A stretch of 64,000 nt of DNA. Source: Bacteroidaceae bacterium (lineage in GTDB: Bacteria > Bacteroidota > Bacteroidia > Bacteroidales > Bacteroidaceae). The translations under genes were made by a program, and so were the position numbers. The notes below the pieces were generated by a model, which was not told where the DNA came from, made no database searches, and saw only the letters and a list, made by a program, of their open reading frames with translations. Location of the stretch: contig JAILEU010000137.1 of the NCBI GenBank assembly GCA_024697785.1, positions 5,952-69,951 on the forward strand, in the 5' to 3' direction. The first letter of the stretch is position 1. Each line of letters starts with the position of its first letter. This document shows positions 1 to 64,000 of the stretch, one piece after another.

Positions 1-875
1 GTGGTGGCCTCGTCGTAGATGGCCTGCGCAGCCGTCAGGGCTTCCATCAGGGCACTGAGCTCATCGACGGCGTCGTCGTTGTCCTGGTATTTCTCGAAGA
101 CGGCCTGATAGTTTGCGATGGAGGCGAGAAGGTTTTCGTAAGTGGCGACGGAGGCGGCACAGTCGGCCAGGCAAGCCGTGAGTGCGGCATTGGCGGCGAT
201 GATGTCCTCGGTGCTATGGTACTCAGCCGTTTCGCCAAAGAGGATGTATTCGGCACGTGTCATCGCTGCCACCAGGGCTTCCCAGACGCTCTTCTGCATC
301 TTCGTATCTCCATGGTAGTCGACAGCCTCGAGGTTGGCCTTCAGCGTGAGGATGGCGACGGCACGCTCCTGCTCGACCTCGGCATTGCCGTAGAAGAAGA
401 GCTGGGCATTGTCCCATGCAATCCAGTTGGCGTCGGTGCTCTCGGTCTTGAAGCCGAGGGTGAGGGAGCCGTCGGTGACGGTGGTCATGACGTAGAAGCG
501 CTCGGGGGCTCCGTCGCCGGTGGAGCAGGCGACGGCATCGCCGTTGGCATAGAGGGAGACGCCGCTGACGCCGGCGAGGTTGCCGCTCTGCTGGCAGGCG
601 ATGACGGCTGCCGAGAAGAGATAGACGCCGTTATCGACGCTGATGGTGGTGTGGATGTCGATGTCGTCGAGATAGGCCTCGGCCGAGCTGGTGGAGGACT
701 TCCACTGCTCGATGAAGTTGCCGGAGAAGAGGGCGTAGTTCGTCCCGCGGTTATTGATTTTGAAACCGCTGTTTGTCCAATTGGCAACAGCTTCCATGCC
801 GGGGTCGGCAATCATGGTGGTCACATCCTGGCCAATCTCAACAGCTGCGCGAGCGCCCAGGAGCGACAGGGCCAT
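1..875 (-). CDS. hypothetical secreted protein, partial (3' end lies beyond the window edge)
   Basis: The minus-strand frame is open from the window edge up to ATG 873-875 (GTG 882-884 is an alternative). It is absent from the ORF track because no stop lies inside the window. Hand translation gives ..RKIFTLVGLMALSLLGARAAVEIGQDVTTM.., a signal-peptide-like N-terminus. Codon usage is GC3-rich like the neighbours. An ATG at 904-906 is one nt out of frame. Confidence 0.55.
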   Translation of the reverse strand, partial: MALSLLGARAAVEIGQDVTTMIADPGMEAVANWTNSGFKINNRGTNYALFSGNFIEQWKSSTSSAEAYLDDIDIHTTISVDNGVYLFSAAVIACQQSGNLAGVSGVSLYANGDAVACSTGDGAPERFYVMTTVTDGSLTLGFKTESTDANWIAWDNAQLFFYGNAEVEQERAVAILTLKANLEAVDYHGDTKMQKSVWEALVAAMTRAEYILFGETAEYHSTEDIIAANAALTACLADCAASVATYENLLASIANYQAVFEKYQDNDDAVDELSALMEALTAAQAIYDEAT

Positions 876-1105
876 CAGGCCCACGAGGGTAAAGATTTTC
901 TTCATGTAATTAGGTTTTAATGATGAATTTGGGGGGACAAAGTTAGTGCAAGCCGAGAGAAAAAGCAAATATAAATGCGTTTTTCCGAGGCGCCGCCTAA
1001 CTTAAACGGGATTTTTCCCGTTAAAGGTATAATAAATTTAGGAATTAGGTATTAGGTATTAGGAATTATTTTGTACTTTTGCCGACGGAAAGAACAATTT
1101 TTATA

Positions 1106-1140
1106 CAGGAGTGCAGGAGTACAGGAGTTCAGGAGTTCAG
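1106..1140. repeat. tandem 8-bp word repeat CAGGAGTK (about 4 units)
   Basis: caggagtgcaggagtacaggagttcaggagttcag, read directly. Confidence 0.9.
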
Positions 1141-1301
1141 ACAAATGTTTTGCTGCTAGGTTGTTGAACGATGATGATAATGAAAATGATAACAATTACC
1201 TGATTGCGCCGAAGGCGCTTGTCTGCGACGCTACGTGAATGTCCGTGAATAATTCGTGAATGTCCGAAAATAATTCTTACCTCAGTCTTCAGACTTTTTT
1301 T

Positions 1302-1367
1302 AGGAGTGCAGGAGTGCAGGAGTTCAGGAGTTCAGGAGTTCGGGAGTGCAGGAGTGCAGGAGTGCAG
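1302..1367. repeat. tandem 8-bp word repeat AGGAGTKC (about 8 units)
   Basis: aggagtgcaggagtgcaggagttcaggagttcaggagttcgggagtgcaggagtgcaggagtgcag. Confidence 0.95.
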
Positions 1368-1410
1368 ACAATACCTTTGTATTCAACTACTCTTTTGAAT
1401 GACTTTTTTT

Positions 1411-1470
1411 CTTAACTCTTAATTCTTAATTCTTAACTAAAAAACAACTTTCAACTCTCAACTTTCAACT
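1411..1470. repeat. word arrays CTTAAYTC and TCAACTYTCAACT
   Basis: cttaactcttaattcttaattcttaac ... tcaactctcaactttcaact. The reverse complements of both words recur at 18779-18834 and 11073-11100. Confidence 0.9.
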
Positions 1471-1476
1471 AAATCA

Positions 1477-2328
1477 ATGAAGCATCTCGGTCCTCATGTC
1501 TCTGCCTCGGGGGGCGTTGAACAGGCCCCCGTCAATGCGCACGCCGTCGGCGCTACGGCTTTTGCGCTGTTTACGAAGAATCAGCGCCAATGGTTCTCGG
1601 CTCCTCTCGCGCAGAAGAGCATCGACGCCTTCAAACAACAGTGTGCCGACCTGGGGTATGGGCCGCAGTTCATCCTGCCTCACGACAGCTACCTCATCAA
1701 CCTGGGCCATCCGCAGCAGGAGGGGTTGGAGAAGTCGCGCGCCTCGTTCATCGACGAGCTGCACCGCTGCGAGCAGCTGGGGCTGACGATGCTGAACTTC
1801 CACCCGGGCAGCTCGCTGCGCGAGATCGGCGACGAGGCGTGCCTGGACCGCATCGCCGAGAGCATCAACCTCGCCCTCGACAAGACGCAGGGCGTCACCG
1901 CCGTCATCGAGAACACCGCCGGACAGGGGAGCAACATGGGCTACTCGTTCTACCACCTGGCGCACATAATAAATAAGGTAGAGGACAAGAGCCGTGTGGG
2001 CATCTGCATCGACACGTGCCACACGTTCACCGCGGGCTATGACCTGAAGGATGACTACGAGAACGTCTGGAAGGAGTTCGACGACGTTGTCGGCTTCGGC
2101 TACCTCCGCGCCATCCACCTCAACGACAGCATGAAACCGCTCGGCAGCCGCGTGGACCGCCACCACAGCATCGGACAGGGACTGCTGGGCATCGACTTCT
2201 TCCGCACCTTCATGCGCGACAAGCGCTTCAACGACATCCCCCTCATCCTCGAAACACCCGACGAAAACCTGTGGGCTGACGAGATAGAATTGCTACATTC
2301 GTTTGAGGGAGAGCAGATTAACGTTTAA
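1477..2328 (+). CDS. nfo: endonuclease IV (AP endonuclease, Nfo family)
   Basis: 283-aa ORF with Nfo TIM-barrel signatures along its full length: [42 protein letters not shown]. Confidence 0.95.
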
Positions 2329-2472
2329 GGTTTAACGTTTAACGAGGTTTTGGTTTACCGTTTAACGTTTAATGTTTAACGAACACGTGGCGCCTTCGGC
2401 GCAATTGATAATTGATAATTGATAATTGATAATTTGGGGTTTAACGTTTAACGAGAACGATAACGTTTAACT
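2319..2472. repeat. GTTTAACG and AATTGATA word arrays with GCGCC-TTCG-GCGC hairpin (composite element copy A, left part)
   Basis: The array starts inside the last nfo codons (..attaacgtttaa). About 85% similar to 5043-5262 by eye. Confidence 0.9.
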
Positions 2473-2478
2473 TTTTGG

Positions 2479-2671
2479 GCGCCCCGAAGGGGCATAGAGA
2501 ACATAGCCCAGGGCAACGCCCTGGGTTTTTTCGGCCACACATCATTTCACGCCCTGAAAGGGCAAAAGCCTTGTTATTGAATGCTTTTGCCCTTTCAGGG
2601 CGATGGTTTCTTATGCCGTTTGTACCCAGGGCGTTGCCCTGGGCTGAGGGCTTGCTGCCCCTTCGGGGCGC
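2479..2671. repeat. about 190-bp composite palindrome of tetraloop hairpins (copy A)
   Basis: Left arm gccccgaaggggc / cccagggcaacgccctggg / cgccctgaaagggcaaaagc. It is mirrored as gcttttgccctttcagggcg / cccagggcgttgccctggg / gccccttcggggc. Confidence 0.9.
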
Positions 2672-2760
2672 TCCTTGAAATGGGATAATCAGGTTGCCTT
2701 GGGCTGGGGGCTTGCTGCCCCTTCGGGGCGCTCCTTGCAATGGGATAATCAGGTTGCCCT
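2641..2760. repeat. about 60-bp tandem duplication
   Basis: gggctgagggcttgctgccccttcggggcgctccttgaaatgggataatcaggttgcct is repeated at 2701-2760 with 3-4 substitutions. A third partial copy lies at about 2905-2950. Confidence 0.85.
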
Positions 2761-2776
2761 GGGCGCCCGTTCGGGT

Positions 2777-2890
2777 GGATTTGCAATCCAGCCGCCTTGA
2801 ATAGAGGGATTTACAATCCCTCACCATTAGCTCTGTCCTTTAGCTGGGGATTGCAAATCCCCTTCTCATCGCAGCCGGATTGCAAATCCG
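2777..2890. repeat. cluster of four TGCA-centred hairpins
   Basis: ggatttgcaatcc, gggatttacaatccc, ggggattgcaaatcccc, cggattgcaaatccg. Confidence 0.8.
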
Positions 2891-2978
2891 TCTGAACGAG
2901 TCCTTGCAATGGGATTATCAGGTTGCCCTGGGCTGAGGGCTTTTGCCCTTTGGGGCACTGGGGGATTTTGCCGTTTTT

Positions 2979-3842
2979 TTACGGCACGAGTGTCGTTTGA
3001 AAGAAGGCTACGGCTTGACGGATGAACTGGCGGCGGTGGCGGGTGATGGTGTGGTTGCCGCCCTCGACGAGGTGGAGGGTTGCGCGGTCGGAGCCATAGG
3101 CGGCTACGTATCGCTCGCTGCACCAGAGGGGGACGATGGTGTCCTTCGTGCCGTGAATGAGGCAGACGGGGCCGCGGTAGTGGGCTGCGGTGCCGTAGAT
3201 GTCGAGCGTCTGGGTGGTGAGCAGATAGTCGCGGCCGAGGGTGCGGAAGCCGCCGAAGAGCTTCAGCCGCTCGGGCGGGTCGGCAGGGTCGAAGGACTGC
3301 CAGAAGAAGCTGCCGCCCTGTGTGGCCTCCTTGATGACCGAGCCCGGGGCGATGAGCACCAAGCACTGAGGAACGGGGCCTCCGGCCTGTGCCAGCTGGC
3401 CGGCCAGCATGCTGGCGATGACACCTCCTTGAGAGTGGCCCAGCAGGCCCACGCACGAGACGTAGGGCAGCGTCTGCACATAGTCCCAGACGGCCTTTGC
3501 ATCGGCAATCTCGTTCGGCACCGTCATCGCCTCGGGCCGCCCCTCGCTGGCGCCGTGCCCGTCGAAGTCGAAGCGCAGGCTAGCGATGCCGGTCCGCGCC
3601 AGCGCCCGCGCCAGCTGGGGCATAGGCACATAGTCCTTGCGCGAGAAGATGCCGTGCATGAGGATGACCATCGGGCAGCGGTCGCGGGCGGTGTCGAAGT
3701 CGTCGGGCAGCGTCACCTTCATGGCCAGCCCGCCCTGCGGGCCGCGCACGACATAGTCGCGCGCAGCGGCAGGCAGGATGAAGAGAGCGGAGAGGAGAAC
3801 GAGCGCGAGGGGCGTCAGCCGGTGAGAGTGTGGACGCATCAC
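2979..3842 (-). CDS. secreted alpha/beta-fold hydrolase
   Basis: 287-aa ORF with an N-terminal signal peptide (LALVLLSALFILPAAA), a nucleophile elbow GHSQGG, an oxyanion-type ILMHG and a C-terminal GGNH histidine region. Confidence 0.8.
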   Translation of the reverse strand: MMRPHSHRLTPLALVLLSALFILPAAARDYVVRGPQGGLAMKVTLPDDFDTARDRCPMVILMHGIFSRKDYVPMPQLARALARTGIASLRFDFDGHGASEGRPEAMTVPNEIADAKAVWDYVQTLPYVSCVGLLGHSQGGVIASMLAGQLAQAGGPVPQCLVLIAPGSVIKEATQGGSFFWQSFDPADPPERLKLFGGFRTLGRDYLLTTQTLDIYGTAAHYRGPVCLIHGTKDTIVPLWCSERYVAAYGSDRATLHLVEGGNHTITRHRRQFIRQAVAFFQTTLVP

Positions 3843-3857
3843 GTGCTGGTCGGCCGC

Positions 3858-4853
3858 TTAACGTTTCACCTCAAGGATGTCCTCGGGGGCGTTGGGAGCC
3901 CAGGCGCCGTCCTTGGCCGTGAAGGTGACGGCCAGCTTGAAGGCCTCGACGGTGTGCCAGACGTTCTTGGGGATGTTGATGCCATAGACGCCCGAGTCGC
4001 CGCCCATATGGATGCGCTGGGCCTCGGTGCCGTCGTCGTTGTAGAGCACGACGTCCATCTTTCCCTTCAGCAGCAGCACCGTCTCGTTGGAGTGCTGGTG
4101 GCGGTGCACCTCGAGCTTGCTGCCGGGCAGCCAGACGTTGAGCATGCGCTGCGAGTCGTCCTCGGTGGTGTTGCGGAGGTCGTAGTTCATGCGCAGACGC
4201 GGAGTATCGTGAGCCTGCTGCTCGAGGAGGTCGAAGAGGGCGTTGTCCATGACGACCTGTTCGCCGAGGAACGAGGTGTCCATACCGTTGAAGAGGTCGA
4301 AGAGCTGTGCGCGTACGGCCTCGACGCCGCCGCACTCGCCCGACACCTCGCGATAGACGCCGGCCTGCTTGTAGTAGGCGATGAGGGGTTCGGTCTTCTT
4401 GTGATAGGTGACGATGCGGTTGGAGATGGTCTCGTCGCTGGCGTCGTCGGCGCGTCCCTCGACGGTGGCGCGGTGCTTGAGGCGCTCGCGGACGGTGGCG
4501 TCGGAGATCATGATGGAGATGACGGCGTTGACCTTCTCGCCCCGCTGGGCCAGCAGATGGTCGAGGTCCTCGGCCTGCTGCACGGTGCGGGGAAAGCCGT
4601 CGAGAAGGAAGCCCGCCACGCCCTTCGTGGTGTGGAACAGGTGTTCAATCATGCCCTCGACGACATAGTCGGGCACCAGGTTGCCGGCCTCGATGAGGTT
4701 CTTGGCCATTTTGCCCAGCTCGGTGCCGGCAGCAATCTCGCTGCGCAGCAGTTCGCCGGTGCTGACGTGTTTCAGGTTGTACTTCGAAGCGATGGCACCT
4801 GCGTGCGTGCCCTTGCCGGCCCCCGGAGGGCCAAAGAGAATGTAAAACTTCAT
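3858..4853 (-). CDS. adk: adenylate kinase fused to a C-terminal WbuC-like cupin domain
   Basis: 331-aa uninterrupted ORF. Residues 1 to about 190 are Adk (P-loop GPPGAGKG, LLDGFPRT, GRADD). Residues about 195-331 are a cupin barrel (EVHRHQHSNETVLLLKGKMDVVLY...NVWHTVEA) resembling the WbuC family. Confidence 0.85.
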   Translation of the reverse strand: MKFYILFGPPGAGKGTHAGAIASKYNLKHVSTGELLRSEIAAGTELGKMAKNLIEAGNLVPDYVVEGMIEHLFHTTKGVAGFLLDGFPRTVQQAEDLDHLLAQRGEKVNAVISIMISDATVRERLKHRATVEGRADDASDETISNRIVTYHKKTEPLIAYYKQAGVYREVSGECGGVEAVRAQLFDLFNGMDTSFLGEQVVMDNALFDLLEQQAHDTPRLRMNYDLRNTTEDDSQRMLNVWLPGSKLEVHRHQHSNETVLLLKGKMDVVLYNDDGTEAQRIHMGGDSGVYGINIPKNVWHTVEAFKLAVTFTAKDGAWAPNAPEDILEVKR

Positions 4854-4900
4854 ACGGTACGGTTATTGTTGTTGGGGATTAGGTTTTGTTTTTCCTGCCG

Positions 4901-4908
4901 CAAAGATA
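4901..4908 (-). promoter_or_regulatory. Bacteroidota -7 box TATCTTTG upstream of adk fusion gene
   Basis: Matches TAnnTTTG on the minus strand, 48 nt upstream of ATG 4853. Confidence 0.5.
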
Positions 4909-5042
4909 CACGTTTCAAACGAGGCGGGCGTCTTTTCGTTACACAGAAACAACAAAAAGGAGATATCTTTTCGCGAAATCGGCATTTTCAGGCGACGGCG
5001 CGCCCAACCTGCCACCTCGGGTTTGCAAAATGATAGCTTTTT

Positions 5043-5262
5043 TGGTTTAACGTTTAACGAGGTTTGGGTTTAACGTTTAACGAGGTTTTGGTTTAACGTT
5101 TAATGTTTAACGAACATGTCCTATGACTTGGGTTTAACGTTTAACGTTTAATGTTTAACGAACACGTCCGGCGCCTTCGGCGCAATTGATAATTGATAAT
5201 TGAAAAATGAAAATTTTGGGGTTTAACGTTTAACGATAACGAGAACGTTTAACGATTTATGT
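5043..5262. repeat. GTTTAACG and AATTGATA word arrays with GCGCC-TTCG-GCGC hairpin (composite element copy B, left part)
   Basis: Same word order as 2319-2472. Confidence 0.9.
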
Positions 5263-5451
5263 GCCCCGAAGGGGCAACGAGAACCCAGCCCAGGGCAACG
5301 CCCTGGGTATAATCAACCACACGTCATTCAGCGCCCTGAAAGGGCAAAAGCCTTCAATAACAATGCTTTTGCCCTTTCAGGGCGAAAGTACCACTGCTGT
5401 TTGTACCCAGGGTGTTGCCCTGGGCTGAGGGCTTTTGCCCCTTCGGGGCGC
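5263..5451. repeat. about 190-bp composite palindrome of tetraloop hairpins (copy B)
   Basis: Collinear with 2479-2671: same hairpins in the same order, with substitutions mostly in the spacers. Confidence 0.9.
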
Positions 5452-5630
5452 TCCTTCAAATGCGAGTATCATGTTGCCCTGGGCTATGTTCTCTATGCCC
5501 CTTCGGGGCGTGCATAGAGGGTAGGGGACGTTTTTGCTGATAATCCTGTAAAAAAAGGAGAAAATGGCTGAAAAAGAGCCGCAAAATGGTTAAAAAAGGG
5601 CTGATGTTTGGTAGGACGGAAGAAAAGCCG

Positions 5631-5638
5631 TATTTTTG
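5631..5638 (+). promoter_or_regulatory. -7 box TATTTTTG (with TTTG at 5607-5610) upstream of CotH gene
   Basis: TAnnTTTG 25 nt upstream of ATG 5663. A TTTG lies 20 nt further upstream, fitting the -33 element. Confidence 0.5.
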
Positions 5639-5662
5639 CCCGATTTTATGGAACGTAGTACC

Positions 5663-7711
5663 ATGCACCGACTCATATCACGCCTCATCGCCCTCACGCT
5701 GCTGTTCGTTGCCGCTACGCCCTTCATGCAGGGGCAGACAGCCGACACGCTCTTCGTCCAGACCTCCGACGAGACCTTCGACGCCTTCCCCCGCCGGCTG
5801 CTGCTGGACCAGCAGATCGACGCCGACGGCACGCTGACGCTGACGCTGGCCGACAGCGCCGAAATCACGTACACGAAAGACGACTACGTCGCCCTCGCCA
5901 CCACCGGCCCCGCCCTGCCCCGACTGACATCGTTCAAGTTCAACAACAAGTTCAACGACGAGATGCCCTACGACGCCGAGCCTCTGCTGGGCGCCCAGCC
6001 CGCCGACGGCGGAGACACCGGCCCCGGGCTGCCCGGCACCCTCACGTTCAGCGTCGCCTCCATCACCAAATGGCTCACCCCATCGTTCAAGACCGACACC
6101 GAGGGGGCCGAGGTCTATGTGGGTGACGAGCGTCAGGAGTCGAAGGTGAGCCGCCACCGCTTCGACGAGGACATCATCTACTCGACGTCGCTCAGCGGAT
6201 GCCGCCTGGCGCGGATGGGTGCCGACGGCACGTGCCGCATGGGACACTACGGACACGATTACAACGTCAGCGTGGAGTTTCTCACGGAGAGCGCCGGCGA
6301 CGTGCCGCGTATCGAGATTGACATCGACGGCAGGGTGTCGCGGGGACAGTCGTCGATGGGGACGCCCTACTATTATTATAACAGCAAGACGACGTTCGCG
6401 CGAGCCGCGTTCCGCCTCTACGGCAACGGCGTCTATGAGGACATGGAGGACAGCGTGTGGATCAAGGGACGCGGCAACAGCAGCTGGAGCTGGCCCAAGA
6501 AGCCCTACCGCCTGAAGTTCGACACGAAGGTGAAGCCCTTCGGGCTGACGGCCGGCAAGAACTGGGTGCTGCTCTCGAACTACCAGAGTAACTCGATGAT
6601 GGCCAACGCCATAGGCATGAAGGCCGCCCGCCTCGTCGGCACCAAAGCCGCCAACCACATCATCCCCGTGGACCTCTACGTGAACGGCAGCTACGCCGGC
6701 AGCTATAACTTCACCGAGAAGGTGGGCACGGGCAACAACAGCATCGATATCGACGAGGAGAACGGCGGCGTGCTGCTCGAACTCGACCAGTACTACGACG
6801 AGCCCAAGCGCTTCTACTCGGACATCTTCTACCTGCCCGTCAACGTCAAAGCCCCCGACCTCACCGAAGAGCCCTTCAAGGCCACCGCCACCGAGCGCCT
6901 CAACGCCATCAAGAAAGACTTCAACGCCTTCAGCCAGGCGCTCGACAAGCAGCTGGGCTACGAGTACAAGATGGACGTGGACGCCTTCGCCCGCTTCCTG
7001 ATGGTCAACGACCTCATCCTCAACTTCGAGATAGGCCACCCGAAGAGCACCTTCGTCTATAACGAGCACGTGGGCGAGGTGGAGTCGTCGTGGGTCTTCG
7101 GCCCCGTGTGGGACCTCGACTGGGCCTACGGCTACGAGAACTACCACGACTACTACGTGGGCAGCGCCAGCACGCCCCTCTTCAGCAAGGACACCAGCTT
7201 CGGCAACGGCACGCGCTTCTTCCGCGCCCTGCTGCAGAACAGCGAGCGGACGAAGAAAGCCTACTACCGCGTGTGGTACTACTTCATGCAGGACAGCTAC
7301 CAGGAGCTCATCGACTACATCCAGGACTACTTCGACTATGCCAGCCCCTCGTTCCAGAACAACGCCCAGCTGTGGTGGGACGGCTACTACTACGAGTACT
7401 ACCTGTCGGACATCCGCACGTGGCTCGACCGCCGCACCACGTGGATCATGAACAACATCGAGGTCTTCGACCTCTCGCAGCCTGAGCCCCAGCCCGTCGA
7501 CGCCATTCAGGACGTCTTCGAGAACCCCGACGAGTGCGTCGTCGTGGGCGGCGACGTGCTCACCATCCTCGCCCCCGTGCCACAGCACATCGACATCGTG
7601 GGCGCCAACGGCATACGCGTCCTCAGCCTTGACGTCGACGCCGGCACCACCACCGTGCCCCTCGACCCCGGCATCTACATCGTCAACCAGAAGAAAATCT
7701 TGATTAAATAG
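5663..7711 (+). CDS. CotH kinase-family protein with T9SS C-terminal sorting domain
   Basis: Signal peptide MHRLISRLIALTLLFVAATPFMQG. CotH core motifs: WIKGRGNSSWSWPKKPYRLKF, NWVLLSNYQSNSMM, VDLYVNGSYAGSYNFTEKV. The C-terminal about 70 aa ends GIYIVNQKKILIK, typical of Por/T9SS CTDs. Upstream starts at 5636 or 5648 are possible. Confidence 0.8.
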   Translation: MHRLISRLIALTLLFVAATPFMQGQTADTLFVQTSDETFDAFPRRLLLDQQIDADGTLTLTLADSAEITYTKDDYVALATTGPALPRLTSFKFNNKFNDEMPYDAEPLLGAQPADGGDTGPGLPGTLTFSVASITKWLTPSFKTDTEGAEVYVGDERQESKVSRHRFDEDIIYSTSLSGCRLARMGADGTCRMGHYGHDYNVSVEFLTESAGDVPRIEIDIDGRVSRGQSSMGTPYYYYNSKTTFARAAFRLYGNGVYEDMEDSVWIKGRGNSSWSWPKKPYRLKFDTKVKPFGLTAGKNWVLLSNYQSNSMMANAIGMKAARLVGTKAANHIIPVDLYVNGSYAGSYNFTEKVGTGNNSIDIDEENGGVLLELDQYYDEPKRFYSDIFYLPVNVKAPDLTEEPFKATATERLNAIKKDFNAFSQALDKQLGYEYKMDVDAFARFLMVNDLILNFEIGHPKSTFVYNEHVGEVESSWVFGPVWDLDWAYGYENYHDYYVGSASTPLFSKDTSFGNGTRFFRALLQNSERTKKAYYRVWYYFMQDSYQELIDYIQDYFDYASPSFQNNAQLWWDGYYYEYYLSDIRTWLDRRTTWIMNNIEVFDLSQPEPQPVDAIQDVFENPDECVVVGGDVLTILAPVPQHIDIVGANGIRVLSLDVDAGTTTVPLDPGIYIVNQKKILIK

Positions 7712-7713
7712 AA

Positions 7714-7812
7714 TTTACGATTTACGATTTACGATTTATTGACGATTTGACGATTGACGATTTATTTACGATTTGACGATTTGACGATTTACGATTTACG
7801 ATTTACGATTTA
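7714..7812. repeat. tandem word repeat TACGATT / TGACGATT (about 13 units)
   Basis: tttacgatttacgatttacgatttattgacgatttgacgattgacgatttatttacgatttgacgatttgacgatttacgatttacgatttacgattt. Confidence 0.95.
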
Positions 7813-7844
7813 GAAATAAGAACTATACAATATAAAATATAATA

Positions 7845-10800
7845 ATGAAAAACAAGACCGTTCATTCATCCTTCTTCACCTGTCGTTTCACGCTGCTCGT
7901 GTCGGTTCTGCTGTGCCTCAGCGGCGCGGCGCGTGCCCAGGAGAAGGGCGAGACACTCTTCATCTACTTCAACGACGGCACCATCAAGGCCTTCCCGACC
8001 GAGCTCATCGAGAACACCAACATGGACCTCAAGTCGTACGTCCGTCTGACGCTGGCGGGCGACACCGTCGTCTCGTACCAGAAGATGCTCATCGACTCCA
8101 TCAGCCACTACGGCCCCGAGGTGCCCTCGTTCACGTCGTTCAAGTTCAACAACAAGTTCAACGAGAACCTGCCCACCGACGCCGAGGTGGCCGAGGTGAC
8201 GGACACGATGACGTTCACCGTCAACGCCATCGGCAAGCGCCTGACGCCCTCGTTCCAGCTGAGCGACGACAACGCCCGCGTCTTCATCGGCGCCGCCGAG
8301 CAGAAGTCCAAGGAGTCGCGCCTCCGCTTCGACCACGACATCACCTACACCGTCTCGCTGCCCGGCGACAGCGTCTATGCCTACCAGAAAATCAAGGACG
8401 AGGTGTGGAGCGAAGAGGTGTGGAGCGAAGAGGTGTGGAGCGAGCCCGTCGAGGAGATTGCCCTCCGCGCCGACATGCTCTCGACCAACCAGCCCACCAA
8501 CTACCCGGGCAGCGAGGACCTCGCGATGATGCTCGACGGCGACTGGAGCACCTACCACCAGTCCACGTGGGGCTCCAACGGCATCTATACCCAGAAGAGC
8601 GAGAACGTCTGCCTCGACATCGTCCTCGACGAACCCATCAGCGTGTTCCAGTTCTACTACGTCACGCGTAACTACGAGAACTACAACCCCCTCGCCTTCA
8701 CCATCTGGGCAGCGGGCGACGACGGCGTCTGGAAGGCCCAGCGCAAGCTCGGCGTCGCCGACGGCATGCCCACCTACTTCGGCAACAGCGAGTACACCTC
8801 GCCCTCCATCGAGCTCGACGCCTCCTACCGCCGCCTGCGCTTCGAGCTCACCGAGGCCGAGCACACCAAGCAGCAGCCCGACGGCTTCATCCTCCCTTAC
8901 CTGTCGCTGGCCGAGCTGCGCCTCTACAAGGTCAACGGCGGCGAGCGCGTGCTCATCAAGCCCTCCGAGCTCATCCACCCCGCCGAGCTGCTCGAGCCCG
9001 CCGTCTGGTATAAGGGCATGCGCCCCTACGGACACGACTACACCGTGCGCGTCGATTTCCTCACCGACCACGCCACATCCGTCCCCCGCATCGACATCGA
9101 CATCGAGGGCGGACAGATGGTCAGCAGCAAGAGCTACTACCTGCCCGCCGCCTTCCACCTCGACGGCGGCGGCGTCTTCGACGACCTCGAGGACAGCATC
9201 CTCATCCGGGGCCGCGGCAACAGCAGCTGGGCAGGCACCTGGGGTAAGAGCCCCTACAACATCAAGTTCGCCGAGAAGGTCAAGCCCTTCGGCCTCACCA
9301 AAGGCAAGAGCTGGTGCCTCATCGCCAACGCCCAGACCGGCTCCATGATGGTCAACGCCATCGGCATGAAGGCCGCACGCATGATGGGCACCGCCGGCGC
9401 CAACCACGTCATACCCGTCGACCTCTACATCAACGGCAACTATCGCGGCAGCTACACCTTCACCGAGAAGGTCGGCCTCCACAACAACAGCATCGACGCC
9501 GACGAGATGACCAGCTACATGCTCGAGCTCGACTCGTACTACGACGAGGACTACCGCTTCTACTCGCGCCCCTACACCCTGCCCGTCAACGTCAAAGACC
9601 CCGACCTCTCCGACGAACCCTTCTGGCAGGATGCCGACGAGCGCTTCCAGACCATCCAGGACCAGTTCAACGCCTTCACGCAGGCCCTCATGAACCAGAA
9701 CGGCTACGAGGACATGATCGACCTCGACGCCTTCGCCCGCTTCTTCATGGTCAACGACCTCATCAACAACATGGAGCTCGGCCACCCCAAGAGCACCTTC
9801 CTCTACCGCGAGAACTACGCCGACCCCGAGTCGAAGTACACCTTCGGACCCGTCTGGGACCTCGACTGGGCCTACGGCTACGAGAACAGCTCACGCTACT
9901 TCCAGCGCGACGCCAAGACCTCCATCTTCAGCAAGATGACCGGACAGTCGGGCAACAACTTCTTCATGGCCATGCTCGACAACAGCGAGCAGGTGCGCAA
10001 GGCCTACTACCGCGTGTGGGTCGAGTTCATGCGCAGCCACTACGAAGAGTTCCTCGAGTATCCGCGCGACTACTTCGCCTATGCCCGTCCCTCGCTCGAG
10101 GCCAACGCCGACATGTGGGGCGACGGACGCAACTACGCCAGCCAGCTGCCGCAGATCGAGACCTGGTTCGACGACCGCACCCAGTGGATTATGGACAACA
10201 TCGAAGTCTTCGACCTGGGCGACGACTCGCCCTTCCTCTCCATCGGCGACGTCAACACCGACGGCATCTACTCCGTGCTCGACGTCGTCACCCTGCTCGC
10301 CTACATGCTGGGCGAAGGCCCCGAGGAGTTCAGCTTCAAGCAGGCCGATGTCGATAAGAACGGCATGATCACCGTCACCGACCTGGTGTGCGTCATCGAC
10401 TACGTGCTGAAGGCCGACAAGCAGGCCTCGCACGCCGCCGTGCGCCGCCTCGGCCCCGCCGAGGTGCAGCTCGCCGCCGGCGCCTTCAGCGCCCGTCTGG
10501 GCGAGCCCGCCGACCTCGACGTGCAGCTCGTGCCCGTCGCCGATGCCGACGACGACGTCACCTACACCGGCTGCGAGCTCGTCGTCCGCCTCCCCGAGGG
10601 GATGGTGCTCGAGCGCGCCGCCCTCGCCGACGGCTGCCTGACCCACACCGTCGTCACCGCACCCCTCGACGAGCGCCACACCCGCGTCCTCGTCTATGCC
10701 GACGACAACAGCCCCCTGCCCCTCGGCAGCCTCCTCAGGCTCACCCTGCGCCCCGACGCCGTCGTCGCTGAAGGCGAGCGCTCCGTCACCCTCGCCGACG

Positions 10801-11072
10801 CCTCCGTCGCCACACCCGACGGCCGCGAACACCGCCTCCACAGCCTCACCGCCACCTTCGGCCTCTCCACCGGCATCGACAGTCAGCTGGCCACGACCAA
10901 GATTAGCGGCGGACACGCCCTCACCATCACCGCCCTCGCCCCCGCCGACGTCAGCATCCACACCGCCGACGGACGCCTCGTCCGCACCGTCGCCGTACAG
11001 CCCGGCACCACCACCGTCAGCCTCCCCGCAGGCATCTACATCGCCGACGGCACCAAAGTGGTCGTTTTTTAG
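7845..11072 (+). CDS. CotH kinase-family protein with discoidin-like, dockerin-like, cohesin-like modules and T9SS CTD
   Basis: 1075-aa ORF, paralogous to 5663-7711 (FTSFKFNNKFNE; RGRGNSSWAGTWGKSPYNIKF; VDLYINGNYRGSYTFTEKV). It has a discoidin-like insert (MLDGDWSTYHQSTWG...LAELRLYK), a dockerin-type duplicated Ca-loop (DVNTDGIYSVLDVV / DVDKNGMITVTDLV), a cohesin-like beta module, and a CTD ending GIYIADGTKVVVF. Confidence 0.8.
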   Translation: MKNKTVHSSFFTCRFTLLVSVLLCLSGAARAQEKGETLFIYFNDGTIKAFPTELIENTNMDLKSYVRLTLAGDTVVSYQKMLIDSISHYGPEVPSFTSFKFNNKFNENLPTDAEVAEVTDTMTFTVNAIGKRLTPSFQLSDDNARVFIGAAEQKSKESRLRFDHDITYTVSLPGDSVYAYQKIKDEVWSEEVWSEEVWSEPVEEIALRADMLSTNQPTNYPGSEDLAMMLDGDWSTYHQSTWGSNGIYTQKSENVCLDIVLDEPISVFQFYYVTRNYENYNPLAFTIWAAGDDGVWKAQRKLGVADGMPTYFGNSEYTSPSIELDASYRRLRFELTEAEHTKQQPDGFILPYLSLAELRLYKVNGGERVLIKPSELIHPAELLEPAVWYKGMRPYGHDYTVRVDFLTDHATSVPRIDIDIEGGQMVSSKSYYLPAAFHLDGGGVFDDLEDSILIRGRGNSSWAGTWGKSPYNIKFAEKVKPFGLTKGKSWCLIANAQTGSMMVNAIGMKAARMMGTAGANHVIPVDLYINGNYRGSYTFTEKVGLHNNSIDADEMTSYMLELDSYYDEDYRFYSRPYTLPVNVKDPDLSDEPFWQDADERFQTIQDQFNAFTQALMNQNGYEDMIDLDAFARFFMVNDLINNMELGHPKSTFLYRENYADPESKYTFGPVWDLDWAYGYENSSRYFQRDAKTSIFSKMTGQSGNNFFMAMLDNSEQVRKAYYRVWVEFMRSHYEEFLEYPRDYFAYARPSLEANADMWGDGRNYASQLPQIETWFDDRTQWIMDNIEVFDLGDDSPFLSIGDVNTDGIYSVLDVVTLLAYMLGEGPEEFSFKQADVDKNGMITVTDLVCVIDYVLKADKQASHAAVRRLGPAEVQLAAGAFSARLGEPADLDVQLVPVADADDDVTYTGCELVVRLPEGMVLERAALADGCLTHTVVTAPLDERHTRVLVYADDNSPLPLGSLLRLTLRPDAVVAEGERSVTLADASVATPDGREHRLHSLTATFGLSTGIDSQLATTKISGGHALTITALAPADVSIHTADGRLVRTVAVQPGTTTVSLPAGIYIADGTKVVVF
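8400..8444 (+). repeat. in-frame 15-bp x3 tandem repeat (EVWSE x3) inside a CotH gene
   Basis: gaggtgtggagcgaa x2 plus gaggtgtggagcgag. Confidence 0.95.
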
Positions 11073-11100
11073 TTGAGAGTTGAAAGTTGAAAGTTGAAAG
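11073..11100. repeat. tandem word repeat GTTGARAG
   Basis: ttgagagttgaaagttgaaagttgaaagtt, the reverse complement of the word at 1447-1470. Confidence 0.9.
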
Positions 11101-11117
11101 TTAAAATAATATCCCCT

Positions 11118-12512
11118 ATGCATACCTCCAAGACCAACAGCGCGAAGCGCGTCCTTCAGCGCGGCATACTGTTTCCGCTCATGACCCTTCTCTGCTGCCT
11201 GACCGCCTCCGCTGCCGACACGCTGCCCATCACGCTGACGCGCGCCGACGGCCTCTGCGACAAGCTCGACTTCTCGTACGACGACTGGAAGCAGCACTAC
11301 TACTACACCTCGCCCGTCTATCACCTCGACAAGACCGTCAAGCGCCTCCGCTTCATCGTGAGCGAGACCACCTCCGGCGACGCCGGCGGCGGCTACCCCT
11401 GCTTCGCCCTCGCCGAGTTCTACCTCTACGACGGCAACAACCGCCAGATCAGCCTCACCGCACGCAACTTCAGCACCAACGCCCAGGAGCCCACCGAAGG
11501 CCCGATGAAGAACATCTGCGACAACAACGTCGGCACCTACTTCCACTCCCTCTGGTCCTACCGCGACGATAGCACCGGTCCCCACTACATCGACGTCACC
11601 CTGCCGCGCGCCATCAAGGACTTCTCGTTCAGCTACGTCAGCCGCTACGAGAGCGTCGCCCCTGCCGCCATCACCGTCGACGACGCCGACCGCCTCGACA
11701 TCGTCCACACCGACACCCTCCTCTGCGACGTCACCCAGACCGTCAAGGGCCGCGAGTGGGACATCGACCTCATCCTCCAGAGCAGCGACGACGCCGTCCG
11801 CTACACCGCCCTCCAGATGGACATCATCCCCGCCTCCGAAGCCTTCAGCGGCGACGGCATCGACATCACCTTCGCCCTCAACAAAGACCGCCTGCCCTCG
11901 CACACCCTCTCCGTCGGCCGTGGCGACTGGGGCACCCCCCGCGCCGTCATCTACTCCATGACCCTCGACTCCATCCGCGGCATCGACGGCCCCCTCGTCC
12001 ACGTCCACCTCGCCTCGAAGGATGTCGTGCCCCCCGGCCGTCACGTCTTCTACATCAGCGGCATACGCCTCACCACCACCGACAAGACCGAAACCCTGCT
12101 CAACGCCATCGAGGTGCCCATCGTCAGCACCGACCCCGACGAGCCCGATAAGAGCCGCATCTACCTCACCACCGTTGGTGCCGAGGGCATGGCCACCCTC
12201 TCCTCCACCGAGGCCAAGCCCGGCGAGCGCGTCTATCTCCGTGCCAACCCCACTGCCGGTTGGCTCTTCAAGCGCTGGCAGGCCGCCGAGGACGACGTCA
12301 CCATCAACGCCCCCGAGGCCGCCTACACCTACTTCCTCATGCCCGCCCACGACGTCCACGTCACCGCCGTCTTCGAGACGAACGCCATCGCCCCCGCCAC
12401 CACCGACGCCGCCTCTGCCGCCGCCACCCTCCACACCCTCGACGGCCGCCGAGCCACCCAGGCCACACAAGGCATCTACATCCTTAACGGCCGCAAGGTG
12501 CTGGTGAAGTAG
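11118..12512 (+). CDS. T9SS-sorted secreted protein (discoidin-like and cohesin-like modules)
   Basis: ATG 11118 follows the GTTGAAAG word array; the track start, TTG 11094, lies inside that repeat. Signal peptide ILFPLMTLLCCLTASA. Discoidin-like end FALAEFYLYDGNN resembles the module in 7845-11072. The C-terminus ends GIYILNGRKVLVK (T9SS CTD). Confidence 0.65.
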   Translation: MHTSKTNSAKRVLQRGILFPLMTLLCCLTASAADTLPITLTRADGLCDKLDFSYDDWKQHYYYTSPVYHLDKTVKRLRFIVSETTSGDAGGGYPCFALAEFYLYDGNNRQISLTARNFSTNAQEPTEGPMKNICDNNVGTYFHSLWSYRDDSTGPHYIDVTLPRAIKDFSFSYVSRYESVAPAAITVDDADRLDIVHTDTLLCDVTQTVKGREWDIDLILQSSDDAVRYTALQMDIIPASEAFSGDGIDITFALNKDRLPSHTLSVGRGDWGTPRAVIYSMTLDSIRGIDGPLVHVHLASKDVVPPGRHVFYISGIRLTTTDKTETLLNAIEVPIVSTDPDEPDKSRIYLTTVGAEGMATLSSTEAKPGERVYLRANPTAGWLFKRWQAAEDDVTINAPEAAYTYFLMPAHDVHVTAVFETNAIAPATTDAASAAATLHTLDGRRATQATQGIYILNGRKVLVK

Positions 12513-12536
12513 TCTAGGCAGCAGTGGGGGAAAAGG

Positions 12537-12570
12537 GTATGTCAAAGGCAAACGCCCCCTTTTGACATAC
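12537..12570 (+). terminator. stem-loop after T9SS cargo gene
   Basis: gtatgtcaaagg ... ccttttgacatac, a 12-bp stem 25 nt after the stop at 12512. Confidence 0.45.
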
Positions 12571-12595
12571 TTACAATTTGAAACCTAGAAACAGT

Positions 12596-12645
12596 AAAAG
12601 ACCATTTCTGAGCTCAAAAACAAGTCAGAAATGGTCTTTTTATGC
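12596..12645. terminator. bidirectional rho-independent terminator
   Basis: A 16-bp perfect stem, aaaagaccatttctga / tcagaaatggtctttt, flanked by an A-run and a T-run. It lies between convergent genes (ends 12512 and 12753). Confidence 0.65.
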
Positions 12646-12752
12646 TTTTAGACAATTGCCCGATGAAAGGGTGTGGCGAATGCAAATCGAACAAACAGGG
12701 AAACGGGCAATAGCCTTGCGACGAAGGGAATCAGGCCTTGCGGTGGAGGGAA

Positions 12753-13619
12753 TCAGGCTGTGGGGGCGGCGGAGCGGCTTTTCCTGACGGCTATCCACAG
12801 GGCGGCGAGGACGAAGAACACGCCTCCGACGATGCCCACGGGCGTGGGGCCGACGAAGGGGTTGGCGACGTCGGGCGACGTGAGGAACAGGATGCCCAGG
12901 CCAGCACAGCCGTTCACACAGCCGTGAGCAATCACGGCGGGCCAGACGCTGTCGGCCTTCTCGGCAATGTAGTTGAACAGGATGGACAACACCATACAGA
13001 CTACACACATGCCGACAATGGCAAGGGCAATCATCCACCAGGGGTCGGTGCTGGCAACCTTCGCGTAGTTATGGCCGACGGCGATGATGGGGGCGTGCCA
13101 GATGCCCCAGATGAGGCCGACGAGGACAGAGGTGCGCACAAACGAGCGGCCTTCCCTCATCTTCGGGAAGAGGAAGCCCCGCCAGCCCCACTCCTCGCCG
13201 AAACAGTTGACGGCATTGAGCAGCGGCGCCACAAGCACAAGCAGCGTGCCCCAGGGCTTCTGCACGAACGTGTCGGCCGTAAACTGCGCGGGGAAGAGGG
13301 CGAAATAGAGGACGGTGCCGAGGATGGTCAGCACCAGCGGCCCGAACCACCCGATGAGATAGGGCGACGCGTTGCCCCGCAGATGGGGGTGCAGCTTGAG
13401 GTCTGTCCAGTCCTTCGTGATCAGGCGCGTAAGCACGACGCCGATGGCGGGAAAGAACATCACAACTGACGTCAGCGCAAGCGCTACAACCTTCATGGCG
13501 GTATCGCCGGGATTGGCTGCGGACTTCAACGTCATAGGGATAACCGCCCCGAACATAAAGGCCCAGCTGAGCACAAACGTCAGCACCAAATACAACGTAA
13601 TCTGCTTCTTTGTCTTCAT
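12753..13619 (-). CDS. CPBP family intramembrane glutamic endopeptidase (CAAX protease/Abi-like)
   Basis: 288-aa polytopic membrane ORF with CPBP motifs EEWGWRGF (EExxxR), IWGIWH and AHGCVN (HxxxN). Confidence 0.85.
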   Translation of the reverse strand: MKTKKQITLYLVLTFVLSWAFMFGAVIPMTLKSAANPGDTAMKVVALALTSVVMFFPAIGVVLTRLITKDWTDLKLHPHLRGNASPYLIGWFGPLVLTILGTVLYFALFPAQFTADTFVQKPWGTLLVLVAPLLNAVNCFGEEWGWRGFLFPKMREGRSFVRTSVLVGLIWGIWHAPIIAVGHNYAKVASTDPWWMIALAIVGMCVVCMVLSILFNYIAEKADSVWPAVIAHGCVNGCAGLGILFLTSPDVANPFVGPTPVGIVGGVFFVLAALWIAVRKSRSAAPTA

Positions 13620-13733
13620 AAACTATAGATTCTTAAGGAACTGGGAATTTCTTCACTACTTTTTTCACTACGAATTTTGCGAATTATACGAATTCTTAAT
13701 AGATTGAAGTTCTTCAATCTCATAAGGGGGGGG

Positions 13734-14915
13734 CTAATTACCACCGCTCGCCGCTCCCTCCCCTCTAGGGGAGGGCTGGGGTGAGGCTTTCATTCCCAGC
13801 ACTGCCCAACGAACGAGGGGGATGCGGCGGAGGGTTTCGTAGATGGCTACGCTGACGGGGAAGGCGGCTACGAGCATGACGGCATAGACGGCCCACGCGG
13901 GCAGCGCGGTGTGGTTCTTCAGCGTCCAGGCGAGGAACAGCAGCGGCAGGTAGTGGACGATGTAGATGCCGTATGAGCTGCGCGTCATGTAACGGCCGAA
14001 CGCCGACATGCGCCCAGCCCACGCCTTGAAGCACCCCAGCATCGCCAGCACAGCCCACCAGGCGAAGATGTTCGTCAGACGTGCGGCGGAGAGCATCGTA
14101 TAGTCGGCACCGAAGTTGGTGACGGTGAACACCACCGCGCAGGTGACGCCGATGAGCAGCAGCGCCCAGCGCTGGGCGGCAAGGGCGTCGGTGACCTTCT
14201 CGTGCGACAGCACGAAATAGCCCGTCAGGAACCCGACGAGGTAGAATATCGGACGGTAGAGGTTGAGCAGCCCTGCGAGGGAGCCCTCCGTCTGGTTGGG
14301 CCGGACATACACCTGCGCCACGCCCCAGAAGAGGGCCGCCAGCGCCATCAGCACCACCGTCACCGTGATGGACGAGAGCCCTCCCAGCCGTCCGCACAGC
14401 GCGTAGGCGCGGTCCCGACGGTCAAGCAGGCGCACGACGACAAGCAGCAGCGAGAAGACCCACAGGTCCTGCACGAACCACAGCGGTCCGATGCCGGTGA
14501 GGGCAAAGATGAAGTAGCGCACCAGAGCAGGCAGGCCCTCGGGCAGGTAGCCTCCCGTAGCCGTCATGTTCAGCCAGCCCGTCATCCAGTGATAGACGAA
14601 CAAGCCGACGGTCGAGGGCACCAGCAGCTTCAGCGTCCGCTGACGGACGAACCGACGGTGGGCGGCACGACGGTCGCCCAGCTTGGCCTCGAGCCCCTCG
14701 AGGGCATAGCGCGAGCTCATGCCCGCCACCACAAACAGCAGCAGCATGAACCAGGGATAGAGCACATACAGCACGATGTCCTGATACTGCACGGGGGTGA
14801 AGCCGCCTATGCCGCCGAAGGTGCCCTCGGCATTGAACAGGTAGAGCACGTGGTACACCAGCACCAGCACGACTGTCAACCAGCGCAGGTTGTCAATCCA
14901 AACTTTTCTCTCCAT
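13734..14915 (-). CDS. acyltransferase family 3 membrane protein
   Basis: 393-aa multi-TM ORF with an N-terminal IDNLRWLTVVLVLVYHV motif typical of acyltransferase_3/OpgC-like proteins. The last about 20 codons read through a palindromic repeat (see repeat 13756-13786). Confidence 0.8.
   Translation of the reverse strand: MERKVWIDNLRWLTVVLVLVYHVLYLFNAEGTFGGIGGFTPVQYQDIVLYVLYPWFMLLLFVVAGMSSRYALEGLEAKLGDRRAAHRRFVRQRTLKLLVPSTVGLFVYHWMTGWLNMTATGGYLPEGLPALVRYFIFALTGIGPLWFVQDLWVFSLLLVVVRLLDRRDRAYALCGRLGGLSSITVTVVLMALAALFWGVAQVYVRPNQTEGSLAGLLNLYRPIFYLVGFLTGYFVLSHEKVTDALAAQRWALLLIGVTCAVVFTVTNFGADYTMLSAARLTNIFAWWAVLAMLGCFKAWAGRMSAFGRYMTRSSYGIYIVHYLPLLFLAWTLKNHTALPAWAVYAVMLVAAFPVSVAIYETLRRIPLVRWAVLGMKASPQPSPRGEGAASGGN
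13756..13786. repeat. palindrome CCCTCCCCTCTAGGGGAGGG plus CTGGGGTGAGG tail (REP-like unit)
   Basis: Perfect 20-bp palindrome read directly. It is translated as ..SPQPSPRGEGAAS.. at the 3' end of the acyltransferase ORF. Confidence 0.8.
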
Positions 14916-15099
14916 TTTCGTTCTCCTTTCTCCTGCCCTTCGGACTTTTCAGCCGTCCACTTTTGCGCAGCGCCTCGCTGATGATCCACTGCAACTGGCC
15001 GTTGGTGCTGCGGAACTCGTCAGCAGCCCACTGCTCAATCGCCGTCATCGTCTCGGCATCAATACGCAGAATGTAACTTTTTGTATCCTTTGCAGGCAT
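14893..15099 (-). CDS. Arc/ribbon-helix-helix-like DNA-binding protein
   Basis: 68-aa ORF. YILRIDAETMTAIEQWAADEFRSTNGQLQWIISEAL fits the Arc-type beta-strand plus two helices pattern. It overlaps the downstream acyltransferase start by 23 nt. Confidence 0.55.
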   Translation of the reverse strand: MPAKDTKSYILRIDAETMTAIEQWAADEFRSTNGQLQWIISEALRKSGRLKSPKGRRKENENGEKSLD

Positions 15100-15122
15100 G
15101 ATGATTATTATTTTTTGTTTTG

Positions 15123-15338
15123 TTCGGCCTTCGGCCGAGGTTTAGTTCCGACGTTGTCAGAGGTTTAGTTCGGCCTTCGGCCAAGGTTTAGAGGGGTTTA
15201 GAACGGGCAGCGGATTTGAGATTAAACCCTTGCGGCTTGCCGCAAGAATAAACTTCCGCGAGCGGAACTAAACCTTTGCAAAGCAAAAACTAAACCTTTG
15301 CGAAGCAAAAACTAAACCTTTGCGAAGCAAAAATAAAC
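15123..15338. repeat. imperfect long palindrome: GGTTTAG words (left) versus 22-bp x3 AAACTAAACCTTTGCGAAGCAA repeats (right)
   Basis: The left arm has four ggtttag units and ggccttcggcc hairpins. The right arm has three ctaaacctttgc(g/a)aagcaaaa units. Confidence 0.85.
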
Positions 15339-15343
15339 TATTC

Positions 15344-16264
15344 TTAATTATACAGCGTTCCGCTATTTACGACGGGCTGGGCGGGTTCGTCGCCGCAGAG
15401 CACCACCAGCAGGTTGCTGACCATAGCGGCCTTCTTATCCTCGTCGAGGTCAACGACGCCTTCTGTCTTCAGCTTGTCGAGCGCCATCTTCACCATGCTG
15501 ACGGCACCTTCGACAATCTTCTCGCGGGCGGTGATGATGGCGTCGGCCTGCTGGCGGCGCAGCATGACGGCAGCAATCTCAGGGGCGTAGGCGAGGTAGT
15601 TGATGCGGGCCTCCATGATGTGGATGCCGGCGATGGAGAGGCGCTCGTTGAGCTTAGCCTCAAGTTCCTCGTTGATCTGCTCGGCATTCGAGCGCAGCGT
15701 CAGCTCGTCCTCGCTGGCGGCATTGTCGTAGGCGTAGTTGCCCGCCACTTGGCGAAGGGCAGCGTCGCTCTGCACACGCACGAAGTTCTCGAGCACGTTC
15801 ATGATGTACGTCTTGGCGTTGGCATTCGTAGCACTCACCTGCGAGTCAATCTCGAACAACGCCTTGTAGGTGTCCTCGAGCTTCCACACCAGCACCATAC
15901 CGATGAGCACGGGGTTACCCATCTTGTCGTTCACCTTGATGGGCTCGGGGTTGAGGTTGCGCGCACGCAGCGACACAGCCTTGCGGCTCATGAAGGGGTT
16001 GACGAAGAAGAAACCGTCCTTGGCGAACGTGCCGCGATACTTGCCGAAGAACACCATCGCCTTCGCCTCGTTCGGCTCTTGCTTGAATATGCCGCCGAAC
16101 ACCAGGCAGCTCAGCAGGATGCACAGCCCGCCGGGCAGCCCCGCTAATCCGCTTTTACCCATCGTGAATAGCCAGCCGCCGCAGCACAGCAGCGCCAAAC
16201 CCAACAACAAGGCCACAAAGCCGTTCATGACCAATCCCTTGTAAGCAAACTCTTTCTTTTCCAT
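15344..16264 (-). CDS. SPFH/Band 7 domain membrane protein
   Basis: 306-aa ORF with an N-terminal TM hairpin followed by an SPFH core (VFFGKYRGTFAKDGFFFVNPF...IKVNDKMGNPVLIGMVLVWK) and a coiled C-terminal region. Confidence 0.85.
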   Translation of the reverse strand: MEKKEFAYKGLVMNGFVALLLGLALLCCGGWLFTMGKSGLAGLPGGLCILLSCLVFGGIFKQEPNEAKAMVFFGKYRGTFAKDGFFFVNPFMSRKAVSLRARNLNPEPIKVNDKMGNPVLIGMVLVWKLEDTYKALFEIDSQVSATNANAKTYIMNVLENFVRVQSDAALRQVAGNYAYDNAASEDELTLRSNAEQINEELEAKLNERLSIAGIHIMEARINYLAYAPEIAAVMLRRQQADAIITAREKIVEGAVSMVKMALDKLKTEGVVDLDEDKKAAMVSNLLVVLCGDEPAQPVVNSGTLYN

Positions 16265-16486
16265 AATGACTTTTTGTTTTTAATGGTTACTATAATATAA
16301 ATAGGTATATTCAATTTATCGGGGAGTTAAACTATCGACTGTTTACTTTGATATCATTTTGATATCGCAAAGATTCAAAAAAAAATTTCATACCTCCAAA
16401 TATTTTTTGAACTTTTTTCGTCATACAGCGAAAAATTTGTACATTTGCCCGAAAATCGAGTGTCCACCCTACCCGTCCGACGGCCT

Positions 16487-17179
16487 ATGTTTGAAACTCC
16501 GATGATGAGCACCCTGCTGTCCATACCCCTTTTTCAGGGTCTGACGATGGACGAGCTGCTGCGCCTGCTTGAGCAGGTGAGGCCCGACTTCCCGCACTAC
16601 GAGGACGGCGACTACATCGTGCGTCAGGGCGAGCGCCACAGGCAGCTGCTGTACGTGCTGAGCGGCACCGTCGTGCGCGAGCACGCTGTCCAGAGCGGCA
16701 GCCTGCGCTTCACCGAGCGGCTCGCGGCGGGACACTTCATCGAGCTCACCTCGCTCTTCGGACGCGACACCTCGCTGCGCGCCAGCTATCGCGCCGAGGG
16801 CGACGTCGCCCTGCTGGCCTTCGACAAAGAGTATATGTTCAACGTCTTCGGACGGTTCAGCATCGTGCAGCTCAACCTCCTCAACCTCATCTGCGCCCAA
16901 AGCCAGTCGGCCATCGACCGCCTGACGGCACCCCTGCGCGGCGAGGGCATCATGCCACAGTTCTGCCGCTTCGTGACGAACCTCTGCGAGTCGTCATGGG
17001 GCGAGAAGCAGCTGTACGTCACGCGCGTCGAGCTGGCGCGTCTGCTGGGATGCAACAGCCGGCGCCTGTCGGACGAAATGGCCGGATGGGAGGCTCGAGG
17101 GCTCATCATCATTGCCTACGGCCGCATCATCATCCCCGACATGAAACGCCTGATGCACGAGGCGCTGGCGCACAACTGA
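16487..17179 (+). CDS. Crp/Fnr family transcriptional regulator
   Basis: cNMP-binding-like N-domain (IPLFQGLTMDELLRLLEQV...YIVRQGE) and a C-terminal wHTH (TRVELARLLGCNSRRLSDEMAGWEARGLI). The track ORF begins at TTG 16445; ATG 16487 is preferred. Confidence 0.75.
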   Translation: MFETPMMSTLLSIPLFQGLTMDELLRLLEQVRPDFPHYEDGDYIVRQGERHRQLLYVLSGTVVREHAVQSGSLRFTERLAAGHFIELTSLFGRDTSLRASYRAEGDVALLAFDKEYMFNVFGRFSIVQLNLLNLICAQSQSAIDRLTAPLRGEGIMPQFCRFVTNLCESSWGEKQLYVTRVELARLLGCNSRRLSDEMAGWEARGLIIIAYGRIIIPDMKRLMHEALAHN

Positions 17180-17198
17180 AAAAACCCACACGCAGAAA

Positions 17199-17954
17199 AT
17201 GACGAAACAGCTGTTCCACTACACCGTCGGCGAAATCACGCCACTCATCGACTGGGCTTACTTCTTCCACGCCTGGCAGGTGAAGGCCGACTCTGCCCAG
17301 GGGCGCGAGCTGAAGGACGACGCCCTCGCCCGTCTCGGCATGATGGCGGCGACCGTCGGAGCCGATGCGCTCTACTGCCGCGTGAAGGCACGCAGCGAGG
17401 GCGACAACCTGCTGCTTGACGGCAGCATACGCCTGCCTCTCCTGCGACAGCAGCATCTCGGTCAGGACGGCTTCACGCTCTGCCTGGCGGACTTTGTCAG
17501 CCCTAAGGGCAGCGATGCCGTCGGGCTCTTCGCCACCACCTGCCCGCTGCCGACGCCCGCCGCCGGCGACCCCTACGAGAGCCTGATGGTGCAGACGCTC
17601 GCCACACGCCTGGCTGAAGCGGCTGCCGAGAAGCTCGACCTCGACATCGCCGCCCGCGAGGGAAGGACGGGACAGACGGCTGCCATCAGGCCCGCTGTCG
17701 GCTACCCCTGCTTGCCCGACCTCTCGGTCATCTTCCTGCTCGACGAGCTGCTCGGCATGAACGCCATCGGCATCACCCTCACCGAGAATGGCGCCATGAG
17801 TCCCCCATCGTCGGTATGCGGGCTGATGATTGACCATCCTGCCGCACGCTATTTTGCCGTAGGCAGCATCAGTGAAGAGCAGTTCGACGACTACACCCGC
17901 CGGCGCGGCATCGAGCCCACAAGGATGAGGCAGTTCCTGCGCTCCGTGTTATAA
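17199..17954 (+). CDS. stand-alone methionine synthase (MetH) activation-domain protein
   Basis: 251-aa ORF. IDWAYFFHAWQV..., RPAVGYPCLPD and AMSPPSSVCGLMIDHPAARYF match the B12-dependent methionine synthase reactivation (AdoMet-binding) domain. Confidence 0.8.
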   Translation: MTKQLFHYTVGEITPLIDWAYFFHAWQVKADSAQGRELKDDALARLGMMAATVGADALYCRVKARSEGDNLLLDGSIRLPLLRQQHLGQDGFTLCLADFVSPKGSDAVGLFATTCPLPTPAAGDPYESLMVQTLATRLAEAAAEKLDLDIAAREGRTGQTAAIRPAVGYPCLPDLSVIFLLDELLGMNAIGITLTENGAMSPPSSVCGLMIDHPAARYFAVGSISEEQFDDYTRRRGIEPTRMRQFLRSVL

Positions 17955-17963
17955 TGCAATAAG

Positions 17964-18030
17964 TCAACTGGTCAACAAGACAACAAGACAACAAGACAAC
18001 AGGTCAACAAGACAACTGGTCATCAAGTAA
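17964..18030. repeat. tandem word repeat CAACAAGA / GGTCAACA
   Basis: caactggtcaacaagacaacaagacaacaagacaacaggtcaacaagacaactggtcatcaag. Confidence 0.9.
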
Positions 18031-18050
18031 ACAAAAAAAACGAAGAAACG

Positions 18051-18779
18051 ATGAAAGCCCTCTATCTTCTTTATCAATATGTGATTGCATTCCCCGTGAT
18101 GCTGGTGGTGTCCATCTTTTGTGCGCTGGGCGCCATCGTCTGCGGCACGCTGCTAGGCAGCGACAAGGGCTGGTGGGCAGCAAAGGTGTGGGGATGGCTC
18201 TTCTGCCGCGTCTTCCTGCTGCCGGTCAGCGTCGAGGGCGGCGAAAAGCTCCAGAAAGGTCAGGCATACATCTTCGTCGGCAACCACCAGAGCATGTTCG
18301 ACATCTTCCTGATGCTGGGCTTCTGCCCCCATACGTTCCGCTGGATGATGAAGAAAGAGCTCTCGCGCATACCCCTCATCGGCTACGCCTGTAAGTGCTG
18401 CGGCTTCATCACCATCGACAGGAGCAGCCGCACCGACATCGCCCACACGATGTCGCAGGCCGACGAGGTGCTGCGTCACAACCACTCGCTGGCGATGTTT
18501 GCCGAAGGCACGCGCACCCTCACGGGCAAGCTGGGTCCCTTCAAGCGCGGCGCCTTCAAGCTGGCCATCGAGCAGCAGCTGCCCATCGTGCCCCTCAGCA
18601 TCAACGGCTCGTATGAGGTGATGCCCAAGGGACGCTACTACGTGCGCCGCTACCCCCTGCGCCTCGTCATCCACGACCCCATCCTGCCCAACGGCGCCGA
18701 CGCCGCAGAGATGGACCGCCTCCGCACCGTCACCCGCAACGCCATCATCACCGCCCTCGACAGCCAATACTTGGATTAG
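18051..18779 (+). CDS. plsC: 1-acyl-sn-glycerol-3-phosphate acyltransferase
   Basis: 242-aa ORF with an N-terminal TM segment, the HX4D motif GNHQSMFD, FAEGTRT and PIVP blocks. Confidence 0.85.
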   Translation: MKALYLLYQYVIAFPVMLVVSIFCALGAIVCGTLLGSDKGWWAAKVWGWLFCRVFLLPVSVEGGEKLQKGQAYIFVGNHQSMFDIFLMLGFCPHTFRWMMKKELSRIPLIGYACKCCGFITIDRSSRTDIAHTMSQADEVLRHNHSLAMFAEGTRTLTGKLGPFKRGAFKLAIEQQLPIVPLSINGSYEVMPKGRYYVRRYPLRLVIHDPILPNGADAAEMDRLRTVTRNAIITALDSQYLD

Positions 18780-19220
18780 TTAAGAATTAAGAATTAAGAG
18801 CTTAAACTAGTTAAGAATTAAGAGTTAAGAAAAATTGTCCCGTACTCGGATTCTACGATTTTTCAGAACACGAAGAACTATCTTTTTTCACTACGAATTA
18901 CACGAATTTTACGAATTTTTTTCGCACACGAAGCACTTTCTTTTTTTACTACGAATTTCACGAATTATACGATTTTTCGGCTTCGCCGTTTCTGTCCTAC
19001 GATGTGCAAACCAAACGCCCCGTTCAGCGTGCGAAGCTATCGCCGCAGGGAATAATTCGTATAATTCGTAAAATTCGTAGTGAAATAAAGCATACGGCGT
19101 GCGAAGCTATCGCCGCAGGGAATTCGTATAATTCGTAAAATTCGTAGTGAAAAAAAGTTAGCAGTTCGCAGAGCTATTTTTCTTAGCTCTTAACTTGTTT
19201 AAGCTCTTAATTCTTAACTC
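18779..19220. repeat. about 440-bp nested palindrome filling the whole plsC / lipoprotein convergent spacer
   Basis: Outer arms are GTTAAGAATTAAGAGCTTAAAC words (18779-18834) against their complement (19176-19220). Inner arms are CACTACGAATT..ACGAATT (18886-18975) against two about 60-bp direct units gcgtgcgaagctatcgccgcaggg..aattcgtataattcgtaaaattcgtagtg (19027-19155). Confidence 0.9.
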
Positions 19221-19222
19221 GT

Positions 19223-19795
19223 TTAATGCGGAGAACTGAAGGCGATGAGATGGTCGCGTATGAAGGGCGTTAGGTTGTGCAGGAGGAGGTCCATCGAGTC
19301 GGTGATGACACTATAGACGGAATCGACGTAGTGGTGTACGGCATCGGTGCTTGCGCCGTCCATAATCATCTGCGACTCGGTGTGTCCCAGCTCCGTCACC
19401 CGCGTCTGCAGTTCGTTGCGACGACCCAGGAAGTCATAGAGCTCGTTGTTGAGCCGTGTGCCCGAGGCGCTGAGCGATAGCGACGAGATGTTGACGTGCA
19501 GGATGCCCGGCTCGATGATGATGGGCATCACGGGGATGTCGTCCAGAAACAGCGTAGCAAAGACGACCGAGTCCATACGGCCTTTCATCACAAACATGCC
19601 GTGCGTCACCTCGCACGAGTCGAGCGACGTCCACTGATAGCGTCCCGTCAGCACCTTGAGGGCTATGGAGCTGCCTTGAAAGACTGAAGCATCCGTCGTT
19701 CCCTTAACGATGTAGTTGTGCTGGCATGAGGACGTCAGCATCAGCAACGCCGACAGCCACAGAACGACAACAGGCAGTTTGTTTATACTTTGCAT
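19223..19795 (-). CDS. lipoprotein, DUF4369-like
   Basis: Lipobox LMLTSSC after MQSINKLPVVVLWLSA. YIVKGT...LDSCEVTHGMFVMKG resembles the DUF4369 beta-domain; the family name is from recollection only. Confidence 0.5.
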   Translation of the reverse strand: MQSINKLPVVVLWLSALLMLTSSCQHNYIVKGTTDASVFQGSSIALKVLTGRYQWTSLDSCEVTHGMFVMKGRMDSVVFATLFLDDIPVMPIIIEPGILHVNISSLSLSASGTRLNNELYDFLGRRNELQTRVTELGHTESQMIMDGASTDAVHHYVDSVYSVITDSMDLLLHNLTPFIRDHLIAFSSPH

Positions 19796-19830
19796 AGCTT
19801 TGTAAGTGCACATCGCACGTAAATACGATG

Positions 19831-19838
19831 CAAAAATA
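19831..19838 (-). promoter_or_regulatory. -7 box TATTTTTG upstream of lipoprotein gene
   Basis: Minus-strand TAnnTTTG 36 nt upstream of ATG 19795. Confidence 0.4.
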
Positions 19839-19898
19839 AAACGTTCCTGCGAGACACAGAAACGTTTTATCTTTATTTAAAGTATAAACGGGGGTTTT

Positions 19899-20321
19899 TT
19901 ACTTTTTTTGACTTCCGCCGGAGGCTTTCTCCAGCTCATGCGGAATGCGGAACGACGTGTAGAGCTCGATGACCGCAGCGACGAGCAGGCATACGACCCA
20001 CTCGTTGTGGCTGAGGGTGAGCATCAGCACGCCCGTTGCCACCAGGAGGAGCGACGCCAACATCTGCTGACGGCGCAAACGCCTGACGACAAAGCTGTCG
20101 CCCGTGTACTTGTCGGCCAGCTGCGCACCGCCGAAGAGGAGCGCACCAGCAATGAATAGCCACGAGGATCCCGCCCAGCGGGTGACGTAGAGCAGCGCTC
20201 CGGCCACCATCAGGAGACCGCCCACAACGTAGGCCATCTGCCTGACCGGCTTGCTGTACACAGGGGATGAGTTTGACTTTTTCATTGTGGATGGTCGGGG
20301 GCGTAACGTCGGTGTCGTCAT
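19899..20321 (-). CDS. small integral membrane protein
   Basis: 140-aa ORF with 4 predicted TM helices. Its ATG overlaps the upstream stop as ATGA (20318-20321), suggesting translational coupling with the FtsB-like gene. Confidence 0.6.
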   Translation of the reverse strand: MTTPTLRPRPSTMKKSNSSPVYSKPVRQMAYVVGGLLMVAGALLYVTRWAGSSWLFIAGALLFGGAQLADKYTGDSFVVRRLRRQQMLASLLLVATGVLMLTLSHNEWVVCLLVAAVIELYTSFRIPHELEKASGGSQKK

Positions 20322-20617
20322 TTGCGGATGATAAAGACGTCCTCGCCAGCCTCATGCATGCCGTACTGCTCGCGGGCAATCTTCTCGAGCGACTTGCCGT
20401 CGGTCTCGAGAGCTTTCAGCTCGCCCCACAGCGAGTCGCAGGCATCCTGATAGTCGTCGCGCTGAGCCGTCAGACGGTTGATTTCAACGCGGTTCCTGAG
20501 GCGTACAAGCAGGTTGTTGCTGTCGAGGAAGCAGACGATGGCCAGAAAGGCAAGCACCGTGATGAGGTACTTGTGGCGGCCGACATAGTGCCAGAGCTGG
20601 CTGAGGAAGGTCTTCAT
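20318..20617 (-). CDS. septum formation initiator (FtsB/DivIC-like)
   Basis: 99-aa ORF with one N-terminal TM helix, then a coiled coil and a ...EKIAREQYGMHEAGEDVF tail typical of this family. Confidence 0.7.
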   Translation of the reverse strand: MKTFLSQLWHYVGRHKYLITVLAFLAIVCFLDSNNLLVRLRNRVEINRLTAQRDDYQDACDSLWGELKALETDGKSLEKIAREQYGMHEAGEDVFIIRK

Positions 20618-20632
20618 CGGGCGTTGCGTTTT

Positions 20633-21643
20633 TTACATTTCGTTGCCGACCTTGCGGGCGCGGGTGGGCTTATCGAGGTTGATGCCGTCGCTGACGCCGA
20701 CCTCAACCAGCAGGTTCCAACCAGCGCAGAGATAGACGTAGGGCTGCAGCTCGCCGGCATCGGGGACGATGACGGTCTTGGCGAACGGCGTCTTCTTGGT
20801 GTCGATGGCTACGACGTGCACGCCGGCGTTCTTGAAGACGGTGAGGAACTTGTCGTACTCGTTCTCGATGGGAGCCACGACAAAGACGATGTCGCCTTCC
20901 TGCATGACCTCTTCGATGCCGTGCACGGCGTAGGTGCCCTCGAGGAAGTCGCTCTTGCGGCGGGTGATCTCGTTGGTCTTGAGGGTGAGTTCCTCAGCGA
21001 CGCCGTCGTTCATGCCGCAGAAGTAGATGGTGTGAGCGCCTTTCACCCACTCGACGATTTCGGGATCGACGGGCAGCGTCAGGGCGGTCTCGATCTTCTC
21101 GGGCAGGCCCTTCAGGGCAGCCTTCATGTCCTTGCCGGCCACGTTCCAGACGACGCTCTCGCAGAACAGCGCCTGCTCGACGACGCTCTTGGTGGCGGCG
21201 ACGGCGTTCTCCCAGCCACACTTCAGCACGTGACCCTTCACGCAAGCCTCCTCGAGGGGCGTAGCGGGGTTGGCAGAGAGGCTGAAACGGCGCTTGTTGC
21301 CCTTTGCCTTCAGGTCGAGGGCGAGCATGAGCGTCTCCTTGGTGCGGCCGCTGTTGCTGTCGAGCACGACGGCATAGTCGTCGAGCTTATACTCGCAGCA
21401 CTGGTAGCTGCCGTCGGTCTGGATGTTGACGTCGAGGCCGGCACGCATGGCCACGCGGCGGGCGTTCTTGGCCGGCATGATGCGGCTGCTGCCCTCGCCG
21501 GCGAACATCAGCTTGCGGGTTTCCTTTACGGCGTCGGCAACAAACTGGCTGTCGGCGGGGTCGAACTTACGGACGGTGTCAACCGTTCCCATCATCTCCT
21601 GCACCAGATAGTACTGGGCATATTTCTCTTCTTTAAGATTCAT
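20633..21643 (-). CDS. SIS domain sugar-phosphate isomerase/binding protein
   Basis: 336-aa ORF with two SIS-like halves. Phosphosugar loop FAGEGSSRIMP and NSGRTKET motif. Confidence 0.75.
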   Translation of the reverse strand: MNLKEEKYAQYYLVQEMMGTVDTVRKFDPADSQFVADAVKETRKLMFAGEGSSRIMPAKNARRVAMRAGLDVNIQTDGSYQCCEYKLDDYAVVLDSNSGRTKETLMLALDLKAKGNKRRFSLSANPATPLEEACVKGHVLKCGWENAVAATKSVVEQALFCESVVWNVAGKDMKAALKGLPEKIETALTLPVDPEIVEWVKGAHTIYFCGMNDGVAEELTLKTNEITRRKSDFLEGTYAVHGIEEVMQEGDIVFVVAPIENEYDKFLTVFKNAGVHVVAIDTKKTPFAKTVIVPDAGELQPYVYLCAGWNLLVEVGVSDGINLDKPTRARKVGNEM

Positions 21644-21691
21644 GATGTTGTTTTAGGTTTCTTGGTTATGGGTTAATACTTTTGATGTTTC

Positions 21692-23896
21692 TCATAGTCT
21701 CAGACGAAGGTCTTCGAGACGCTTCAAGTTGACATCTGTTTCGCGGCGAATCTGCTGCACGAAGGAGTTGTCCTCGATGGTGCCTATGGCAGCCTCCATC
21801 TCCGCCTGGTTGCGGTAGGTAGCCTGACGGTAGATGTTGTCGTAGTCCTTCTTGCGCGAGAGATAGACCTGCTCGCAGATGTACTGTTGGATGCGTTTCT
21901 CGGCGTCGATGGCCTGTTGCCAGGCGGCGCCGTCCATAGTCTCTACACCCATGACGAAGCACAGCGAGAGATAGGCATGACGAAGTTTGTCGAGGGGATA
22001 GCGCCTCCAGATGTCGTTGTAGCGTTTGTGGATGTCCTTCCAGGAAGAGAGCTTTCCGTCGCGGATGTCGGCGCGTATGCGGTCGAAGTCCGTCGTCATC
22101 ATCAGCTGTCCTCCGAGGTTGATCCACTCGCGCTGACGGCGGCTGCGAAGGAGGGTGGACATGGTCGTCAGCGTTTCACCCGGGTTGGCTTCGATGTAAC
22201 CCAGCACGTTCATCATGGCGTAATGGATGAGCATGTCGCCATAGGCGTGATAGGCCTGATAGACTTTGCGGATGCGTACGCGGCGTTTACTTTTTTCCAT
22301 GTTCTCACCGAACACTTCGAGACCGTCTATAATGGCAGGGTCACCCCCCAGCAACTCGTGGCCTTTAGCTCGCAGTTGCTTCTCGGTGTAGGTTGTGAGG
22401 TTGTTGTCATGCTGACTTATCCAGGCCTTTGCCGTCCAGATTTCGAGCAGTTTGCGACCAGCGATGGTCTCTTCCATGCTGTCGGGGGCAAAGGTCTCAA
22501 ATTCGATGTTCTGCACTTTGGTGATGCGCTTGTCGCGCGTCTGGTACTTCCACGAGTTGCGCGAGAGGGCATACATGTTGTGGAGCCACCAGAAGGCGGG
22601 CATCACCTCCAGTTCGCCCTCTTTCTCGTTGCTGCTGACGAGCGAGAAGGGCAGTTTGATGTTGAGCTCGGCGGGATAGGCGGCCTTGCTGAGCAGCGTG
22701 AACGAGGCGAAGCGGCTCGAGTGCTTGATGCTGCTGCAGAGTCCCGGCCAGAAGCCGCGCCCTGCTACCACCTCGTTGTCGTTGGTGCGGCTGTTGTGGT
22801 TGCTGCCGACGGTGGCGCCTGCCGCCATATTGCTCTGTCCCATCACCACAGCGGCCACGAGGAACGAGTTGTTGTGGTGCTGTTCGTGGGCGGGGAAGAT
22901 GAGGTTGTTGAGCACTTCGCAGCACGAGATGGTGGAGTTGTCGCCCAGAATGGAGTCGATGACGCGGGCGCCGTACTTGATGTTGCAGTTGTTGCCCAGC
23001 ACGAACTTGATGCAGGTGCATGAGTAGAACACGCGGCAGCCGTAGCCCATGATGCCGTTGACGAGGATGACGTTCTCGCCAATCTGCGAGGGTTCTTTCT
23101 CAGAGCTGTTGATGGTGATGTTCTTCAGCTTCGAGGCGCCCTTGATGTAGCAGCAGGCGCCTATCTTGACGTCCTTGATGATGCTGCTGTTCTTGATGAC
23201 GCAGCCTTCGCCGACGGTGCCGTAGTAGCCCCGATGGTGGTCGACGCTGGCCTGGGTGATCTCCTGCAGGCGTTTCTGCAGCTCGGTGTCGTCGATATAC
23301 TTGGCCCACATATAGGCGTCGGCCGTAATCATGCCGTCGAAGGGCCACACCTCGCGGCAGCCCGTCTCGTTCATCACCTGCAGCTTCACGCGGACGCTCT
23401 CGTCCTCGCCGTCCTTCACGATGCCGTTGCCGAATTTCGCGTGGTCGGTGGTGCACATCTCCTCGATGTTGAAGAGCATGGTGCGCGGGCCGATGATGTA
23501 GTGCGAGAGATAGTGGACGTCGTGGATGGCGCAGTCGTCGCCGATGTCGCAGCTGTGGATGCTGCTGTTGGTGATGCCGATGGGCAGACGCAGGTCGTGA
23601 TACTGGAGGCCGTTGGTGCTGACACGCCCGATGCGGACGGTGCCGTAGAACTTATTGCTCTTCACCATACGGGGCTCAAACTCGTCCGTCACCCAGATGG
23701 TGTCCCACGAGGTAGCCGTATTGTTGTTTTTTACGAGTCGTTCGATTTCGTCGCTGTAGAGGTGACGCCATCCCCCTTTGGGGGCTTTCACCTGTTTGTT
23801 GCGAAGATAGTACTTATCCTTGCCTGCAGGCAGGAACTCTGGGTCAATCCATCCGTTTACAAGCCGCTCTGGGGGCAAAACTGTCACTTTTTCCAT
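21692..23896 (-). CDS. left-handed beta-helix protein (DUF4954-like)
   Basis: 734-aa ORF with many hexapeptide-like turns (IGDDCAIHDV, VGEGCVIKNSSI, IGENVILVNGIMG, LGNNCNIKYGARV) and a helical C-terminal half. The family name is from recollection of Bacteroidales annotations next to SIS genes. Confidence 0.65.
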   Translation of the reverse strand: MEKVTVLPPERLVNGWIDPEFLPAGKDKYYLRNKQVKAPKGGWRHLYSDEIERLVKNNNTATSWDTIWVTDEFEPRMVKSNKFYGTVRIGRVSTNGLQYHDLRLPIGITNSSIHSCDIGDDCAIHDVHYLSHYIIGPRTMLFNIEEMCTTDHAKFGNGIVKDGEDESVRVKLQVMNETGCREVWPFDGMITADAYMWAKYIDDTELQKRLQEITQASVDHHRGYYGTVGEGCVIKNSSIIKDVKIGACCYIKGASKLKNITINSSEKEPSQIGENVILVNGIMGYGCRVFYSCTCIKFVLGNNCNIKYGARVIDSILGDNSTISCCEVLNNLIFPAHEQHHNNSFLVAAVVMGQSNMAAGATVGSNHNSRTNDNEVVAGRGFWPGLCSSIKHSSRFASFTLLSKAAYPAELNIKLPFSLVSSNEKEGELEVMPAFWWLHNMYALSRNSWKYQTRDKRITKVQNIEFETFAPDSMEETIAGRKLLEIWTAKAWISQHDNNLTTYTEKQLRAKGHELLGGDPAIIDGLEVFGENMEKSKRRVRIRKVYQAYHAYGDMLIHYAMMNVLGYIEANPGETLTTMSTLLRSRRQREWINLGGQLMMTTDFDRIRADIRDGKLSSWKDIHKRYNDIWRRYPLDKLRHAYLSLCFVMGVETMDGAAWQQAIDAEKRIQQYICEQVYLSRKKDYDNIYRQATYRNQAEMEAAIGTIEDNSFVQQIRRETDVNLKRLEDLRLRL

Positions 23897-23930
23897 AGGT
23901 TTTTGCTGTTGGTTATTACAAAATCGGCCG

Positions 23931-23938
23931 CAAAAGTA
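23931..23938 (-). promoter_or_regulatory. -7 box TACTTTTG upstream of the beta-helix/SIS/FtsB-like gene string
   Basis: Minus-strand TAnnTTTG 35 nt upstream of ATG 23896. Confidence 0.45.
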
Positions 23939-23988
23939 CTATAATCGCTACAAAAACGCAAAATATTTCGGGAAAAATTGTTTAATCC

Positions 23989-26346
23989 TCAACGGACCAT
24001 CACCTTCTTCCCATTCTGGATGTAGATGCCGCGACTGGGGGCGAGGACGCGCCGTCCGGTGAGGTCGTAAATGGCGTCTGAAGGCTGAGGGCTGACGGCT
24101 GAGGGCTGAGTGATGCCGGTGCCGTATTCGACATTCTCGACGGTGAACATGTTCGAGAAGCGGTCCGTCCATCCGTAGGCAAGGCTGTAGGCGTCGAAGA
24201 CACCCGTCGCCATGAGGACGAAGGTGCCCGGGTTGCCGTTGGCGCGAAGACCGTGGATGAGGAAGGCTCCCTCGTAGTAGCTGCCGGCGGGATAGAGGGT
24301 GATGAGGGTGAAGACGCGTCCGGCATCAGCAGCATCGTCGGGCGTGGTGAAGCCCTTGTTGTCGTTGTAGCCGTCGCGGTGTCCGCGCCATACGAGATAG
24401 CGGTCGAAGGCGGGGTTATAGAACTGATAGGTGTGCTCGGTGGTGTCGGGGATGCAGAGGAAGGCGGCTGCATCGCCCACTTCGGCAGGCGTCTGCCCAA
24501 CGGCCACAGCCAGCCCATCCTCGGTCATGTAGAGGGTGTGGGCATCGCCGTTCTGCTGATGGTTGACGAAGGCGTAGTAGGTGTCTCCGACGGGATAGGC
24601 GGTGTCGCTGCGGGTTGCACTCACCTGGCGCTCAAGGTCGTAGGCCAGCGTGTAATAGTCGTTCTCGGAGCTGTTCGGGTCGCCGAGGACGTACTTCGCC
24701 TCGCCGATGAGGTCCTCGAGGGCCTCGATGGCGGCCTCTGTGGGATAGCCGGGACGGCCAAGGGTGGAACGGAAGACTTCGGCGGCCTCTTCGGCGCTGC
24801 GGATGGCGTCGGCAAGCGTCTCAGCACCGGCAAAGACCTCTTCGGCATAGAAGGTAGAGCCGCTGTCGCGTCCGCTTGTCCAGTAAGCCAGCACGCTGCC
24901 GCGCTTATTCATGAAGACGTTCTGCCCCTCGTCGGTGGTGAAGCCGAGGTAGAAGGCGCCCTCTTTGACGTAAGGGCTGAGCTCGACGCTGAACTGCCAG
25001 ACGTCGGCTTCGCCCAGCGTACGGACATCGACCATCGTGGGCATCGTCTTGCCGCCCGTGTCGCCGTCATCGACGAAGCGGCTGCTCGACAGCACGTAGC
25101 CGAAGCCCGCGCCTCGGTTGACAAGCTGGAAGCCTTCGACGGGGTTGCCGACAAACGCCCAGCGGTAATTGGCCTTCTTGTCAACGTCGATGTCGGTGAC
25201 GTTGAGTTCGAAATGGTCGCTCTCGGGGTCGTAGGCCAGATAGCTGGCGCCGGCAATGACGAGGTGGTACCAGTGGTCGATGGACTCGAAGGAAGCCGCA
25301 TCCTCGGCATACTGGAAGGGCAGCGCCGAGGCATCGACGCTCAGCGTGACATCAATGTCGTACTTGCCGTCTTCCACCAGGCCTTCGGGTGCGTCGGCCG
25401 AGACGCCCAGCGCCATCAGGTAGCCGTTCGAGCCGGGGGCGGGATAGGGCTCGCCTTCGGGGCAGTGGAACGACTCCGTGCCGACTTCCTTGTCGTTATA
25501 ATAATAATGGTAGGTGATGTCAACAAACCACACGGCCTCTTCGTAGCTGACAGAGATTGCGCCGTCCTCGATGGTGATGACGGGGTCGAGGTGGTCGAAC
25601 TCAGGGCAGACAAAGTCCTCTTCGCTCAGCTCGGTGTCCTTGGGGAAGACGAAATAGCCGCCGTCATAGACTTTCGAAAGGCCGACGCTGTTCTCGTTGA
25701 CACATTCGACGCGCGAATACTCGATGGTCGTCTCGTGACTCTCGGCCTCGGGCAGAACTAAAGAGAGCTGATAGACATCGTAATCCTGCAGGGGGGCGGG
25801 ATAGATATTGAGCGGTTGCTGTTGGTTGCCGCTCTTGCCGACAATGTACTTGAACTCGCCATTCACTTTCGTCGATTCCCAGCAATTCTCTGCAAAAGGC
25901 AGATAGCCGAGAATGTAGACGCCTCCGCCCTCGATGTTACCCAACGTCAGATCGACAGGGGTGATGCTGGCCTTGGCCAGGAGGGTAAGATAGTGTCCGT
26001 TCTGCGTTTGGATGTTGAACTCGCCCTCCGTGTCAACAGAATGGGTGATACGCAGGAACGTACGTCCGATCTCGCCTTCAACCGGAGCGCTGAGGCCAAG
26101 CGGATAGTACTGGTTGTTGGATGCGGCACTAAACTCTTCCTTGTAACTGGTGAAGTAAGTACCCAACGCCTCTTCGTCGTCCTCCACAACAGAATTGGTG
26201 GTAAAAGCCTGTCCTTGGTAGACAATCTGGTAGTAACCATCGTGCAGTTCTTCGAAAGAGTAGATAGGGGTTTGCGCCTGCACGTGAATGTTCCCGGCGA
26301 ACAACATCGCGAGAACGGCAGTAAGCGTGTAAAAAGAATGTTTCAT
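23989..26346 (-). CDS. large secreted T9SS cargo protein, function unknown
   Basis: ATG 26346 gives the signal peptide MKHSFYTLTAVLAMLFAGNIHVQA. The C-terminus ...IYDLTGRRVLAPSRGIYIQNGKKVMVR is a T9SS CTD. A TATTTTTG box lies 46 nt upstream. Confidence 0.7.
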   Translation of the reverse strand: MKHSFYTLTAVLAMLFAGNIHVQAQTPIYSFEELHDGYYQIVYQGQAFTTNSVVEDDEEALGTYFTSYKEEFSAASNNQYYPLGLSAPVEGEIGRTFLRITHSVDTEGEFNIQTQNGHYLTLLAKASITPVDLTLGNIEGGGVYILGYLPFAENCWESTKVNGEFKYIVGKSGNQQQPLNIYPAPLQDYDVYQLSLVLPEAESHETTIEYSRVECVNENSVGLSKVYDGGYFVFPKDTELSEEDFVCPEFDHLDPVITIEDGAISVSYEEAVWFVDITYHYYYNDKEVGTESFHCPEGEPYPAPGSNGYLMALGVSADAPEGLVEDGKYDIDVTLSVDASALPFQYAEDAASFESIDHWYHLVIAGASYLAYDPESDHFELNVTDIDVDKKANYRWAFVGNPVEGFQLVNRGAGFGYVLSSSRFVDDGDTGGKTMPTMVDVRTLGEADVWQFSVELSPYVKEGAFYLGFTTDEGQNVFMNKRGSVLAYWTSGRDSGSTFYAEEVFAGAETLADAIRSAEEAAEVFRSTLGRPGYPTEAAIEALEDLIGEAKYVLGDPNSSENDYYTLAYDLERQVSATRSDTAYPVGDTYYAFVNHQQNGDAHTLYMTEDGLAVAVGQTPAEVGDAAAFLCIPDTTEHTYQFYNPAFDRYLVWRGHRDGYNDNKGFTTPDDAADAGRVFTLITLYPAGSYYEGAFLIHGLRANGNPGTFVLMATGVFDAYSLAYGWTDRFSNMFTVENVEYGTGITQPSAVSPQPSDAIYDLTGRRVLAPSRGIYIQNGKKVMVR

Positions 26347-26391
26347 GCTAGTTGGGATTAGAGGGTTAATACTTTCGATGATAATTCCTTG

Positions 26392-26399
26392 CAAAAATA
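26392..26399 (-). promoter_or_regulatory. -7 box TATTTTTG upstream of T9SS cargo gene
   Basis: Minus-strand TAnnTTTG 46 nt upstream of ATG 26346. Confidence 0.45.
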
Positions 26400-26549
26400 G
26401 CTGTTTCCGACGAAAGCAACAAATTATCGGATGCTTTTTTGGGGGAATTTAAGTATTTTATTAGAAAACCGCACGGTTTTTGGGCCGAGAATATTTTGCA
26501 GGTTCAAAAAAAAGCCTTTTCTTTGCATCAGAAAAAAAAGCCACACACC

Positions 26550-28025
26550 ATGAAAGCCTTCCGCCTTTTGCTGATTCTGCAGATTCTCACCCTTGTCCCC
26601 CACTCTGCCTACTGCCACATCACGCCCGGTCCGCTGGTGGGCGACCATATGGTGCTGCAGCAGCAGACCGACGTCCGCCTGTGGGGCTGGACGGACAACG
26701 CCGGCGCCACGCTGACGCTGCGCACCTCGTGGAGCAAGACCAAGTTCAAGGCTACCGCCGACGCTGACGGGCGCTGGGAGTTCCTCATCCCCACCCCTGC
26801 GGCTTCGTTCGAGCCCCAGACGGTGACTATCAGCGAGGGAAAGGAACGGCTGGAGCTGACCGACGTGCTCATCGGCGAGGTGTGGCTGGCCAGCGGACAG
26901 AGCAACATGGAGATGCCGCTGCACGGCTTCGAGGGCTGTCCCGTCGAGAACAGCGCGCAGCACATCATGGAGTCCATCCGCTACAAGGACCGCCTGCACT
27001 TCTGCACCGTCGCCTTCTCGCCTCATCCCGAGGAGGTCGATACCGTAACCGCCGTCTGGCAGAACTGTACGCCGCAGACGGCACGCGACTTCTGCGCCGT
27101 AGGCTACTTCTTCGGCATACAGCTCATCGAGGCGCTGGGGTGCCCAGTGGGCGTCATCAACAGTTCCTTAGGCGCCACACGCGTCGAGGGCTGGACGCCC
27201 AAGGACATCGTCAGCACCTATCCGGGCGAGAACCTCACCAGCGACACCTACCTGAACGCCCACCTCGTCCGCCCCGCGTACAACGTCGATCGCGGGCTGC
27301 CCTGCGTCTTCTACAACGGCATGATTCACCCCATCGAGCCCTACACCATTAAGGGATTCCTCTGGTATCAAGCCGAAGCGAACGCCCACGCTCCGGCCAC
27401 TTATGCCGACCGCCTTGTCCGCATGGTGCGCAGCTGGCGCGAACGCTGGGGACTGGGCGACCTGCCGTTCTACTACGTTGAGATCTGCCCCTTCGACTAC
27501 TACTGGCTGAGGGACAAGGCCACCGTCGCCCTCGTGCGCGAAGCCCAGTACAAAGCGTCGGAACAGCTTCCCCACATGGGTATGGTCTGCACCAACGACC
27601 TCGTGAAGGACTACGAGTACTGGCAAATCCACCCCTGCATGAAGAAGGAAGTCGGCGACCGCCTCTGCCTCTGGGCGTTGGGCGACACGTACGGCATCGA
27701 GGGCATCGACTACCGCTATCCCGTCTATCGCTCCATGCAGGTGGAGGATACTGAGCGGGGAAAGCAGGTACGAATCAGTTTCGACTATGCCGACGACGGC
27801 TTCAACCGCAACGTAGGCATCGAGGGCTTTGAGATTTGCGGCCCCGACAGCGTCTGGCACAAGGCCTCCGTTGGCACCAGCGGGCGCCAGGTCACCGTTC
27901 GCAGCGATGAGGTCAAGGAGCCCGTAGCCGTCCGCTACGCCTTCAAGAGCTTCCAGCTGGGCAACCTCAAGGGGGGCAGCGGCCTCCCCGTCATCCCCTT
28001 CCGCACAGACAATTTCCCGAAATAG
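26550..28025 (+). CDS. sialate O-acetylesterase (SASA family)
   Basis: ATG 26550 gives the signal peptide MKAFRLLLILQILTLV. Catalytic block GEVWLASGQSNMEMPL, followed by GFLWYQAEAN. Confidence 0.8.
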   Translation: MKAFRLLLILQILTLVPHSAYCHITPGPLVGDHMVLQQQTDVRLWGWTDNAGATLTLRTSWSKTKFKATADADGRWEFLIPTPAASFEPQTVTISEGKERLELTDVLIGEVWLASGQSNMEMPLHGFEGCPVENSAQHIMESIRYKDRLHFCTVAFSPHPEEVDTVTAVWQNCTPQTARDFCAVGYFFGIQLIEALGCPVGVINSSLGATRVEGWTPKDIVSTYPGENLTSDTYLNAHLVRPAYNVDRGLPCVFYNGMIHPIEPYTIKGFLWYQAEANAHAPATYADRLVRMVRSWRERWGLGDLPFYYVEICPFDYYWLRDKATVALVREAQYKASEQLPHMGMVCTNDLVKDYEYWQIHPCMKKEVGDRLCLWALGDTYGIEGIDYRYPVYRSMQVEDTERGKQVRISFDYADDGFNRNVGIEGFEICGPDSVWHKASVGTSGRQVTVRSDEVKEPVAVRYAFKSFQLGNLKGGSGLPVIPFRTDNFPK

Positions 28026-28564
28026 GAAACCTCGGACTTATCCAGGTCTCAGCGCTCATGCAATTCATCCATCTGAGAACGCACTACGTCCATCTGAGGA
28101 CGCACTACGTTGTGCCCGTAACGTAGTGCGCTGAGCGCACAAAGCAAGGGGCTGACATCACAGCGTTTGATTCTGGCGGGACAGCGTTTGATTCTGACAG
28201 CGTAGCGTTTAAGCAGAAAAACATATCTTTCCGCTTACAATCCGTAACTTCGCCCTGAAAGGACGACGTTTGCAGGCCGGGAGAAGGTTAAGCTGATGGC
28301 ACCAAGGGTTTCCGGCTCCTCCATTCCACGGAGAAACTCCGTTTTCCTGCGCGGTTTTCTTTTTGACCCGTCACTCGGAAACTCCCAACTTTTTGCCTCT
28401 GCTTACAGATTGTAACCTCTTCCTCCACTCTGTTCAGACGCCCTTCTCGGTCCTATAAGACCTTTTGTCGAGTGACGGGTTGAAAAGGAAACCGCTCAGC
28501 AGAGGCCACTTCTATAGTGGAATCGCTTCCTACGGAACCCGTCACGCGCAAGGAGGAAAGGGTT

Positions 28565-28741
28565 ATGAAAAGAATAGTTTCCGTACTCCTGGTTCTCATC
28601 CTGCTGCCCTACGTCTTTCTAATCTCTACGGGAGGAAGGCTGCTGAGCCTGTTGGGCTACATCGGCCTCATCGCCACCCTGGCCGAATGTGCATTGATCA
28701 TCATTCCGCTCTCTCAACCCCGAAACCATGAGGACAACTGA
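28565..28741 (+). CDS. small two-TM membrane protein (speculative)
   Basis: 58-aa ORF MKRIVSVLLVLILLPYVFL... preceded by AAGGAGGAAAGGGTT, an unusually strong SD-like box for this genome. No family is recognised. Confidence 0.3.
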   Translation: MKRIVSVLLVLILLPYVFLISTGGRLLSLLGYIGLIATLAECALIIIPLSQPRNHEDN

Positions 28742-28811
28742 ACATACGCCGGAGATGCAATACAACCACTCCATCTCGGAGGATACCCTCCATGTGGGAT
28801 GAACGGGTGAG

Positions 28812-30014
28812 TCAGAGGATAATGCCCCGCTCCATCAGCTCCATGCAGGCACGGCCGTTGTGGTAGGGACACTTCCAGAAGCCCGCCTTGTCCTCGGAGG
28901 TGTCGGGGGTGAGGTCGGGGAAGTGAACCGCCCAATACCATTCGCCCTGCTCGCGGTCAACCAAATGGGATTTAATGAAGTCCCATGTACTCAACGCTCT
29001 GTCCAAAGCTTCCGCATCGCCAAAGTGCTGCCAGATGTTATAGTAGCCGACGACCGTCTCGGCATACTCCCACCATTGGGGGGATAATGCGTGATCAGTG
29101 AACGGTGAACCGTGAACTGGTGAGTGATCATTATTCACCTTCACGCCCAGACACTCGAACTCGGCGTGCTCGGCAACGGCGCGGACAACGGGTTCCACGC
29201 GAGCCAGCAGGGCCTCGTCGCCCAGCACCAAGGCGGCTTCGTGAATGAGCCAGGAGGCTTCGATGTCGTGGCCGTAGGAGGTTGCGTCAACCTTCGAGTT
29301 CCAGTCGTCGTCGAAAAAGAGGCGCAGGTGGAAGGTCTGTGGGTCGAGGATACGGTCGATGAAGATGTCGATGAGATTGCGGATGGCTGCAGCGAGGCGG
29401 GCGTCGGGCCACACACGATAGAGGTTGGTGTAGGGCTCGAGGATGTGCAGGTGGGTGTTCATCGTCTTGCGCTCGTTGGCGTCCTTGTCGCTCAGGCGCA
29501 TGTCGGCAATCTCGCCCCACTCGCGGGTGAAGGCCTCGAAGTAGCCGTTCCGCTCGGTGTCGAAGCTGTGGTTCTCAATGTCGAAGAAGAGCTTCATGGC
29601 GTGGGCCAGGGACGACTTGTCGCCCGTAGCGCGAGCATACTCCGAGAGGCCGTAGATGGCGAAGCCAAGGGCGTAGATCTGCTTCTTCGTGTCGCGCGGC
29701 GTGCCGTCGGGGTTGAGCGACCAATAGACGCCGCTATACTCGGGGTCGAAGAAATTGTCCAGCAGGGCACATTTGGCACGGGTGGCCATATAGAGGTAGG
29801 CTGGCTCGCCAAGAATGCGGTAAGCGGCGGAGAACGTCCAGAGGATGCGGGCGTTCAGGATAGCGCCCTTCTCAGCTTCGGGATGGACGTTGCCCAGCCC
29901 GTCGATACGTCCGTAGAACCCGCCGCGGGGGTCGAGCATACGGGTCATCCAGAACGGGAGGATGAAGTCGGTTAGCATAGTGCGCGCGGCACTAACGAAG
30001 TCGCTGGGCTGCAT
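28812..30014 (-). CDS. N-acylglucosamine 2-epimerase family protein (cellobiose/mannobiose 2-epimerase-like)
   Basis: AGE alpha6/alpha6 barrel motifs: FWMTRMLDPRGGFYG, KQIYALGFAIYGLSEY, MNTHLHILEPYTNLY, SYGHDIEASWL, FWKCPYHNGRACMEL. An alternative start lies at 30050. Confidence 0.85.
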   Translation of the reverse strand: MQPSDFVSAARTMLTDFILPFWMTRMLDPRGGFYGRIDGLGNVHPEAEKGAILNARILWTFSAAYRILGEPAYLYMATRAKCALLDNFFDPEYSGVYWSLNPDGTPRDTKKQIYALGFAIYGLSEYARATGDKSSLAHAMKLFFDIENHSFDTERNGYFEAFTREWGEIADMRLSDKDANERKTMNTHLHILEPYTNLYRVWPDARLAAAIRNLIDIFIDRILDPQTFHLRLFFDDDWNSKVDATSYGHDIEASWLIHEAALVLGDEALLARVEPVVRAVAEHAEFECLGVKVNNDHSPVHGSPFTDHALSPQWWEYAETVVGYYNIWQHFGDAEALDRALSTWDFIKSHLVDREQGEWYWAVHFPDLTPDTSEDKAGFWKCPYHNGRACMELMERGIIL

Positions 30015-31287
30015 CGCGGATGATGTTACAAGTGGATTCGTCAGAAGCAAACACGGAGTTGAGACCCTGCTGCTCCTGAGCGGGGTCGCCGGTATAGTCG
30101 TCGCCTACGGCCCACCAGATGTGCTCTGTCGAAGGTTCGGCAAAGCCGCCCCATCCCCAGAAGTTACAGCCGGCAAACGGGCCTTTAGCGGCACGGTCGG
30201 CCTCGATGAGACTGAAGATATAGGCGTAGAACTCGTCGCGGCAATGGGTCGTGGAGGATTTGCTGAACTGGAAGCCGTCGCGCGGGAAGCCGAACTCCTC
30301 CATCACCATCGGCTTACCGATGCGGGCGGCCATTTCGGCATGAAGGTCGATGTAGGCCTTTGCCTCGCGCTTCGCCACAGGCAGGTTCTCGCAGACGGTG
30401 CTGTCGCTAATCCAGTTCCAGTTGAGCGGCCAGAGGTGGAAGTTGAGGTAGTCGATGTTCTTGTCGGCATGGATGCGTTCGCACATCGCCACATCGCTCT
30501 CGCAGCCGTACTTGCCTTCGCTGCCGGTTGCCACCATGTGGTTGGGGTCGAGGCTCTTGATCTGTGCCGCGACGTCCAGCACCCACTCCTCGAAGGCCTT
30601 GAAGTTCTTCTGCCCGAAGGGGCGAGGCTCGTTGCCTATCTGCCAGGCAAAGAGGGCGGGGTCTTCGGTGTAGGGCTTTCCCGTGTAGCGGTTGGTGCGG
30701 GTGACGACGTGCTGCACGTGGCGCTTGAACATGGCCTTTGCGCTGTCGTTCTGGGCGTATTTCGCCACGTGGCGCTGGAAGGCGTTCCACCCATCGACGG
30801 CAGGAATAGGTGCCTTGCCCTCGCCAGCCCATTCGAGATAGACGCTGTAGCCGCCTGTCCACTCCCACGAGTTGTTCATGTAGAGCACGGCGGTCATGTC
30901 GCGTTTGCCCAGTTCGGCCATGAAGTAATCCAATCCGTCGAAGATGGTGTCGTTATAGACGCCCGGAGCCGTCTGCAGCGTGGGTTCAATCTTAGCGGGT
31001 ACACCCCGTTCGCCGTCGGCACCCACGAGGACGCGCAGGTTGTCGATGCCGATGCTCTTCATATAGTCGAGCTCGCGTGCCAGGCGGGCGCGGTCGCCGC
31101 CCTGACCCGTAGAGCCGAGGATGGCGCCGTACCAGAAGTTGGTGCCGACGAAATAATAGGGTTGTCCGCTACGGACGAACTGGCCGTTTTCCACATGGAC
31201 GAAGGGAGAGGACGTCTGCTTTGGTGTACAGGAGCAGACACACGCGCCCATCAGCGCGATGATAAGAAGTCGGAAAGATGCTTTCAT
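29992..31287 (-). CDS. GH5 endo-beta-1,4-mannanase lipoprotein
   Basis: ATG 31287 gives MKASFRLLIIALMGACVCSC (lipobox). Acid/base block WQIGNEPR and nucleophile block VMEEFGF. The longer track ORF (to 31686) is a Pro/Ser-rich artefact. Confidence 0.85.
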   Translation of the reverse strand: MKASFRLLIIALMGACVCSCTPKQTSSPFVHVENGQFVRSGQPYYFVGTNFWYGAILGSTGQGGDRARLARELDYMKSIGIDNLRVLVGADGERGVPAKIEPTLQTAPGVYNDTIFDGLDYFMAELGKRDMTAVLYMNNSWEWTGGYSVYLEWAGEGKAPIPAVDGWNAFQRHVAKYAQNDSAKAMFKRHVQHVVTRTNRYTGKPYTEDPALFAWQIGNEPRPFGQKNFKAFEEWVLDVAAQIKSLDPNHMVATGSEGKYGCESDVAMCERIHADKNIDYLNFHLWPLNWNWISDSTVCENLPVAKREAKAYIDLHAEMAARIGKPMVMEEFGFPRDGFQFSKSSTTHCRDEFYAYIFSLIEADRAAKGPFAGCNFWGWGGFAEPSTEHIWWAVGDDYTGDPAQEQQGLNSVFASDESTCNIIRDAAQRLR

Positions 31288-31297
31288 TTTATTATTG

Positions 31298-34282
31298 TTA
31301 GAATTTGATATGCAGGGATTCGCCGTGATAGTCGGCGGCGGCGCGGGTGGCGGTGCCGTCGGGGGCGTGGAGCACAACGGTGATTCGTTTGTCGGCCACC
31401 ATCTCGGGGAACGATCCGTTGCGATGGCCGATGGTGAGGGTGCGGGTGGCGTCGTCGTAACGGATGGGGATGAAGGAGCAGAAGCCGCGTTCGTAGGCGT
31501 AAGTGGTGCCTTCGTCCTCGTAAAGGGTGAAGCGGCCGTCGCGTCCGGCATAGACATCGATGGTGAGTTCGGCGAGGGGTTTCTCGGAAGCATACTGCAT
31601 GTCGGGGCCGGTGAGCAGAATGGCGCCGGCAGGCACGAAGACGGGGATGCGCTCGTAGGGGGCATCGACGAGGCTCTGCTCGCCACCGCCGTCGGAGACG
31701 TGCTGAGCCGTATAGAAGTCGTACCATCCGCCCTTGTTCTCAGGGAAATAGACCTCTCTGCTACGTGCGCCGTAGGTGCAGACGGGGCAGACCATCAGCG
31801 AGGGGCCGAACATGAACTGGTCGCTGACGCCGTAGGTGCGCGTGTCGGCGGTGAAGTCCATCGGCAGGCCGCGCATGGGGGTGTAGTCGGCAAAGTGAGT
31901 CATGCCGTTCAGGGAGTAGATGTAGGGCATGAGGCGATAGCGAAGGCGGTCGTAGTAGAGCATGCTCTCATAGGCGGGGTGACCCTCGGGGGCGGTGTTC
32001 CAGATCTCACGCGGCGGGAACTGTCCGTGGACGCGGAAGAGGGGCACGAAGGCGTCGGCCTGGAACCAGCGTGCCTGCAGCTCGCGCCATTCGTCCAGAT
32101 CGTCGCTCCCGGCACCTGTCTGCTGGTAGAGGCTCCAGGCGCGTTCGTAGCGACGTTCGGTACAGAATCCTCCGGAGTCCATTCCCCAGAAGGGTATGCC
32201 GCTCATGCAGAAGTTAATGCCAGCCGAGATCTGCGCCTTCATGTCCTCCCAACGGGTGCCGATGTCGCCGCTCCAGATGGCGGTGCTGTAGCGCTGCAGG
32301 CCTGCATAGCCGTTGCGGGTGAGGAGGAAGACGCGTGTGTCGGGGTTGACGCTGCGCTGGCCGTTATAGATGGCGTCGGCGTTCATCAGGCCGTATGCCA
32401 TCAGGTATTCGGTTGATGAGCCGAGCTCCGTGGGGCCGCAGAGGGCTTTCAAGTAGGGCATCTCCTGACAGTCGCGAACGTTGGGTTCGCTGGCGTCCAT
32501 CCACCAGGCATCGATGGGATAACGGCTATAGAGGTGGTCGTTCATCTGCTTCCAGAAGAGCTGGCGGGCACCCGGACTATAGGCATCGTAGAACGAGCCG
32601 ACATAGCCCCGTCCCACCCAGTCGCGGATGCTATCCTCAACGGCACGACGGTACATCCAGCCGCGTTCGTCAAACTCGCGGAAATGCTCGGTATTGGCAT
32701 AGAACTTGGGCCAGACGGAAATCATGTAGCGCGTGTTCATGGCGTGGATGCTGTCGATCATGGCACGTGGATCAGGGTAGCGTACACGGTCGAACTCATG
32801 GCTGCCCCATTGGTCTTCCTGCCAATAGAACCAGTCCTGCACGATGACGTCGAGGGGTATCTGCCGGCGGCGCAGCTCGGCCACGATGCCGGTTATCTGT
32901 TCGGCCGTCTGATAGCGCTCGCGGCATTGCCAGAAGCCCATTGCCCAGCGGGGCATCACGGGCGCCCGGCCTGTGACGGCGCGATAGCCGCTGACGACGC
33001 GGTCGAGGGGAGAAAGCGTAAGCGATGCCTGAACGTCCCCGGAAATGCCGGAGACACCGGAAATAAAATAGTAATCCACTTCGTCGCCCATCTCGCTCCA
33101 GAAGGCGATGGTGTTCGCCTCGTCCGCAGGACGGGGTGTGAGGGCTGTGAGGGCACAATAGGAGCTGCCGCCGTCAGGCATCCACTCAATGCGGACGGGC
33201 ACCCTGCGGCCGGCCTCAAGGGGATAGGCAAACTTGTAGCTGTTGGGGTTCCAAGCCGTACGCCAGCGCTCAGGTACCACCTCGTCGCCGCCCACAACCA
33301 CACGGGTGTAGCCGGCGTAATAGAGGAGGAAGCGGTGCAGCCCGCTCTCCTTCGCCTCAATCTCGCCCTCAAAGACAACACGTGCGCCGTCGAGGGGAAA
33401 CTGGGGCAAGTAACGGCGGTTGTTCTGCTCATTGTCGAAGTTGAGGAAGGGCTCCTGGCGGACAAGGCGGTCGGCGTGATTAGCATCGCCACCACTGCCC
33501 CGCTCCCACGTGCTGGTGAGACCACCTTTCGTGCCGTCCTTGCCATAGAGGGTGAACCCCTCGTCGAGGCGGGCGTATGGACGGGCATCACCCCAGCGGC
33601 TCTCGCTGTAGTTGTCCCATAGGATGCCGTAGCCTTTCGTGGAGACAATCATCGGGACGGAGACCTTCGTGTTGTATTGGAAGAGGTTCTCGTTCAGGTC
33701 GCGGTAGTTGAACTCGTCGCTCTGGTGCTGCCCGAGGCCATAGTATGCCTCATCTGCCCCACTCCGCCACAGCTGGCGCAGGGTGTAGGCCTGCTTGTGA
33801 CGCCCTTGCTTATTCTCCTGCGGGTCGGTCATGGGGGTGAGGATGCGGCCTTGTTCGGTCAGGATGGGGTGTCCGTCGGGGTCGGTGAAGCTGACGATGC
33901 CGTCGGTCTGCACAATGGCGCGCAGGGCAGGTGTTGCGAGCACCACGGTGCCATCTTCACGTTCGCTGACTGTCCACGTCTTTTCCTCCGGATAGGCAAA
34001 ACTGGCCATGAGGCTCTGGCGCGTCGAGAAGGCCTTTGCCGCCGTAGCACTGACACGGACGACATGGTCGTTGACCACCTCTAAGCGCACCATGCGGACG
34101 GGCGATGAGGACGTTGCGGAGGTGTGCCGGCCAGTCCGGCTGTCAGCGGCAACCTTCACGACGACCCCATGAGGCGTTTCGGTGACACGCGAGCCACAAC
34201 CTGCCAGCAGACAAACGACCAACAACGGGAACACTACGGCCGTAGCCGCACCAACAACACGTTTCAAGCGATAGGACAGCAT
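31298..34282 (-). CDS. glycoside hydrolase family 31 (alpha-xylosidase/alpha-glucosidase type) lipoprotein
   Basis: ATG 34282 gives MLSYRLKRVVGAATAVVFPLLVVCLLAGC. GH31 catalytic blocks IDAWWMDASEPN and IPFWGMDSGGF. A TATCTTTG box lies 32 nt upstream. Confidence 0.85.
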   Translation of the reverse strand: MLSYRLKRVVGAATAVVFPLLVVCLLAGCGSRVTETPHGVVVKVAADSRTGRHTSATSSSPVRMVRLEVVNDHVVRVSATAAKAFSTRQSLMASFAYPEEKTWTVSEREDGTVVLATPALRAIVQTDGIVSFTDPDGHPILTEQGRILTPMTDPQENKQGRHKQAYTLRQLWRSGADEAYYGLGQHQSDEFNYRDLNENLFQYNTKVSVPMIVSTKGYGILWDNYSESRWGDARPYARLDEGFTLYGKDGTKGGLTSTWERGSGGDANHADRLVRQEPFLNFDNEQNNRRYLPQFPLDGARVVFEGEIEAKESGLHRFLLYYAGYTRVVVGGDEVVPERWRTAWNPNSYKFAYPLEAGRRVPVRIEWMPDGGSSYCALTALTPRPADEANTIAFWSEMGDEVDYYFISGVSGISGDVQASLTLSPLDRVVSGYRAVTGRAPVMPRWAMGFWQCRERYQTAEQITGIVAELRRRQIPLDVIVQDWFYWQEDQWGSHEFDRVRYPDPRAMIDSIHAMNTRYMISVWPKFYANTEHFREFDERGWMYRRAVEDSIRDWVGRGYVGSFYDAYSPGARQLFWKQMNDHLYSRYPIDAWWMDASEPNVRDCQEMPYLKALCGPTELGSSTEYLMAYGLMNADAIYNGQRSVNPDTRVFLLTRNGYAGLQRYSTAIWSGDIGTRWEDMKAQISAGINFCMSGIPFWGMDSGGFCTERRYERAWSLYQQTGAGSDDLDEWRELQARWFQADAFVPLFRVHGQFPPREIWNTAPEGHPAYESMLYYDRLRYRLMPYIYSLNGMTHFADYTPMRGLPMDFTADTRTYGVSDQFMFGPSLMVCPVCTYGARSREVYFPENKGGWYDFYTAQHVSDGGGEQSLVDAPYERIPVFVPAGAILLTGPDMQYASEKPLAELTIDVYAGRDGRFTLYEDEGTTYAYERGFCSFIPIRYDDATRTLTIGHRNGSFPEMVADKRITVVLHAPDGTATRAAADYHGESLHIKF

Positions 34283-34313
34283 AAGCGATTCTTCAAAGGT
34301 TTCAATTACCCCG

Positions 34314-34321
34314 CAAAGATA
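34314..34321 (-). promoter_or_regulatory. -7 box TATCTTTG upstream of GH31-GH5-epimerase string
   Basis: Minus-strand TAnnTTTG 32 nt upstream of ATG 34282. Confidence 0.5.
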
Positions 34322-34496
34322 CAGACTCTTTTCAAGACCTCCAAACGACAAGGGACAAAATGGGATAAAAAAGTGGGGAAAAACCGAGTTTCTGCAAGAT
34401 GGGGAGAAAAAACACGGTCTGCGTTTTGGCCGCATCAGAAAAAAGCCGTAACTTAGCAGCCGAAAAAACAAAACAACCCTTAAAACCATTTCAGAC

Positions 34497-35360
34497 ATGA
34501 GATTAGAAGGAAGACGTGAGAGCACGAACGTGGACGACCGCCGTCGCAGCGGCGGTGCAGGCAAGGCAGCCGGCATGGGCATCGGAGGCCTGATAGTGGT
34601 GGCACTGATAACGCTGGTGATGGGCGGCAACCCGCTCGACGTGCTTCAGCAGGCAGGCGGTCTCACCTACACCTCTGCCGACGGGGGTACCTACGAACCC
34701 ACGGCCGAGGAGGAGGAACTGGCCAAGTTCGCCAGTCAGATACTGGCCGGTACGGAGGACGTGTGGACAAGCGAGTTCAAGAAACTGGGACGCACCTACC
34801 AGCCCCCCAAGCTGGTGTTGTTCCACGGCAGCGTACAGAGCGGCTGCGGAGGCGCTTCAGCCTCGTCGGGGCCTTTCTACTGCTCGGCCGACCAATGCGT
34901 CTATCTCGATCTCAGCTTCTTCTCGACCATGCGCAAACAGTTCGGTACGGCAGGCGACTTCGCTTACGCCTACGTCATTGCTCACGAGGTGGGACACCAC
35001 GTACAGTATCTGCTGGGCACCCTCACCCAGGCTCACCAGCAGATGGCACGCGTCAGCAAGGCTGAGAGCAACCAGATCAGCGTACGGCTGGAGCTACAGG
35101 CCGATTTCTACGCGGGCGTATGGGCGCATAATGATAACAAGATGTACGGTTCGCTGGAGAACGGCGACGTGGAGGAAGGCCTGGCCATCGCCTCGAAAAT
35201 CGGCGACGACTACCTTCAGAAGCAGGCACAAGGATACACGGTGCCCGAGTCATTCAACCACGGAACCTCGGCTCAGCGCCAGCGCTGGCTCAAGAAGGGC
35301 ATCCAGACGGGCGACATCCGCCAAGGCGACACCTTCAGCCCCAGCTACAGCAACCTCTAA
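34497..35360 (+). CDS. ypfJ: YpfJ-family neutral zinc metallopeptidase
   Basis: 287-aa ORF with an N-terminal RRESTNVDDRR plus TM segment, FYCSADQCVYLDLSF, and the zinc site YVIAHEVGHHVQ. Confidence 0.85.
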   Translation: MRLEGRRESTNVDDRRRSGGAGKAAGMGIGGLIVVALITLVMGGNPLDVLQQAGGLTYTSADGGTYEPTAEEEELAKFASQILAGTEDVWTSEFKKLGRTYQPPKLVLFHGSVQSGCGGASASSGPFYCSADQCVYLDLSFFSTMRKQFGTAGDFAYAYVIAHEVGHHVQYLLGTLTQAHQQMARVSKAESNQISVRLELQADFYAGVWAHNDNKMYGSLENGDVEEGLAIASKIGDDYLQKQAQGYTVPESFNHGTSAQRQRWLKKGIQTGDIRQGDTFSPSYSNL

Positions 35361-35377
35361 TCCGCCCCACCCCACCC

Positions 35378-35422
35378 CCTATAGTACCTATAGTGCCTAT
35401 AGTTCCTATAGTTCCTATAGCT
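35378..35422. repeat. CCTATAG 9-bp word array (5 units)
   Basis: cctatagtacctatagtgcctatagttcctatagttcctatag, directly after the ypfJ stop. Confidence 0.9.
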
Positions 35423-35521
35423 CCCCCCCAAAAAAAATCTTCTTCTCCTGCAACTTTTTGGGAATTGGTAACGTCTAACACACGAAAACAAGAAAAAACC
35501 AACCCTTAAACAACAAGAGTC

Positions 35522-35887
35522 ATGAAAGCAGAAAACGAAAAGTATTGTGTGAACTGCGGCGAGGCCATCGATGCCCGCGCAGAAGTTTGCCCCAAATGTG
35601 GCGTGCGTCAGCCGACCGAATATGCCGAAACGCAGCACTTCCACGCCGAACCCGCTCCGAAGAGGGGCCTCAACGAGCGTTGGCTCATCACCCTACTGCT
35701 CTGCATCCTACCTTGCATCGTCGGCATCAACGGCATCCACCGTTTCTACACGGGTAAAATCGGCACAGGCGTGCTCATGCTCCTCACCCTCGGCGGCTGC
35801 GGCATCTGGACGCTCATCGATATCATCATGATTGCCACGAACCAGTACAAGGACGACGACGGCATCGTCATCTCCTACAGCGAGTAA
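35522..35887 (+). CDS. zinc-ribbon plus TM2 domain protein
   Basis: N-terminal CVNCG...CPKCG zinc ribbon. TM2 core GINGIHRFYTGKIGTGVLMLLTLGGCGIWTLIDIIMI. Confidence 0.8.
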   Translation: MKAENEKYCVNCGEAIDARAEVCPKCGVRQPTEYAETQHFHAEPAPKRGLNERWLITLLLCILPCIVGINGIHRFYTGKIGTGVLMLLTLGGCGIWTLIDIIMIATNQYKDDDGIVISYSE

Positions 35888-35944
35888 CGGAGAGGAGAGT
35901 TCCCTCTCCACCTTGCAATAACGTCATCGAGAAGAATTTATAAT

Positions 35945-36280
35945 TTGTTACATCCACTCTTCTCCTACATCCGGGCACGATGGCTTCTGGCCATCGTGCT
36001 TGTCTATGCAGGCATAGGGCTGCCGCTGCGCGCATTTGCCGGCATCAACATCATGCCCCCCTGCCTCTACTCCACCCTCTTCCACATCCGCTGCCCTGGC
36101 TGCGGCATCACCACCGCGACAACCCTCATCCTCCAAGGCCGTTTTGTCGATGCCTGGCACACCAATCCCCTTGCCTTCCCCGCCATCATTATTATTTTAG
36201 CCGCCGTCGTTGCCGATTATTCCAAATTTCTTCGTACCTTTGCCGATGATTCCACGAATAAACAAATGCCGGAATCGTAA
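35945..36280 (+). CDS. DUF2752 family membrane protein
   Basis: 111-aa ORF (TTG start) with the CLYSTLFHIRCPGCGITTA motif characteristic of DUF2752. It is adjacent to a TM2 gene, as is often seen. Confidence 0.7.
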   Translation: MLHPLFSYIRARWLLAIVLVYAGIGLPLRAFAGINIMPPCLYSTLFHIRCPGCGITTATTLILQGRFVDAWHTNPLAFPAIIIILAAVVADYSKFLRTFADDSTNKQMPES

Positions 36281-36331
36281 ATTCGTCAAAACGAAATTCA
36301 TAAATCGCCAACCGTCAAATTATAAGTTCCA

Positions 36332-38140
36332 TTGATTGTCTGCATAGCCGAAAAGCCAAGTGTGGCACATGATATCGCAAAGGTGCTGGGTGCAACCACC
36401 CGCCGCCAGGGTTACGACGAAGGGAACGGGTATCAGGTGACCTGGACCTACGGTCACCTCTGCACCCTGAAGGAGCCTCACGACTATTTTCCTCAATGGA
36501 AGGCTTGGTCGCTGGCCGCCCTGCCGATGGTGCCCCCGCGCTTCGGCATCAAGCTCATCGACAACGACGGCATCCGCAAACAGTTCGCCGTCATTGAGAA
36601 CCTCATGCAACACGCCGACATGATCATCAACTGCGGCGATGCAGGCCAGGAGGGTGAGCTCATCCAGCGCTGGGTGATGCAGAAGGCTGCCGCCACCTGC
36701 CCCGTCAAGCGCCTCTGGATATCGTCGCTCACGGAGGAGGCCATTCGCGAGGGCTTTAACACCCTCCACGAAGCCTCCGACTACCAGCGCCTCTACGAAG
36801 CCGGCCTCTGCCGCGCCATCGGCGACTGGCTGCTCGGCATGAACGCCACACGCCTCTATACGCTCAAGTACGGACAGAACCGTCAGGTACTCTCCATCGG
36901 ACGCGTACAAACGCCCACCCTTGCCCTCATCGTCCGTCGCTTCGAAGAAATAGCGAACTTCAAACCCGAACAGTATTGGGAGCTGAAGACCACCTACCGC
37001 GACACCGTCTTCAACTCCACCAGAGGACGCCTCAAGTCGCAGGAGGAAGGCCTACAGCTCATCGAAGCCATTAAGGACCAGCCCTTCACCATCACCGACG
37101 TTGCGAAAAAAGAGGGCCGCGAAGCTCCACCACGTCTGCTCGACCTCACCTCGCTGCAGGTGGAGTGCAACAAGAAATTCGGTTTCTCGGCCGACACCAC
37201 CCTCAATCTCATCCAGAGCCTCTACGAGAAGAAGGTCACCACCTATCCACGCGTCGACACCACCTTTCTGCCCGATGACGTTTATCCCAAATGCCATACC
37301 ATCCTCAACGGTCTCGCCGACTATCAGCCTCTCCTCGCCCCCTTGCGTGGCAAGCCCCTGAAGAAGTCGAAGAAGGTGTTCGACAACGCTAAGGTCACCG
37401 ACCACCACGCCATCATTCCTACCGGCGTCAACCCCACGAACCTCAGCGACATAGAGCGCAAAGTATTCGATCTCGTCGCCCGCCACTTCATCGCCGTATT
37501 CTTTCCCGACTGCCTCTTTGCCACCACCACCGTGCAAGGACGAGCAGGCGACATTGACTTCAAGACCTCGGGAAAAACCATCCTCGACTCAGGTTGGCGT
37601 GCCGTGATGGACGACCCCAAGGGCAACAACGACTCCAAGGACACAAAAGAATCCAATGATCCTAACGATGCCCCCGAGCGCACCCTTCCTCTCTTCACGC
37701 AGGGCGAAAGCGGTCCGCACATTCCTGACCTTCAGGAGAAATGGACACAGCCGCCCAAGCCCTACACCGAAGCGACCCTGCTCCGTGCGATGGAGACAGC
37801 GGGCAAAACCGTCGAGGACGAAGAACTTCGCGATGCTCTCAAAGAGAACGGCATCGGCCGCCCCTCCACCCGTGCGGCCATTATCGAGACACTCTTCAAA
37901 CGTAATTACATCGTACGCGAGCGCAAAAGCCTCCAACCCACCCAGACAGGTGTTGACCTCATCCACATCATTCACGAAGAGGTACTGAAAAGCGCAGAGC
38001 TGACAGGCATCTGGGAGAAACACCTGCGCGACATTGAGCGCGGCACCTACGAGCCTCGCCAGTTCCTCGATGAACTCAAGGCCATGCTTGGCGGCATCAT
38101 CACTCAAGTGCTCAGCGACACCTCCAACCGCCGCATCTAG
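36332..38140 (+). CDS. topB: DNA topoisomerase III (type IA)
   Basis: 602-aa ORF (TTG start) with a TOPRIM N-terminus IAEKPSVA...VTWTYGHL, DAGQEGELI, and the active-site tyrosine block VTTYPRVDTTFLP. Confidence 0.9.
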   Translation: MIVCIAEKPSVAHDIAKVLGATTRRQGYDEGNGYQVTWTYGHLCTLKEPHDYFPQWKAWSLAALPMVPPRFGIKLIDNDGIRKQFAVIENLMQHADMIINCGDAGQEGELIQRWVMQKAAATCPVKRLWISSLTEEAIREGFNTLHEASDYQRLYEAGLCRAIGDWLLGMNATRLYTLKYGQNRQVLSIGRVQTPTLALIVRRFEEIANFKPEQYWELKTTYRDTVFNSTRGRLKSQEEGLQLIEAIKDQPFTITDVAKKEGREAPPRLLDLTSLQVECNKKFGFSADTTLNLIQSLYEKKVTTYPRVDTTFLPDDVYPKCHTILNGLADYQPLLAPLRGKPLKKSKKVFDNAKVTDHHAIIPTGVNPTNLSDIERKVFDLVARHFIAVFFPDCLFATTTVQGRAGDIDFKTSGKTILDSGWRAVMDDPKGNNDSKDTKESNDPNDAPERTLPLFTQGESGPHIPDLQEKWTQPPKPYTEATLLRAMETAGKTVEDEELRDALKENGIGRPSTRAAIIETLFKRNYIVRERKSLQPTQTGVDLIHIIHEEVLKSAELTGIWEKHLRDIERGTYEPRQFLDELKAMLGGIITQVLSDTSNRRI

Positions 38141-38143
38141 TGA

Positions 38144-38189
38144 TTCCTATAGTTCCTATAGTGCCTATAGTACCTATAGAACCTATAGC
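38144..38189. repeat. CCTATAG 9-bp word array (5 units, spacer order mirrored relative to 35378-35422)
   Basis: ttcctatagttcctatagtgcctatagtacctatagaacctatag, directly after the topB stop. Confidence 0.9.
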
Positions 38190-38262
38190 CCATATAACCT
38201 TTCCTTTCTATAAAACCCTTCCGCCACACAATAATTCACGCGTGCGTGCGTTTATTAAGAGG

Positions 38263-40344
38263 ATGAAGAAGCATGCCCAGCAGATTTTTCTTCTCCTCAT
38301 CCTGTTCCTGATGACAGGATGCGGTGTGGAATCGGCCTTACGCAAGGCCGACAAACACTATGCCTTGGGCGAATACAACGAAGCCGCAACCTTCTACAAG
38401 AAAGCCTATAACGGAACGAAGGCCAAGGACAAGAAACGTCGCGCCGAAGAGTCGTTCATGATGGGCGAGTGCTACCGCCGCATCGGCAACATCGGCAAGG
38501 CTCTGGGAGCCTACAAGAATGCCGTCCGCTACAACCACTCCGACAGCACCGCCCTGCTGCATCTGGCCAACATACAGCTGCAAAGCGGCGACGTCAAGAA
38601 TGCCGCTCAGAACTACGAGCTTTTTCTCGAAAAGCTCAACAAGGCCATAAGCCTCCAAACCACCGATTCAGTCGGCGAACAAGATGCCAGAAAGACAGCT
38701 GACCTGAAGCTACTGGCGCAGAACGGCCTACAGTCGTGCCGTCTGGCACCTGAATGGAAGAAAAACCCTACACGCTACATCGTCAAGCGGGCAGAGCTCT
38801 TCAACTCCCGCCGCAGCGAGTACAGCCCTGCCTTCGGCAACGACGACTACACCCAACTCTACTTCACTTCTACCCGCGACAAGGCCAAGGGTGAAGACAA
38901 AAGCCTCATCACGGGTGTCAAGGCGCCCGACATCTTCGTTGCCGCCAAGAACGAGCAGGGCAAATGGCAGAAGCCACAAGAGATTGAGGGCGACCTGAAT
39001 ACGGAGTTCGAGGACGGCGCCTGCCAGTTTTCGCCCGACTTCAAGACCATGTATCTCACACATTGTGCCACCGACGAGGCCTCTGCACGCCCGGCACAAA
39101 TCTACAAGTCGTCGCGCAGCGATGCTGCCTGGGGAAAAGCCACTGTCTGCGACTTCATATCCGACTCCATCTCCTCCTACGCCCACCCTGCCGTGAGCCC
39201 CGACGGTGAATGGCTCTACTTTGTCAGCGACATCGGCCTTGATGCCCAGGGCGGGTACGACATCTACCGCATCAGCATCAGCGGCGGAACGTTTGGAGGC
39301 ATTGAAAACCTCGGCCCCGACATCAACACCCCCGGCGACGAGCTCTTCCCCACCTTCCGTCCGAACGGCGACCTCTACTTCTCATCCAACGGCCATCCAG
39401 GCATGGGAGGGCTTGACATCTTCGTCGCCACGCCCGAGAACGTTCAGGAGACAAGCGGCAAGAGGCACATCAACGACCTCCCCCATTGGACGGTACGCAA
39501 TCTGCAGTTCCCCGTCAACTCGCCTCAGGACGATTTCGGCATGACGTTCGAAGGCCCCTACAACCGTGGATTCTTCTCCTCTAACCGCAACGACAAGCGC
39601 GGCTGGGATCACATCTACTCCTTCGAACTGCCCGAAACCATCCACCTCCTTACGGGCTGGGTGTATGAGAAAGACGGCTACGAGCTGACAGAAGGCATCG
39701 TCTATCTTATCGGCAATGACGGCACCAACGAGAAAATCAGCGTCAAAACCGATGGTTCGTTCGTGCAGCGCGTCACCCCCGGCGTCAGCTACGTTCTCCT
39801 CGGCACCTGCAAGGGATACCTCAACTACAAGCAGGAGCTCACCTGCGACAGCACCACCGAGGATCGCGAGTACGAGCTTCTGTTCCCCCTGTCGTCCATC
39901 ACGCGCCCCGTACTCATCGACAACATCTTCTACGAATTCGACAAAGCCACCCTCACCGAAGCCTCCACAGCGGCCCTCGACCAGTTGGTTAACCTGCTGA
40001 ACGACAACCCCAACGTCACCATTGAGCTTAGTGCCCATTGCGACTACAAGGGGCGCGACGAATACAACGAACGCCTTTCGCAACGCCGTGCCGAGAGCGT
40101 CGTCAACTACCTCATCGAACATGGCATCGACGCCGAACGCCTCACCCCCAAAGGCTACGGCGAAAGCCAGCCCAAACAGGTGCGCAAGAAACTAACAGAA
40201 AAGTACCCCTTCCTCCACGAAGGCGATGTGCTGACGGAGCAGTTCATCCTCGCCCTGCCCGAAGAGCAGCAGGAAATCTGCAACCAGCTTAACCGCCGCA
40301 CCGAGTTCAAGGTCCTACGAACCACCTATAAACTGTTTGAGTAG
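38263..40344 (+). CDS. OmpA-family lipoprotein with TPR, beta-propeller-like and carboxypeptidase-regulatory-like regions
   Basis: ATG 38263 gives MKKHAQQIFLLLILFLMTGC (lipobox). The C-terminal OmpA domain reads NIFYEFDKATLT...ELSAHCDYKGRDEYNERLSQRRAESV. The upstream part of the track ORF is translated repeat. Confidence 0.85.
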   Translation: MKKHAQQIFLLLILFLMTGCGVESALRKADKHYALGEYNEAATFYKKAYNGTKAKDKKRRAEESFMMGECYRRIGNIGKALGAYKNAVRYNHSDSTALLHLANIQLQSGDVKNAAQNYELFLEKLNKAISLQTTDSVGEQDARKTADLKLLAQNGLQSCRLAPEWKKNPTRYIVKRAELFNSRRSEYSPAFGNDDYTQLYFTSTRDKAKGEDKSLITGVKAPDIFVAAKNEQGKWQKPQEIEGDLNTEFEDGACQFSPDFKTMYLTHCATDEASARPAQIYKSSRSDAAWGKATVCDFISDSISSYAHPAVSPDGEWLYFVSDIGLDAQGGYDIYRISISGGTFGGIENLGPDINTPGDELFPTFRPNGDLYFSSNGHPGMGGLDIFVATPENVQETSGKRHINDLPHWTVRNLQFPVNSPQDDFGMTFEGPYNRGFFSSNRNDKRGWDHIYSFELPETIHLLTGWVYEKDGYELTEGIVYLIGNDGTNEKISVKTDGSFVQRVTPGVSYVLLGTCKGYLNYKQELTCDSTTEDREYELLFPLSSITRPVLIDNIFYEFDKATLTEASTAALDQLVNLLNDNPNVTIELSAHCDYKGRDEYNERLSQRRAESVVNYLIEHGIDAERLTPKGYGESQPKQVRKKLTEKYPFLHEGDVLTEQFILALPEEQQEICNQLNRRTEFKVLRTTYKLFE

Positions 40345-40429
40345 AAGGCGGGATAAAAAGAGAGGACTCAACTTCCAAAACTTAAGAAAAAGTTTTCGTT
40401 TTTCGTTTTCGTTTTTAGAGGAAAAGCCG

Positions 40430-40437
40430 TATATTTG
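40430..40437 (+). promoter_or_regulatory. -7 box TATATTTG upstream of GH20 gene
   Basis: TAnnTTTG 62 nt upstream of ATG 40499, embedded in GAAAAGCCGTATATTTG, which is nearly identical to 5621-5638. Confidence 0.5.
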
Positions 40438-40498
40438 TCGCTGAATGACGTCCATGACAAAACCAATCATCAACAATAATTAAATCATCTTCAAGATT

Positions 40499-42049
40499 AT
40501 GAAATCATTACGAGCCATTTCAGTCTTTCTTTGCATGGCAATAATGACGCTGTTGCTGGCCTCGTGCGGCAAGACCGTCAAGTGCGAATCCATCGACATC
40601 ATCCCCCGCCCCATCAGCGTGGAAATCGAGAACGGCACCTTCAAACTGCGCCTCGCCAAGGGCGAATGTGTCTGCAAAGCCCTCGACAACATTCCCGTCA
40701 CGGACGACAAGACGTTGGGCGCAGAGGCCTACACCCTCGTCATCGGCAAGAAGGGCATCACCATCAGCGCTTCCACCCCTGCCGGCGCTTTCTATGCCCG
40801 CCAGACGCTGCGTCAGATGATTCCCGCCGAGGCCATTACCGACAAGACGGTGACGGCTGTCGTGCTCCCCTGCTGCACCATTAAGGATGCGCCCCATTTC
40901 GCCTATCGCGGCGCCCACCTCGACGTCTGCCGTCACTTCTTCAGCGTCGATGAGGTGAAGACCTATCTCGACATCCTTGCCCTGCATAAAATCAACCGCT
41001 TCCACTTCCACCTTACTGAGGATCAGGGGTGGCGCATCGAAATAAAGGCCTATCCGCAGCTTACCCAGGTCGGCGCATACCGCGACGGCACGATGGTGGG
41101 CAAGAACTGGAACTCCGACGACGGCATCCGCTACGGAGGCTTCTACACGCAGGAAGAGGTCAAGGACATCGTCAAGTATGCTGCCGACCGCTTCATTACC
41201 GTCATTCCGGAAATTGAGATTCCCGGCCACGCCCTTGCTGCCCTTGCATCCATTCCCGAGCTGGGATGCCGCGGCGACCACTACGAGGTATCCAAGACGT
41301 GGGGCGTCTTCCCCGAAGTGTTCTGCCCGGGCAAGGAGGAGACCTTCAAATTCTGGGAGACGGTGCTCACAGAGGTCATGGAGCTCTTCCCCTCGAAATA
41401 CATCCACATTGGCGGCGACGAGTGCCCCAAGGACGAATGGAAAAAGTGCCCCCTCTGCCAGAAGCGCATCAAGGAGGAAGGCCTGAAGAACGAAGCTGAA
41501 CTGCAGAGTTACGTCACCCGTCGCGTCGAGCGGTTCCTTAACGACCACGGACGTCAGATTATCGGCTGGGACGAAATCCTCGAAGGCGGCGTCACCCCCA
41601 CCGCCACCATCATGAGCTGGCGGGGCACCGACGGAGGCATCGCCGCCGCACAGGCAGGCAACAAGGTTATCATGACACCCAACACTTACTGCTATCTCGA
41701 CTACTATCAGAGCCGCGACAAGCAGAACGAGCCTCTTGCCATCGGCGGCTATCTGCCCGTCGAGCAATGCTACAGTTTCGACCCCTACAACGGTCTTACC
41801 AAGGACCAGCAGCCATACATCATCGGCGTTCAGGGCAACCTCTGGACGGAGTACATCGCCACCTTCGACCACGTGGAGTACATGCTCCTGCCCCGCCTCA
41901 GCGCCCTTGCCGAAGTGGCGTGGACATATAGCGGAAAAGACTATGACGACTTCCTCCGCCGCCTCGGCCACCTGCGCACTTACTTCGACGCCTACGGCTG
42001 GAACTACGGCAAGCATGTTTTCAAGGCTCCCGAAACCTCTGCGGAATAA
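40499..42049 (+). CDS. GH20 beta-N-acetylhexosaminidase lipoprotein
   Basis: Lipobox LLLASC. GH20 blocks RGAHLDVCRHFF, HFHLTEDQGWRIEI, IPEIEIPGHA, HIGGDEC. Confidence 0.9.
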   Translation: MKSLRAISVFLCMAIMTLLLASCGKTVKCESIDIIPRPISVEIENGTFKLRLAKGECVCKALDNIPVTDDKTLGAEAYTLVIGKKGITISASTPAGAFYARQTLRQMIPAEAITDKTVTAVVLPCCTIKDAPHFAYRGAHLDVCRHFFSVDEVKTYLDILALHKINRFHFHLTEDQGWRIEIKAYPQLTQVGAYRDGTMVGKNWNSDDGIRYGGFYTQEEVKDIVKYAADRFITVIPEIEIPGHALAALASIPELGCRGDHYEVSKTWGVFPEVFCPGKEETFKFWETVLTEVMELFPSKYIHIGGDECPKDEWKKCPLCQKRIKEEGLKNEAELQSYVTRRVERFLNDHGRQIIGWDEILEGGVTPTATIMSWRGTDGGIAAAQAGNKVIMTPNTYCYLDYYQSRDKQNEPLAIGGYLPVEQCYSFDPYNGLTKDQQPYIIGVQGNLWTEYIATFDHVEYMLLPRLSALAEVAWTYSGKDYDDFLRRLGHLRTYFDAYGWNYGKHVFKAPETSAE

Positions 42050-42131
42050 CAGCCCCACCACCCTATTCAGCCAGCTCCGCACACTCTGTATATTCAAATC
42101 ATCAAACATAACTTAAACCACCAAAAACCAC

Positions 42132-43547
42132 ATGAAAAAACATCTTATTCTGGCACTTGCCCTCACAGCAGCGCTCTTCACCGGCTGCAAGAGCAGCGAG
42201 AAGCCCCTTTCGGGCAGTAACTGGCACGTCGAGGATGGCGTCATCGTCGTCAACGAACCTCAGCGCGCCGCAGGCCAGCAGAGCATGCTGGAATTCCGCG
42301 CCGATCCCATCCCCGTCGTCCGCGTAGGATTCGTCGGACTCGGCATGCGCGGCCCGGGTGCCGTCAGCCGCTTCACCCATATCGAAGGTGTGGAGATCAA
42401 GGCTCTCTGCGACAAATATGCCGACCGCGCCCATGCCTGCCAGCGCTATCTCATCAACGCCGGGATGCCCGAGGCTGCCGAGTACAGCGGCGAAGAGGGC
42501 TACAAGCAGCTTTGCGAACGCGACGACATCGACCTCGTTTACATCGCCACCAACTGGCAGACTCACGTCGAGATTGCCCTCTACGCTATGGAGCACGGCA
42601 AGCACGTCGCCATCGAAGTGCCCTCAGCCACCAGCATCGAGGACTGCTGGCGCCTCATCGACACCTCCGAGCGCACACGCAAGCATTGCATGATGCTCGA
42701 GAACTGCGTCTATGACTTCTTCGAGCTCACCTGCCTCAACATGGCTCAGAAGGGCGTCTTCGGCGAGATTCTCCACACCGAGGGTGCCTATATCCACAAC
42801 CTCGAGCCCTTCTGGGACGACTATGCCGACAACTGGCGCCTCGACTACAACCAGAAGCACGGCGGCGACGTCTATGCCACCCACGGCTTCGGCCCCTGCT
42901 GCCAGGCTCTTAACATCCATCGCGGCGACAAACTCGACTACCTCGTCAGCATGGCCACCAAGTCTGTCAACGGCCTCAAGATTGCTAAGAAGAAGATGGG
43001 CGTGAACGAGTTCGCCTGCGGCGACCACATCGTCACCCTCATCCAGACCCACAGCGGCAAGAGCATGGAGATCCAGCACAACGTCTTCACCCCGCGTCCC
43101 TACAACCGCCTCTATCAGCTCACCGGCACCGAAGGCTTCGCCAACAAATACCCCGTCAGCGGCCTCACCCTGCGCAACAGCCAGATTGACCGCAACGCCC
43201 TGCCCGACATTCCCCAGCTCGACGAACACGGCTTTGTGCCCGAGGCTGTCAAGAACGAACTGCTCCAGTACTACAAGCACCCCATCCATCAGGAGATTGA
43301 GGAGAAGGCCAAGCAGGTGGGCGGCCATGGCGGCATGGACTTCGTGATGGACTACCGCCTCATCTACTGCCTGCACAACGGTCTTCCCCTCGACCAGGAC
43401 GTCTATGACCTTGCCGAGTGGTGCGCCGTCAGCGAGCTCAGCGCCATCAGCCACGCCAACAAGTCGATGCCCGTCCGATTCCCCGACTTCACTCGCGGCG
43501 ACTGGAACAAGCTCAAGGGCCTCCACTTTTATATGAAAGGAGAATGA
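42132..43547 (+). CDS. GH109-like NAD-dependent alpha-N-acetylgalactosaminidase (Gfo/Idh/MocA fold) lipoprotein
   Basis: Lipobox ALFTGC. Rossmann block VRVGFVGLGMRG, followed by HCMMLENCVYDFFEL, HTEGAYIHNL and YATHGFGP, blocks I recall from GH109 enzymes. Confidence 0.75.
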   Translation: MKKHLILALALTAALFTGCKSSEKPLSGSNWHVEDGVIVVNEPQRAAGQQSMLEFRADPIPVVRVGFVGLGMRGPGAVSRFTHIEGVEIKALCDKYADRAHACQRYLINAGMPEAAEYSGEEGYKQLCERDDIDLVYIATNWQTHVEIALYAMEHGKHVAIEVPSATSIEDCWRLIDTSERTRKHCMMLENCVYDFFELTCLNMAQKGVFGEILHTEGAYIHNLEPFWDDYADNWRLDYNQKHGGDVYATHGFGPCCQALNIHRGDKLDYLVSMATKSVNGLKIAKKKMGVNEFACGDHIVTLIQTHSGKSMEIQHNVFTPRPYNRLYQLTGTEGFANKYPVSGLTLRNSQIDRNALPDIPQLDEHGFVPEAVKNELLQYYKHPIHQEIEEKAKQVGGHGGMDFVMDYRLIYCLHNGLPLDQDVYDLAEWCAVSELSAISHANKSMPVRFPDFTRGDWNKLKGLHFYMKGE

Positions 43548-43607
43548 TTCTTTAATTAAAAATTAAGAACTAAGAATTAAAGATAAAGAGTTAAGAGTTA
43601 ACAAGCT

Positions 43608-44696
43608 ATGACTCCGGAAAAAATATTCAACCAGTTCGCCTATGAGGGCGAGGTGAGCAGCATAAAGCCGCTGGGCGAAGGATTCATCAACGACACCTTC
43701 ATCGTCCGAACCGTCGACGATGCGACGCCCGACTATATTCTCCAGCGCAAGAACCACAACGTCTTCCCCGACGTCCCCGCCATGATGGACAACATCGTGA
43801 AGGTCACCGCCCACATGAAGTCTAAGATCATCCGTGCCGGCGGCGACCCCATGCGCGAGAGCCTCACCGTCGTCTTTGCCAAGGACGGCCTGCCCTACTA
43901 CTTCGATGCCGAAGAGGGCAACTACTGGGCCGTCTGCGTCTTCATCGCCGGCTCCGTCACCATCGACAACGCCACCTCGCTCGACCTCTGCTTCAAGGGC
44001 GGACAGGGCATCGGCCGCTTCCAGAAGATGCTTGCCGACTACCCCGACCCGCTCCACGAGACCATCAAGGGCTTCCACAACATCCGCTTCCGCTACGAAC
44101 AATGGGACGACACCCTGCGCCGCGACAAGCTGGGCCTCGTGAAGACCGTGCAAGAGGAAATCGGCTGGGTCGAAAGCCGCCGTCAGCAGATGCTCGACTT
44201 CTGGAAGATGGTCGAGGACGGCAGCCTGCCCATGCGTGTCACCCACAACGACACCAAGCTCTCCAACATCCTCTTCGACAAGAACGGCGACGTGCTCTGC
44301 GCCATCGACCTCGACACCTGCATGAGCAGCACCGCCCTTAACGACGTGGGCGACGCCCTCCGCAGCTACACCAACACCGGAGCCGAGGACGACCAGGACC
44401 TCAGCCGCGTCAGTATGGACATCGACCGCTTCCGCGCCTATGTCGCCGGCTATCTCAGCGAGATGAAGGATTCCCTAAACGACTGCGAGAAGGAGTGGCT
44501 GGCCTTCAGCGCCATCTACATCACCTTCGAGCAGGTGCTGCGATTCCTCATGGATTACATCGACGGTAGCACCTACTGGAAGATCCAGTACCCCACGCAC
44601 ACCCTTGTCCGCACCCAGGCCCAGTACCGTCTCCTCCAGTCCATGGAGGCGCAGTACCCCCAGATGCAGGCCATCGTACGCGAGCTTCTGTCATAG
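43608..44696 (+). CDS. APH-family phosphotransferase (N-acetylhexosamine-kinase-like)
   Basis: 362-aa ORF with the Brenner-type catalytic loop THNDTKLSNILFD and metal site IDLDT. It lies downstream of the GH20/GH109 genes. Confidence 0.7.
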   Translation: MTPEKIFNQFAYEGEVSSIKPLGEGFINDTFIVRTVDDATPDYILQRKNHNVFPDVPAMMDNIVKVTAHMKSKIIRAGGDPMRESLTVVFAKDGLPYYFDAEEGNYWAVCVFIAGSVTIDNATSLDLCFKGGQGIGRFQKMLADYPDPLHETIKGFHNIRFRYEQWDDTLRRDKLGLVKTVQEEIGWVESRRQQMLDFWKMVEDGSLPMRVTHNDTKLSNILFDKNGDVLCAIDLDTCMSSTALNDVGDALRSYTNTGAEDDQDLSRVSMDIDRFRAYVAGYLSEMKDSLNDCEKEWLAFSAIYITFEQVLRFLMDYIDGSTYWKIQYPTHTLVRTQAQYRLLQSMEAQYPQMQAIVRELLS

Positions 44697-44736
44697 GAAA
44701 CCGCTGGCGGATAACAAGGTAACCATTTCCCATCAG

Positions 44737-44775
44737 GGCCGACACCCATTGAGTGCCGGCCCTTTTTGGGTTTTC
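44737..44775 (+). terminator. rho-independent terminator after kinase-like gene
   Basis: gggccgacac..gagtgccggccc stem followed by tttttgggtttt. Confidence 0.6.
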
Positions 44776-44858
44776 TCAACAACTTTTTCACAAGTGATGC
44801 AACTTTTTGCATCGTCGTCACGTCTAATGTATGAAATGTCTTAAAAACCATAACGACT

Positions 44859-45176
44859 ATGATACTATCAACAACCCCAACCATCGAAGGTCGCCCCATC
44901 CGCGAGTACAAGGGAGTGGTGACGGGCGAGACCATCATCGGCGCCAACATCGTGAAGGACTTCTTTGCCAGCATCCGCGACGTTGTGGGCGGCCGCTCGG
45001 ACAGTTACGAACAAGTGCTGCGCGAGGCGAAGGACACATCGCTCAGAGAGATGTCGCATCGCGCCCAAGTGCTCGGAGCCAACGCCATCGTCGGCATCGA
45101 CATCGACTACGAAACCATCGGCAACAGCAACTCCATGCTGATGGTCGCCACCAGCGGCACAGCCGTCGTCATCTGA
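44859..45176 (+). CDS. ybjQ: YbjQ/UPF0145 family protein
   Basis: 105-aa [19 protein letters not shown]...GAN...D......RD..GGRS and [13 protein letters not shown] are typical of the family. Confidence 0.85.
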
Positions 45177-45220
45177 CCGCGCGCTTCATGCCACCGCCTT
45201 TGCGCGGTGGGATAACCATA

Positions 45221-45255
45221 GCCGACACTCAACGCCGAGTGCCGGCCATGTTATT
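45221..45255 (+). terminator. stem-loop after ybjQ (same hairpin family as 44737)
   Basis: gccgacactc aacgcc gagtgccggc followed by a T-rich stretch. The stem sequence is related to the hairpin at 44737-44762. Confidence 0.45.
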
Positions 45256-45311
45256 TGGGGAATAAAAAAAGGTTATAATAGGCGAAAAGAGGCAAAAAAA
45301 GCAACAGATAA

Positions 45312-45465
45312 AGGGAACGTTTTTCTATTCCAAGCAACGGTTTTTTAACAGCGCCGCTGTTTATTATAACGGCGGCGCTGTTAATATTGACGGCGGCGCT
45401 GTTAATATTAACGGCGGCGCTGTTAAAAAACCGTATCAAAGAATAGGAAAACCGTTTCCTTTACG
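45312..45465. repeat. palindromic spacer containing 21-bp x3 tandem repeat AACGGCGGCGCTGTTAATATT
   Basis: Outer arms are aagggaacgtttttctattc / gaataggaaaaccgtttcctt and aacggttttttaac / gttaaaaaaccg. Each inner unit is partly palindromic. Confidence 0.85.
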
Positions 45466-45576
45466 AGCAACGTGTTGACTTACTCGAATACATCTTTTCT
45501 TACTCGAATACAACTTTTCTTGTTTTCTTGCGCGAAACGCCATTGCATGTCGGACAGGCGATAGTGAAGGATGGGC

Positions 45577-46671
45577 TCAACGTTGCATGTCGAGCAGGCG
45601 GGCAGCGGCAGCGAAGGAGGTGAGCTCGCCGCGGAGGACCTGCTGCTCCATCTCGGCGATGGCGGCGGCTATGGCGGGGTTCTGGTAGAAGCGGTCGCGC
45701 AGGGTGTTGTTGATGGTTTCGTACATCCAGTACTTGGCCTGCTCGTTGCGGCGGTACTGGAAGTAGCCGTTCGCGCGGACAAAATCGATGTATTCATAGA
45801 CCATGTCCCATATCTCCTTGATGCCGAGGCCGTAGAAGCCGCTGTAGGTGAGCACGCGGGGTTCCCAGCCGCTTTCGGTGGCGGGGAAGAGGTGGAGGGC
45901 GTTGCGGAAGTGGCGGGCAGCCAGCTCGGCGCGCTGGATGTTGTCGCCGTCGGCCTTGTTGATGATGATGCCGTCGGCCATTTCCATGATGCCGCGCTTG
46001 ATGCCCTGCAGCTCATCGCCCGTGCCCGCCAGCTGGATGAGGAGGAAGAAATCGACCATCGAGTGGCAGGCGGTCTCGCTCTGCCCCACGCCGACGGTCT
46101 CGACGAAGATTTTGTCGTAGCCGGCCGCCTCGCAGAGGACGATGGTCTCACGCGTCTTGCGGGCCACGCCGCCCAATGAACCGGCGGCTGGGGAAGGGCG
46201 GATGAAGGCCTTGGGATGGACAGAGAGCTTCTCCATGCGGGTCTTGTCGCCGAGGATGCTGCCCTTGGTGCGCTCGGAGCTGGGGTCGATGGCGAGGACG
46301 GCGAGTTTGCCGCCGTACTGCTCAAGGACGTGGAGGCCGAAGACGTCGATGCTTGTGCTCTTGCCGGCGCCAGGAACGCCGCTGATGCCGATGCGGACAG
46401 ACTGGCCGGTGAAGGGGAGGCACTTCTCAATCACCTCCTGGGCGACGGCCTGGTGCTCGGGCAACAGGCTCTCGACGAGGGTGACGGCCTGCGAGAGAAT
46501 GGTGACGTCGCCTTTGAGGATGCCTTCGACGTACTCGGCAGCCGTCATCTGGCGGCGTTTGGCACGGCGGAAGTAGGGGTTGACACGCTCGGGCTGCTCG
46601 ATGCCGGCATTAACGGTGAGGCCTTTGTATTCTGCTGAGTTTTCAGGATGATCCATGAGTGTTAGTTTCAT
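45577..46671 (-). CDS. meaB: methylmalonyl-CoA mutase-associated GTPase MeaB/ArgK
   Basis: P-loop GVPGAGKST, switch block VETVGVGQSE, NKAD box IINKADG. The start ATG overlaps the uvrA stop (ATGA at 46668-46671); an alternative ATG lies at 46656. Confidence 0.9.
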   Translation of the reverse strand: MKLTLMDHPENSAEYKGLTVNAGIEQPERVNPYFRRAKRRQMTAAEYVEGILKGDVTILSQAVTLVESLLPEHQAVAQEVIEKCLPFTGQSVRIGISGVPGAGKSTSIDVFGLHVLEQYGGKLAVLAIDPSSERTKGSILGDKTRMEKLSVHPKAFIRPSPAAGSLGGVARKTRETIVLCEAAGYDKIFVETVGVGQSETACHSMVDFFLLIQLAGTGDELQGIKRGIMEMADGIIINKADGDNIQRAELAARHFRNALHLFPATESGWEPRVLTYSGFYGLGIKEIWDMVYEYIDFVRANGYFQYRRNEQAKYWMYETINNTLRDRFYQNPAIAAAIAEMEQQVLRGELTSFAAAARLLDMQR

Positions 46672-49631
46672 TCTTCATTTTTCATTAAAATCTCTTTCTT
46701 GAGGAAGGCGGCGGTGTAGCCTTTGCCGGAGGCAGCGACTTCGGCGGGGGTGCCGGTGACGACGACTGTGCCGCCGCGACGGCCTCCCTCGGGTCCCATA
46801 TCGATGATGTGGTCGGCCTGACGGATGACGTCGAGGTTATGCTCGATGACGATAACGGTGTTGCCGCGATCCACCAACCGGCGCAGGACGGTCATCAGCA
46901 CGCGGATGTCCTCGAAGTGGAGGCCGGTGGTGGGCTCGTCGAGGATGTAGAGGGTGTGGCCGGTGTCGCGCTTGGCCAGCTCGGTGGCGAGCTTGACACG
47001 CTGGCTCTCGCCGCCCGAGAGGGTTGACGAGGGCTGGCCGAGCTTGATGTAGCCGAGGCCCACCTCCTGCAAAACCTTTATCTTATTAAGGATAGTGGGG
47101 ACGTTCTCGAAGAACTCCACCGCCTGGTTGATGGTCATGTCGAGGACGTCGGCAATGGACTTGCCCTTGAAGCGCACCTCGAGCGTCTCGTGGTTGTAGC
47201 GCTTGCCCTGACAGACCTCGCAGGGCACCATGACGTCGGGCAGGAAGTTCATCTCGATGGTCTTATATCCGTTGCCGGAGCAGGCTTCGCATCGTCCGCC
47301 ACTGATGTTGAACGAGAATCGTCCGGGCTTGTAGCCGCGCATCTTGGCTTCGGGCAGGCTGACGAAGAGATTGCGGATGTCGGAGAAGACGCCTGTGTAG
47401 GTGGCGGGGTTGGAGCGGGGTGTGCGGCCCAGGGGCGACTGATCGACCGTCACCACCTTGTCGATGTTGTCGAGCCCTTCGATATAATCGTAGGGCAGCG
47501 GCTCGCGAAGCGAACGGTAGAAGTGCTGCGAGAGGATGGGCTGGAGGGTGTCGTTGACGAGTGTCGATTTACCGCTGCCGCTGACGCCTGTGATGCAGAT
47601 GAGCTTGCCCAGGGGGAAGGTAACGGCGATGTCCTTGAGGTTGTTGCCGCGGCAGCCGAAGAGGGTGATGGACGTGCCGCCGGCCGTACGCCGCGCATAG
47701 CGCGGCTTGACGGGAGGGGCGGCATTTCCGGAGTCTCCGGAGTTTCCGGAATCTCCGGAATTACCTGAATTTCCGGCATTTCCGGCGGAACCGGCGACGT
47801 CCGTCGTGGCGGTGCCTTTGAGGTAGCGGGCGGTGAGGGTGTCGGCCTTGAGCAGCTCGTCGGGGGTGCCGGCAAAGACCACCGTGCCGCCCTTGCGCCC
47901 GGCGAAGGGGCCGAGGTCAATGACATAGTCGGCACTCAGCATCATGTCCTTGTCGTGCTCGACGACGATGACGGTGTTGCCGATGTCGCGCAGCTCCTTC
48001 AGCGAATGGATGAGGCGTTCGTTGTCGCGCTGGTGGAGGCCGATGCTGGGCTCGTCGAGGATGTAAAGCACGTTCACCAGCTGGGAGCCGATCTGTGTGG
48101 CGAGGCGAATGCGCTGGCTCTCGCCGCCGGAGAGCGACTGCGAGGGACGTCCCATGGCCAGATAGTCGAGGCCGACATCGAGCAGGAAGCGGAGGCGGAC
48201 ACGAATCTCCTTCAGAATCTCCTCGGCAATCTTCTGCTGGTTGCCGCTCAGCTGTTCGAGGGCCGTGCCGGTCCAGTCGTAGAGCTCGCTGATGTCCATA
48301 GCGGAGAGGTCAGCGATGTTCTTCCCGAGGATGCGGTAGCTGAGGGCCTCCTTGTTCAGCCGCGCGCCGCCACACTCGGGGCAGGTGCAGGTGCCCAGGA
48401 ACTGGTCGATCCACCTCTGCTGGGCGGCTGAGGGGTCGACATCCTGAATGCTCTGGAGATATTTGACGATGCCGTCGAACGAGATGAACATATCGGACTC
48501 GCTCAACAGCGTGGTCTGCACCTTGATACGGTCGGGGACGCCGTTGAAAAGTTCGTCCATCGTCTCTTCGTCGAGCTCGGCGACGGGGGTGTCAAGCGTG
48601 AAGTCGTGGCGGCGAAGCACGACGTCGAGGGTGCGGAAGATGAGCGTGTTCTTGTAAGGCCCGATGGGGAGGATGGCTCCCTGACGGATGGAGAGCGAGC
48701 GGTCGGGGATGACCTTGTCCATGTCCATGCGGGTGATGTAGCCCAGCCCTCGGCACTTGGGGCAGGCGCCCTGCGGCGAGTTGAACGAGAAGTTATGGGG
48801 TGCCGGTTCGCGGTAGGAAAGGCCCGTGACGGGGTCCATGAGGCGCTTGCTGTAGTGGCGCACGGCACCGGTCTCCTTGTCGAGCAGCATCAGCAGCCCG
48901 TCGCCCTGCACCATAGCGGCCGCCACGCTGTCGCGCAGCCGCTTGTCGTCCTTCGCCTGCACCTTCAGCTTGTCGACGACCACCTCGATGTCGTGGTTCT
49001 TGTAGCGGTCAACCTTCAGCCCGGGCACCGCCTCGCGGATTTCGCCATCGATGCGGACGTAGAGGTAGCCCTTGCGGCGCACCTGCTCGAACAGCTCGCG
49101 GTAGTGGCCCTTTCGGCTGCGCACCAGCGGAGCGAGTATCATCACCGCCCGCCCTTCGTACTCACCAAGGATAAGTTCGATGATTTTCTCCTCGGTGTAC
49201 TTCACCATACGCTCGCCGGACTCGTAGGAATAGGCGTCGGCAGCACGGGCATAGAGCAGACGGAAGTAGTCATAGACCTCGGTGGTCGTACCGACGGTGG
49301 AACGGGGATTTTTGTTTGTCGTTTTCTGCTCGATGGAGATGACGGGGCTGAGACCTGAGATCTTATCGACATCGGGCCGCCTGAGTCCGCCGAGGAAGTT
49401 GCGGGCATAGGCCGAGAAGGTCTCGATGTAGCGGCGCTGGCCTTCGGCGAAGAGGGTGTCGAAAGCAAGCGACGACTTGCCCGAGCCGCTCAGCCCCGTG
49501 ACGACGGTGAGCGACTTGTGGGGAATCACCACATCGATATTCTTCAGATTATGTTCGCGTGCGCCATAAACCTCGATGTCGGGTTCGTGGAGCGTCTCGT
49601 TGTCAAGGGTATTCGTTTCCAAGCTGTCCAA
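46668..49631 (-). CDS. uvrA: excinuclease ABC subunit UvrA
   Basis: 987-aa ORF with two ABC ATPase halves ([14 protein letters not shown]; [14 protein letters not shown]), signature LSGGESQR twice, and zinc modules ([20 protein letters not shown]). It contains an in-frame SG(N/D) repeat insertion. Confidence 0.95.
47722..47793 (-). repeat. in-frame 9-bp x8 tandem repeat inside uvrA (encodes [21 protein letters not shown])
   Basis: catttccgg agtctccgg agtttccgg aatctccgg aattacctg aatttccgg catttccgg cggaaccgg. Confidence 0.95.
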
Positions 49632-49646
49632 TCTAAAGCTACAATC

Positions 49647-50399
49647 TTATTCTGTTGTCCGTTCGCGTGTGCGGGTTAACAAGTTGATGTCGCGGCGCTC
49701 GGTATAGACGATGCCGTCAGAGCCTTTGGCCTCGATGGAGATGAAATAGACGCCGTCGTCGGCTGTCTGCCCATGCCATTTGCCGTCCCAGCAGACGTAG
49801 TAGGTGTAGTCGTCCTGATACTCCTTTTCGAGCGTGGTCTCGTCGCCGCTGACGATGCGCTGTCCCCAGCGGTTGAAGATGGCCATGCGGAACGAGAGCA
49901 GGCTCTGGGTCTTCACGCGGTAGGTGTCGTTGATGCCGTCGTCGTTGGGCGAGAAAGCATTATAGACGGTCAGCGACGAGCCTCGAAGCGAAAAGCGCAT
50001 CATGTCCGACTCGTCCTGCTCAACCGAGCCCTCGACGCCCGTCTCCCTATGGCGATAGGTGATGGAGAGGCTGACGCGGTAGCTCACCCCTGCCCCGCCC
50101 TCACGGAAGGTGAACTCGGTGATCTCGTCGTTGCGGACGGCCAGCGTGGTCTGGTCGTTGTTTTCCATTTTGATGATCTGCCATTCGTAGTAAACGACAT
50201 AGCCCGCCGTGTCCGTCGGGTTGGCAGCGAAGGTCACGGTGAGCGGAGCGTCGTAGGTGCCCCCCACCGTCAGTTCCTCCACCTCATCGTCCGTATTGAT
50301 GAACGTGCCCACGGGCGCCACCGCCGGATAATAGTCCGGCGCAGCCTGCACACAGAGGGCAAGCAGGGCCATCGCCGTCAAGACTGATATTCGTTTCAT
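49647..50399 (-). CDS. T9SS type B (gliding-motility C-terminal, CHU_C) domain protein
   Basis: ATG 50399 gives MKRISVLTAMALLALCVQA. C-terminal domain VYNAFSPNDDGINDTYRV...IFNRWGQRIV...WDGKWHG...DGVYF. The TATCTTTG box at 50424-50431 overlaps the longer track start, which favours 50399. Confidence 0.75.
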   Translation of the reverse strand: MKRISVLTAMALLALCVQAAPDYYPAVAPVGTFINTDDEVEELTVGGTYDAPLTVTFAANPTDTAGYVVYYEWQIIKMENNDQTTLAVRNDEITEFTFREGGAGVSYRVSLSITYRHRETGVEGSVEQDESDMMRFSLRGSSLTVYNAFSPNDDGINDTYRVKTQSLLSFRMAIFNRWGQRIVSGDETTLEKEYQDDYTYYVCWDGKWHGQTADDGVYFISIEAKGSDGIVYTERRDINLLTRTRERTTE

Positions 50400-50423
50400 T
50401 GCTTTTTCGCCGGTTTTAGTTTG

Positions 50424-50431
50424 CAAAGATA
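50424..50431 (-). promoter_or_regulatory. -7 box TATCTTTG upstream of T9SS type B domain gene
   Basis: Minus-strand TAnnTTTG 25 nt upstream of ATG 50399. Confidence 0.45.
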
Positions 50432-50548
50432 GGTGTTTTTTTCAAGATACGCGCAGTTTCTTCCTCTTTTAAACGTTAATCTTAGCCAATAATTGCAAGA
50501 ATCCGTCGGAAACTTTCAAAAATGCTTTCCATTTTACAACAATTATAG

Positions 50549-50556
50549 TACTTTTG
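50549..50556 (+). promoter_or_regulatory. -7 box TACTTTTG upstream of LysM gene
   Basis: TAnnTTTG 22 nt upstream of ATG 50578. Confidence 0.45.
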
Positions 50557-50577
50557 TGCGCTCTTACAAAAAAGAAT

Positions 50578-52650
50578 ATGCGAAGACTGAAAACAACAAG
50601 CCTCCTTCTCGCCCTCCTGTTCGGCGTACAGATGCTGTGTGCCCAGGATGGCTATATCCTCCATACTGTCCTCAAGGGACAGGGCCTCTACTCCATTGCC
50701 CGCATCTACGGCGTCAGCGAGGCCGACATCATCGCCCTCAACCCGGGCAGCGACGTTGTTATCCGCGCCGGCGAGCAGCTCAAGATACCGGCCAAGAAGG
50801 GCGACCCCCGGGCGGTCTTCCCGACAGAGGAGAAAGCCCCGCAGACCCCCGTCGTCAAACCCGTCCTCAAAGAGGAGACGGCTCCCGACGGCTTCATACG
50901 CCACACCGTGCAGGCCGGCGAAACCATCTACCGCCTCACCATCACCTATGGCGTCACCGGCGAAGAGATCTACCGGGCCAACCCAGCCCTTCGTACCGAG
51001 CCGCTAAAGGCGGGCCAGGTGGTGCTGATACCCGACAAGAAGCGGGCAGAAGTTCAGAATGACGTTCTGACAAACGGCAATGCCGATGACAGGACGGTCC
51101 CCACAGCCGCCGACCAGAACGAGCCAACCGCCAAAAAGAGCGGCTATAAAATCAAGGGCGCTTATGGCAGCCGGGCGGAGAAGTCCGACGGCGACAACCT
51201 GTGGAGCCGCCTGTTCGGCAAGAAGAAAGCCACCACCCCGAACGGGACGGACACCACATCCCCCGCCCCGCAGCCGACCATCAGCGGCGATTCGATGTGC
51301 GAGTACCAGCACGTGGTGAAGAAGGGCGAAACCGTCTATAGCATCACCCATGCCTACGGCATCACCGAGGCCATGCTGCTCGCCGCCAACCCCACCATCG
51401 CCAACAACAAGATCAAGCGCGGGCAGGTGCTCTGCATACCGTATAAAATCGACCTTGATTCCGCTTCCGACGACGGCGTCGACCTGACAGATGACATCGT
51501 GCCCATCGACGACACCTTCGAGAATGCCCCCGACGTCCACAGCGACGGCATGATCCGCGTGGCGCTCATCCTGCCGTTTATGCTGAACGAGACCACCAGC
51601 ACCCCCACGGCCGACCAGGCCAAGATGGTGGAATTCTACGAGGGCTTCCTCCTCGCCATCGACAGCCTCCGCTCCGACGGCGTCTCTATCGAGCTCCACG
51701 TCTTCGACTCGGGCGAGGCCACCCGTTCCATCCGCCCCATCCTTGACAGCGACGAGATGGCGAACATCGACATCATCTTCGGTCCCATGCACACCAAGCA
51801 TGTGAACGAGGCTGCCGACTTTGCCCGTTCGCACAGCATCCCCCTCGTGCTCCCCTTCTCGCGCAACCTGGGCGACCTCATCCGCCACAACCGCTTCATC
51901 TGGCAGGTCAATGCCGACCAGAGCACCATAGAGGACGAGGGCATCAGCCACTTCTTCGAGCTCTTCCCCAAGCCCAACATCCTCTTCTTCCAGACGAAGG
52001 ATGTCACCAACGCCTTCTGCACCCATCTGCAGCGCGAGCTCGACGGCCGCGGACTGCCCTACACCGTCTTCCCCGCCGACACCACCTCCAACGTCCGCCG
52101 CTTCATCGACGCCTGTAGCCGTAACGACGAGGCCGACAACATCCTCATGATGACCAGCTCAGACAACGCCTCGCTCAGCACCATGATACCCGTCTTCCAG
52201 CTCATCATGCGCGACACCGCCAGCGTGGCCGACACCCATCTCTACGGCTATCCGCAATACCAAACCTATGCAACCGCCCATGCCAGCGAATTCTACGAAC
52301 TCGACACCTGGTACCACACGGCGTTCTACACCGACTCCTCGCGGCCCGATGCCGTCAGCCTCGGCCGCCTTTTCCGCCACATGTACGGCCGCGACATGGG
52401 TGCACGCTACCCGCGCTTCGGTCTGCTGGGCTTCGACATCGGCCACTGGTTCCTGGGCGGCATGGCCCATCGCGGCCCCGCACCCGTCGAGACCGTCTTC
52501 GCCGGTATGACAACCTACCGCAGCTCCACCATACAGACAGGCTTCAACTTCACCCGCGTCAGCCCCGAGGGTGGCTATGTCAACACCTCCGTCTTTGTCG
52601 TCCACATGCGTGCCGACGGCCAGACGTTCAAGGTCGATTTCTCTTGGTAG
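50578..52650 (+). CDS. LysM-repeat protein with periplasmic-binding-protein-like C-terminal domain
   Basis: Signal peptide MRRLKTTSLLLALLFGVQMLCA. Three LysM repeats (YILHTVLKGQGLYSIARIYGV; FIRHTVQAGETIYRLTITYGV; YQHVVKKGETVYSITHAYGI), followed by a PBP1-like region (IRVALILPF...). Confidence 0.8.
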   Translation: MRRLKTTSLLLALLFGVQMLCAQDGYILHTVLKGQGLYSIARIYGVSEADIIALNPGSDVVIRAGEQLKIPAKKGDPRAVFPTEEKAPQTPVVKPVLKEETAPDGFIRHTVQAGETIYRLTITYGVTGEEIYRANPALRTEPLKAGQVVLIPDKKRAEVQNDVLTNGNADDRTVPTAADQNEPTAKKSGYKIKGAYGSRAEKSDGDNLWSRLFGKKKATTPNGTDTTSPAPQPTISGDSMCEYQHVVKKGETVYSITHAYGITEAMLLAANPTIANNKIKRGQVLCIPYKIDLDSASDDGVDLTDDIVPIDDTFENAPDVHSDGMIRVALILPFMLNETTSTPTADQAKMVEFYEGFLLAIDSLRSDGVSIELHVFDSGEATRSIRPILDSDEMANIDIIFGPMHTKHVNEAADFARSHSIPLVLPFSRNLGDLIRHNRFIWQVNADQSTIEDEGISHFFELFPKPNILFFQTKDVTNAFCTHLQRELDGRGLPYTVFPADTTSNVRRFIDACSRNDEADNILMMTSSDNASLSTMIPVFQLIMRDTASVADTHLYGYPQYQTYATAHASEFYELDTWYHTAFYTDSSRPDAVSLGRLFRHMYGRDMGARYPRFGLLGFDIGHWFLGGMAHRGPAPVETVFAGMTTYRSSTIQTGFNFTRVSPEGGYVNTSVFVVHMRADGQTFKVDFSW

Positions 52651-52662
52651 CATGTTGGAACG

Positions 52663-53493
52663 ATGACGCCCCGACAAATGAAGAATGAAGAATTAAAAAT
52701 GAAGAATAAAATGTTCCGTATGCAAGCTCTCCTTCGCAAAGCTGTCTATTTTTCATTTTTCATTAACTCTGTTTTCAAACAACGCGACTCGGCAAAACGT
52801 GCAAGCTCTTTTGCTCTCGCTGCTCTGTTTGTTTTTCATTTTTCATTATCAAGTGCCCAGGTGGGCGACGTGCGTCACGACCTGTGCTTTGGCCTGAGCG
52901 GCGGAGCCAACATGAGCTTTGTTGATTTCAGCCCCCGCATCAAGCAGACTATCCAGCCAGGCGCATGCGGAGGCATCGTCGTTCGCTATACCTCCGAGAA
53001 ATACTTCAGTATGCTCTGTGCCGCCCAGCTTGAGGTCAACTACACCCAGCGAGGCTGGAACGAGCTCATCGACGATGGTACGTCGAACACTTACTCCCGC
53101 ACCACGACCTACGTCGAGGTGCCCTTCCTCGCCCACCTCAGCTTCGGGAGCGAACACCGCGGCGCACAGTTCTTCCTCAATGCCGGCCCCGCCGTCGGGT
53201 GGTATCTGGGCGGCACCGAGCACTACGGCTACACGGCCGACCACCCCTGGGACGTATCGTCGCGCCCCAACCACGTCACCGCCCAGTACGGCCGCGCCGT
53301 CGAACGCCCCTTCGAGTACGGCATCGCCGGCGGTCTCGGCGTCGAGCTGCTCACCGCCGTCGGGCACTTCACCCTCGAAGGACGCTACTTCTTCGGCCTT
53401 TCCGACATCTACGGCAACAGCAAAGCCGACCCCTTCGGCCGTTCAGCCAACAACACCATCTCCGCCCGACTGGCATACCTCTTCGACTTATAA
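52663..53493 (+). CDS. outer-membrane beta-barrel protein (PorT/OMP_b-brl_2-like)
   Basis: Signal-like segment FALAALFVFHFSLSSAQ, alternating beta-strand pattern, and a terminal ...ISARLAYLFDL aromatic end. The true start is uncertain because the first about 60 codons read through TGAAGAAT / TTTTTCATT word repeats. Confidence 0.6.
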   Translation: MTPRQMKNEELKMKNKMFRMQALLRKAVYFSFFINSVFKQRDSAKRASSFALAALFVFHFSLSSAQVGDVRHDLCFGLSGGANMSFVDFSPRIKQTIQPGACGGIVVRYTSEKYFSMLCAAQLEVNYTQRGWNELIDDGTSNTYSRTTTYVEVPFLAHLSFGSEHRGAQFFLNAGPAVGWYLGGTEHYGYTADHPWDVSSRPNHVTAQYGRAVERPFEYGIAGGLGVELLTAVGHFTLEGRYFFGLSDIYGNSKADPFGRSANNTISARLAYLFDL

Positions 53494-53650
53494 GACTAAC
53501 AGACTGACAGACTTTTAGACTAACAGACTAACAGACTAACAGACTGACAGATAATTGTTCTGTGGACGGCTCAGTTGCTGGGCTATTATCTGCTAGTCTG
53601 GAAGTCTGTCAGTCTGTTAGTCTGCTAGTCTGAAGTCTAAAAAGAAGTCT
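53494..53650. repeat. palindromic spacer built from CTAACAGAC/CTGACAGAC words and their complements
   Basis: The left arm is actaacagactgacagacttttagactaacagactaacagactaacagactgacag. The right arm is ctgctagtctggaagtctgtcagtctgttagtctgctagtctgaagtct. It lies between convergent genes. Confidence 0.9.
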
Positions 53651-53655
53651 GAAGC

Positions 53656-54876
53656 CTAAAATGTCCTCTTCTTCAGCAGCCGGCCGATGGCCTTGTCGAG
53701 CGACTCTGTGGGTTCGATGATAGTATAGTCCTCCCAGAACGCCGTGTCGCGGAAGTAGTCCACCTTATCGAAGAAAGCATCACGCTGGTCAAACGAGTCG
53801 CGTCCACGTATGGGCTGCACGTCTGCGCCCGAGGTGATGCTCGTCACGGCCATCTCGCATAAGGCGGCAAACGAGGTGGCGAACAGGCGTCGGCGCCAGT
53901 CGCAGTTGAAGCGCATCGTCGCGCGGAGGTAGCTGATGCGCGTCAGGCCGTCGGCACCCGTGCGGTAGTCAACGACAAGCGACATCTCCTTCGGTCTGAA
54001 GCGCAGCCCCACAGGCTTCTTCACCAACAGCGCCCGGGTGGCCTTGAGAAGGTCGCGCATGTCGAGCTCCAGCTCGGCACGCGTGAAGGCCAGCGACTCC
54101 TGGTCGATGTACAGCCTGCCGTAGTAGAGCGCATAGTCCGCCGTCAGGCGGGGAGCGAGGCTGACGACATACTGCGGACGGTCGGCAATCGTCGTCGGCA
54201 CCTCCATCTTCAGCTCGTAAAGGTCGAGCTCGTCGGCGTCAAGCAGAAACTCGTCGTTCTTCACCACATCCAGTTGCACGGCATAGTTCGGTCCGCCCAT
54301 CACCTTCACGCCCAGCGTGTCGCTGGCCTTCTGGCTCATCAGCCTTCGCCCCTTGCGGATGGCTGTCCGGTCATGGACGACCGCGCGGCGATAGCCCGTC
54401 TTGTACATATCCACCACGCCCTCGGCCACGCTGATGTAGTTCTGCCGCTTCATCACCTTCTCCCGATAGAAGCAATGGTAGAGTTCCGGTTCGCGGCTGT
54501 AGTTGTCGGGGATGCGCTCCATGGCGGCCAGCACCAGCTGGCGTGCATCGCCGCCCATCACCAGCACCTCCTGCAACCGTATGGCCGCAGGCTTCAGCGC
54601 TATCAGCAGCGGTCCGTCGGGCTGTTCGGCAAGGACGATGAGCCGGGAAGCATAGCCGAGGTGCGACACCACGAGTTCGTCGCCCGCCGCATGGCTCTTC
54701 AGCGTAAAGAACCCGTCGTCGTTGGTGACAACAGTCAAGGAGCCCATTGCCACGCTGGCGCCGCCGACCGGCTCGCGGGTATCAGCATCCACAACCGTAC
54801 CGCTCACCACTACCCGCTGTGCCCATCCTACGACGGCCATCAGCAGCAACATCCCTATTAGCAGCGTCCTTTTCAT
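53656..54876 (-). CDS. carboxypeptidase-regulatory-like domain protein
   Basis: Signal peptide MKRTLLIGMLLLMAVVGWA, then the CarboxypepD_reg motif VSGTVVDADTREPVGGASVAMGSLTVVTNDDGFFTL. Confidence 0.7.
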   Translation of the reverse strand: MKRTLLIGMLLLMAVVGWAQRVVVSGTVVDADTREPVGGASVAMGSLTVVTNDDGFFTLKSHAAGDELVVSHLGYASRLIVLAEQPDGPLLIALKPAAIRLQEVLVMGGDARQLVLAAMERIPDNYSREPELYHCFYREKVMKRQNYISVAEGVVDMYKTGYRRAVVHDRTAIRKGRRLMSQKASDTLGVKVMGGPNYAVQLDVVKNDEFLLDADELDLYELKMEVPTTIADRPQYVVSLAPRLTADYALYYGRLYIDQESLAFTRAELELDMRDLLKATRALLVKKPVGLRFRPKEMSLVVDYRTGADGLTRISYLRATMRFNCDWRRRLFATSFAALCEMAVTSITSGADVQPIRGRDSFDQRDAFFDKVDYFRDTAFWEDYTIIEPTESLDKAIGRLLKKRTF

Positions 54877-54911
54877 ATTATAAATCGGACAAGCGGCAAG
54901 ACGAACAGACT

Positions 54912-55919
54912 TCAGCCTAAAAAGAATTCAGAGACGTTCTTGCTCCACGCGGCGTTGTGGATGACGCGCTTCACGTTGTGGTCGCGAAGGAAGCAGAGGT
55001 GGTAGCTGCGGTCCACAGTCATCTGATAGAGAGGCTTGTCGGATAGGTCGGCGAAGATAACCTCGCGATGCAGCCCCACGCTCTCCATAGCGTGGCGAAG
55101 GGAATACTCGAAGGCGCGGTCGCCGCCCGCGAAGGTATAGAGGTAGGTGGCGGTCTGTTCGGGGGTGACGAGTTCTACGGCAGCACGGCCATCCTTGAGG
55201 CCGGCAAACCAGAAGCCGTCGCCGTCCATGCGGTAAAGTCCCGTCAACATCGTGCAGCCGCAGTCTCGAATGAGACGATAGTTGTCGAGCCGTTCGCCCA
55301 GCCGCTCGTCCAGATGGCTGTCGAGCTCCTGATGAGCCCTTCGCCATTGCGCCGCCACGGTCTTGCGCGCCTTGCACATCTTCTCGAACACGGCGCTGGT
55401 GTCGCGGCCGATACGGCTGAAGCGGTATGTGTCGCCGGTGTCAAGGGTGAGCGTGATGCCGAAGTTCTCCTCTACGGGCTCGCCTGCGAAGCAGAGCGGT
55501 ATGCGGCGGGCCAGGTGGTCGTGCGGACAGAGAATGAGGGCATCGTCAAGCAGTTCGATTTTGGCGATGCCATGCTGTGCGGCGCCCTGCTCGGTAAAGG
55601 CGTAGTCGCCCTCGCCCGTGTAGAGGGGCGTACCCTCGGCAAACAGAGCCTCCTTGCTCCGCTGCATGTAGGCGTTCCAGAGGTTCTCGAAGAACGACTC
55701 CGTGTCGTGTCCCAGCTCCGAGAGTTGTATCTCGCCGGAGTTTGTGATAAGAAAAAGGTGGTAGCCCCGCAGGCGGAAATCCTGCAATTCGCAATAGTTG
55801 ATCTGGCGGAGCGACTTGCCGGCCGTAATGCCGAGCATCTCACGTCCGATGGCACACGTCGCAGGCTCTGGCCGCCCACCTTCCGTCAGCAGGCAAGTGT
55901 AGGTTCCCTTGTCGCTCAT
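54912..55919 (-). CDS. hypothetical protein
   Basis: ATG 55919 lies 4 nt after the stop of the zinc-ribbon gene. Codon usage is coherent and no motif is recognised. The longer track start (55982) would overlap the upstream gene. Confidence 0.6.
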   Translation of the reverse strand: MSDKGTYTCLLTEGGRPEPATCAIGREMLGITAGKSLRQINYCELQDFRLRGYHLFLITNSGEIQLSELGHDTESFFENLWNAYMQRSKEALFAEGTPLYTGEGDYAFTEQGAAQHGIAKIELLDDALILCPHDHLARRIPLCFAGEPVEENFGITLTLDTGDTYRFSRIGRDTSAVFEKMCKARKTVAAQWRRAHQELDSHLDERLGERLDNYRLIRDCGCTMLTGLYRMDGDGFWFAGLKDGRAAVELVTPEQTATYLYTFAGGDRAFEYSLRHAMESVGLHREVIFADLSDKPLYQMTVDRSYHLCFLRDHNVKRVIHNAAWSKNVSEFFLG

Positions 55920-55923
55920 GACG

Positions 55924-56670
55924 CTACAGTTTGGTGCCGCACTCGCCGCAGAACTTCGTGCCGGCCTCGTTCTCGTGGCCACACTTGGGGCACACGGCCT
56001 TGCCGCCTACGGGAGCGCCACACTCGCTGCAGAACTTCGTGCCCTGCTGCACCAACGCCCCGCAGTTGGGACACTTGAGCAGGCTGAGTGGTTTTCCGCA
56101 GTTGTTGCAGAACTTTCCCTGTCCGGCGGGTTTGCCGCAATGGGGGCAAATAGTTGTGCGCTCCTCGAGCTTGCCGTGCCAGACGGTGGCCGTCTCCGCC
56201 ATCTCGTCTATGTTACGGCGCATGGCCTGGCTGCGCGCCTTGGCCACATACGAACTCTCACGCGGAGCGCAGTTCGTGCAGAGGCCTTCCTCCTCGTTCC
56301 AGCAGTCGGCGCACACCCAGCTGTTGCACGAGGGACATTTCTGGAACTGCGGACGAACCTCCTCCTGAGCCTCGTCGAACGACTCCTCCTGCTCCTTGCG
56401 CCATTGGGGACTACGGTCCTCCATGCGGTCGCGCAGCATGTTGGCTCCGTTCTCGATGGCGTTGCTCAGTCCGCTCAGCTTGCCGCCGAACAGGTTGTTC
56501 AGCAAGCTGGCGCCACGGCCGATGCCCTCGGCACGTTTGCGGTTGTTGTAGGTCGTCGACTCTTTGAACGTACTCTTGAAGCCGTTTCCGCAGCAGTCGC
56601 AGTAAAACTCATACTGGAAGCCGGCATCGGTTGACAAATCGTTGTAATTTTTTGTGAAGCTGTGTAACAT
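55924..56670 (-). CDS. multi-zinc-ribbon protein
   Basis: At least six CxxC pairs (CDCCGNG, CPSCNSWVCADC..CTNC, CPHCG..CNNCG, CPNCG..CSECG, CPKCG..CGECG). The TACCTTTG box at 56704-56711 overlaps the longer track start, which favours ATG 56670. Confidence 0.7.
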   Translation of the reverse strand: MLHSFTKNYNDLSTDAGFQYEFYCDCCGNGFKSTFKESTTYNNRKRAEGIGRGASLLNNLFGGKLSGLSNAIENGANMLRDRMEDRSPQWRKEQEESFDEAQEEVRPQFQKCPSCNSWVCADCWNEEEGLCTNCAPRESSYVAKARSQAMRRNIDEMAETATVWHGKLEERTTICPHCGKPAGQGKFCNNCGKPLSLLKCPNCGALVQQGTKFCSECGAPVGGKAVCPKCGHENEAGTKFCGECGTKL

Positions 56671-56703
56671 GGCTGTTTTTGTAAGAAAGTTATTATTTGT
56701 GGG

Positions 56704-56711
56704 CAAAGGTA
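56704..56711 (-). promoter_or_regulatory. -7 box TACCTTTG upstream of zinc-ribbon operon
   Basis: Minus-strand TAnnTTTG 34 nt upstream of ATG 56670. Confidence 0.45.
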
Positions 56712-57019
56712 CAGGAAAATATAATAAAAAGGAAAAAAAACAGAAAAAAAATACTGCTGTCCGCTATAAGCCCCCCGATGGGGGCGTAATTAAGAATGGC
56801 CACTTGGCCACTTTTTTTATTTTTGTACCTTCAGAAGCATTATATAGACTCCTTAAATAAATAGATAGCGCAAATATAGCGCTTTTTCTGGAAAATATCT
56901 CTTTCTGTCAAAAAAAACTATTTTCCGCAAGGCTTGTGGGGATTGGCGGGAAAGACAGGGAGGGGACATCTTCTCTTTTCCTCTTCTTATTATAAAGGAA
57001 TTTCGCAAAAAAGTGCCAA

Positions 57020-57115
57020 CACCTACCTAAAGCAACATAACCAACTATGATACTGGGCGTTATCATAGGTAGGTGTTTGTCAAACACCTACCTAACACCT
57101 ACCTAACACCTACCC
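57020..57115. repeat. CACCTACCTA word array with a perfect 14-bp-stem hairpin
   Basis: taggtaggtgtttg-t-caaacacctaccta (57066-57094), followed by acacctaccta x2. One further copy lies at 57020-57029. Confidence 0.85.
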
Positions 57116-57300
57116 CAGCCGCTTCGCCACGCCATCCTTCGCCCCTCTGGTGACATCTGCTAGTATCGCATCTGGATACTTCTTCCGTATCGTCTCTGGC
57201 TTGACATGTAGTCGAGCCTGCTCACGCTCGGCAGAGCTGATACAAGCATCGCTCTGCACTCACTCAATCGCAGCCTTCTTTCGTTTTGATTCGATGATGA

Positions 57301-57772
57301 TCATAATTCTATTAATACAACCCAACGACCTTCTTTTCTGCCACCTTCACGCATTAGAGCCCCCATCCATTTCACGTTTTATGGTCTTTACCGAAACCTT
57401 TATCTTTTGGGGCATTTCTTGAATGGTTATAGTGTCATTTGCCTTCATTTCCTTAATCAAAAGCACTTGACGCTCAGACAGTTCTTTTGGGTCATCTTTT
57501 GGGCCATTACGACCCTGTTCAGAGTTGCTCACATTATTCCTCTGGAATGTCACACTAACTCCTCCGCAGAAGTTTTCCACCTTGGGCATAGGTAATCCTG
57601 CACTCTCAAAACCCTCACGAATCTTTTTGTAACCACGTCCCCAGGCATCTATAAAACCAGCCTTAAAGAAGGCGTACACATACAGATGCGTGTATGGGCC
57701 GATCACGTAGAAGTTTGGAATGAAGGAGAACTGCCTGCTAGTTACACACCTGAGACGATATTGGGACAACAT
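57301..57772 (-). pseudogene. 5'-truncated, frameshifted remnant of an AlbA_2/HATPase_c_4-type (RecG-like) transcriptional regulator
   Basis: Only the C-terminal about 160 aa remain: FKAGFIDAWGRGYKKIREGFESAGLPMPKVENFCGGVSVTFQR plus the wHTH LSERQVLLIKEMKANDTITIQEM. The expected tail (..LMREGGRKEGRWVVLIEL*) continues in a frame shifted by one nt after about 57360. Confidence 0.6.
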
Positions 57773-57894
57773 TCTTCACGCCAACGTAACAAGAATATAG
57801 CCAACGCCTGTATAGTTTTTATGAATTCTGCCACTCATAATCCCGTGTTCAGTTGTCGTTTTTGATAAGTGAGCTACTTATCTTGATGAGAGGA

Positions 57895-58140
57895 TTAAAT
57901 ATGCAAGTAGTCTGTTTCAAATATGATATAACCGTCATTTTTTTGAACCTTAGGTTCTTTTACCCAACACGGAAGTTTTTTTAATTCTTCAATAACTGTA
58001 GGGACATTTTCAACGACCAAATAATCTTTTTTTAAATCTTTACTTGTGGAATATGAAAAATCCACTCCACATTTCCTACAAATCTCAATAGCCTGTATAT
58101 TATAATACAGGTGGTCATGTTTAACACTTTTTTTTTCCAT
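57895..58140 (-). CDS. hypothetical small protein
   Basis: 81-aa AT-rich ORF, co-directional with the island operon. It has a single CxxC (CRKCG) and no family is recognised. Confidence 0.4.
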   Translation of the reverse strand: MEKKSVKHDHLYYNIQAIEICRKCGVDFSYSTSKDLKKDYLVVENVPTVIEELKKLPCWVKEPKVQKNDGYIIFETDYLHI

Positions 58141-58185
58141 AACTATTATTGTTGTTTTGTTTAATGTAAATAAAAACTTTCAGTT

Positions 58186-58416
58186 TTATAAATAAAGCTT
58201 GAAAATTCTTCGTTTCTCTCTTCTCGCTATATCATGCCAGTCTATAGAATAGCCCACAAAAAAAGAATCCTCTGTTATATACTTGCTTTCTTCATTCTTT
58301 AACTTAATAGAAACTGATTGAGACAATGACTGAAAACACATATTTCTACCTTTCTCTAGTTCCATAGCAAATGATTTCAGTTCCTCATTTACATAGTTCC
58401 TCATCCTGAATTCCAC
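58186..58416 (-). CDS. hypothetical small protein
   Basis: 76-aa AT-rich ORF, 168 nt downstream of the helicase stop. No family is recognised. Confidence 0.35.
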   Translation of the reverse strand: MEFRMRNYVNEELKSFAMELEKGRNMCFQSLSQSVSIKLKNEESKYITEDSFFVGYSIDWHDIARREKRRIFKLYL

Positions 58417-58583
58417 ATTTTCATATTATAATGAACTTATTCGGAAACAGCGATATGCAAACTGATAAAGGCCAAGCCGTTGCAACAACTTGCCCAATCT
58501 ATAATACTTATACAAGTCATTCTCTTCTTTGGGGGTCATAAAGACAGATTTATATATTTTACGTCTAGTGGAAAATGTAATAC

Positions 58584-61196
58584 TCAGTCTGACGATTTGG
58601 AACTATTGACCAAAATGTTTTCAAGATTCAAAAGACGCGCTTTCTTCTCAGAATTCATTTCTTCAAAATGTTCCATAACTTCATTGTGTGTTCCTAAGAA
58701 ATAGGAGATTTTATTTTCATATGTGATATATAATCGTTTCTTGGCTCTAGACATTGCAACATAAAGAACGCGTGCTTCTTCGTCAACATTTGTGGAATTT
58801 TTTGGCATTCTTCCATTTGTTATGTCATAAAGAATAACATTGTCAAATTCCAAACCTTTAGCCTTATGTATCGTCATAATAAACATACGTTCATTCAACA
58901 CGCCATTCTGGAAGAAATCTCCTTCGTTGAAAGTTCTAAATTCATATAAATGATTAACCAATTGGTGATTGAAATACACATCCTTCGCTGAATCTATGAC
59001 AACTTTGTTAAACAATTTCCTTATATAAGGGAAGAGTTTGATTTCTTTAATGATTTTTTGACTAACCATTTGATTATATATGTGGTTAAACTCGTAATCA
59101 AAGGTGTTCTCATTATTGATGGTAGCTGAGTACATCTTATTCATAGTATGCTGATATAAAAGCCAATATTTGTTCATCAATCTTCTCTGAACCTTCTTTA
59201 ATTCAGGATGAGAGATAAAGCTTGCCTGAACATCTACAAACTTTGACATTTTTTCATAGCAATAATCTGTGAGAGACTTTGTTGCTCTGATGTCATCTAA
59301 TGCATTATGAGAATTAACACCTTCAAGACCATAAGTTTCTAGGAGACTTTCCAATGTATGCTTTCTAAGGTTCGGATCTAACATTCTTGCCATTTTAAGA
59401 GTGTCCCAATATACTGGAGTCCTGAAAGTGACATTCTTTGTCCTTCTTGTGATATTATTTTCAAGGACATGAACATCGTAGTTCACATTATGACCTAACA
59501 ATTCAGCGTTGCCTATATAATTCACAAAAAAGTCAAATGCCTCTTCTGCTTCCATGAAATACTGGTTTTCTTTTTGTTTTTGTGTACCGTTGCTTCTTCT
59601 TTTATACTCTTCTACCATGGGATTAACAAGTCCATTATGGAGTGTGGGAGGGATCGTTTTGTCGTTCTGCAATTTAATAATAATATCCAATTCTGTGCCA
59701 GGAACGATCTTCCCATTTCTCATCTTCAAGGCTGCAATCTGAATAATGTCATCGTTAAATATGTCTAATCCTGTTGTCTCTGTGTCGAACAACACAATTT
59801 CCTTATCCTCATATGATTTGCAAAATTCAATAAAATAAGAACTGTTTTCATAGAACATCAGATCCAGTGGTGTTAATCCTATATCTCTCATTTTCTTGAT
59901 GCATCTTTTTGAGAGTTTCAACGTGTCAAGTGCTTTCGTTTGGTAAAGAATTCGTGCCCAATCAGAAAATCTTGTGTCATTTACGACCACGGAGAAATGA
60001 CTATACAATGTCTTAAAATCCACCAATTTGAAAACATCTCTTTTTGACAGCTTAATATGTGTGATATTGTGATTATCAAGAATTTCTGAGATTCTTTCTG
60101 CATCGTCATTTGTACGTACAAGGATTCCTACGGATTCTAAATCTTTCTCATTTTTAGTTTCTTCATATTTTTCTAGACTATTTAAATATAAGTTGCGTCC
60201 AAGTGTTGCAATAACATTTAGTTGGTCATCTCTACTATTACAATTTATCAGCATTAGTCCATCGTCTATATGCTGTTTGTTGTTTGTTCTTGGCAACAAG
60301 GTGGCATCATCAACTTTTAGTCTATAAATAGCATAGTTATTTAGCATGTCAAGCAAGTACATCGGTGAGCGGTAGTTGTTTGACAGTACGAAAAAGTTAT
60401 TACCTGCCTTTTCTTTTAGAGATACAATACTATCATGCTTCGCACCTAAGAATGAATATATAGCTTGTCTCTCATCACCAAGATAAACTACGGATTCATA
60501 GTCTTTCGCAACGAGTTTTTCTATAATGCCTAACTGAATTGGATATAGGTCTTGCACCTCATCAACTTGAATCCATTTGTAAGATGAATATTGATACTTA
60601 TGCTGATAGCCTTCTTCCATCAATGCCTTATAGGTAATTAACAGAATGTCATCAAAGTCTATTAACTTATTTTCTTCCTTGTACTTAATATACCTTTCAG
60701 CCAAGTCCCTTGTACTGCTATCAATGTAAGGTTCCCTACCGATAATCTCAAAAGGGAAACCATTGGACTTCATATAAATTGAAGCCGCAACATTTGTTGT
60801 TTTCATTATCTGCCATCCAGGGACTTGAGGCTTTTCCGTTAATTCTGCAATAATTTCTTCTTGCTCGGTATCATCCGCAATACCAACATCAATAGGGACT
60901 AAATCGTTTTCATAAATGAATCTTATGCAGAAGCGATGTAAGTTGCCAACGAAAAGGTCTGCCATCACATCACCAACAGTTTTTTTTATGCGTTCTTTCA
61001 TTTCTCGAGAAGCTCTGTTTGTAAATGTTAGGCACAGCATATCCCTGTAGTCAACGTTATAAATCTGATGAGAAAAAGCAACCCTATAACTAAGAATGTC
61101 GGTCTTTCCACATCCTGGAGCACCGAGGACGAGAGCATGGCCACTATTAAACTTTATGACCTCATTCTGTTTGTTATCAAAAACTTTATCTGCCAT
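58584..61196 (-). CDS. UvrD/Rep-family SF1 helicase with inserted DEDDh (DnaQ-like) 3'-5' exonuclease domain
   Basis: 870-aa ORF with helicase motifs in order: Walker A GAPGCGKT (aa 25-32), Ia LTFTNRASREM, II VDEVQD (211-216), III YLGDERQAIYSF, IV LSNNYRS (271-277), V MTIHKAKGLEFD (774-785), VI VLYVAMSRAKKRLYI (810-824). Between IV and V lie ExoI LFDTETTG (D471, E473), ExoII GHNVNYD (D574) and ExoIII HNALDD (H630, D635), corresponding to about nt 59262-59798. Confidence 0.9.
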   Translation of the reverse strand: MADKVFDNKQNEVIKFNSGHALVLGAPGCGKTDILSYRVAFSHQIYNVDYRDMLCLTFTNRASREMKERIKKTVGDVMADLFVGNLHRFCIRFIYENDLVPIDVGIADDTEQEEIIAELTEKPQVPGWQIMKTTNVAASIYMKSNGFPFEIIGREPYIDSSTRDLAERYIKYKEENKLIDFDDILLITYKALMEEGYQHKYQYSSYKWIQVDEVQDLYPIQLGIIEKLVAKDYESVVYLGDERQAIYSFLGAKHDSIVSLKEKAGNNFFVLSNNYRSPMYLLDMLNNYAIYRLKVDDATLLPRTNNKQHIDDGLMLINCNSRDDQLNVIATLGRNLYLNSLEKYEETKNEKDLESVGILVRTNDDAERISEILDNHNITHIKLSKRDVFKLVDFKTLYSHFSVVVNDTRFSDWARILYQTKALDTLKLSKRCIKKMRDIGLTPLDLMFYENSSYFIEFCKSYEDKEIVLFDTETTGLDIFNDDIIQIAALKMRNGKIVPGTELDIIIKLQNDKTIPPTLHNGLVNPMVEEYKRRSNGTQKQKENQYFMEAEEAFDFFVNYIGNAELLGHNVNYDVHVLENNITRRTKNVTFRTPVYWDTLKMARMLDPNLRKHTLESLLETYGLEGVNSHNALDDIRATKSLTDYCYEKMSKFVDVQASFISHPELKKVQRRLMNKYWLLYQHTMNKMYSATINNENTFDYEFNHIYNQMVSQKIIKEIKLFPYIRKLFNKVVIDSAKDVYFNHQLVNHLYEFRTFNEGDFFQNGVLNERMFIMTIHKAKGLEFDNVILYDITNGRMPKNSTNVDEEARVLYVAMSRAKKRLYITYENKISYFLGTHNEVMEHFEEMNSEKKARLLNLENILVNSSKSSD

Positions 61197-61206
61197 ATTG
61201 TTTAAT

Positions 61207-62763
61207 TTATAATTGAACGAAACAGCATCTGCCGGTTTCTTTCATCCAAGATTTATGTTCTTGATATGCTTTTTCATTTTCACATACCCATACAACTTTT
61301 GTTTTGAATCGTTTTGGCTTTTTGGGTTTAGGAGCATCTCCGTCTGTAAAGATAATAAGACCGTCATATTTTAGCTTTTTTTGTATAAAGTCAAAGATTG
61401 GTTGAAAACTCGTTCCTCCTCTTCCAACAATTTCAATTCTTTTCTTTGCCTTTTCAAAAGTCTGAACTTCGCTTAAACTGCAATCAAATTGTACAACATC
61501 TACATGTTCTACTCCGTATTTGAACAGTTTTCTTATAACCGAATAGAAATGTGTCAGTACTTCGTCTGATATTGAACCACTTACATCAACTGCAATCAAT
61601 ATATTCGTATCAAATCTACGTATGCTCCCCATGTTTTCAAAACCGGAACGTCTGTTTGGACGCATTCTTGTAAGATGCCTTTTCGATGATAAGATGCTAG
61701 CTCTAAATCCAGTTAAAGTTTTCCGGTAATCAATTTTTGCCTTAGTATTAGCAATAATTGTTTGAGCTAGGTTTCCTGCTAAACTCCCCCAACCAGCTCC
61801 GGATGACTCTATTTCTTCTATGATAGCATCTATCGTACAACTCATCATGCTATCTTCTTCCCATAGTGATGATAGGTCTGCTGATGGTATAGTTTTATTC
61901 TTTGGCTGATTATCGAATATTCTTTTTTCTTTAGGGTGTCCTCCTTGACGGTTTTGCTCTGAAGGTATATTGGGATTATCAGCATTTGAATCATCGGCTT
62001 CTGAATTTTGGTTCGGTTTATTTGTTTTTGAAGAAGAACTTTTGGGAATGCGCATTATAGAGCCATCTGCCAATGTCAGTACAAAGTAATTATCGTCAGA
62101 ATCGTTTGATTGCGTTGAACCTTTGAAAGGTTCTTCATCGTTAGATGCGGACGAACCATTAGGCTCTATACTTGAGGAAGAATCCTCACCTGTCTTGCTG
62201 TTCTTGTCGGTGTTTTTGTCGGTTTCTGAATCATCATCAAAACTATTACCTTCTTGATTGGGAGACGTTTCGTTGACTTTCTCTTTCTCGTTTTCTATTT
62301 TGCTTGTATCGCTATTATTATCAGTACTTTGAATTTCCACATCTCCATTTTCATCTGGCACAAGACCTTTTCCTTCAATTCGCATAGAATACCATTCATA
62401 ACTCTCATTTTCAGGCAAATTGAAGTCTGATGGTTTGGGCAGATTAATGTCTGTAAAATCATAATTATCAGATAGCACCAGGTTACTTCCTAATGCCATT
62501 GACTTTCTTTTGCATCCATCTGGCTGTCTTTCATATGGATGTTTTAAAATTATACGGATGGCTTCAGCCTTTAAGCAATTTTCTAATTGACTGTCAGATA
62601 ATTTGTTTAATTGTTCTGGATTATACTCAATTTTTCCCTTACCACACCTGAAAGGGCATGACATATTGGCGTTCAGAACCATTTCATGCGCTAATACCGT
62701 CATTAGCAATGCTGGTTCTGTTAAATACCATTTATCAATAATCTGTTTAATCCTTGAATCCAT
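61207..62763 (-). CDS. VWA-domain protein of the DUF2201 type (peptidase-like N-domain, degenerate) that partners MoxR ATPases
   Basis: 518-aa ORF. C-terminal VWA fold with MIDAS DVSGS (D393, S395, S397), T451 and D474, preceded by GWGSLAG...RPNRR. The N-domain (WYLTEPAL...IEYNPE) fits my recollection of DUF2201_N, but the expected HExxH reads AEAIR (aa 66-70). A roughly 150-aa acidic/Ser/Asn-rich linker lies between the two domains. Confidence 0.85.
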   Translation of the reverse strand: MDSRIKQIIDKWYLTEPALLMTVLAHEMVLNANMSCPFRCGKGKIEYNPEQLNKLSDSQLENCLKAEAIRIILKHPYERQPDGCKRKSMALGSNLVLSDNYDFTDINLPKPSDFNLPENESYEWYSMRIEGKGLVPDENGDVEIQSTDNNSDTSKIENEKEKVNETSPNQEGNSFDDDSETDKNTDKNSKTGEDSSSSIEPNGSSASNDEEPFKGSTQSNDSDDNYFVLTLADGSIMRIPKSSSSKTNKPNQNSEADDSNADNPNIPSEQNRQGGHPKEKRIFDNQPKNKTIPSADLSSLWEEDSMMSCTIDAIIEEIESSGAGWGSLAGNLAQTIIANTKAKIDYRKTLTGFRASILSSKRHLTRMRPNRRSGFENMGSIRRFDTNILIAVDVSGSISDEVLTHFYSVIRKLFKYGVEHVDVVQFDCSLSEVQTFEKAKKRIEIVGRGGTSFQPIFDFIQKKLKYDGLIIFTDGDAPKPKKPKRFKTKVVWVCENEKAYQEHKSWMKETGRCCFVQL

Positions 62764-62764
62764 T

Positions 62765-63847
62765 CTATGCCTTTATTCCACTTGTGTATTTAACGACCTC
62801 TCTATATACTGTGAAGGCTTCAGACGCAACAAAATGAGCTGCTTCTTCATATTTTTTGTCATTCAAATAATGGGCAAAACTTGCCAGCACTTCGTTTTTA
62901 CTATAACTTTTAAGATATCCTATATACTTTTCAAGGTTGCTGGCAACTTTCTTATTATTTGAAAGAACATCAAGGTGGCTTTCAAGAAACATGAATATAT
63001 CCTCATTCAGGATTGTAAACTGATGAAGGGACAAATCAGATAACAATGGAACTATCAACTCAAAATCATTCAAGAGATCTTTTGCATCAACAGTTTTGTT
63101 CTGTCCAATATTTTTGATAAAAAAGTTTGTTGCCTTAACACCAACGATGCTAGACATTAACAACACATCATTCTTCTCTAAGGTTTTTTTTCCTTTTATA
63201 ACATCAGAAACTCTTTTCCATGCGCGTCTGTCTGGAGTCTTATCTAGTCCAGTATCTTCACCCTCTTCTAAGGAAGGGTCTTTATCCAACCATATGCCAT
63301 TATCCCTTATAAATGAGATTACTCTTGAATCCAAATCTTTTTTCTGTGCCCAAATAATCCATTCTTCAACAGAGGGTTCAAACCTAAAGATGTTGAATCG
63401 GGATACAAGGGCAGGGTCTAAGTCTGTGAGTTGATACTCTTCACCTTCATTTACTGCAGCGATTATTCGACTGCCTTTTGGCAAGTGCTTCCCAGCCAAT
63501 TTCCTATTAAGAGCTAAATCCATAATCGTTTGTAATACCTCAGGGCGAGCACGATTCAACTCATCTAAGAACAAAACAATAGGTTTGCCATCAACAGGAA
63601 ACCAATATGGCGGCATAAACTCGGTTTTGCCTGTTTTCTCATCTTTGTTTGGGAGGCCAATAAGGTCTCCAGGGTCTGACATTTGGCCTAGGAACAAGGG
63701 AATGACAATCATCCCTTTCTGCGAGAAGTATTCGGTTAATATTTCCGACTTACCGATACCATGCCTTCCAGCTAACATGATATTTTGGTCTGCTGGAATG
63801 TTGTCCAACATATATTTCAACTGAGTAATGTTAACTTTAACGTTCAT
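62765..63847 (-). CDS. MoxR-like AAA+ ATPase (AAA_5 type)
   Basis: 360-aa ORF with Walker A GRHGIGKS (K33), Walker B VLFLDELNRA (D95, E96), sensor-1 IIAAVN and arginine finger ALVSRF. The C-terminal about 190 aa is a helical extension with no recognised motif. Confidence 0.9.
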   Translation of the reverse strand: MNVKVNITQLKYMLDNIPADQNIMLAGRHGIGKSEILTEYFSQKGMIVIPLFLGQMSDPGDLIGLPNKDEKTGKTEFMPPYWFPVDGKPIVLFLDELNRARPEVLQTIMDLALNRKLAGKHLPKGSRIIAAVNEGEEYQLTDLDPALVSRFNIFRFEPSVEEWIIWAQKKDLDSRVISFIRDNGIWLDKDPSLEEGEDTGLDKTPDRRAWKRVSDVIKGKKTLEKNDVLLMSSIVGVKATNFFIKNIGQNKTVDAKDLLNDFELIVPLLSDLSLHQFTILNEDIFMFLESHLDVLSNNKKVASNLEKYIGYLKSYSKNEVLASFAHYLNDKKYEEAAHFVASEAFTVYREVVKYTSGIKA

Positions 63848-63912
63848 TTTCTGTATGTATTTCTATTTACTCTAATTGTGCAATCTTTTTTTCAGCATTG
63901 ATTTTTCAACCG

Positions 63913-63920
63913 CAAAGATA
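63913..63920 (-). promoter_or_regulatory. -7 box TATCTTTG upstream of the AAA+/VWA/helicase operon
   Basis: Minus-strand TAnnTTTG 66 nt upstream of ATG 63847, in an AT-rich spacer. Confidence 0.45.
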
Positions 63921-64000
63921 ATAAGTTTATGCGAATTCTTTGTTCGTTCACAGATTTTTTTTATTCATTACTGAAATCATGTTAAATTCTCTCATCATTG

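What the first reader, a model, noticed from the sequence alone, without database searches (positions are those of the whole stretch)
57270..64000. Abrupt compositional break: island of about 30% GC in a chromosome of about 60% GC
Hand counts give 23% and 32% GC for lines 59041 and 61201. Typical lines left of 57.1 kb give 55-65%. The word-repeat and palindrome spacers that fill nearly all intergenic gaps in the high-GC part are absent from the island. All island ORFs use AT-rich codons and lie on one strand. This indicates recent acquisition from a low-GC donor (typical Bacteroides/Prevotella or Firmicutes composition). The right boundary and any integrase lie outside the window.
Basis: seen in the sequence. 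Interest (0 to 1): 0.65.

Follow-up and report, generated by a model that had tools for sequence, protein, structure and literature searches.

The report
Foreign AT-rich island with defence-like operon
A 7-kb stretch of 36% GC DNA inside a 59% GC rumen Bacteroidales genome is a horizontally acquired segment. Its cargo is a conserved, uncharacterised three-gene operon (MoxR-type ATPase, VWA adaptor, helicase-exonuclease) that elsewhere sits among anti-phage defence genes.

Summary
The compositional break is real. Window 57,116 to about 64,100 is 36.1% GC, against 58.8% for the rest (14 SD below any host 7-kb window). Coding GC3 is 0.24-0.37 in the island and about 0.8 in host genes. The right boundary lies only about 100 bp past the window end. 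The next gene is a host SIMPL gene, and there is no integrase, tRNA or flanking repeat.

The core is a tight minus-strand operon: AAA_5 ATPase (NorQ/CbbQ-like fold), DUF2201 VWA protein (MIDAS intact, zincin HExxH lost) and UvrD helicase with an inserted DEDDh exonuclease.

The same three genes recur in at least 12 other rumen/gut Bacteroidales contexts. Homology stops exactly at the operon ends. The neighbours are restriction-modification, GmrSD, SoFic, NERD-UvrD and conjugative-transposon genes.

Operon GC here equals that of copies in lower-GC hosts, so the sequence is not ameliorated. A sister species has a different AT-rich insert at the same SIMPL junction, which marks a hotspot.

PADLOC, NCBIfam and the searched literature have no model or name for this triad. 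Verdict: an ordinary genomic island carrying a candidate new variant of MoxR-vWA conflict systems. The defence function is inferred, not tested.

The parts
56671..57115 (.). Host-type AT-rich intergenic spacer (38% GC). It holds the word repeat AACACCTACCT x3 plus an inverted copy at 57,020-57,114. This is the last host sequence before the island.
   Evidence: TRF array at 57,083-57,114. The motif is enriched: 5 matches against 0.43 expected. A homologous repeat architecture occurs in related species L007 at 14,620-14,720. Host spacers elsewhere are 25-54% GC.
57116..57346 (-). 50% GC fragment encoding only the last ~43 codons of an unidentified gene (...KPETIRKKYPDAILADVTRGAKDGVAKRLG*). Gene debris at the left edge of the foreign DNA.
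   Evidence: Six-frame translation. GC 0.502. No match in any fetched locus.
57347..57865 (.). Scrambled pseudogene of an AlbA_2/HATPase_c_4-type ATP-binding regulator. The C-terminal part is on the minus strand (57,347-57,772). An upstream piece is on the plus strand (57,686-57,865). GC is 43%.
   Evidence: Pfam HATPase_c_4 partial hit, E=1.2e-4. phrog_12156 C-terminal hit. Opposite-strand pieces are seen in the translation.
57895..58140 (-). 81-aa ORFan (29% GC), function unknown.
   Evidence: No Pfam, PADLOC, NCBIfam or PHROG hit. Its cluster has a single member, restricted to this organism.
58186..58416 (-). 72-76-aa ORFan (32% GC), function unknown.
   Evidence: No credible family hit. 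Its cluster has 4 members, all from the same or similar assemblies.
58584..61196 (-). Gene 3 of the operon: an 870-aa UvrD-family SF1 helicase. A DEDDh (RNase T/DnaQ-like) 3'-5' exonuclease domain is inserted at aa 468-640.
   Evidence: Pfam UvrD-helicase 3e-42, UvrD_C 6e-46, RNase_T 7e-20. PADLOC RTasHel/GajB/DEDDh. Walker A GAPGCGKT, DEVQD and exonuclease residues D471, E473, D574, H630 and D635 are invariant in 7 orthologues.
61207..62763 (-). Gene 2: a 518-aa VWA adaptor. It has an N-terminal zincin-like domain whose HExxH is degenerated to AEAIR, a ~180-aa acidic/Ser-rich disordered linker with a conserved beta-hairpin (FVLTLADGSIMRIPK), and a C-terminal DUF2201 VWA domain with an intact MIDAS motif (D393-x-S395-x-S397, T451, D474).
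   Evidence: Pfam DUF2201 8e-16, DUF2201_N weak. Alignments A2 and A4. hhalign across the motif helix, E=2.9e-4, probability 40%. AF2 model: N-domain pLDDT 82-90, linker below 40. Foldseek hits to VWA/integrin I domains.
62765..63847 (-). Gene 1: a 360-aa MoxR-class AAA+ ATPase (Pfam AAA_5). Walker A is GRHGIGKS and Walker B is LFLDELNRA. One nucleotide separates it from gene 2.
   Evidence: Pfam AAA_5 1.6e-8. phrog_1297 4e-50. PDB sequence hit to midasin only. AF2 pLDDT 80. Foldseek top hits are NorQ (9qh8, 9qh4; NorQ-NorD VWA complexes) and CbbQ 6l1q, E about 2e-9.
63913..63920 (-). Match to the Bacteroides -7 promoter consensus TAnnTTTG (TATCTTTG), 52 nt upstream of the gene-1 ATG.
   Evidence: L001 1,899-1,906, equal to window 63,913-63,920. 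The motif is not enriched overall (6 found, 8.6 expected), so this is suggestive only.
63948..64000 (-). 3' part of a 46-aa ORF (63,948-64,088; 30% GC). It lies in the AT-rich leader that ends the island at about 64,100, just outside the window.
   Evidence: L001 1,731-1,871. Annotated as a hypothetical protein, K6B45_08650, in an NCBI MAG. GC returns to 54-57% from 64,101.

Best explanation
Window 57,116 to about 64,100 is a roughly 7-kb mosaic of horizontally acquired DNA. It lies in a variable hotspot between a host SIMPL gene on the right and a host zinc-ribbon gene on the left, in a rumen Bacteroidales MAG.

Its functional payload is a self-contained 5.27-kb operon that circulates in the mobile defence-island and conjugative-element gene pool of rumen and gut Bacteroidales. 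The rest is decaying neighbour-gene debris and ORFans brought in with it or left by earlier occupants. It carries no recombinase of its own. It probably arrived as part of a larger element or by recombination and was then trimmed.

Likely mechanism of the payload (inferred, not tested): the MoxR-class AAA+ hexamer docks on the VWA domain of the adaptor, as NorQ docks on NorD. The adaptor uses its MIDAS site and its catalytically dead zincin-like domain to bind a client or trigger. ATP-driven remodelling then licenses or restrains the UvrD-DEDDh helicase-exonuclease. That enzyme unwinds invading (phage or plasmid) DNA and degrades it from the 3' end.
For: Composition: 36.1% against 58.8% GC, 14 SD below host windows. 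GC3 is 0.24-0.37 against about 0.8.

Boundaries and authenticity: L001 equals the window with 1 mismatch in 6,789 nt. Contigs from four different samples (L001-L004) cross the right junction into 57% GC host DNA.

Foreignness:
- Four congeneric genomes (about 80% nt identity, syntenic to the left) have no island proteins.
- Sister species L116 (SIMPL 90% aa) has a different 32-42% GC insert, an LRR protein, starting right after the SIMPL stop. Homology to the window ends exactly there.

Payload is a discrete mobile unit:
- Nucleotide homology to 10 other loci runs only from the gene-1 start (63,847-63,852) to the gene-3 stop (58,579-58,596).
- All 15 further loci examined whose AAA_5 is at least 64% identical and that have enough downstream sequence carry VWA plus helicase. 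One of them is interrupted by an IS.
- Gaps between the genes are 1 and 10 nt.

Not ameliorated: GC is 0.358 here against 0.353-0.358 in the close relatives.

Defence context elsewhere: type III REase 5e-269, GmrSD-like HEC-06, SoFic, NERD+UvrD, type I/IIG methyltransferases, DUF4238, Tra genes.

Components are catalytically intact and conserved. AAA_5 has a NorQ/CbbQ-like fold.

The helicase-exonuclease recurs as the terminal gene of another VWA-based operon, TerY-P-like (kinase, VWA, PP2C, FGE-sulfatase, helicase), on a rumen Prevotella plasmid and on an IMG/VR contig.
Against: There is no integrase, transposase, tRNA or flanking direct or inverted repeat of 11 nt or more, so the insertion mechanism is unknown.

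There is no clean empty site. In the four congeners the gene beyond the zinc-ribbon gene is a YgiQ-like radical-SAM gene that is absent from the window. The island therefore sits at a synteny breakpoint.

The left junction (56.9-57.2 kb) is supported only by the MAG contig itself. Logan contigs stop at 56,891-56,904 and at 57,212.

The closest sampled operon is only about 90% identical in nucleotides, so the donor is not identified.

The window branch shows a mild excess of AT-to-GC changes (99 against 52). It is not clearly different from another branch (58 against 41).

The defence function rests on gene neighbourhood and domain logic alone. The AAA_5 and VWA proteins hit no PADLOC model. 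MoxR-VWA pairs also act as plain assembly chaperones (NorQD, CbbQO) and occur in phages (phrog_1297/1314; PMC7824862). At 60% AAA_5 identity or less, the same pair is linked to quite different genes, including ClpP, RtcB and other AAA proteins.
Confidence: 0.7

Rival explanations
1. Assembly or binning artefact. The window comes from a MAG contig, and the AT-rich segment may have been joined wrongly to high-GC DNA.
For: The source is an NCBI MAG. Logan contigs break on both sides of 56.9-57.2 kb, so the left junction has no independent support.
Against: Four assemblies from different samples cross the right junction with 100% identity (L001-L004). Both flanks have the same 57-59% GC and the lineage-specific word-repeat spacers. 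The spacer next to the left junction has a homologue in a related species near the same genes. AT-rich DNA flanked by host DNA on both sides would need two independent misjoins.
Confidence: 0.05
2. Ancient resident region whose low GC is maintained by selection, not a recent transfer.
For: There are no mobility genes or att-like repeats. There is a slight AT-to-GC excess on the window branch.
Against: It is absent from four congeners next to the left-flank genes, and a different insert occupies the site in sister species L116. The operon is found at 80-90% nt identity in other genera with unrelated flanks. Its GC is identical to copies in lower-GC hosts.
Confidence: 0.03
3. The island is foreign, but the operon is not an immune system. 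It may be a DNA repair or replication-restart module, or a maintenance module of conjugative elements or phages. In that case the MoxR-VWA pair acts as an assembly chaperone.
For: UvrD/PcrA/Rep are repair and replication helicases, and DnaQ-like exonucleases proofread. MoxR-VWA pairs are chaperones in NorQD and CbbQO and in jumbo phages (PMC7824862). In X. brevis the operon abuts Tra genes. Related pairs sit next to ClpP, RtcB and AAA genes.
Against: The distribution is sporadic and strain-variable, with unrelated flanks. It is repeatedly embedded among restriction-modification, GmrSD, SoFic and NERD-UvrD genes. No close relative of the helicase was found in IMG/VR. One copy is inactivated by an IS, as is common for costly defence genes.
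Confidence: 0.22

Closest known systems
MoxR-vWA centred 'ternary' conflict systems (Kaur, Burroughs, Iyer & Aravind 2020, eLife, PMC7159879; see also PMC12839542)
   Same: A MoxR-class AAA+ ATPase sits next to a vWA protein that carries an often catalytically inactive peptidase domain, plus a third component. The systems are sporadic and prone to HGT. Predicted logic: ATP-driven remodelling gates an effector.
   Different: The third gene here is a UvrD-DEDDh helicase-exonuclease, not a VMAP or iSTAND sensor. That paper does not mention UvrD or an exonuclease. The hosts here are gut and rumen Bacteroidales rather than multicellular actinobacteria or cyanobacteria.
NorQ-NorD and CbbQ-CbbO MoxR/VWA chaperone pairs
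   Same: They are the best structural matches to the AAA_5 protein. The partner is a VWA protein with a MIDAS site.
   Different: Those pairs mature nitric oxide reductase or reactivate Rubisco and are chromosomal housekeeping genes. Sequence identity is only 15-20%. The adaptor here has a dead zincin domain and a long disordered acidic linker.
Phage MoxR-(metallopeptidase)vWA pair (PHROG 1297 + 1314; jumbo and N4-like phages; Iyer et al. 2021, PMC7824862)
   Same: The two-gene architecture is the same and the families are homologous (E=4e-50 and 1e-35).
   Different: The canonical DUF2201_N homologues aligned here (three from bacterial plasmids) keep HExxH, and the jumbo-phage pair is predicted to act in virion assembly with peptidolytic processing (PMC7824862). 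There is no helicase partner, and identity is only 24-31%.
Gabija (GajA-GajB) and other helicase-nuclease defence systems (Hachiman, Nhi, Hna)
   Same: A UvrD-family helicase is coupled to a nuclease activity. The helicase hits PADLOC GajB models (E down to 4e-56).
   Different: There is no GajA (OLD/TOPRIM) partner. The nuclease is a DEDDh exonuclease inserted inside the helicase. The accessory genes are MoxR and VWA.
TerY-P (VWA + PP2C phosphatase + Ser/Thr kinase) defence system
   Same: It is also VWA-based. On Prevotella sp. E2-28 plasmid a TerY-P-like operon ends with a 35%-identical UvrD-DEDDh helicase.
   Different: There is no kinase or phosphatase here. The VWA protein belongs to another family (DUF2201) and is driven by an AAA+ motor.
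Classical genomic or defence island
   Same: Deviant composition, sporadic distribution, a hotspot location and defence-type cargo.
   Different: There is no integrase, tRNA target or direct repeats. It is very small (7 kb) and partly decayed.

Membership tests
Horizontally acquired genomic island | Base composition and codon usage deviate from the host | tested here: met
   36.1% against 58.8% GC. GC3 is 0.24-0.37 against about 0.8.
Horizontally acquired genomic island | Absent from the same locus in close relatives, or variable occupancy | tested here: met
   It is absent next to the left-flank genes in L006-L009. A different AT-rich insert follows SIMPL in L116. Caveat: synteny is broken, so no clean empty site was found.
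Horizontally acquired genomic island | Mobility signature: integrase or transposase, tRNA target, flanking direct repeats | tested here: not met
   No tRNA. No recombinase domain in any island ORF. No repeat of 11 nt or more between the ends. The right flank consists of host genes.
MoxR-class AAA+ ATPase | AAA_5-type P-loop with Walker A and B; fold like NorQ, CbbQ or MoxR; adjacent VWA partner | tested here: met
   Pfam AAA_5. G27, G30, G32-K33-S34 and D95-E96 are invariant. Foldseek top hits are NorQ and CbbQ. VWA follows AAA_5 in 73 of 73 loci.
McrB (type IV restriction GTPase, also Pfam AAA_5) | McrC-type PD-(D/E)xK partner and an N-terminal DNA-binding domain | tested here: not met
   The partner is a VWA protein and there is no N-terminal extension. 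No McrB structure is among the top 50 fold matches.
VWA domain (MIDAS-bearing) | DxSxS ... T ... D metal-ion-dependent adhesion site | tested here: met
   D393, S395, T451 and D474 are invariant and S397 is nearly invariant in 28 sequences. The fold matches VWA/integrin I domains.
DUF2201_N zincin metallopeptidase | HExxH zinc-binding catalytic motif | tested here: not met
   The motif is AE(A/I/V)(I/L)R in all 28 family members, while canonical homologues have HE(L/V)LH in the aligned position. The domain relationship itself is only weakly supported (hhalign probability 40%, E=2.9e-4; Pfam E=0.004).
UvrD/PcrA/Rep SF1 helicase | Helicase motifs I, II and III and 1A/2A domains | tested here: met
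   Pfam UvrD-helicase and UvrD_C. GAPGCGKT, DEVQD and GDERQAIY are invariant. Scores are far below the NCBIfam equivalog cut-offs for UvrD, PcrA and Rep, so it is a paralogue and not the housekeeping enzyme.
DEDDh 3'-5' exonuclease | Asp-Glu-Asp-Asp plus His catalytic residues | tested here: met
   D471, E473, D574, H630 and D635 are invariant. Pfam RNase_T 7e-20.
Gabija | GajA (ATPase-TOPRIM/OLD nuclease) encoded next to GajB | tested here: not met
   No GajA hit. The neighbours are AAA_5 and VWA.
MoxR-vWA ternary conflict system sensu Kaur et al. 2020 | MoxR plus vWA plus a VMAP or iSTAND third component with effector domains | tested here: inconclusive
   The MoxR and vWA parts are met. The third gene is a helicase-exonuclease that the paper does not describe. 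VMAP and iSTAND models were not available to test.
Validated anti-phage defence system | Protection against phage or plasmid when expressed; a model in defence databases | not testable with these tools
   No PADLOC 2.0 or NCBIfam model exists for genes 1 and 2. No paper was found describing the triad. Newer DefenseFinder releases could not be queried.

The most novel reading that the evidence does not exclude
The AAA_5 / dead-zincin-VWA / UvrD-DEDDh triad is a previously undescribed anti-phage or anti-plasmid immune system of gut and rumen Bacteroidales. In it a MoxR-type remodelling motor and its MIDAS adaptor act as the sensor and switch for a processive helicase-exonuclease effector. The same MoxR-VWA core would be re-used with other effectors (ClpP, RtcB and AAA partners) as a modular platform.
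Probability: 0.4. Interest if true: 0.65.

Novelty: new variant of a known kind. Interest (0 to 1): 0.45.

Why it matters
The GC island itself is textbook horizontal transfer. It confirms that even high-GC rumen Bacteroidales draw on the AT-rich mobile gene pool shared with Prevotella.

The cargo is the more useful part. It is a compact three-gene operon under purifying selection, seen in dozens of rumen and human-gut protein clusters. It always sits among restriction and other defence genes, yet the defence and annotation libraries searched have no model for two of its three proteins.

If it is an immune system, it would give a first experimentally tractable case of a MoxR-VWA motor controlling a nuclease-helicase. 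It would also extend the predicted MoxR-vWA conflict systems into the Bacteroidales, the dominant gut phylum, where few defence systems have been tested.

Tried and rejected
- tRNA and Rfam scans of the whole window found nothing.
- A search for att-like direct or inverted repeats between the two island ends gave only chance 9-10-mers.
- I looked for a clean empty site. The exact zinc-ribbon protein occurs only on short Logan contigs that stop at 56,891-56,904. The four nearest genomes have a different upstream neighbour, YgiQ. SIMPL relatives have other inserts. The result is a hotspot, not an empty site.
- I tried to retrieve the 95.9-kb source contig and a 9.4-kb Logan contig that might span the left junction. 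They were not returned, and the look-ups are now exhausted.
- Close relatives of the helicase in IMG/VR: none. With an alignment, one 35% relative appeared in a different operon.
- Plasmid and phage BLAST of the VWA and AAA_5 proteins gave only distant (24-32%) pairs.
- PDB sequence search of the VWA protein gave no hit.
- A fold search of the VWA model recovered only the VWA domain. The N-terminal domain could not be searched separately.
- Small ORFs and gene debris against all fetched loci gave no homologues.
- McrBC-like and Gabija-like readings were rejected because the defining partners are missing.
- The sigma-70 promoter scan was uninformative: 21 found against 25.9 expected.

Full report
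**1. The observation**

A 1-kb GC profile is 50-69% across window 1-57,000 and 32-37% from 58,000 to the end. At 200-nt resolution the fall begins at about 56,600. There is a bump to 53% at 57,100-57,300, then 26-44% up to 64,000.

Exact figures:
- Host 1-56,670 is 0.588.
- Host 7-kb windows have mean 0.588, sd 0.016 and minimum 0.559.
- Island 1-kb windows never exceed 0.381.

Thirty long host ORFs have GC 0.61 ± 0.025 and GC3 mostly 0.76-0.94. Island genes have GC 0.29-0.38 and GC3 0.24-0.37.

Tandem Repeats Finder returns 60 rows, and overlapping rows with different periods describe the same array. Fifty-seven rows, with periods of 7-67 nt, fall in window 1-57.1 kb, mostly in the host intergenic gaps. 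The last is at 57,083-57,114. Only two weak hits lie inside island coding sequence. All substantial island ORFs are on the minus strand. The mean is about 36% rather than 30%.

**2. Boundaries**

The island AAA_5 protein occurs on Logan contigs from one sequencing project (SRR15145236-50). The 8,607-bp contig L001 equals window 57,212-64,000 with a single mismatch and continues to 65,818. Beyond the window, GC stays near 30% for about 100 bp, which covers a 46-aa ORF at 63,948-64,088. It then returns to 54-57% at about 64,100.

Next come a spacer with host-style word repeats, a SIMPL-domain gene (64,221-64,994, minus strand, GC3 0.81) and another high-GC gene. Contigs from three further samples (L002-L004) also cross this junction at 100% identity.

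On the left, 56,671-57,115 (38% GC) is a host-type spacer. It carries the repeat AACACCTACCT x3 plus an inverted copy. A homologous arrangement occurs in a related species close to the same genes, and host spacers elsewhere are 25-54% GC. Foreign DNA therefore starts at about 57,116 and the island is about 7.0 kb.

No tRNA, Rfam family, recombinase domain or end repeat of 11 nt or more is present.

The left junction itself (56.9-57.2 kb) is not covered by any independent contig I could fetch. Logan contigs end at 56,891-56,904 and at 57,212. A 9.4-kb Logan contig exists but could not be retrieved.

**3. Content**

From left to right:
- A 50% GC stub encoding only the last ~43 codons of some gene (57,116-57,346).
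- Pieces of an AlbA_2/HATPase_c_4-type gene in opposite orientations (57,347-57,865, 43% GC).
- Two ORFans of 81 and 72-76 aa, found only in this organism.
- A tight operon on the minus strand: gene 1 at 62,765-63,847, gene 2 at 61,207-62,763 and gene 3 at 58,584-61,196. The gaps between them are 1 and 10 nt.

The stepwise GC (50, 43, 30, 36, 30%) points to a mosaic rather than a single clean insertion.

**4. The operon proteins**

Gene 1 is a Pfam AAA_5 ATPase. It has no PADLOC or NCBIfam model. It matches phage family phrog_1297 over its full length (4e-50). An AlphaFold model built on 23 homologues (pLDDT 80) is most similar to NorQ, in hexamers complexed with the NorD VWA domain, and to the Rubisco activase CbbQ (E about 2e-9). 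This places it in the MoxR class, not with McrB.

Gene 2 has a DUF2201 VWA domain with an intact MIDAS motif. It also has a long disordered acidic/serine-rich linker that contains a conserved hairpin, and a well-folded N-terminal domain (pLDDT 82-90). Canonical DUF2201 proteins have the zincin motif HE(L/V)LH. At the aligned position, all 28 members of this subfamily have AE(A/I/V)(I/L)R, so peptidase activity is lost. H26, C36, H75 and C84 are invariant. The domain homology itself is only moderately supported (hhalign E=2.9e-4, probability 40%).

Gene 3 is a UvrD-family helicase with a DEDDh exonuclease inserted in the C-terminal half. All helicase and exonuclease catalytic residues are invariant in seven orthologues. 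It scores far below the cut-offs for housekeeping UvrD, PcrA and Rep. Its best PADLOC hits are the RT-associated helicase and GajB models.

**5. The operon elsewhere**

AAA_5 homologues at 57-94% identity are numerous in rumen and gut assemblies. Named examples include Xylanibacter brevis and Porphyromonas.

Context look-ups for six of them at 65-94% identity all show the same three genes in the same order. Nucleotide homology with the window runs from the start codon of gene 1 (63,847-63,852) to the stop of gene 3 (58,579-58,596) and nowhere else. Identity is 80-90% for the close relatives.

The neighbours differ every time:
- an HSDR_N fragment;
- type IIG and type III restriction-modification genes (REase_III 5e-269);
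- a GmrSD-like protein;
- a McrB-like ATPase with a cytosine methylase;
- SoFic, NERD+UvrD, DUF4238 and SNase;
- in X. brevis, Tra genes of a conjugative transposon.

The operon is 33-42% GC everywhere, inside hosts whose core genes are 45-53% GC.

A metagenome scan with an AAA_5 alignment returned 80 loci. VWA follows AAA_5 in 73 of 73 loci with at least 1.3 kb of downstream sequence. The helicase is present only where AAA_5 identity is 64% or more: L121, L123, L124, L125, and L120 with an IS110-like insertion in the helicase. At 60% or less the pair has other partners: a classical AAA protein upstream and a ~183-aa protein downstream, a triple-AAA protein, or ClpP with RtcB.

The helicase-exonuclease also recurs on its own. 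It ends a TerY-P-like operon (kinase, VWA, PP2C, FGE-sulfatase) on a sheep-rumen Prevotella plasmid and on an IMG/VR contig. It sits beside Fic and RhuM genes on a Phocaeicola vulgatus plasmid.

**6. Is it a recent acquisition?**

The four nearest genomes in the species-representative collection are rumen Bacteroidales MAGs at about 80% nucleotide identity. They keep gene order to the left of the zinc-ribbon gene and have high-GC DNA with none of the island proteins on the other side. Their neighbour there is a YgiQ-like radical-SAM gene that the window lacks.

A closer relative of the right flank is L116 (SIMPL 90% aa, 83% nt). It has a different 32-42% GC insert encoding an LRR protein directly after the SIMPL stop codon. 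Homology with the window ends exactly at that codon. More distant relatives have yet other genes there.

The site is therefore a hotspot with changing AT-rich occupants, and the window's island lies at a synteny breakpoint.

The operon's GC here (0.358) is the same as in copies from lower-GC hosts. Polarised singleton changes on the window branch favour AT to GC (99 against 52). Another branch shows 58 against 41, so any amelioration is slight. The nearest sampled copy is about 90% identical, so the actual donor has not been sampled.

**7. Interpretation**

Shown:
- a foreign, unameliorated 7-kb segment at a variable site;
- a discrete, conserved, catalytically intact three-gene operon that moves between unrelated contexts rich in defence genes;
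- a MoxR-class fold for gene 1 and an obligatory link to the VWA protein;
- loss of the zincin motif.

Inferred:
- the pair works like NorQ-NorD, with a hexameric motor docking on the VWA/MIDAS adaptor;
- the pair gates the helicase-exonuclease, which would unwind and degrade invading DNA.

This resembles the MoxR-vWA 'ternary' conflict systems predicted by Kaur et al. (PMC7159879; also PMC12839542). Those systems have inactive peptidase domains on the vWA component. That paper does not describe a UvrD or exonuclease partner.

Phage MoxR-(metallopeptidase)vWA pairs are thought to be assembly chaperones (PMC7824862). A non-immune role therefore remains possible.

Searches of the paper library for DUF2201, MoxR/vWA/UvrD and DEDDh/UvrD found no description of this triad.

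**8. Verdict**

- the GC is 36%, not 30%;
- the left edge is graded, starting at about 57,116;
- the right edge is only about 100 bp beyond the window;
- there is no integrase.

The island as such is ordinary. Its cargo is a candidate new variant of MoxR-vWA conflict systems and deserves an experimental test. The source appears to be an NCBI MAG labelled Bacteroidaceae bacterium (locus tag K6B45_08650, contig 95,863 bp). The left junction should be checked against reads.

Noticed in passing
window 1-57,114 (e.g. 1,302-1,367; 7,713-7,812; 17,957-18,034; 47,720-47,785; 53,485-53,551): Intergenic gaps of the host genome are filled with short-period (7-24 nt) tandem 'word' repeats, each gap with its own unit. 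TRF returns 57 rows in this part, with overlapping rows describing the same array. The same style is seen in related species L007 at 15,160-15,460. Their function and origin are unknown.
   Followed up: partly
window 54,912-56,670 (minus strand): A zinc-ribbon protein (248 aa) and its 335-356-aa partner form an adjacent pair. The zinc-ribbon protein recurs at 44-94% identity in Bacteroidales, Lachnospiraceae, Oscillospiraceae, Actinomycetota, Methanomassiliicoccales and Bathyarchaeia MAGs. The partner was checked and found adjacent only in the 24 closest loci, all Bacteroidales or Bacillota. This may be a two-gene module of unknown function that moves across domains.
   Followed up: partly
L007 11,750-15,550 and L008 (related species): A 3.7-kb insert of 42-50% GC lies between the homologues of window genes 54,912-55,982 and 53,656-54,876. 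The window lacks it. It ends in the same 'ACACTTACC' word-repeat architecture as window 57,020-57,114.
   Followed up: partly
L116 9,426-13,500: A sister species has a different AT-rich (32-42% GC) insert immediately after the SIMPL stop codon. It encodes an 867-aa LRR_5 protein and a 264-aa protein. This is the same junction as the window's island.
   Followed up: partly
L201 (Prevotella sp. E2-28 plasmid) 1-11,700; L107 1,895-10,625: A long operon: Ser/Thr kinase, VWA, PP2C, three hypothetical proteins, FGE-sulfatase-like, UvrD-DEDDh helicase-exonuclease, FtsK. It is a TerY-P-like system with the same effector type as the window's operon.
   Followed up: partly
L182-L193 (human gut contigs) and L131-L177 (rumen contigs): AAA_5-VWA pairs at 54-60% identity to the window's pair lack the helicase. 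Their conserved partners differ instead. One set has ClpP upstream and RtcB downstream. Another has a 568-aa classical AAA protein upstream and a ~183-aa protein downstream. A third has a 935-aa triple-AAA protein with an M48 peptidase nearby.
   Followed up: partly
L120 3,064-4,370: In a human-gut copy of the triad (AAA_5 87% identical), the helicase gene is interrupted after about 43 codons by an IS110-like transposase gene.
   Followed up: no
window 56,905-57,211: Logan assemblies from several samples all break on both sides of this 300-bp stretch, which contains the 11-mer repeat. This suggests copy-number or strain variation there. No other copy exists in the window.
   Followed up: partly

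Follow-up and report, generated by a model that had tools for sequence, protein, structure and literature searches.

Background

In the classical remodellers RavA-ViaA, CbbQ-CbbO and NorQ-NorD, as in Midasin/Rea1, an AAA_5-type ATPase is combined with a MIDAS-bearing adaptor. A further proposal makes MoxR-vWA pairs the first-level regulators in ternary conflict systems of multicellular bacteria, where the third part is a VMAP, iSTAND, FtsH or beta-propeller protein (Kaur et al. 2020, PMC7159879). In jumbo phages, Iyer et al. (2021, PMC7824862) interpreted a MoxR plus metallopeptidase-vWA pair as chaperones for assembly. DNA motors coupled to nucleases are, for their part, found in Gabija, Hachiman, Nhi, DdmD and AddAB/RecBCD, where the nuclease is a separate or terminal PD-(D/E)XK, Toprim or PLD domain; in WRN and the Firmicute DinG-exonuclease a 3'-5' DEDDh exonuclease and a DNA helicase share one polypeptide, the exonuclease being N-terminal on an SF2 helicase (RecQ, DinG).

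Here we describe three genes that place a MoxR-VWA pair next to a UvrD-type helicase carrying a DEDDh exonuclease. In our opinion this trio, found in gut and rumen Bacteroidales, is a single functional module that moves horizontally, and most likely a defence against phages or mobile DNA, a reading to which we give a probability of roughly one half.

The trio resembles the ternary systems in combining a MoxR protein that has an arginine finger with a MIDAS-bearing vWA protein and one further protein, and a role in biological conflict is predicted for both. However, its third part is a UvrD-DEDDh helicase-exonuclease, its vWA protein has no effector domain fused at the C-terminus, and its hosts are unicellular gut anaerobes. 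Those conflict systems lack a helicase/exonuclease third component; neither UvrD nor an exonuclease is mentioned by Kaur et al. (PMC7159879). Unlike the classical remodellers, the operon has no metabolic enzyme partner, its client would be a different one, and the gene 2 adaptor bears a pseudo-peptidase domain. Unlike Gabija, it has no GajA/OLD-family partner, that place being taken by the MoxR-VWA pair, although gene 3 does match the GajB UvrD-type helicase models of PADLOC (best 3.9e-56).

The operon and its proteins

The window, by which we mean the whole stretch of 64,000 nucleotides analysed, contains the following features.

62765..63847, minus strand: gene 1, MoxR-like AAA+ ATPase (AAA_5), 360 aa
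61207-62763, minus strand: gene 2, VWA protein (whole ORF), 518 aa
58584..61196, minus strand: gene 3, UvrD/PcrA-type SF1A helicase with a DEDDh exonuclease in the position of domain 2B, 870 aa
63913..63920, minus strand: TATCTTTG, candidate Bacteroidetes-type -7 promoter box (sequence match only, by pattern search)

The three intact, co-directional genes with 1-nt and 10-nt spacers reported in the initial annotation were confirmed: on the minus strand the first junction reads TAG-A-ATG and the second TAA, 10 nt, ATG. The TAnnTTTG-type box claimed upstream is also present, as TATCTTTG, 66 nt before the ATG of gene 1; since this motif occurs 32 times in the window against 16.6 expected, it is weak evidence alone.

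Gene 1 has a Walker A motif GRHGIGKS (K33), Walker B residues D95/E96, sensor-1 N133 and an SRF at 149-151 with R150 as the arginine finger, and K33, D95, E96, N133 and R150 are identical in 66 of 66 gene 1 sequences. It matches AAA_5 (1.6e-8) and, over its full length, PHROG 1297 'ATPase' (3.9e-50); the solved structure that matches it best is a Midasin AAA module.

Gene 2 can be divided into three parts.

62365..62763, minus strand: aa 1-133, zincin-like N-terminal domain, zinc ligands lost (alignments, AlphaFold)
61849..62364, minus strand: aa 134-305, acidic Ser/Asn-rich linker, predicted disordered (pLDDT, alignment)
61207..61848, minus strand: aa 306-518 and stop, a helical segment and then the VWA domain (DUF2201) (Pfam, PHROG, alignments)

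The first part, modelled by AlphaFold with pLDDT 70-89 across aa 1-130, has A-E-A-I-R...H75 in place of HExxH. According to the alignments, phage relatives keep HExxH..H and all Bacteroidales-type members have xExxR..H, so that, to judge by its motif, this domain is a pseudo-peptidase. The linker (pLDDT <50 at aa 135-223 and 242-306) varies between homologues in sequence and length. In the VWA domain the MIDAS is intact (DVSGS, D393/S395/S397; GGT, T451; FTDG, D474), and its residues are invariant or nearly so across the aligned homologues. Gene 2 matches DUF2201 (7.7e-16) and PHROG 1314 (1.1e-35), and Foldseek finds weak matches of its C-terminal region to VWA domains.

Gene 3 has all helicase motifs of the UvrD/PcrA/Rep SF1A helicases, including GCGKT (K31) and DEVQD at 212, and their overall fold: its AlphaFold model (pLDDT 82, pTM 0.75) has UvrD/PcrA/Rep as top Foldseek matches (E~1e-24). 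One further domain has to be listed.

59271..59801, minus strand: gene 3 aa 466-642, DEDDh 3'-5' exonuclease domain (RNase_T 6.9e-20, PADLOC DEDDh 9.7e-24)

The catalytic set is FDTETTG (D471/E473), D574 and SHNALDD (H630/D635), all five residues being invariant in 13 gene 3 homologues down to 46% identity, as are K31 and D212/E213. The DinG exonuclease domain is also detected (4.9e-12). The RNase_T match (aa 468-640) falls within the UvrD_C match (aa 270-828; 6e-46, with UvrD-helicase at 3e-42), and the exonuclease is therefore an insertion and not a terminal fusion. Since the alignment of the gene 3 profile to PcrA covers PcrA residues 12-404 and 541-625, the place of domain 2B is taken by a region of ~340 aa (about aa 394-735) that contains the exonuclease. 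In WRN and DinG, by contrast, the exonuclease is N-terminal and the helicase SF2; among solved structures, Foldseek with the gene 3 model found none with such a 2B insertion. The 3'->5' polarity that we assign to gene 3 is taken from the UvrD/PcrA/Rep family, and its presumed exonuclease activity from the DnaQ-like DEDDh family.

The residues named in the initial annotation for the AAA+ core, the MIDAS, the SF1 motifs and the DEDDh set are thus all present and invariant or nearly so, and, of the Pfam families it suggested, AAA_5, DUF2201, UvrD-helicase, UvrD_C and RNase_T were matched. It was correct in seeing the motifs of both activities in gene 3, but not in drawing them as an end-to-end fusion. 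Judging from the alignments, the catalytic residues of all three proteins are under purifying selection.

The island and the phage relatives of the pair

56710..64000, no strand: low-GC island, running ~100-200 nt beyond the window end (composition, Logan contig L001)

The operon lies in an island of ~7.4 kb, whose end could be followed on Logan contig L001, identical to the window sequence and reaching beyond it. Apart from the trio, the island holds two small unconserved ORFs, one gene remnant and one cluster of AACACCTACCTAA repeats, which resemble recombinase or iteron sites; on either side it is bordered by a gene of the high-GC host, identified with Pfam as zinc-ribbon in one case and SIMPL in the other. 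GC per kb is 0.32-0.37 at 58-64 kb and 0.52-0.69 (mostly 0.55-0.63) at 1-57 kb, that is, an island of ~35% in a ~60% GC genome. The low-GC island noted earlier is therefore real, although the value of 'about 30%' given for it was slightly low. Flanking genes change at almost every trio locus, and the window island is imported and horizontally mobile.

The pair of genes 1 and 2 is abundant in lytic phages, where it does not serve to defend a host, and occurs in jumbo and mega-phage contigs. The N4 gp24/gp25-type pair (PHROG 1297 ATPase and PHROG 1314 peptidase-VWA) shows near-full-length homology to genes 1 and 2, and N4-like phages have the order ATPase, gp25-like VWA, SF1 replicative helicase, DNA polymerase. 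The middle genes of N4 are its replication class. Both gp24 and gp25 are middle-gene transcripts (PMC4193335).

Because the pair is a widespread phage module, a replication or mobile-element role, which the initial annotation did not consider, has to be weighed. The trio would then be a DNA-processing module of a mobile element and not host defence, descended from, or common to, phage replication modules. The ATPase and the VWA protein would serve to assemble or load an SF1 helicase, which would act in the replication, repair, establishment or counter-defence of an integrative/conjugative element, of which the window would hold a stranded remnant. The PHROG matches, the N4-like gene order and the AACACCTACCTAA cluster agree with this, and so do the trio loci L086 and L093, which lie among conjugative-transposon-like genes (Toprim_2, DUF4099, Peptidase_M23). 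However, the phage helicase beside the pair is Dda/RecD-like, not UvrD-like, and has no exonuclease; in PBS1 and rV5 no helicase adjoins the pair. Several trio islands (the window, L095, and L087 beside mnmE) are tiny insertions between housekeeping genes without integrase, replication or transfer genes, and no PHROG families were found among the neighbours of pairs outside the trio. Phage VWA proteins keep the peptidase motif HExxH..H, whereas its loss in the Bacteroidales clade argues for a changed role; for the phage pair a part in virion assembly or replication has been proposed, whereas the window pair sits in a cellular island. Finally, none of 2.9 million IMG/VR contigs holds a close relative of gene 3, and the trio is therefore not viral. 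We consider the mobile-element explanation unlikely, though it is the likeliest of the alternatives to defence.

Recurrence of the trio

Scanning metagenomes with gene 2 as the seed gave 80 loci. In the closest clade, a gene 3 homologue follows genes 1 and 2 in 19 of the 19 loci with sequence past gene 2, two of them apparently disrupted (gene 3 split into two ORFs in L145, a short fragment only in L147). The trio recurs in five further cases: L006, L086, L087-89, L095 and L093/94. Every taxon-labelled trio locus is from Bacteroidales, so that the co-occurrence which the initial annotation proposed to check holds outside this genome but not across phyla.

It could be argued that two independent units merely travel together, the helicase-exonuclease being a self-sufficient effector or repair enzyme and the pair a remodeller of another client, for example a phage or host protein. 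Pairs without gene 3 are indeed found in about 60 loci, more distant Bacteroidales pairs included, and gene 3 homologues without the pair in L007-L023, L090 and L091; in L093/94 the two units are convergent, on opposite strands. That inversion leaves the adjacency intact, however, and all suitable loci of the clade show the association. Genes 2 and 3 lie very close to each other across loci (-43 nt overlap to +12 nt gap), and the identity matrices of the three proteins correlate (r = 0.82-0.92, Mantel p~5e-4, 15 loci), gene 2 against gene 3 at r = 0.92 (Mantel p~5e-4). In our opinion, separate units are an improbable explanation.

In an NJ tree, the gene 3 sequences linked to the trio group in a single clade. 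L090 and L091 are nested within it and yet, like every more distant homologue, occur by themselves next to housekeeping genes. The helicase-exonuclease architecture is mainly found as such a solitary gene and is thus not intrinsically a defence effector.

One may go further and regard the trio as housekeeping DNA repair, with gene 3 a paralogue of the chromosomal UvrD-DEDDh helicase of Bacteroidales to which an assembly chaperone pair has been added. In the sister clades of gene 3 the GC is native and the synteny with housekeeping genes conserved: MurQ-like and GDSL genes lie beside the homologue in L007/L010/L012, and Usp, AbgT, MoeA, TrmA and PutA in gammaproteobacterial loci. L090 and L091 have recG and an exonuclease VII small-subunit gene nearby, and an Exonuc_VII_L-like gene flanks the trio in L086 and L156. 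Against this, the window copy has foreign GC, a patchy distribution and variable insertion sites, its kin are enriched in defence neighbours relative to stand-alone homologues, and gene 3 stays far under the equivalog cut-offs curated for PcrA, UvrD and Rep (e.g. 173 bits vs 911). We find a repair role very improbable.

Defence genes around the trio

Restriction-modification, Pbe/Ssp, Tiamat-like and DUF4238 genes abound in the flanks of the trio. Beside it lie Type I RM with REase-ARP (L160), Type III Res (L151), PLD-SNF2 and SMC-like ATPase genes (L161; probably the PbeA and SspC matches given below), a Schlafen/AlbA_2 protein with a 1,600-aa helicase (L149, L093), DUF4238 (L152), an McrB-like gene with a methylase, Fic and NERD-UvrD (L087) and a Zeta toxin (L095). 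The enrichment beside known defence genes that the initial annotation proposed to check was observed: in a comparison covering some 14 distinct loci with a single crude control, 105 trio-locus neighbours match 321 PADLOC families (among them PbeA 2e-301, REase_III 3e-273 and SspC 4e-229), whereas 105 neighbours of stand-alone homologues match 114, with only one family at E<1e-100 among the 25 listed.

Neither gene 1 nor gene 2 is matched by any PADLOC-DB v2 model, and the defence role is therefore guilt by association. We also found no published description of this three-gene composition, in line with the view that no named system corresponds to it.

Implications

Because the three genes travel together and sit among known anti-virus genes, the trio is probably an undescribed immune system. 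Gene 3 would be the effector: its UvrD/PcrA-like motor would move 3'->5' on single-stranded DNA, and the exonuclease in the regulatory 2B position would degrade the DNA engaged, for example 3' ends of replicating, nicked or incoming foreign DNA. In this scheme gene 1 would supply the ATP-driven remodeller and gene 2 the adaptor: the VWA protein would dock a client through its MIDAS metal site, and the MoxR-like ATPase, presumably hexameric, would then alter the conformation of that client. Such remodelling may load, license or release the helicase-exonuclease, so that foreign and not host DNA is attacked. We infer the defence role, the DNA substrate and the direction of control between pair and helicase, and any assignment of a sensing or licensing role to the pair is pure inference. 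For gut and rumen Bacteroidales, the trio would most likely represent a novel variant of helicase-nuclease defence.

The operon and the island that carries it

The initial annotation had placed three minus-strand ORFs here, and its coordinates agree exactly with ours. Together they form what we call the trio: a MoxR-like AAA+ ATPase (gene 1) and a predicted pseudo-peptidase-VWA protein (gene 2), which are jointly the pair, and a UvrD-type helicase with a DEDDh exonuclease (gene 3).

Features of the operon (window positions)
63913-63920, minus strand: TATCTTTG box, 66 nt upstream of the gene 1 start; a sequence match only
62765-63847, minus strand: gene 1, ORF of 360 aa
61207-62763, minus strand: gene 2, ORF of 518 aa
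58584-61196, minus strand: gene 3, ORF of 870 aa

On the coding strand, genes 1 and 2 meet as TAG-A-ATG, and genes 2 and 3 as TAA, 10 nt and ATG. All residues that had been named for the three proteins were found at their positions and are conserved in the homologues. The NCBI names of the proteins are generic (MCR5140213-15). Per kilobase, the GC content of the operon is 0.32-0.37, against 0.52-0.69 (mostly 0.55-0.63) across 1-57 kb of the window. Past the window end the sequence continues for 1.8 kb in a public contig, L001, that is identical to it (1 mismatch in 6,789 nt). There GC is back at 0.53-0.60 within some 200 nt and a host SIMPL gene comes next; hence the low-GC island is about 7.4 kb long and the operon starts with gene 1. 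An additional upstream partner outside the window is thereby ruled out, as host genes occupy that place in L001.

At its other end the island is bordered by a host gene (55924-56706, minus strand) whose protein of 260 aa has several zinc ribbons (DZR, Zn_Ribbon_1) at its C-terminus. Since the drop in GC coincides with the stop-codon region of this gene, the island is inserted directly downstream of it. A cluster of AACACCTACCTAA repeats lies at this left edge (57018-57117), with four direct copies at 57018, 57083, 57094 and 57105 and one inverted copy at 57066-57077. The pattern of the cluster resembles that of recombinase arm sites or iterons; genes for an integrase or for replication were not found in the island within the window.

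Three small ORFs of the island were scanned as well, with either no Pfam match or only a fragment of HATPase_c_4, a family of 'RecG-like' Schlafen/AlbA-type regulators. The fragment belongs to a 141-aa ORF (57347-57772, minus strand) of intermediate GC (0.43-0.49), which matches only the C-terminal end of the family and is probably a leftover of a longer gene. The other two (57895-58140 and 58186-58416, both minus strand; 81 and 76 aa) closely follow gene 3 and have no Pfam family. We rejected them as parts of the system: they match no family, and unrelated genes (IS transposase, NUDIX, DUF4238, REase-ARP) follow gene 3 in other trio loci, as judged from the genes at the corresponding positions.

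Three proteins with intact catalytic or binding sites

Gene 1 matches Pfam AAA_5 above the cut-off (1.6e-8), and K33, D95, E96, N133 and R150 do not vary in any of the 66 sequences compared. It is thus an AAA+ ATPase of the AAA_5/MoxR group, in which Walker A, Walker B, sensor 1 and arginine finger are all present. Its best match among solved structures is Midasin.

Gene 2 matches Pfam DUF2201 (VWA-like) at 7.7e-16, while DUF2201_N stays below its cut-off (17.3 bits against 23.2). The MIDAS of the VWA domain is complete: D393, S395, T451 and D474 are invariant in the homologue alignment and S397 is nearly so. Gene 2 adjoins gene 1 in essentially all of the 83 loci examined, so that the two are by composition a putative MoxR-type AAA+/VWA remodeller pair. 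The gene 2 protein begins with a helical/beta domain (aa 1-133, pLDDT 70-89) and ends in the VWA domain; the linker between the two is disordered, acidic, rich in Ser and Asn and variable in length. In alignment, the first domain corresponds to a metallopeptidase domain in phage relatives, which carry HExxH..H (as HEIEH, HETWH, HELLH or HEALH). At the same place the window protein has A-E-A-I-R...H, and every Bacteroidales-type member has xExxR..H. Judged from this alignment, the N-terminal domain of gene 2 is a pseudo-peptidase. The loss of the peptidase site together with the long acidic linker points to a binding or scaffolding role of this domain rather than a catalytic one. The AlphaFold model of gene 2 has low overall confidence (pLDDT 57.5), and Foldseek returned weak matches to VWA domains only (best E 2.6e-3) and none to the N-terminal domain of this low-confidence model. 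When the gene 2 profile was compared with sequences of solved structures, the only match was a spurious low-complexity one to a ribosomal protein.

Gene 3 matches UvrD-helicase, UvrD_C, UvrD_C_2 and RNase_T in Pfam (the last at 6.9e-20). K31, D212/E213, D471, E473, D574, H630 and D635 do not vary among homologues of 46% identity or more, and the last five of these constitute a full DEDDh set across Exo I-III. The RNase_T match (aa 468-640) falls within that to UvrD_C (aa 270-828), and the family profile aligns to PcrA residues 12-404 and 541-625, which together indicate that the exonuclease is an insertion. From the gap in the PcrA alignment, about 340 residues of gene 3 replace the 2B domain of PcrA, which has about 140. 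The AlphaFold model is confident (pLDDT 82, pTM 0.75). Foldseek places it closest to UvrD, PcrA and Rep (E~1e-24), in line with the SF1A motifs and the 1A/1B/2A fold, and none of the solved structures among its matches carries such an exonuclease insert at the 2B position. Even so, gene 3 is not an orthologue of PcrA, UvrD or Rep, because its scores are far below the curated NCBIfam equivalog cut-offs (pcrA 173 bits against 911, uvrD 158 against 1144, rep 145 against 951). We consider an exonuclease built into the 2B domain interesting for the mechanism of UvrD-like helicases; it might also serve as a tool enzyme.

The three genes recur and diverge together

A search of 5.8 billion proteins returned more than 100 with the full architecture of gene 3, at 43-99% identity; source names among them are few and point to Prevotella and Bacteroidales. 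The trio is found in the same order in L086 (82% identity), L087-89 (71%) and L095 (55%), and also in a Muribaculaceae genome (L006); its frequency among species-representative genomes is a lower bound. In L093/94 (45% identity), the AAA_5 and DUF2201 genes and gene 3 point at each other tail to tail; since gene 3 is still beside the pair there, the adjacency survives inversion. A metagenome scan seeded with the gene 2 alignment gave 80 loci, in essentially all of which gene 1 is ahead of gene 2. In the closest clade, a gene 3 homologue follows the pair in 19 of the 19 loci that have downstream sequence, although it is seemingly disrupted in two of them (split into two ORFs in L145, a short fragment in L147). 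Genes 2 and 3 overlap by up to 43 nt or are separated by at most 12 nt. When the three proteins are compared over 15 loci, their pairwise identity matrices correlate at r = 0.82-0.92 (Mantel p~5e-4).

Recurrence, tight spacing and matrix correlation indicate that the three genes evolve as a unit, and we hold with high confidence that they form one functional, mobile module. The co-occurrence outside this genome for which the initial annotation proposed a test is therefore real; across phyla, the breadth that it proposed to test, none was found, every taxon label being Bacteroidales.

Each half of the module is also met alone. Distant pairs (~32-57% identity, roughly 60 loci) lack gene 3. In metagenomes (L163-L223) they are embedded in dense arrays of co-directional genes, most of which cannot be annotated; they also occur on IMG/VR contigs of up to 364 kb (L227, L228, L233), which is a megaphage size. 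The array families include a ~417-aa and a ~197-aa DUF1281_C-like protein, DUF2779, an ATP-dependent DNA ligase, ClpP and LRR proteins; most neighbours of these pairs have no family in Pfam or PHROG. Conversely, the gene 3 homologues of 38% identity or less, among the matches listed, stand alone at native GC in housekeeping synteny, in Prevotella, Segatella, Muribaculaceae, a Glaciecola and an Acinetobacter genome. Two further homologues (L090, L091) are nested in the trio clade of gene 3 with no pair nearby. An AbiP2-like reverse transcriptase (PADLOC 3.8e-154) is encoded about 5.5 kb downstream of the one in L090 (18075-19994, plus strand; 53% identity), whose neighbourhood is otherwise housekeeping. 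The simplest history would be that the mobile gene 3 lineage arose from a chromosomal UvrD-DEDDh helicase and then joined a MoxR/pseudo-peptidase-VWA pair that was circulating in Bacteroidales phages and elements.

The trio lies among defence genes

The flanks of the trio are unlike at almost every locus.

Genes flanking the trio at other loci
L160: Type I RM system and REase-ARP
L151: Type III restriction enzyme, NUDIX
L161: PLD-SNF2 and SMC-like ATPase genes
L149, L093: Schlafen/AlbA_2 protein and a 1,600-aa helicase
L152: DUF4238
L087: McrB-like ATPase, methylase, Fic, and NERD-UvrD beside mnmE
L095: Zeta toxin
L145: IS transposase

Compared with PADLOC, 105 non-redundant neighbours of the trio matched 321 families, among them PbeA (2e-301), REase_III (3e-273), SspC (4e-229), MTase_I (5e-117), PDC-S11 (4e-115), TmtA and MkoA; the PbeA and SspC matches probably come from the PLD-SNF2 and SMC-like ATPase genes of L161. 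As a control, 105 neighbours of stand-alone gene 3 homologues matched 114 families, mostly generic helicase models with one strong exception (AbiP2). With 14 loci and a crude control, this comparison supports a defence-island location of the trio. The consistent housekeeping context that the initial annotation regarded as evidence against defence was not found for the trio clade; for the wider helicase family it is indeed the rule. Two loci (L086, L093) have conjugative-element-like surroundings, in which defence cargo is often found.

Beside the trio, a set of genes recurs in unrelated contigs (L093 15058-22522; L149 1104-8832; L152, L154, L155/L156, L151 and L086). It consists of a ~198-aa protein, a ~357-aa protein, DUF4268 and a ~1,600-aa helicase (sacsin-HATPase/UvrD/AAA_11/AAA_12), sometimes with a Schlafen AlbA_2 protein, and could be a neighbouring defence cassette or a piece of a larger conserved island. 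In L086 (5904-7319, plus strand) and L156 (5480-6853, plus strand), a gene next to the trio encodes an Exonuc_VII_L-like protein of 457-471 aa. It directly precedes the trio in one of the two loci and directly follows it in the other, and it may be an optional fourth component.

Comparison with described systems

In PADLOC v2, the matches of gene 3 are limited to models for helicases in general (RTasHel, GajB) plus a DEDDh model, and genes 1 and 2 match nothing in PADLOC or NCBIfam; no model that names the system was thus found, in agreement with the initial annotation, which gave this three-gene composition as not known from any named defence system. The best of these matches is RTasHel, the DRT reverse transcriptase-associated helicase (4.5e-61), and no reverse transcriptase was identified among the ORFs of the ~7-kb island, so we rejected a DRT system of this type. 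The match to GajB (3.9e-56) is one that generic UvrD helicases share, and Gabija was rejected as well: the island has no ORF for GajA (OLD-family ATPase-Toprim), and genes 1 and 2 are without PADLOC match. AddAB/RecBCD give partial matches to the helicase domain only, and both the RecB-type PD-(D/E)XK nuclease and the partner subunit are absent, so that this membership was rejected too.

Kaur et al. 2020 described four MoxR-vWA subsystems, none with a helicase or exonuclease (PMC7159879). Their ternary systems have VMAP, an inactive STAND NTPase, FtsH or a vWA-fused beta-propeller as the third component, whereas the trio has a UvrD helicase-RNase_T protein. Further, their variable effectors are C-terminal to the vWA domain, while gene 2 ends in its VWA domain and carries its extra domain, the putative pseudo-peptidase, at the N-terminus. 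A non-exhaustive literature search on DUF2201 and on MoxR/vWA with anti-phage, helicase and Bacteroidales also returned no description of this composition.

Phage relatives of the pair

Gene 1 belongs to PHROG 1297 (3.9e-50) and gene 2 to PHROG 1314 (1.1e-35). By tblastn, relatives were found in 393 phage records for gene 1 and in 117 for gene 2, mostly of N4-like podoviruses and jumbo phages. The N4 gp24/gp25-like pair has an intact HExxH..H metallopeptidase site, which the window gene 2 lacks. RefSeq and PHROG (PHROG 1314) call the phage VWA protein an 'HNH endonuclease', which looks like an annotation error. In N4-like phages the pair has a conserved place ahead of a helicase, as two genomes show.

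Phage loci with the order ATPase, 'N4 gp25-like' VWA, SF1 DNA helicase, DNA polymerase
L142 4918-9003: Pseudomonas phage YH30
L143 5381-9063: Vibrio phage D505

PBS1 has the pair with no helicase beside it, and rV5 has the ATPase only. A prophage origin of the trio was rejected because gene 3 has no close relative in IMG/VR, the best being at 30% identity.

As the phage pair adjoins a replicative helicase, helicase handling suggests itself as the ancestral job of the pair. This fits a defence reading, and it fits equally the alternative in which the trio is a DNA-processing module of mobile elements rather than host defence. We know of no function for the ATPase-VWA pair of N4-like and jumbo phages; the trio locus suggests helicase loading or remodelling as its role.

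Proposed mechanism and implications

UvrD/PcrA/Rep helicases translocate 3'-5' on ssDNA, with the 2B domain controlling activity and partner binding, and DEDDh domains are 3'-5' exonucleases. In MoxR-VWA pairs (RavA-ViaA, CbbQ-CbbO, NorQ-NorD), as in Midasin, the MIDAS grips an acidic residue of the client and the AAA+ ring remodels it. In the best-supported reading, gene 3 would be a DNA-degrading effector with its nuclease placed at the regulatory hinge of the motor, and the pair would load, license or reset it. Restructuring of a third component by MoxR-vWA pairs was proposed for conflict systems by Kaur et al. (PMC7159879).

That the trio is a defence mechanism at all we consider an even bet. 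To the complete reading, in which an undescribed immune system of gut Bacteroidales uses a pair that also occurs in phage replication regions, and possibly stems from them, to load or license a UvrD-like helicase with a 2B exonuclease, we assign a probability of roughly 40%. The observation behind the initial annotation is confirmed, and its interpretation is supported in part.

If this reading is true, the trio would add to the MoxR-vWA ternary conflict systems a fifth class, one that targets nucleic acids, and would give the first clue to the function of the phage gp24/gp25-type pair, namely helicase handling. Confirmation would also provide an experimentally tractable MoxR-VWA pair controlling a nucleic-acid enzyme, and a test of the computational prediction that such pairs regulate conflict systems. 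Bacteroidales are dominant, phage-rich bacteria of the human gut and rumen, and their defence repertoire is under-explored; the trio, if confirmed, would be a defence type that current detection models miss, PADLOC v2 having no model for two of its three genes.

What the first reader, a model, noticed from the sequence alone, without database searches (positions are those of the whole stretch)
58584..61196. SF1 helicase with a DnaQ-like exonuclease inserted between helicase motifs IV and V
Motifs I-IV occupy aa 25-277 and motifs V-VI occupy aa 774-824. In the roughly 500-aa region between them, where UvrD/Rep/PcrA carry the regulatory 2B subdomain, lies a full DEDDh module: FDTETTG at 470-476, GHNVNYD at 568-574, HNALDD at 630-635 (nt about 59262-59798). 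In fusions I know of, such as the Gram-positive DinG type, the exonuclease is terminal rather than nested. A nested nuclease would sit directly over the DNA emerging from the motor, which suggests obligatorily coupled unwinding and 3'-5' degradation.
Basis: partly seen in the sequence, partly recalled or inferred. Interest (0 to 1): 0.75.

Follow-up and report, generated by a model that had tools for sequence, protein, structure and literature searches.

The report
UvrD-type helicase with embedded exonuclease
This gene really does encode a DNA helicase with a proofreading-type 3'-5' exonuclease built into its regulatory 2B region; the design is widespread in Bacteroidales but unstudied, and this copy sits in a conserved three-gene cassette on a foreign DNA island, probably a DNA-degrading defence module.

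Summary
ORF 58584-61196 (-) encodes an 870-aa UvrD/PcrA/Rep-type SF1A helicase. A DnaQ/PolC-type DEDDh exonuclease (aa 466-651) lies between helicase motifs IV and V. Every catalytic residue of both enzymes is conserved in relatives down to about 28% identity.

The exonuclease does not replace 2B. It has helical flanks on both sides (about 82 aa before, 116 aa after), and the first canonical 2B helix is still recognisable. The flanks and exonuclease are predicted to form one rigid unit (pTM 0.91).

The architecture is not rare. At least 134 clusters (50% identity) carry it, mostly Bacteroidales, often among housekeeping genes. NCBI's pipeline labels them "3'-5' exonuclease". I found no paper or curated family describing it.

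The window's copy belongs to one clade that always follows a MoxR-like AAA+ ATPase gene and a DUF2201 VWA gene. This operon lies on a 33%-GC island in a 59%-GC genome. In other genomes it sits beside known defence genes.

Best reading: a new variant of helicase-nuclease, probably the effector of an undescribed MoxR-VWA-gated DNA-targeting system. "Obligatorily coupled unwinding and degradation" remains untested.

The parts
62765..63847 (-). MoxR-like AAA+ ATPase (360 aa), first gene of the operon
   Evidence: Pfam AAA_5 at 22-151, E 1.6e-8. PHROG phrog_1297 'ATPase', E 3.9e-50. Walker A GRHGIGKS and Walker B LFLDELNRA are read from the translation. It lies directly upstream of the VWA gene in 47 of 52 related loci.
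61207..62763 (-). DUF2201 VWA-like protein (518 aa). It has a conserved N-domain with a degenerate metallopeptidase motif, a hypervariable acidic linker (about aa 130-300), and a C-terminal VWA domain with an intact MIDAS site
   Evidence: Pfam DUF2201 at 389-498, E 7.7e-16. Alignment A2 shows D393-x-S395-x-S397, T451 and D474 invariant, and A66-E67-x-x-R70...H75 where, from my recollection of the DUF2201_N family description, an HExxH motif would be expected. One base lies between the MoxR stop codon and the VWA start codon.
58584..61196 (-). SF1A UvrD/PcrA/Rep-type helicase with a nested DEDDh exonuclease (870 aa), third gene of the operon
   Evidence: The start codon lies 10 nt after the VWA stop codon.
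60048..61196 (-). Helicase subdomains 1A, 1B and the N-terminal half of 2A (aa 1-383; motifs Q, I, Ia, II, III, IV)
   Evidence: hhalign of A1 against E. coli UvrD: aa 5-377 align with UvrD 9-371, probability 99.9%, E 1.3e-35. G28, G30, T32, D212, E213, Q244 and R276 are invariant and K31 nearly invariant.
59802..60047 (-). N-terminal helical flank at the 2B position (aa 384-465; five helices)
   Evidence: The profile alignment to PcrA, UvrD and Rep continues through the first 2B helix, to PcrA 404, UvrD 402 and Rep 406. Helices 392-464 appear in the AF2 model.
59244..59801 (-). DnaQ/PolC-type DEDDh 3'-5' exonuclease domain (aa 466-651): ExoI D471/E473, ExoII D574, ExoIII H630/D635
   Evidence: Pfam RNase_T E 6.9e-20. 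PDB profile hits are the PolC exonuclease domain 2p1j (E 1e-19), DnaQ 8h18 and S. aureus DinG 8zef. Foldseek TMt is 0.79 to DnaQ domain 8h18. The catalytic residues are kept in at least 82 of 84 family sequences.
58896..59243 (-). C-terminal helical flank at the 2B position (aa 652-767; about eight helices)
   Evidence: AF2 secondary structure. It packs with the N-flank and the exonuclease as one unit (module model pLDDT 94.6, pTM 0.91). No sequence similarity to UvrD 2B was detectable.
58584..58895 (-). C-terminal half of 2A (motifs V and VI) plus a C-terminal helix (aa 768-870) and the stop codon
   Evidence: aa 768-828 align with UvrD 551-616 and PcrA 544-621. T775, K780, G781 and R817 are conserved.
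57900..64000 (.). Low-GC (27-36%) foreign island carrying the operon. It runs off the window's end
   Evidence: GC is about 61% up to 56.6 kb, 38-49% from 56.7 to 57.8 kb, and 27-34% from 57.9 kb. The rest of the window averages about 59%.

Best explanation
The gene encodes a catalytically competent 3'-5' SF1A (UvrD/PcrA/Rep-like) DNA helicase. Its 2B subdomain carries a rigidly embedded DnaQ/PolC-type DEDDh 3'-5' DNA exonuclease.

It belongs to a large, uncharacterised, mainly Bacteroidales family. In most members the gene is a stand-alone chromosomal gene, probably for repair. The window's copy belongs to one clade that was recruited as the third gene of a MoxR AAA+ ATPase - DUF2201 VWA - helicase/exonuclease operon. 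That operon is carried on horizontally acquired islands.

Proposed mechanism (inferred, not shown): the helicase loads on a free 3' single-stranded end or a nick and translocates 3'-5'. The exonuclease in the mobile 2B unit degrades a 3'-ended strand. The result is one polypeptide that resects DNA, comparable to UvrD working with ExoI or ExoX. In the operon, the VWA protein would bind through its MIDAS site and the MoxR ATPase would remodel the complex. Together they would gate this activity so that it is released on invading or abnormal DNA. On this reading the cassette is a DNA-degrading defence or conflict module.
For: Shown:
- The ORF and its nested domains.
- Structural match to UvrD, PcrA and Rep, Foldseek E 1e-25 to 1e-22; hhalign probability 99.9% to E. 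coli UvrD 9-371; the 2A C-terminal half aligns with UvrD 551-616.
- The exonuclease fold matches DnaQ, PolC and epsilon.
- All helicase and DEDDh catalytic residues are invariant in 43 homologues and kept in at least 82 of 84 sequences at 28-45% identity.
- The full-length model is confident (pLDDT 88, pTM 0.83). The isolated module (flanks plus exonuclease) has pTM 0.91.
- The three genes are nearly contiguous, separated by 1 and 10 nt.
- MoxR, VWA and helicase-exonuclease occur together in every sampled lineage at 45-100% helicase identity. This includes one lineage where the helicase gene is inverted relative to the pair.
- The three proteins diverge in parallel.
- Operon-linked helicases form one clade in a neighbour-joining tree.
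- The island is about 33% GC in a 59% GC genome.
- Neighbours in other genomes are defence genes: PbeA (E 7e-290) and a PbeC/LmuB-like ATPase, a TmtA/MkoA-like giant protein, a WYL regulator with type I-like methyltransferases, and type I restriction-modification genes.
- The MoxR-VWA pair is a modular core. In other loci the genes next to it encode SprT-like peptidases, a DUF559 (to my knowledge Vsr-like) endonuclease, TerB or a PIF1-like helicase.
Against: - No biochemical data exist for any family member.
- PADLOC (2023) has no model for the MoxR or VWA proteins, and no paper describes the cassette. The defence role therefore rests on guilt by association.
- Most family members lie among housekeeping genes, so the ancestral role is probably repair rather than defence.
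- From my knowledge of UvrD and PcrA DNA complexes, 2B sits over the duplex ahead of the motor, not at the 3' exit. How the nuclease reaches a 3' end is therefore unclear.
- The helical flanks could not be shown to have the 2B fold beyond the first helix.
Confidence: 0.6

Rival explanations
1. It is simply a DNA-repair helicase-nuclease, for example a one-polypeptide excision enzyme for nick-directed mismatch or gap repair or for processing stalled forks. The copy on this island does the same housekeeping job. The MoxR-VWA pair would act as an assembly or activation chaperone, or in repair of DNA-protein crosslinks, not in defence.
For: Most family members are stand-alone chromosomal genes among housekeeping genes: pheS, murB, trmB and glyA in P. 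nigrescens, and MurQ-like, TrmA and saccharopine dehydrogenase genes in other loci. Both activities are under strong purifying selection. Related MoxR-VWA pairs sit next to SprT/WLM-type peptidases; from my own knowledge these are DNA-protein crosslink proteases in other organisms. Characterised MoxR-VWA systems such as NorQD and RavA-ViaA are described as chaperones or remodellers in the paper abstracts returned.
Against: The window copy is on a 33%-GC island in a 59%-GC genome. The operon clade has a patchy, island-borne distribution next to PbeA, Tiamat/Mokosh-like and restriction-modification genes and conjugative-transposon genes. This pattern is typical of accessory conflict genes, not core repair.
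Confidence: 0.22
2. The cassette serves the mobile element that carries it. For example, a PcrA-like helicase could support rolling-circle or conjugative DNA processing, or the cassette could counter host nucleases. The exonuclease would trim 3' ends of transfer or replication intermediates.
For: In one lineage the cassette lies beside genes I take to be from a conjugative transposon (DUF4099, Toprim_2). A related helicase-exonuclease is on a 76-kb Phocaeicola vulgatus plasmid, next to Fic, RhuM and recombinase genes and within about 5 kb of PcfJ/PcfK genes. Distant MoxR and VWA homologues exist in N4-like phages.
Against: The flanking mobile-element genes differ between lineages, while only the three genes stay together. 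No integrase, relaxase or replication gene is consistently linked. The nested helicase-exonuclease was not found among the viral-contig matches or in phage records; those matches are about 600-aa helicases without the insert, or exonuclease domains alone.
Confidence: 0.12
3. The exonuclease domain is a structural or regulatory insert, for example a DNA-end or 3'-OH sensor controlling the 2B switch, rather than a working nuclease.
For: One natural variant (P0107, 47% identical) has lost the DEDDh residues (D471N, E473M, H630 region changed) but keeps the domain and all helicase motifs. This shows the scaffold can persist without catalysis.
Against: That variant is the only one of the 120 listed clusters without a Pfam RNase_T hit. 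All five catalytic residues are invariant in 43 homologues and kept in at least 82 of 84 distant family sequences.
Confidence: 0.06

Closest known systems
UvrD / PcrA / Rep (SF1A helicases; PDB 2is2, 3pjr, 1uaa)
   Same: Same motor. All helicase motifs are present, and 1A, 1B and 2A align along their length (hhalign 99.9%; Foldseek E about 1e-25). An insertion occupies the 2B position, and its first helix is still homologous.
   Different: The 2B-position insert is 384 aa against 173 aa in UvrD and contains a complete DEDDh exonuclease. The rest of the insert shows no detectable sequence similarity to canonical 2B. Scores are far below the NCBIfam equivalog cut-offs (173 bits against 911 for PcrA), so it is not an orthologue.
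Gram-positive DinG (e.g. S. aureus DinG, PDB 8zef) and, from my own knowledge, WRN: helicases fused to a DEDD-type exonuclease
   Same: One polypeptide combines a DnaQ-like 3'-5' exonuclease with a helicase. The exonuclease domains are homologous (8zef residues 8-187, E 3e-13).
   Different: In DinG the matching exonuclease lies at the N-terminal end of the chain (residues 8-187 of 897). From my own knowledge, DinG and WRN are SF2 helicases and WRN's exonuclease is also N-terminal. Here an SF1A motor carries the exonuclease rigidly embedded inside an accessory subdomain (pTM 0.91 for the module).
RecB / AddA / AdnB (SF1A helicase-nucleases of end resection)
   Same: A UvrD-like 3'-5' motor combined with a nuclease acting on DNA ends. 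The folds are related (Foldseek E 1e-18 to 1e-13).
   Different: From my own knowledge, those enzymes use a C-terminal PD-(D/E)xK endonuclease and work in multi-subunit complexes. No Pfam match to such a domain was found here. Here the nuclease is a nested DEDDh exonuclease.
MoxR-vWA ternary conflict systems (Kaur, Burroughs, Iyer and Aravind 2020, PMC7159879; also PMC12839542)
   Same: A MoxR AAA+ ATPase gene is paired with a vWA-domain protein gene, a third variable component is present, and the set lies in conflict or defence neighbourhoods.
   Different: The vWA partner here is of the DUF2201 type with a degenerate peptidase motif. The third gene is a helicase-exonuclease, not a VMAP or iSTAND protein. 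That paper's text does not contain 'DUF2201', 'UvrD' or 'exonuclease'.
Gabija GajB and other defence UvrD-like helicases (PADLOC GajB and RTasHel models)
   Same: UvrD-like helicases used in anti-phage systems. PADLOC scores are strong (RTasHel E 4.5e-61, GajB E 3.9e-56).
   Different: The matches cover only the helicase parts: the RTasHel profile is 675 positions long against 831 matched residues, and each GajB match is split in two. No GajA (OLD nuclease) or reverse transcriptase gene is nearby.

Membership tests
SF1A UvrD/Rep/PcrA-like helicase superfamily | Helicase motifs I (Walker A), Ia, II (DExx), III, IV, V and VI present and conserved | tested here: met
   GAPGCGKT 25-32, TFTN 57-60, DEVQD 212-216, GDERQ 240-244, YR 275-276, TIHKAKG 775-781, SR 816-817. 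The key residues (G28, G30, T32, D212, E213, Q244, R276, T775, K780, G781, R817) are invariant and K31 nearly invariant in 43 homologues. They are kept in at least 82 of 84 distant members.
SF1A UvrD/Rep/PcrA-like helicase superfamily | Four-subdomain fold, with 1B inserted in 1A and 2B inserted in 2A | tested here: met
   Foldseek top hits are UvrD, PcrA and Rep, E 4e-25 to 1e-21, TMt 0.58-0.68. hhalign covers UvrD 9-371, and the 2A C-terminal half aligns with UvrD 551-616. The fold of the 2B-position insert beyond its first helix was not resolved.
SF1A UvrD/Rep/PcrA-like helicase superfamily | 3'-5' translocation polarity and DNA-dependent ATPase activity | not testable with these tools
   Inferred from homology only.
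Orthologue of PcrA, UvrD or Rep (NCBIfam equivalogs) | Score above the curated equivalog cut-off | tested here: not met
   173 bits against 911 for PcrA, 158 against 1144 for UvrD, and 145 against 951 for Rep.
DEDDh (DnaQ-like) 3'-5' exonuclease | ExoI DxE, ExoII D and ExoIII H-x4-D catalytic motifs | tested here: met
   D471, E473, D574, H630 and D635 are invariant in 43 homologues and kept in at least 82 of 84 family sequences.
DEDDh (DnaQ-like) 3'-5' exonuclease | RNase H-like alpha/beta fold of the DnaQ, PolC and epsilon type | tested here: met
   Pfam RNase_T 72.7 bits against a cut-off of 24. Foldseek TMt 0.79 to 8h18, 0.75 to epsilon (2gui) and 0.70 to the PolC exonuclease domain 2p1j.
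DEDDh (DnaQ-like) 3'-5' exonuclease | Metal-dependent 3'-5' exonuclease activity on DNA | not testable with these tools
   Inferred from conserved residues. The closest sequence and structure matches are DNA-acting enzymes (PolC, DnaQ, DinG), but RNase T and oligoribonuclease also match.
DinG-type helicase-exonuclease fusion | DinG-family (to my knowledge SF2, XPD-like) helicase core with an N-terminal exonuclease | tested here: not met
   The core is UvrD-like SF1A. The exonuclease is internal at aa 466-651. NCBIfam dinG_rel matches only the exonuclease part and far below its cut-off (42.6 against 547.7 bits).
RecB/AddA helicase-nuclease | C-terminal PD-(D/E)xK nuclease domain; score above the recB or addA equivalog cut-off | tested here: not met
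   No such domain appears in the Pfam results. recB scores 97 bits against 696, and addA 75 against 708.
Gabija (GajAB) | The GajB helicase is encoded next to the GajA OLD-family ATPase-Toprim nuclease | tested here: not met
   PADLOC GajB models match (E 3.9e-56), but neither operon partner matches any PADLOC model. Neighbouring genes in the related loci are AAA_5 and DUF2201.
DRT reverse-transcriptase-associated helicase (PADLOC RTasHel) | Adjacent defence-associated reverse transcriptase | tested here: not met
   The RTasHel model matches at E 4.5e-61, but no reverse transcriptase appears in the window's island or in any related locus.
MoxR-vWA ternary conflict system (Kaur et al. 2020) | MoxR-clade AAA+ ATPase gene adjacent to a vWA-domain gene with a MIDAS site | tested here: met
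   AAA_5 E 1.6e-8 and DUF2201 E 7.7e-16. The MIDAS residues D-x-S-x-S, T and D are invariant. The pair is adjacent in 47 of 52 loci.
MoxR-vWA ternary conflict system (Kaur et al. 2020) | Third component of the VMAP or iSTAND type, and effector domains fused to the vWA protein | tested here: not met
   The third gene is the helicase-exonuclease. The vWA protein carries only a degenerate peptidase-like N-domain (AExxR). The paper's text has no mention of UvrD, exonuclease or DUF2201.

The most novel reading that the evidence does not exclude
The MoxR - DUF2201 VWA - UvrD/DEDDh operon is a previously undescribed anti-phage or anti-plasmid defence system. A AAA+/VWA remodelling pair senses infection and switches the helicase's 2B unit, which carries the exonuclease. 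This turns a latent translocase into a processive machine that unwinds foreign DNA and digests it from free 3' ends. More broadly, the 2B swivel of SF1A helicases would here act as a mechanical arm that delivers a nuclease, a coupling principle not described for any characterised helicase.
Probability: 0.3. Interest if true: 0.75.

Novelty: new variant of a known kind. Interest (0 to 1): 0.55.

Why it matters
From my own knowledge of the field, the 2B subdomain is the central regulatory element of UvrD, Rep and PcrA: its rotation and its partner proteins decide whether the motor merely translocates or unwinds DNA. A large natural family that places a nuclease rigidly inside that element is a ready-made system for asking how 2B movement can be coupled to a second catalytic activity.

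The family may also be an unrecognised excision or resection enzyme in Bacteroidales, which are dominant gut bacteria with poorly studied DNA repair.

The conserved MoxR-VWA-helicase/exonuclease cassette, together with the finding that this MoxR-VWA pair is a modular core with alternative neighbours (SprT-like peptidases, a DUF559 endonuclease, TerB, a PIF1-like helicase), points to an unexplored group of candidate DNA-targeting conflict systems in gut bacteria. The candidate can be tested directly by heterologous expression.

Tried and rejected
1. Homology of the helical flanks to canonical 2B.
- hhalign of the family profile against UvrD 372-560 found nothing.
- phmmer with an exonuclease-deleted construct matched only motifs V and VI.
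- Foldseek with the isolated module returned only DEDDh domains in its top 50.
- Only the first 2B helix could be shown to be homologous.
- So whether the nuclease 'extends' or 'replaces' 2B is settled by position and size, not by fold.

2. Measuring the distance from the exonuclease active site to the DNA path. Model coordinates are not exposed, so this could not be done. TM-scores slightly favour the closed, DNA-bound UvrD and PcrA states (0.66) over the apo open states (0.58-0.60), but this is weak evidence.

3. Literature. Eight full-text searches were run on combinations of UvrD, DnaQ, DEDDh, 2B, MoxR, vWA, DUF2201, Pfam accessions and anti-phage terms. Five papers were also opened. None described this architecture or cassette.

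4. Gabija, DRT, RecB/AddA and DinG membership: rejected (see the membership test).

5. Phage origin of the helicase-exonuclease: rejected. Matches in phage records and viral contigs are exonuclease domains alone or about 600-aa helicases without the insert.

6. Downstream small ORFs (58186-58416, 57895-58140) as system components: rejected. They have no family hits and are absent from the 90%-identical locus L003.

7. tRNA or other integration landmarks near the island: none found. Promoter-like matches are no more frequent than in shuffled sequence (21 against 25.9 expected). Terminator-like matches exceed it (14 against 4.7), mostly in the AT-rich 56.6-57.0 kb region outside the operon, and were not followed up.
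Full report

Yes. One search lists an ATG-initiated 870-aa ORF at 58584..61196 on the minus strand, and all the quoted motifs are at the stated residues.

Pfam gives:
- UvrD-helicase at 8-263 (E 3e-42).
- UvrD_C as one stretch at 270-828 that covers almost the whole profile (2-349 of 350; E 6e-46).
- RNase_T at 468-640 inside that stretch (E 6.9e-20, 72.7 bits against a cut-off of 24).
- UvrD_C_2 at 772-824.

NCBIfam matches PcrA, UvrD and Rep in two pieces, and PolC/DnaQ-type exonucleases at 461-662. All scores are far below the equivalog cut-offs. PDB sequence searches agree: PcrA, UvrD and Rep for the ends, and the T. maritima PolC exonuclease domain, DnaQ and S. aureus DinG for the middle.

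**2. Anatomy**

The family profile aligns with E. coli UvrD 9-371, covering our residues 5-377 (hhalign probability 99.9%). This is 1A, 1B and the first half of 2A. Residues 768-828 align with UvrD 551-616, the second half of 2A with motifs V and VI.

The insert at the 2B position therefore spans about 384-767. That is 384 aa, against 173 aa in UvrD.

Within the insert, the exonuclease alpha/beta fold occupies 466-651. Five helices precede it (384-465) and about eight follow it (652-767).

With the family profile, the alignment to PcrA, UvrD and Rep continues through the first 2B helix, to PcrA 404, UvrD 402 and Rep 406. So the start of 2B is retained and the nuclease is inserted within the 2B region rather than replacing it. 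Beyond that first helix I could not show that the flanks have the 2B fold.

The full-length AF2 model is confident (pLDDT 88.4, pTM 0.83). Its best structural matches are UvrD, PcrA and Rep (E about 1e-25). The isolated module (aa 380-770) models even better (pLDDT 94.6, pTM 0.91). This indicates that the flanks and the exonuclease form one rigid body. Its best matches are DnaQ, PolC, epsilon, RNase T and DinG exonuclease domains (TMt up to 0.79).

**3. Are both enzymes alive?**

In 43 homologues at 45-91% identity, these residues are invariant:
- Walker A G28, G30 and T32 (K31 is nearly invariant).
- D212 and E213.
- Q244.
- R276.
- R817.
- The DEDDh residues D471, E473, D574, H630 and D635.

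In 83 further representatives at 28-45% identity, each of these is kept in at least 82 of 84 sequences. The one exception seen among close relatives is P0107, a 47%-identical protein whose DEDDh residues have decayed while the domain and the helicase motifs remain.

**4. How common is it, and is it known?**

A search of 1.84 billion representative proteins with the 2B-plus-exonuclease module alone found 134 clusters (50% identity) at E<=1e-30 and 477 at E<=1e-10. Most are 800-950 aa with the module at about residues 360-750. A few are much longer fusions.

In species-level genomes, full-length relatives occur in Prevotella, Segatella, Muribaculaceae and other Bacteroidales. More distant relatives (23-30% identity) occur in Glaciecola, Acinetobacter tianfuensis, Megasphaera, other Bacillota, Lentisphaerae and Ignavibacteria.

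NCBI's pipeline calls them "3'-5' exonuclease" or "UvrD-helicase domain-containing protein".

The family was not found among phage records or viral contigs. Matches there are exonuclease domains alone or about 600-aa helicases without the insert.

Eight full-text literature searches and five opened papers produced no description of the architecture. No NCBIfam or PADLOC model is specific for it. It is therefore common but, as far as these tools show, uncharacterised.

**5. Context**

The window is about 59% GC. GC falls to 38-49% at 56.7-57.8 kb and to 27-36% from 57.9 kb to the window's end. The gene therefore lies on a foreign island.

Two genes lie directly upstream on the same strand, almost contiguous with it (gaps of 1 and 10 nt). 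One encodes a MoxR-like AAA_5 ATPase (62765-63847). The other encodes a DUF2201 VWA-like protein (61207-62763).

The same three genes occur together around helicase homologues at 100, 90, 81, 57, 55, 54, 49 and 45% identity. In the 45% lineage the helicase gene is inverted relative to the pair. The three proteins diverge in parallel.

Relatives at 38% identity or less have no MoxR or VWA gene within 7 kb and lie among housekeeping genes:
- MurQ-like, GDSL, saccharopine dehydrogenase, TrmA and AbgT genes in the sampled loci.
- pheS, murB, trmB and glyA in P. nigrescens.

In a neighbour-joining tree the operon-linked proteins form a single clade nested within the Bacteroidales family. This fits recruitment of a chromosomal helicase-exonuclease into a mobile cassette.

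Neighbours of the cassette in other genomes are defence or mobile-element genes:
- PbeA (E 7e-290) with a PbeC/LmuB-like ATPase.
- A TmtA/MkoA-like giant protein.
- A WYL regulator with type I-like methyltransferases.
- Type I restriction-modification genes.
- Genes I take to be from a conjugative transposon.

**6. The partner proteins**

The VWA protein has an intact MIDAS site (D393-x-S395-x-S397, T451, D474). Its conserved N-domain carries AExxR...H where, from my recollection of the DUF2201_N family description, an HExxH peptidase motif would be expected. A hypervariable acidic, serine-rich linker of very variable length separates the two domains.

A metagenome scan shows that this MoxR-VWA pair is a modular core. 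In 12 long loci the helicase-exonuclease follows it. In others the adjacent genes encode SprT/WLM/YgjP-like metallopeptidases, a DUF559 (to my knowledge Vsr-like) endonuclease, TerB, a PIF1-like helicase with an HRDC domain, or unknown proteins.

Distant homologues of both partners exist as PHROG families (phrog_1297 and phrog_1314). Distant MoxR homologues occur in N4-like and other phages.

**7. Mechanism**

Shown: two intact catalytic centres on one chain; a rigid unit of helical flanks plus exonuclease; a conserved operon with a AAA+/VWA pair; island and defence-neighbourhood context.

Inferred: the motor translocates 3'-5' like other SF1A helicases, and the DEDDh domain removes nucleotides from a 3'-OH end. 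The simplest coupling has the motor tracking the strand whose trailing 3' end is fed to the nuclease. This is the reaction carried out by UvrD with ExoI or ExoX in nick-directed excision, or by RecB on the 3' strand.

From my own knowledge of the UvrD and PcrA DNA complexes, 2B lies over the duplex ahead of the motor, and the 3' tail leaves at 1A. Delivery by the 2B swivel is an alternative.

The abstracts returned and the passage read describe MoxR-VWA pairs as remodellers in which the ATPase acts together with its VWA partner on a target. By analogy with these characterised systems, I propose that the pair gates or activates the helicase-nuclease.

**8. Verdict**

The protein is a new variant of the helicase-nuclease theme: an SF1A motor with a DEDDh exonuclease embedded in its 2B region. 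It is widespread but unstudied. This copy is probably the effector of an undescribed MoxR-VWA-linked DNA-targeting cassette.

My confidence is about 0.95 for the architecture and intact active sites, and about 0.85 that the three genes form one functional unit. It is about 0.5 for a defence role and 0.3 or less for obligatory mechanical coupling. Interest is moderate to high (0.55).

Noticed in passing
window 56600-58000 (GC profile) and 57347-57772 (-): The island junction has three steps: 61% GC to 56.6 kb, 38-49% at 56.7-57.8 kb, then 27-34%. The intermediate zone holds a 141-aa ORF with only a weak match to the end of the HATPase_c_4 profile (positions 47-89 of 89; E 1.2e-4). It looks like the C-terminal remnant of a larger gene, possibly truncated by the insertion. 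The same ORF follows the operon in L002.
   Followed up: partly
window 57083-57114: A perfect 11-nt tandem repeat, AACACCTACCT x 2.9, lies in the intergenic zone next to the island junction. A further CACCTACCTA copy and a reverse-complement TAGGTAGGTG are visible about 15 and 60 nt upstream in the sequence read. Function unknown; it could be a recombination or regulator site.
   Followed up: no
loci L119-L179 (e.g. L150:7144-7659, L152:8550-8978, L153:7782-8438, L160:7294-7695, L166:211-2403, L125:5474-5851): The same MoxR + DUF2201-VWA subfamily occurs without the helicase-exonuclease. There it sits next to SprT/WLM/YgjP-like metallopeptidases, a DUF559 endonuclease, TerB, or a PIF1-like helicase with an HRDC domain. 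This suggests a modular family of DNA-linked MoxR-VWA systems that no paper I could find describes.
   Followed up: partly
window 61207-62763 (-), about aa 130-300: The VWA protein contains a hypervariable acidic, serine- and asparagine-rich low-complexity linker. Its length differs by more than 100 aa between homologues, while both flanking domains are conserved. The N-domain has AExxR...H where an HExxH peptidase motif would be expected. The linker could be a DNA mimic or a flexible tether; not tested.
   Followed up: partly
P0107 (826 aa, 47% identical to the window protein): This is a natural variant in which the nested exonuclease has lost its catalytic residues (FDTETTG becomes FNTMTTD; HNALDD becomes TRDDVD, with an 18-aa deletion just before it). 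All helicase motifs are intact. It is the only one of the 120 listed clusters without a Pfam RNase_T hit.
   Followed up: partly
L003:12671-13333 (also L004, L005, L006): In the 90%-identical operon, a separate 220-aa stand-alone RNase_T/DEDDh protein is encoded 64 nt downstream of the helicase-exonuclease. It is 38% identical to the nested exonuclease. The window has unrelated small ORFs in its place.
   Followed up: no
window 58186-58416 (-) and 57895-58140 (-): Two small low-GC ORFs (76 and 81 aa) lie downstream of the helicase. They have no convincing match in Pfam, NCBIfam or PADLOC. They are present in L001 and L002 (the same strain lineage) but not in the 90%-identical locus L003. They are probably unrelated island cargo.
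   Followed up: partly
phage records, e.g. Vibrio phage VBP47 NC_020848.1 3559-4575 (locus L097): Distant homologues (about 30% identity) of the MoxR-like ATPase are widespread in N4-like (Schitoviridae) and some jumbo phages (393 records). The VWA protein matches phrog_1314, which is labelled 'HNH endonuclease', apparently a misleading family label. The role of this pair in phages appears to be unknown.
   Followed up: partly
L098 (Phocaeicola vulgatus plasmid NZ_CP103198.1, locus coordinates 7663-10401): A 912-aa member of the nested helicase-exonuclease family (33% identity over the module) lies on a 76-kb plasmid directly after Fic and RhuM genes. It has no MoxR-VWA pair. This is a second, independent mobile-element context for the family.
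   Followed up: no
window 54274-56634, both strands: Many long overlapping ORFs on both strands (for example 55068-56078 +, 55909-56634 +, 54928-55377 -) overlie the real genes 54912-55982 (-) and 55924-56706 (-, a zinc-ribbon protein). They look like the usual stop-codon-poor artefacts of about 61% GC sequence, not genes.
   Followed up: no
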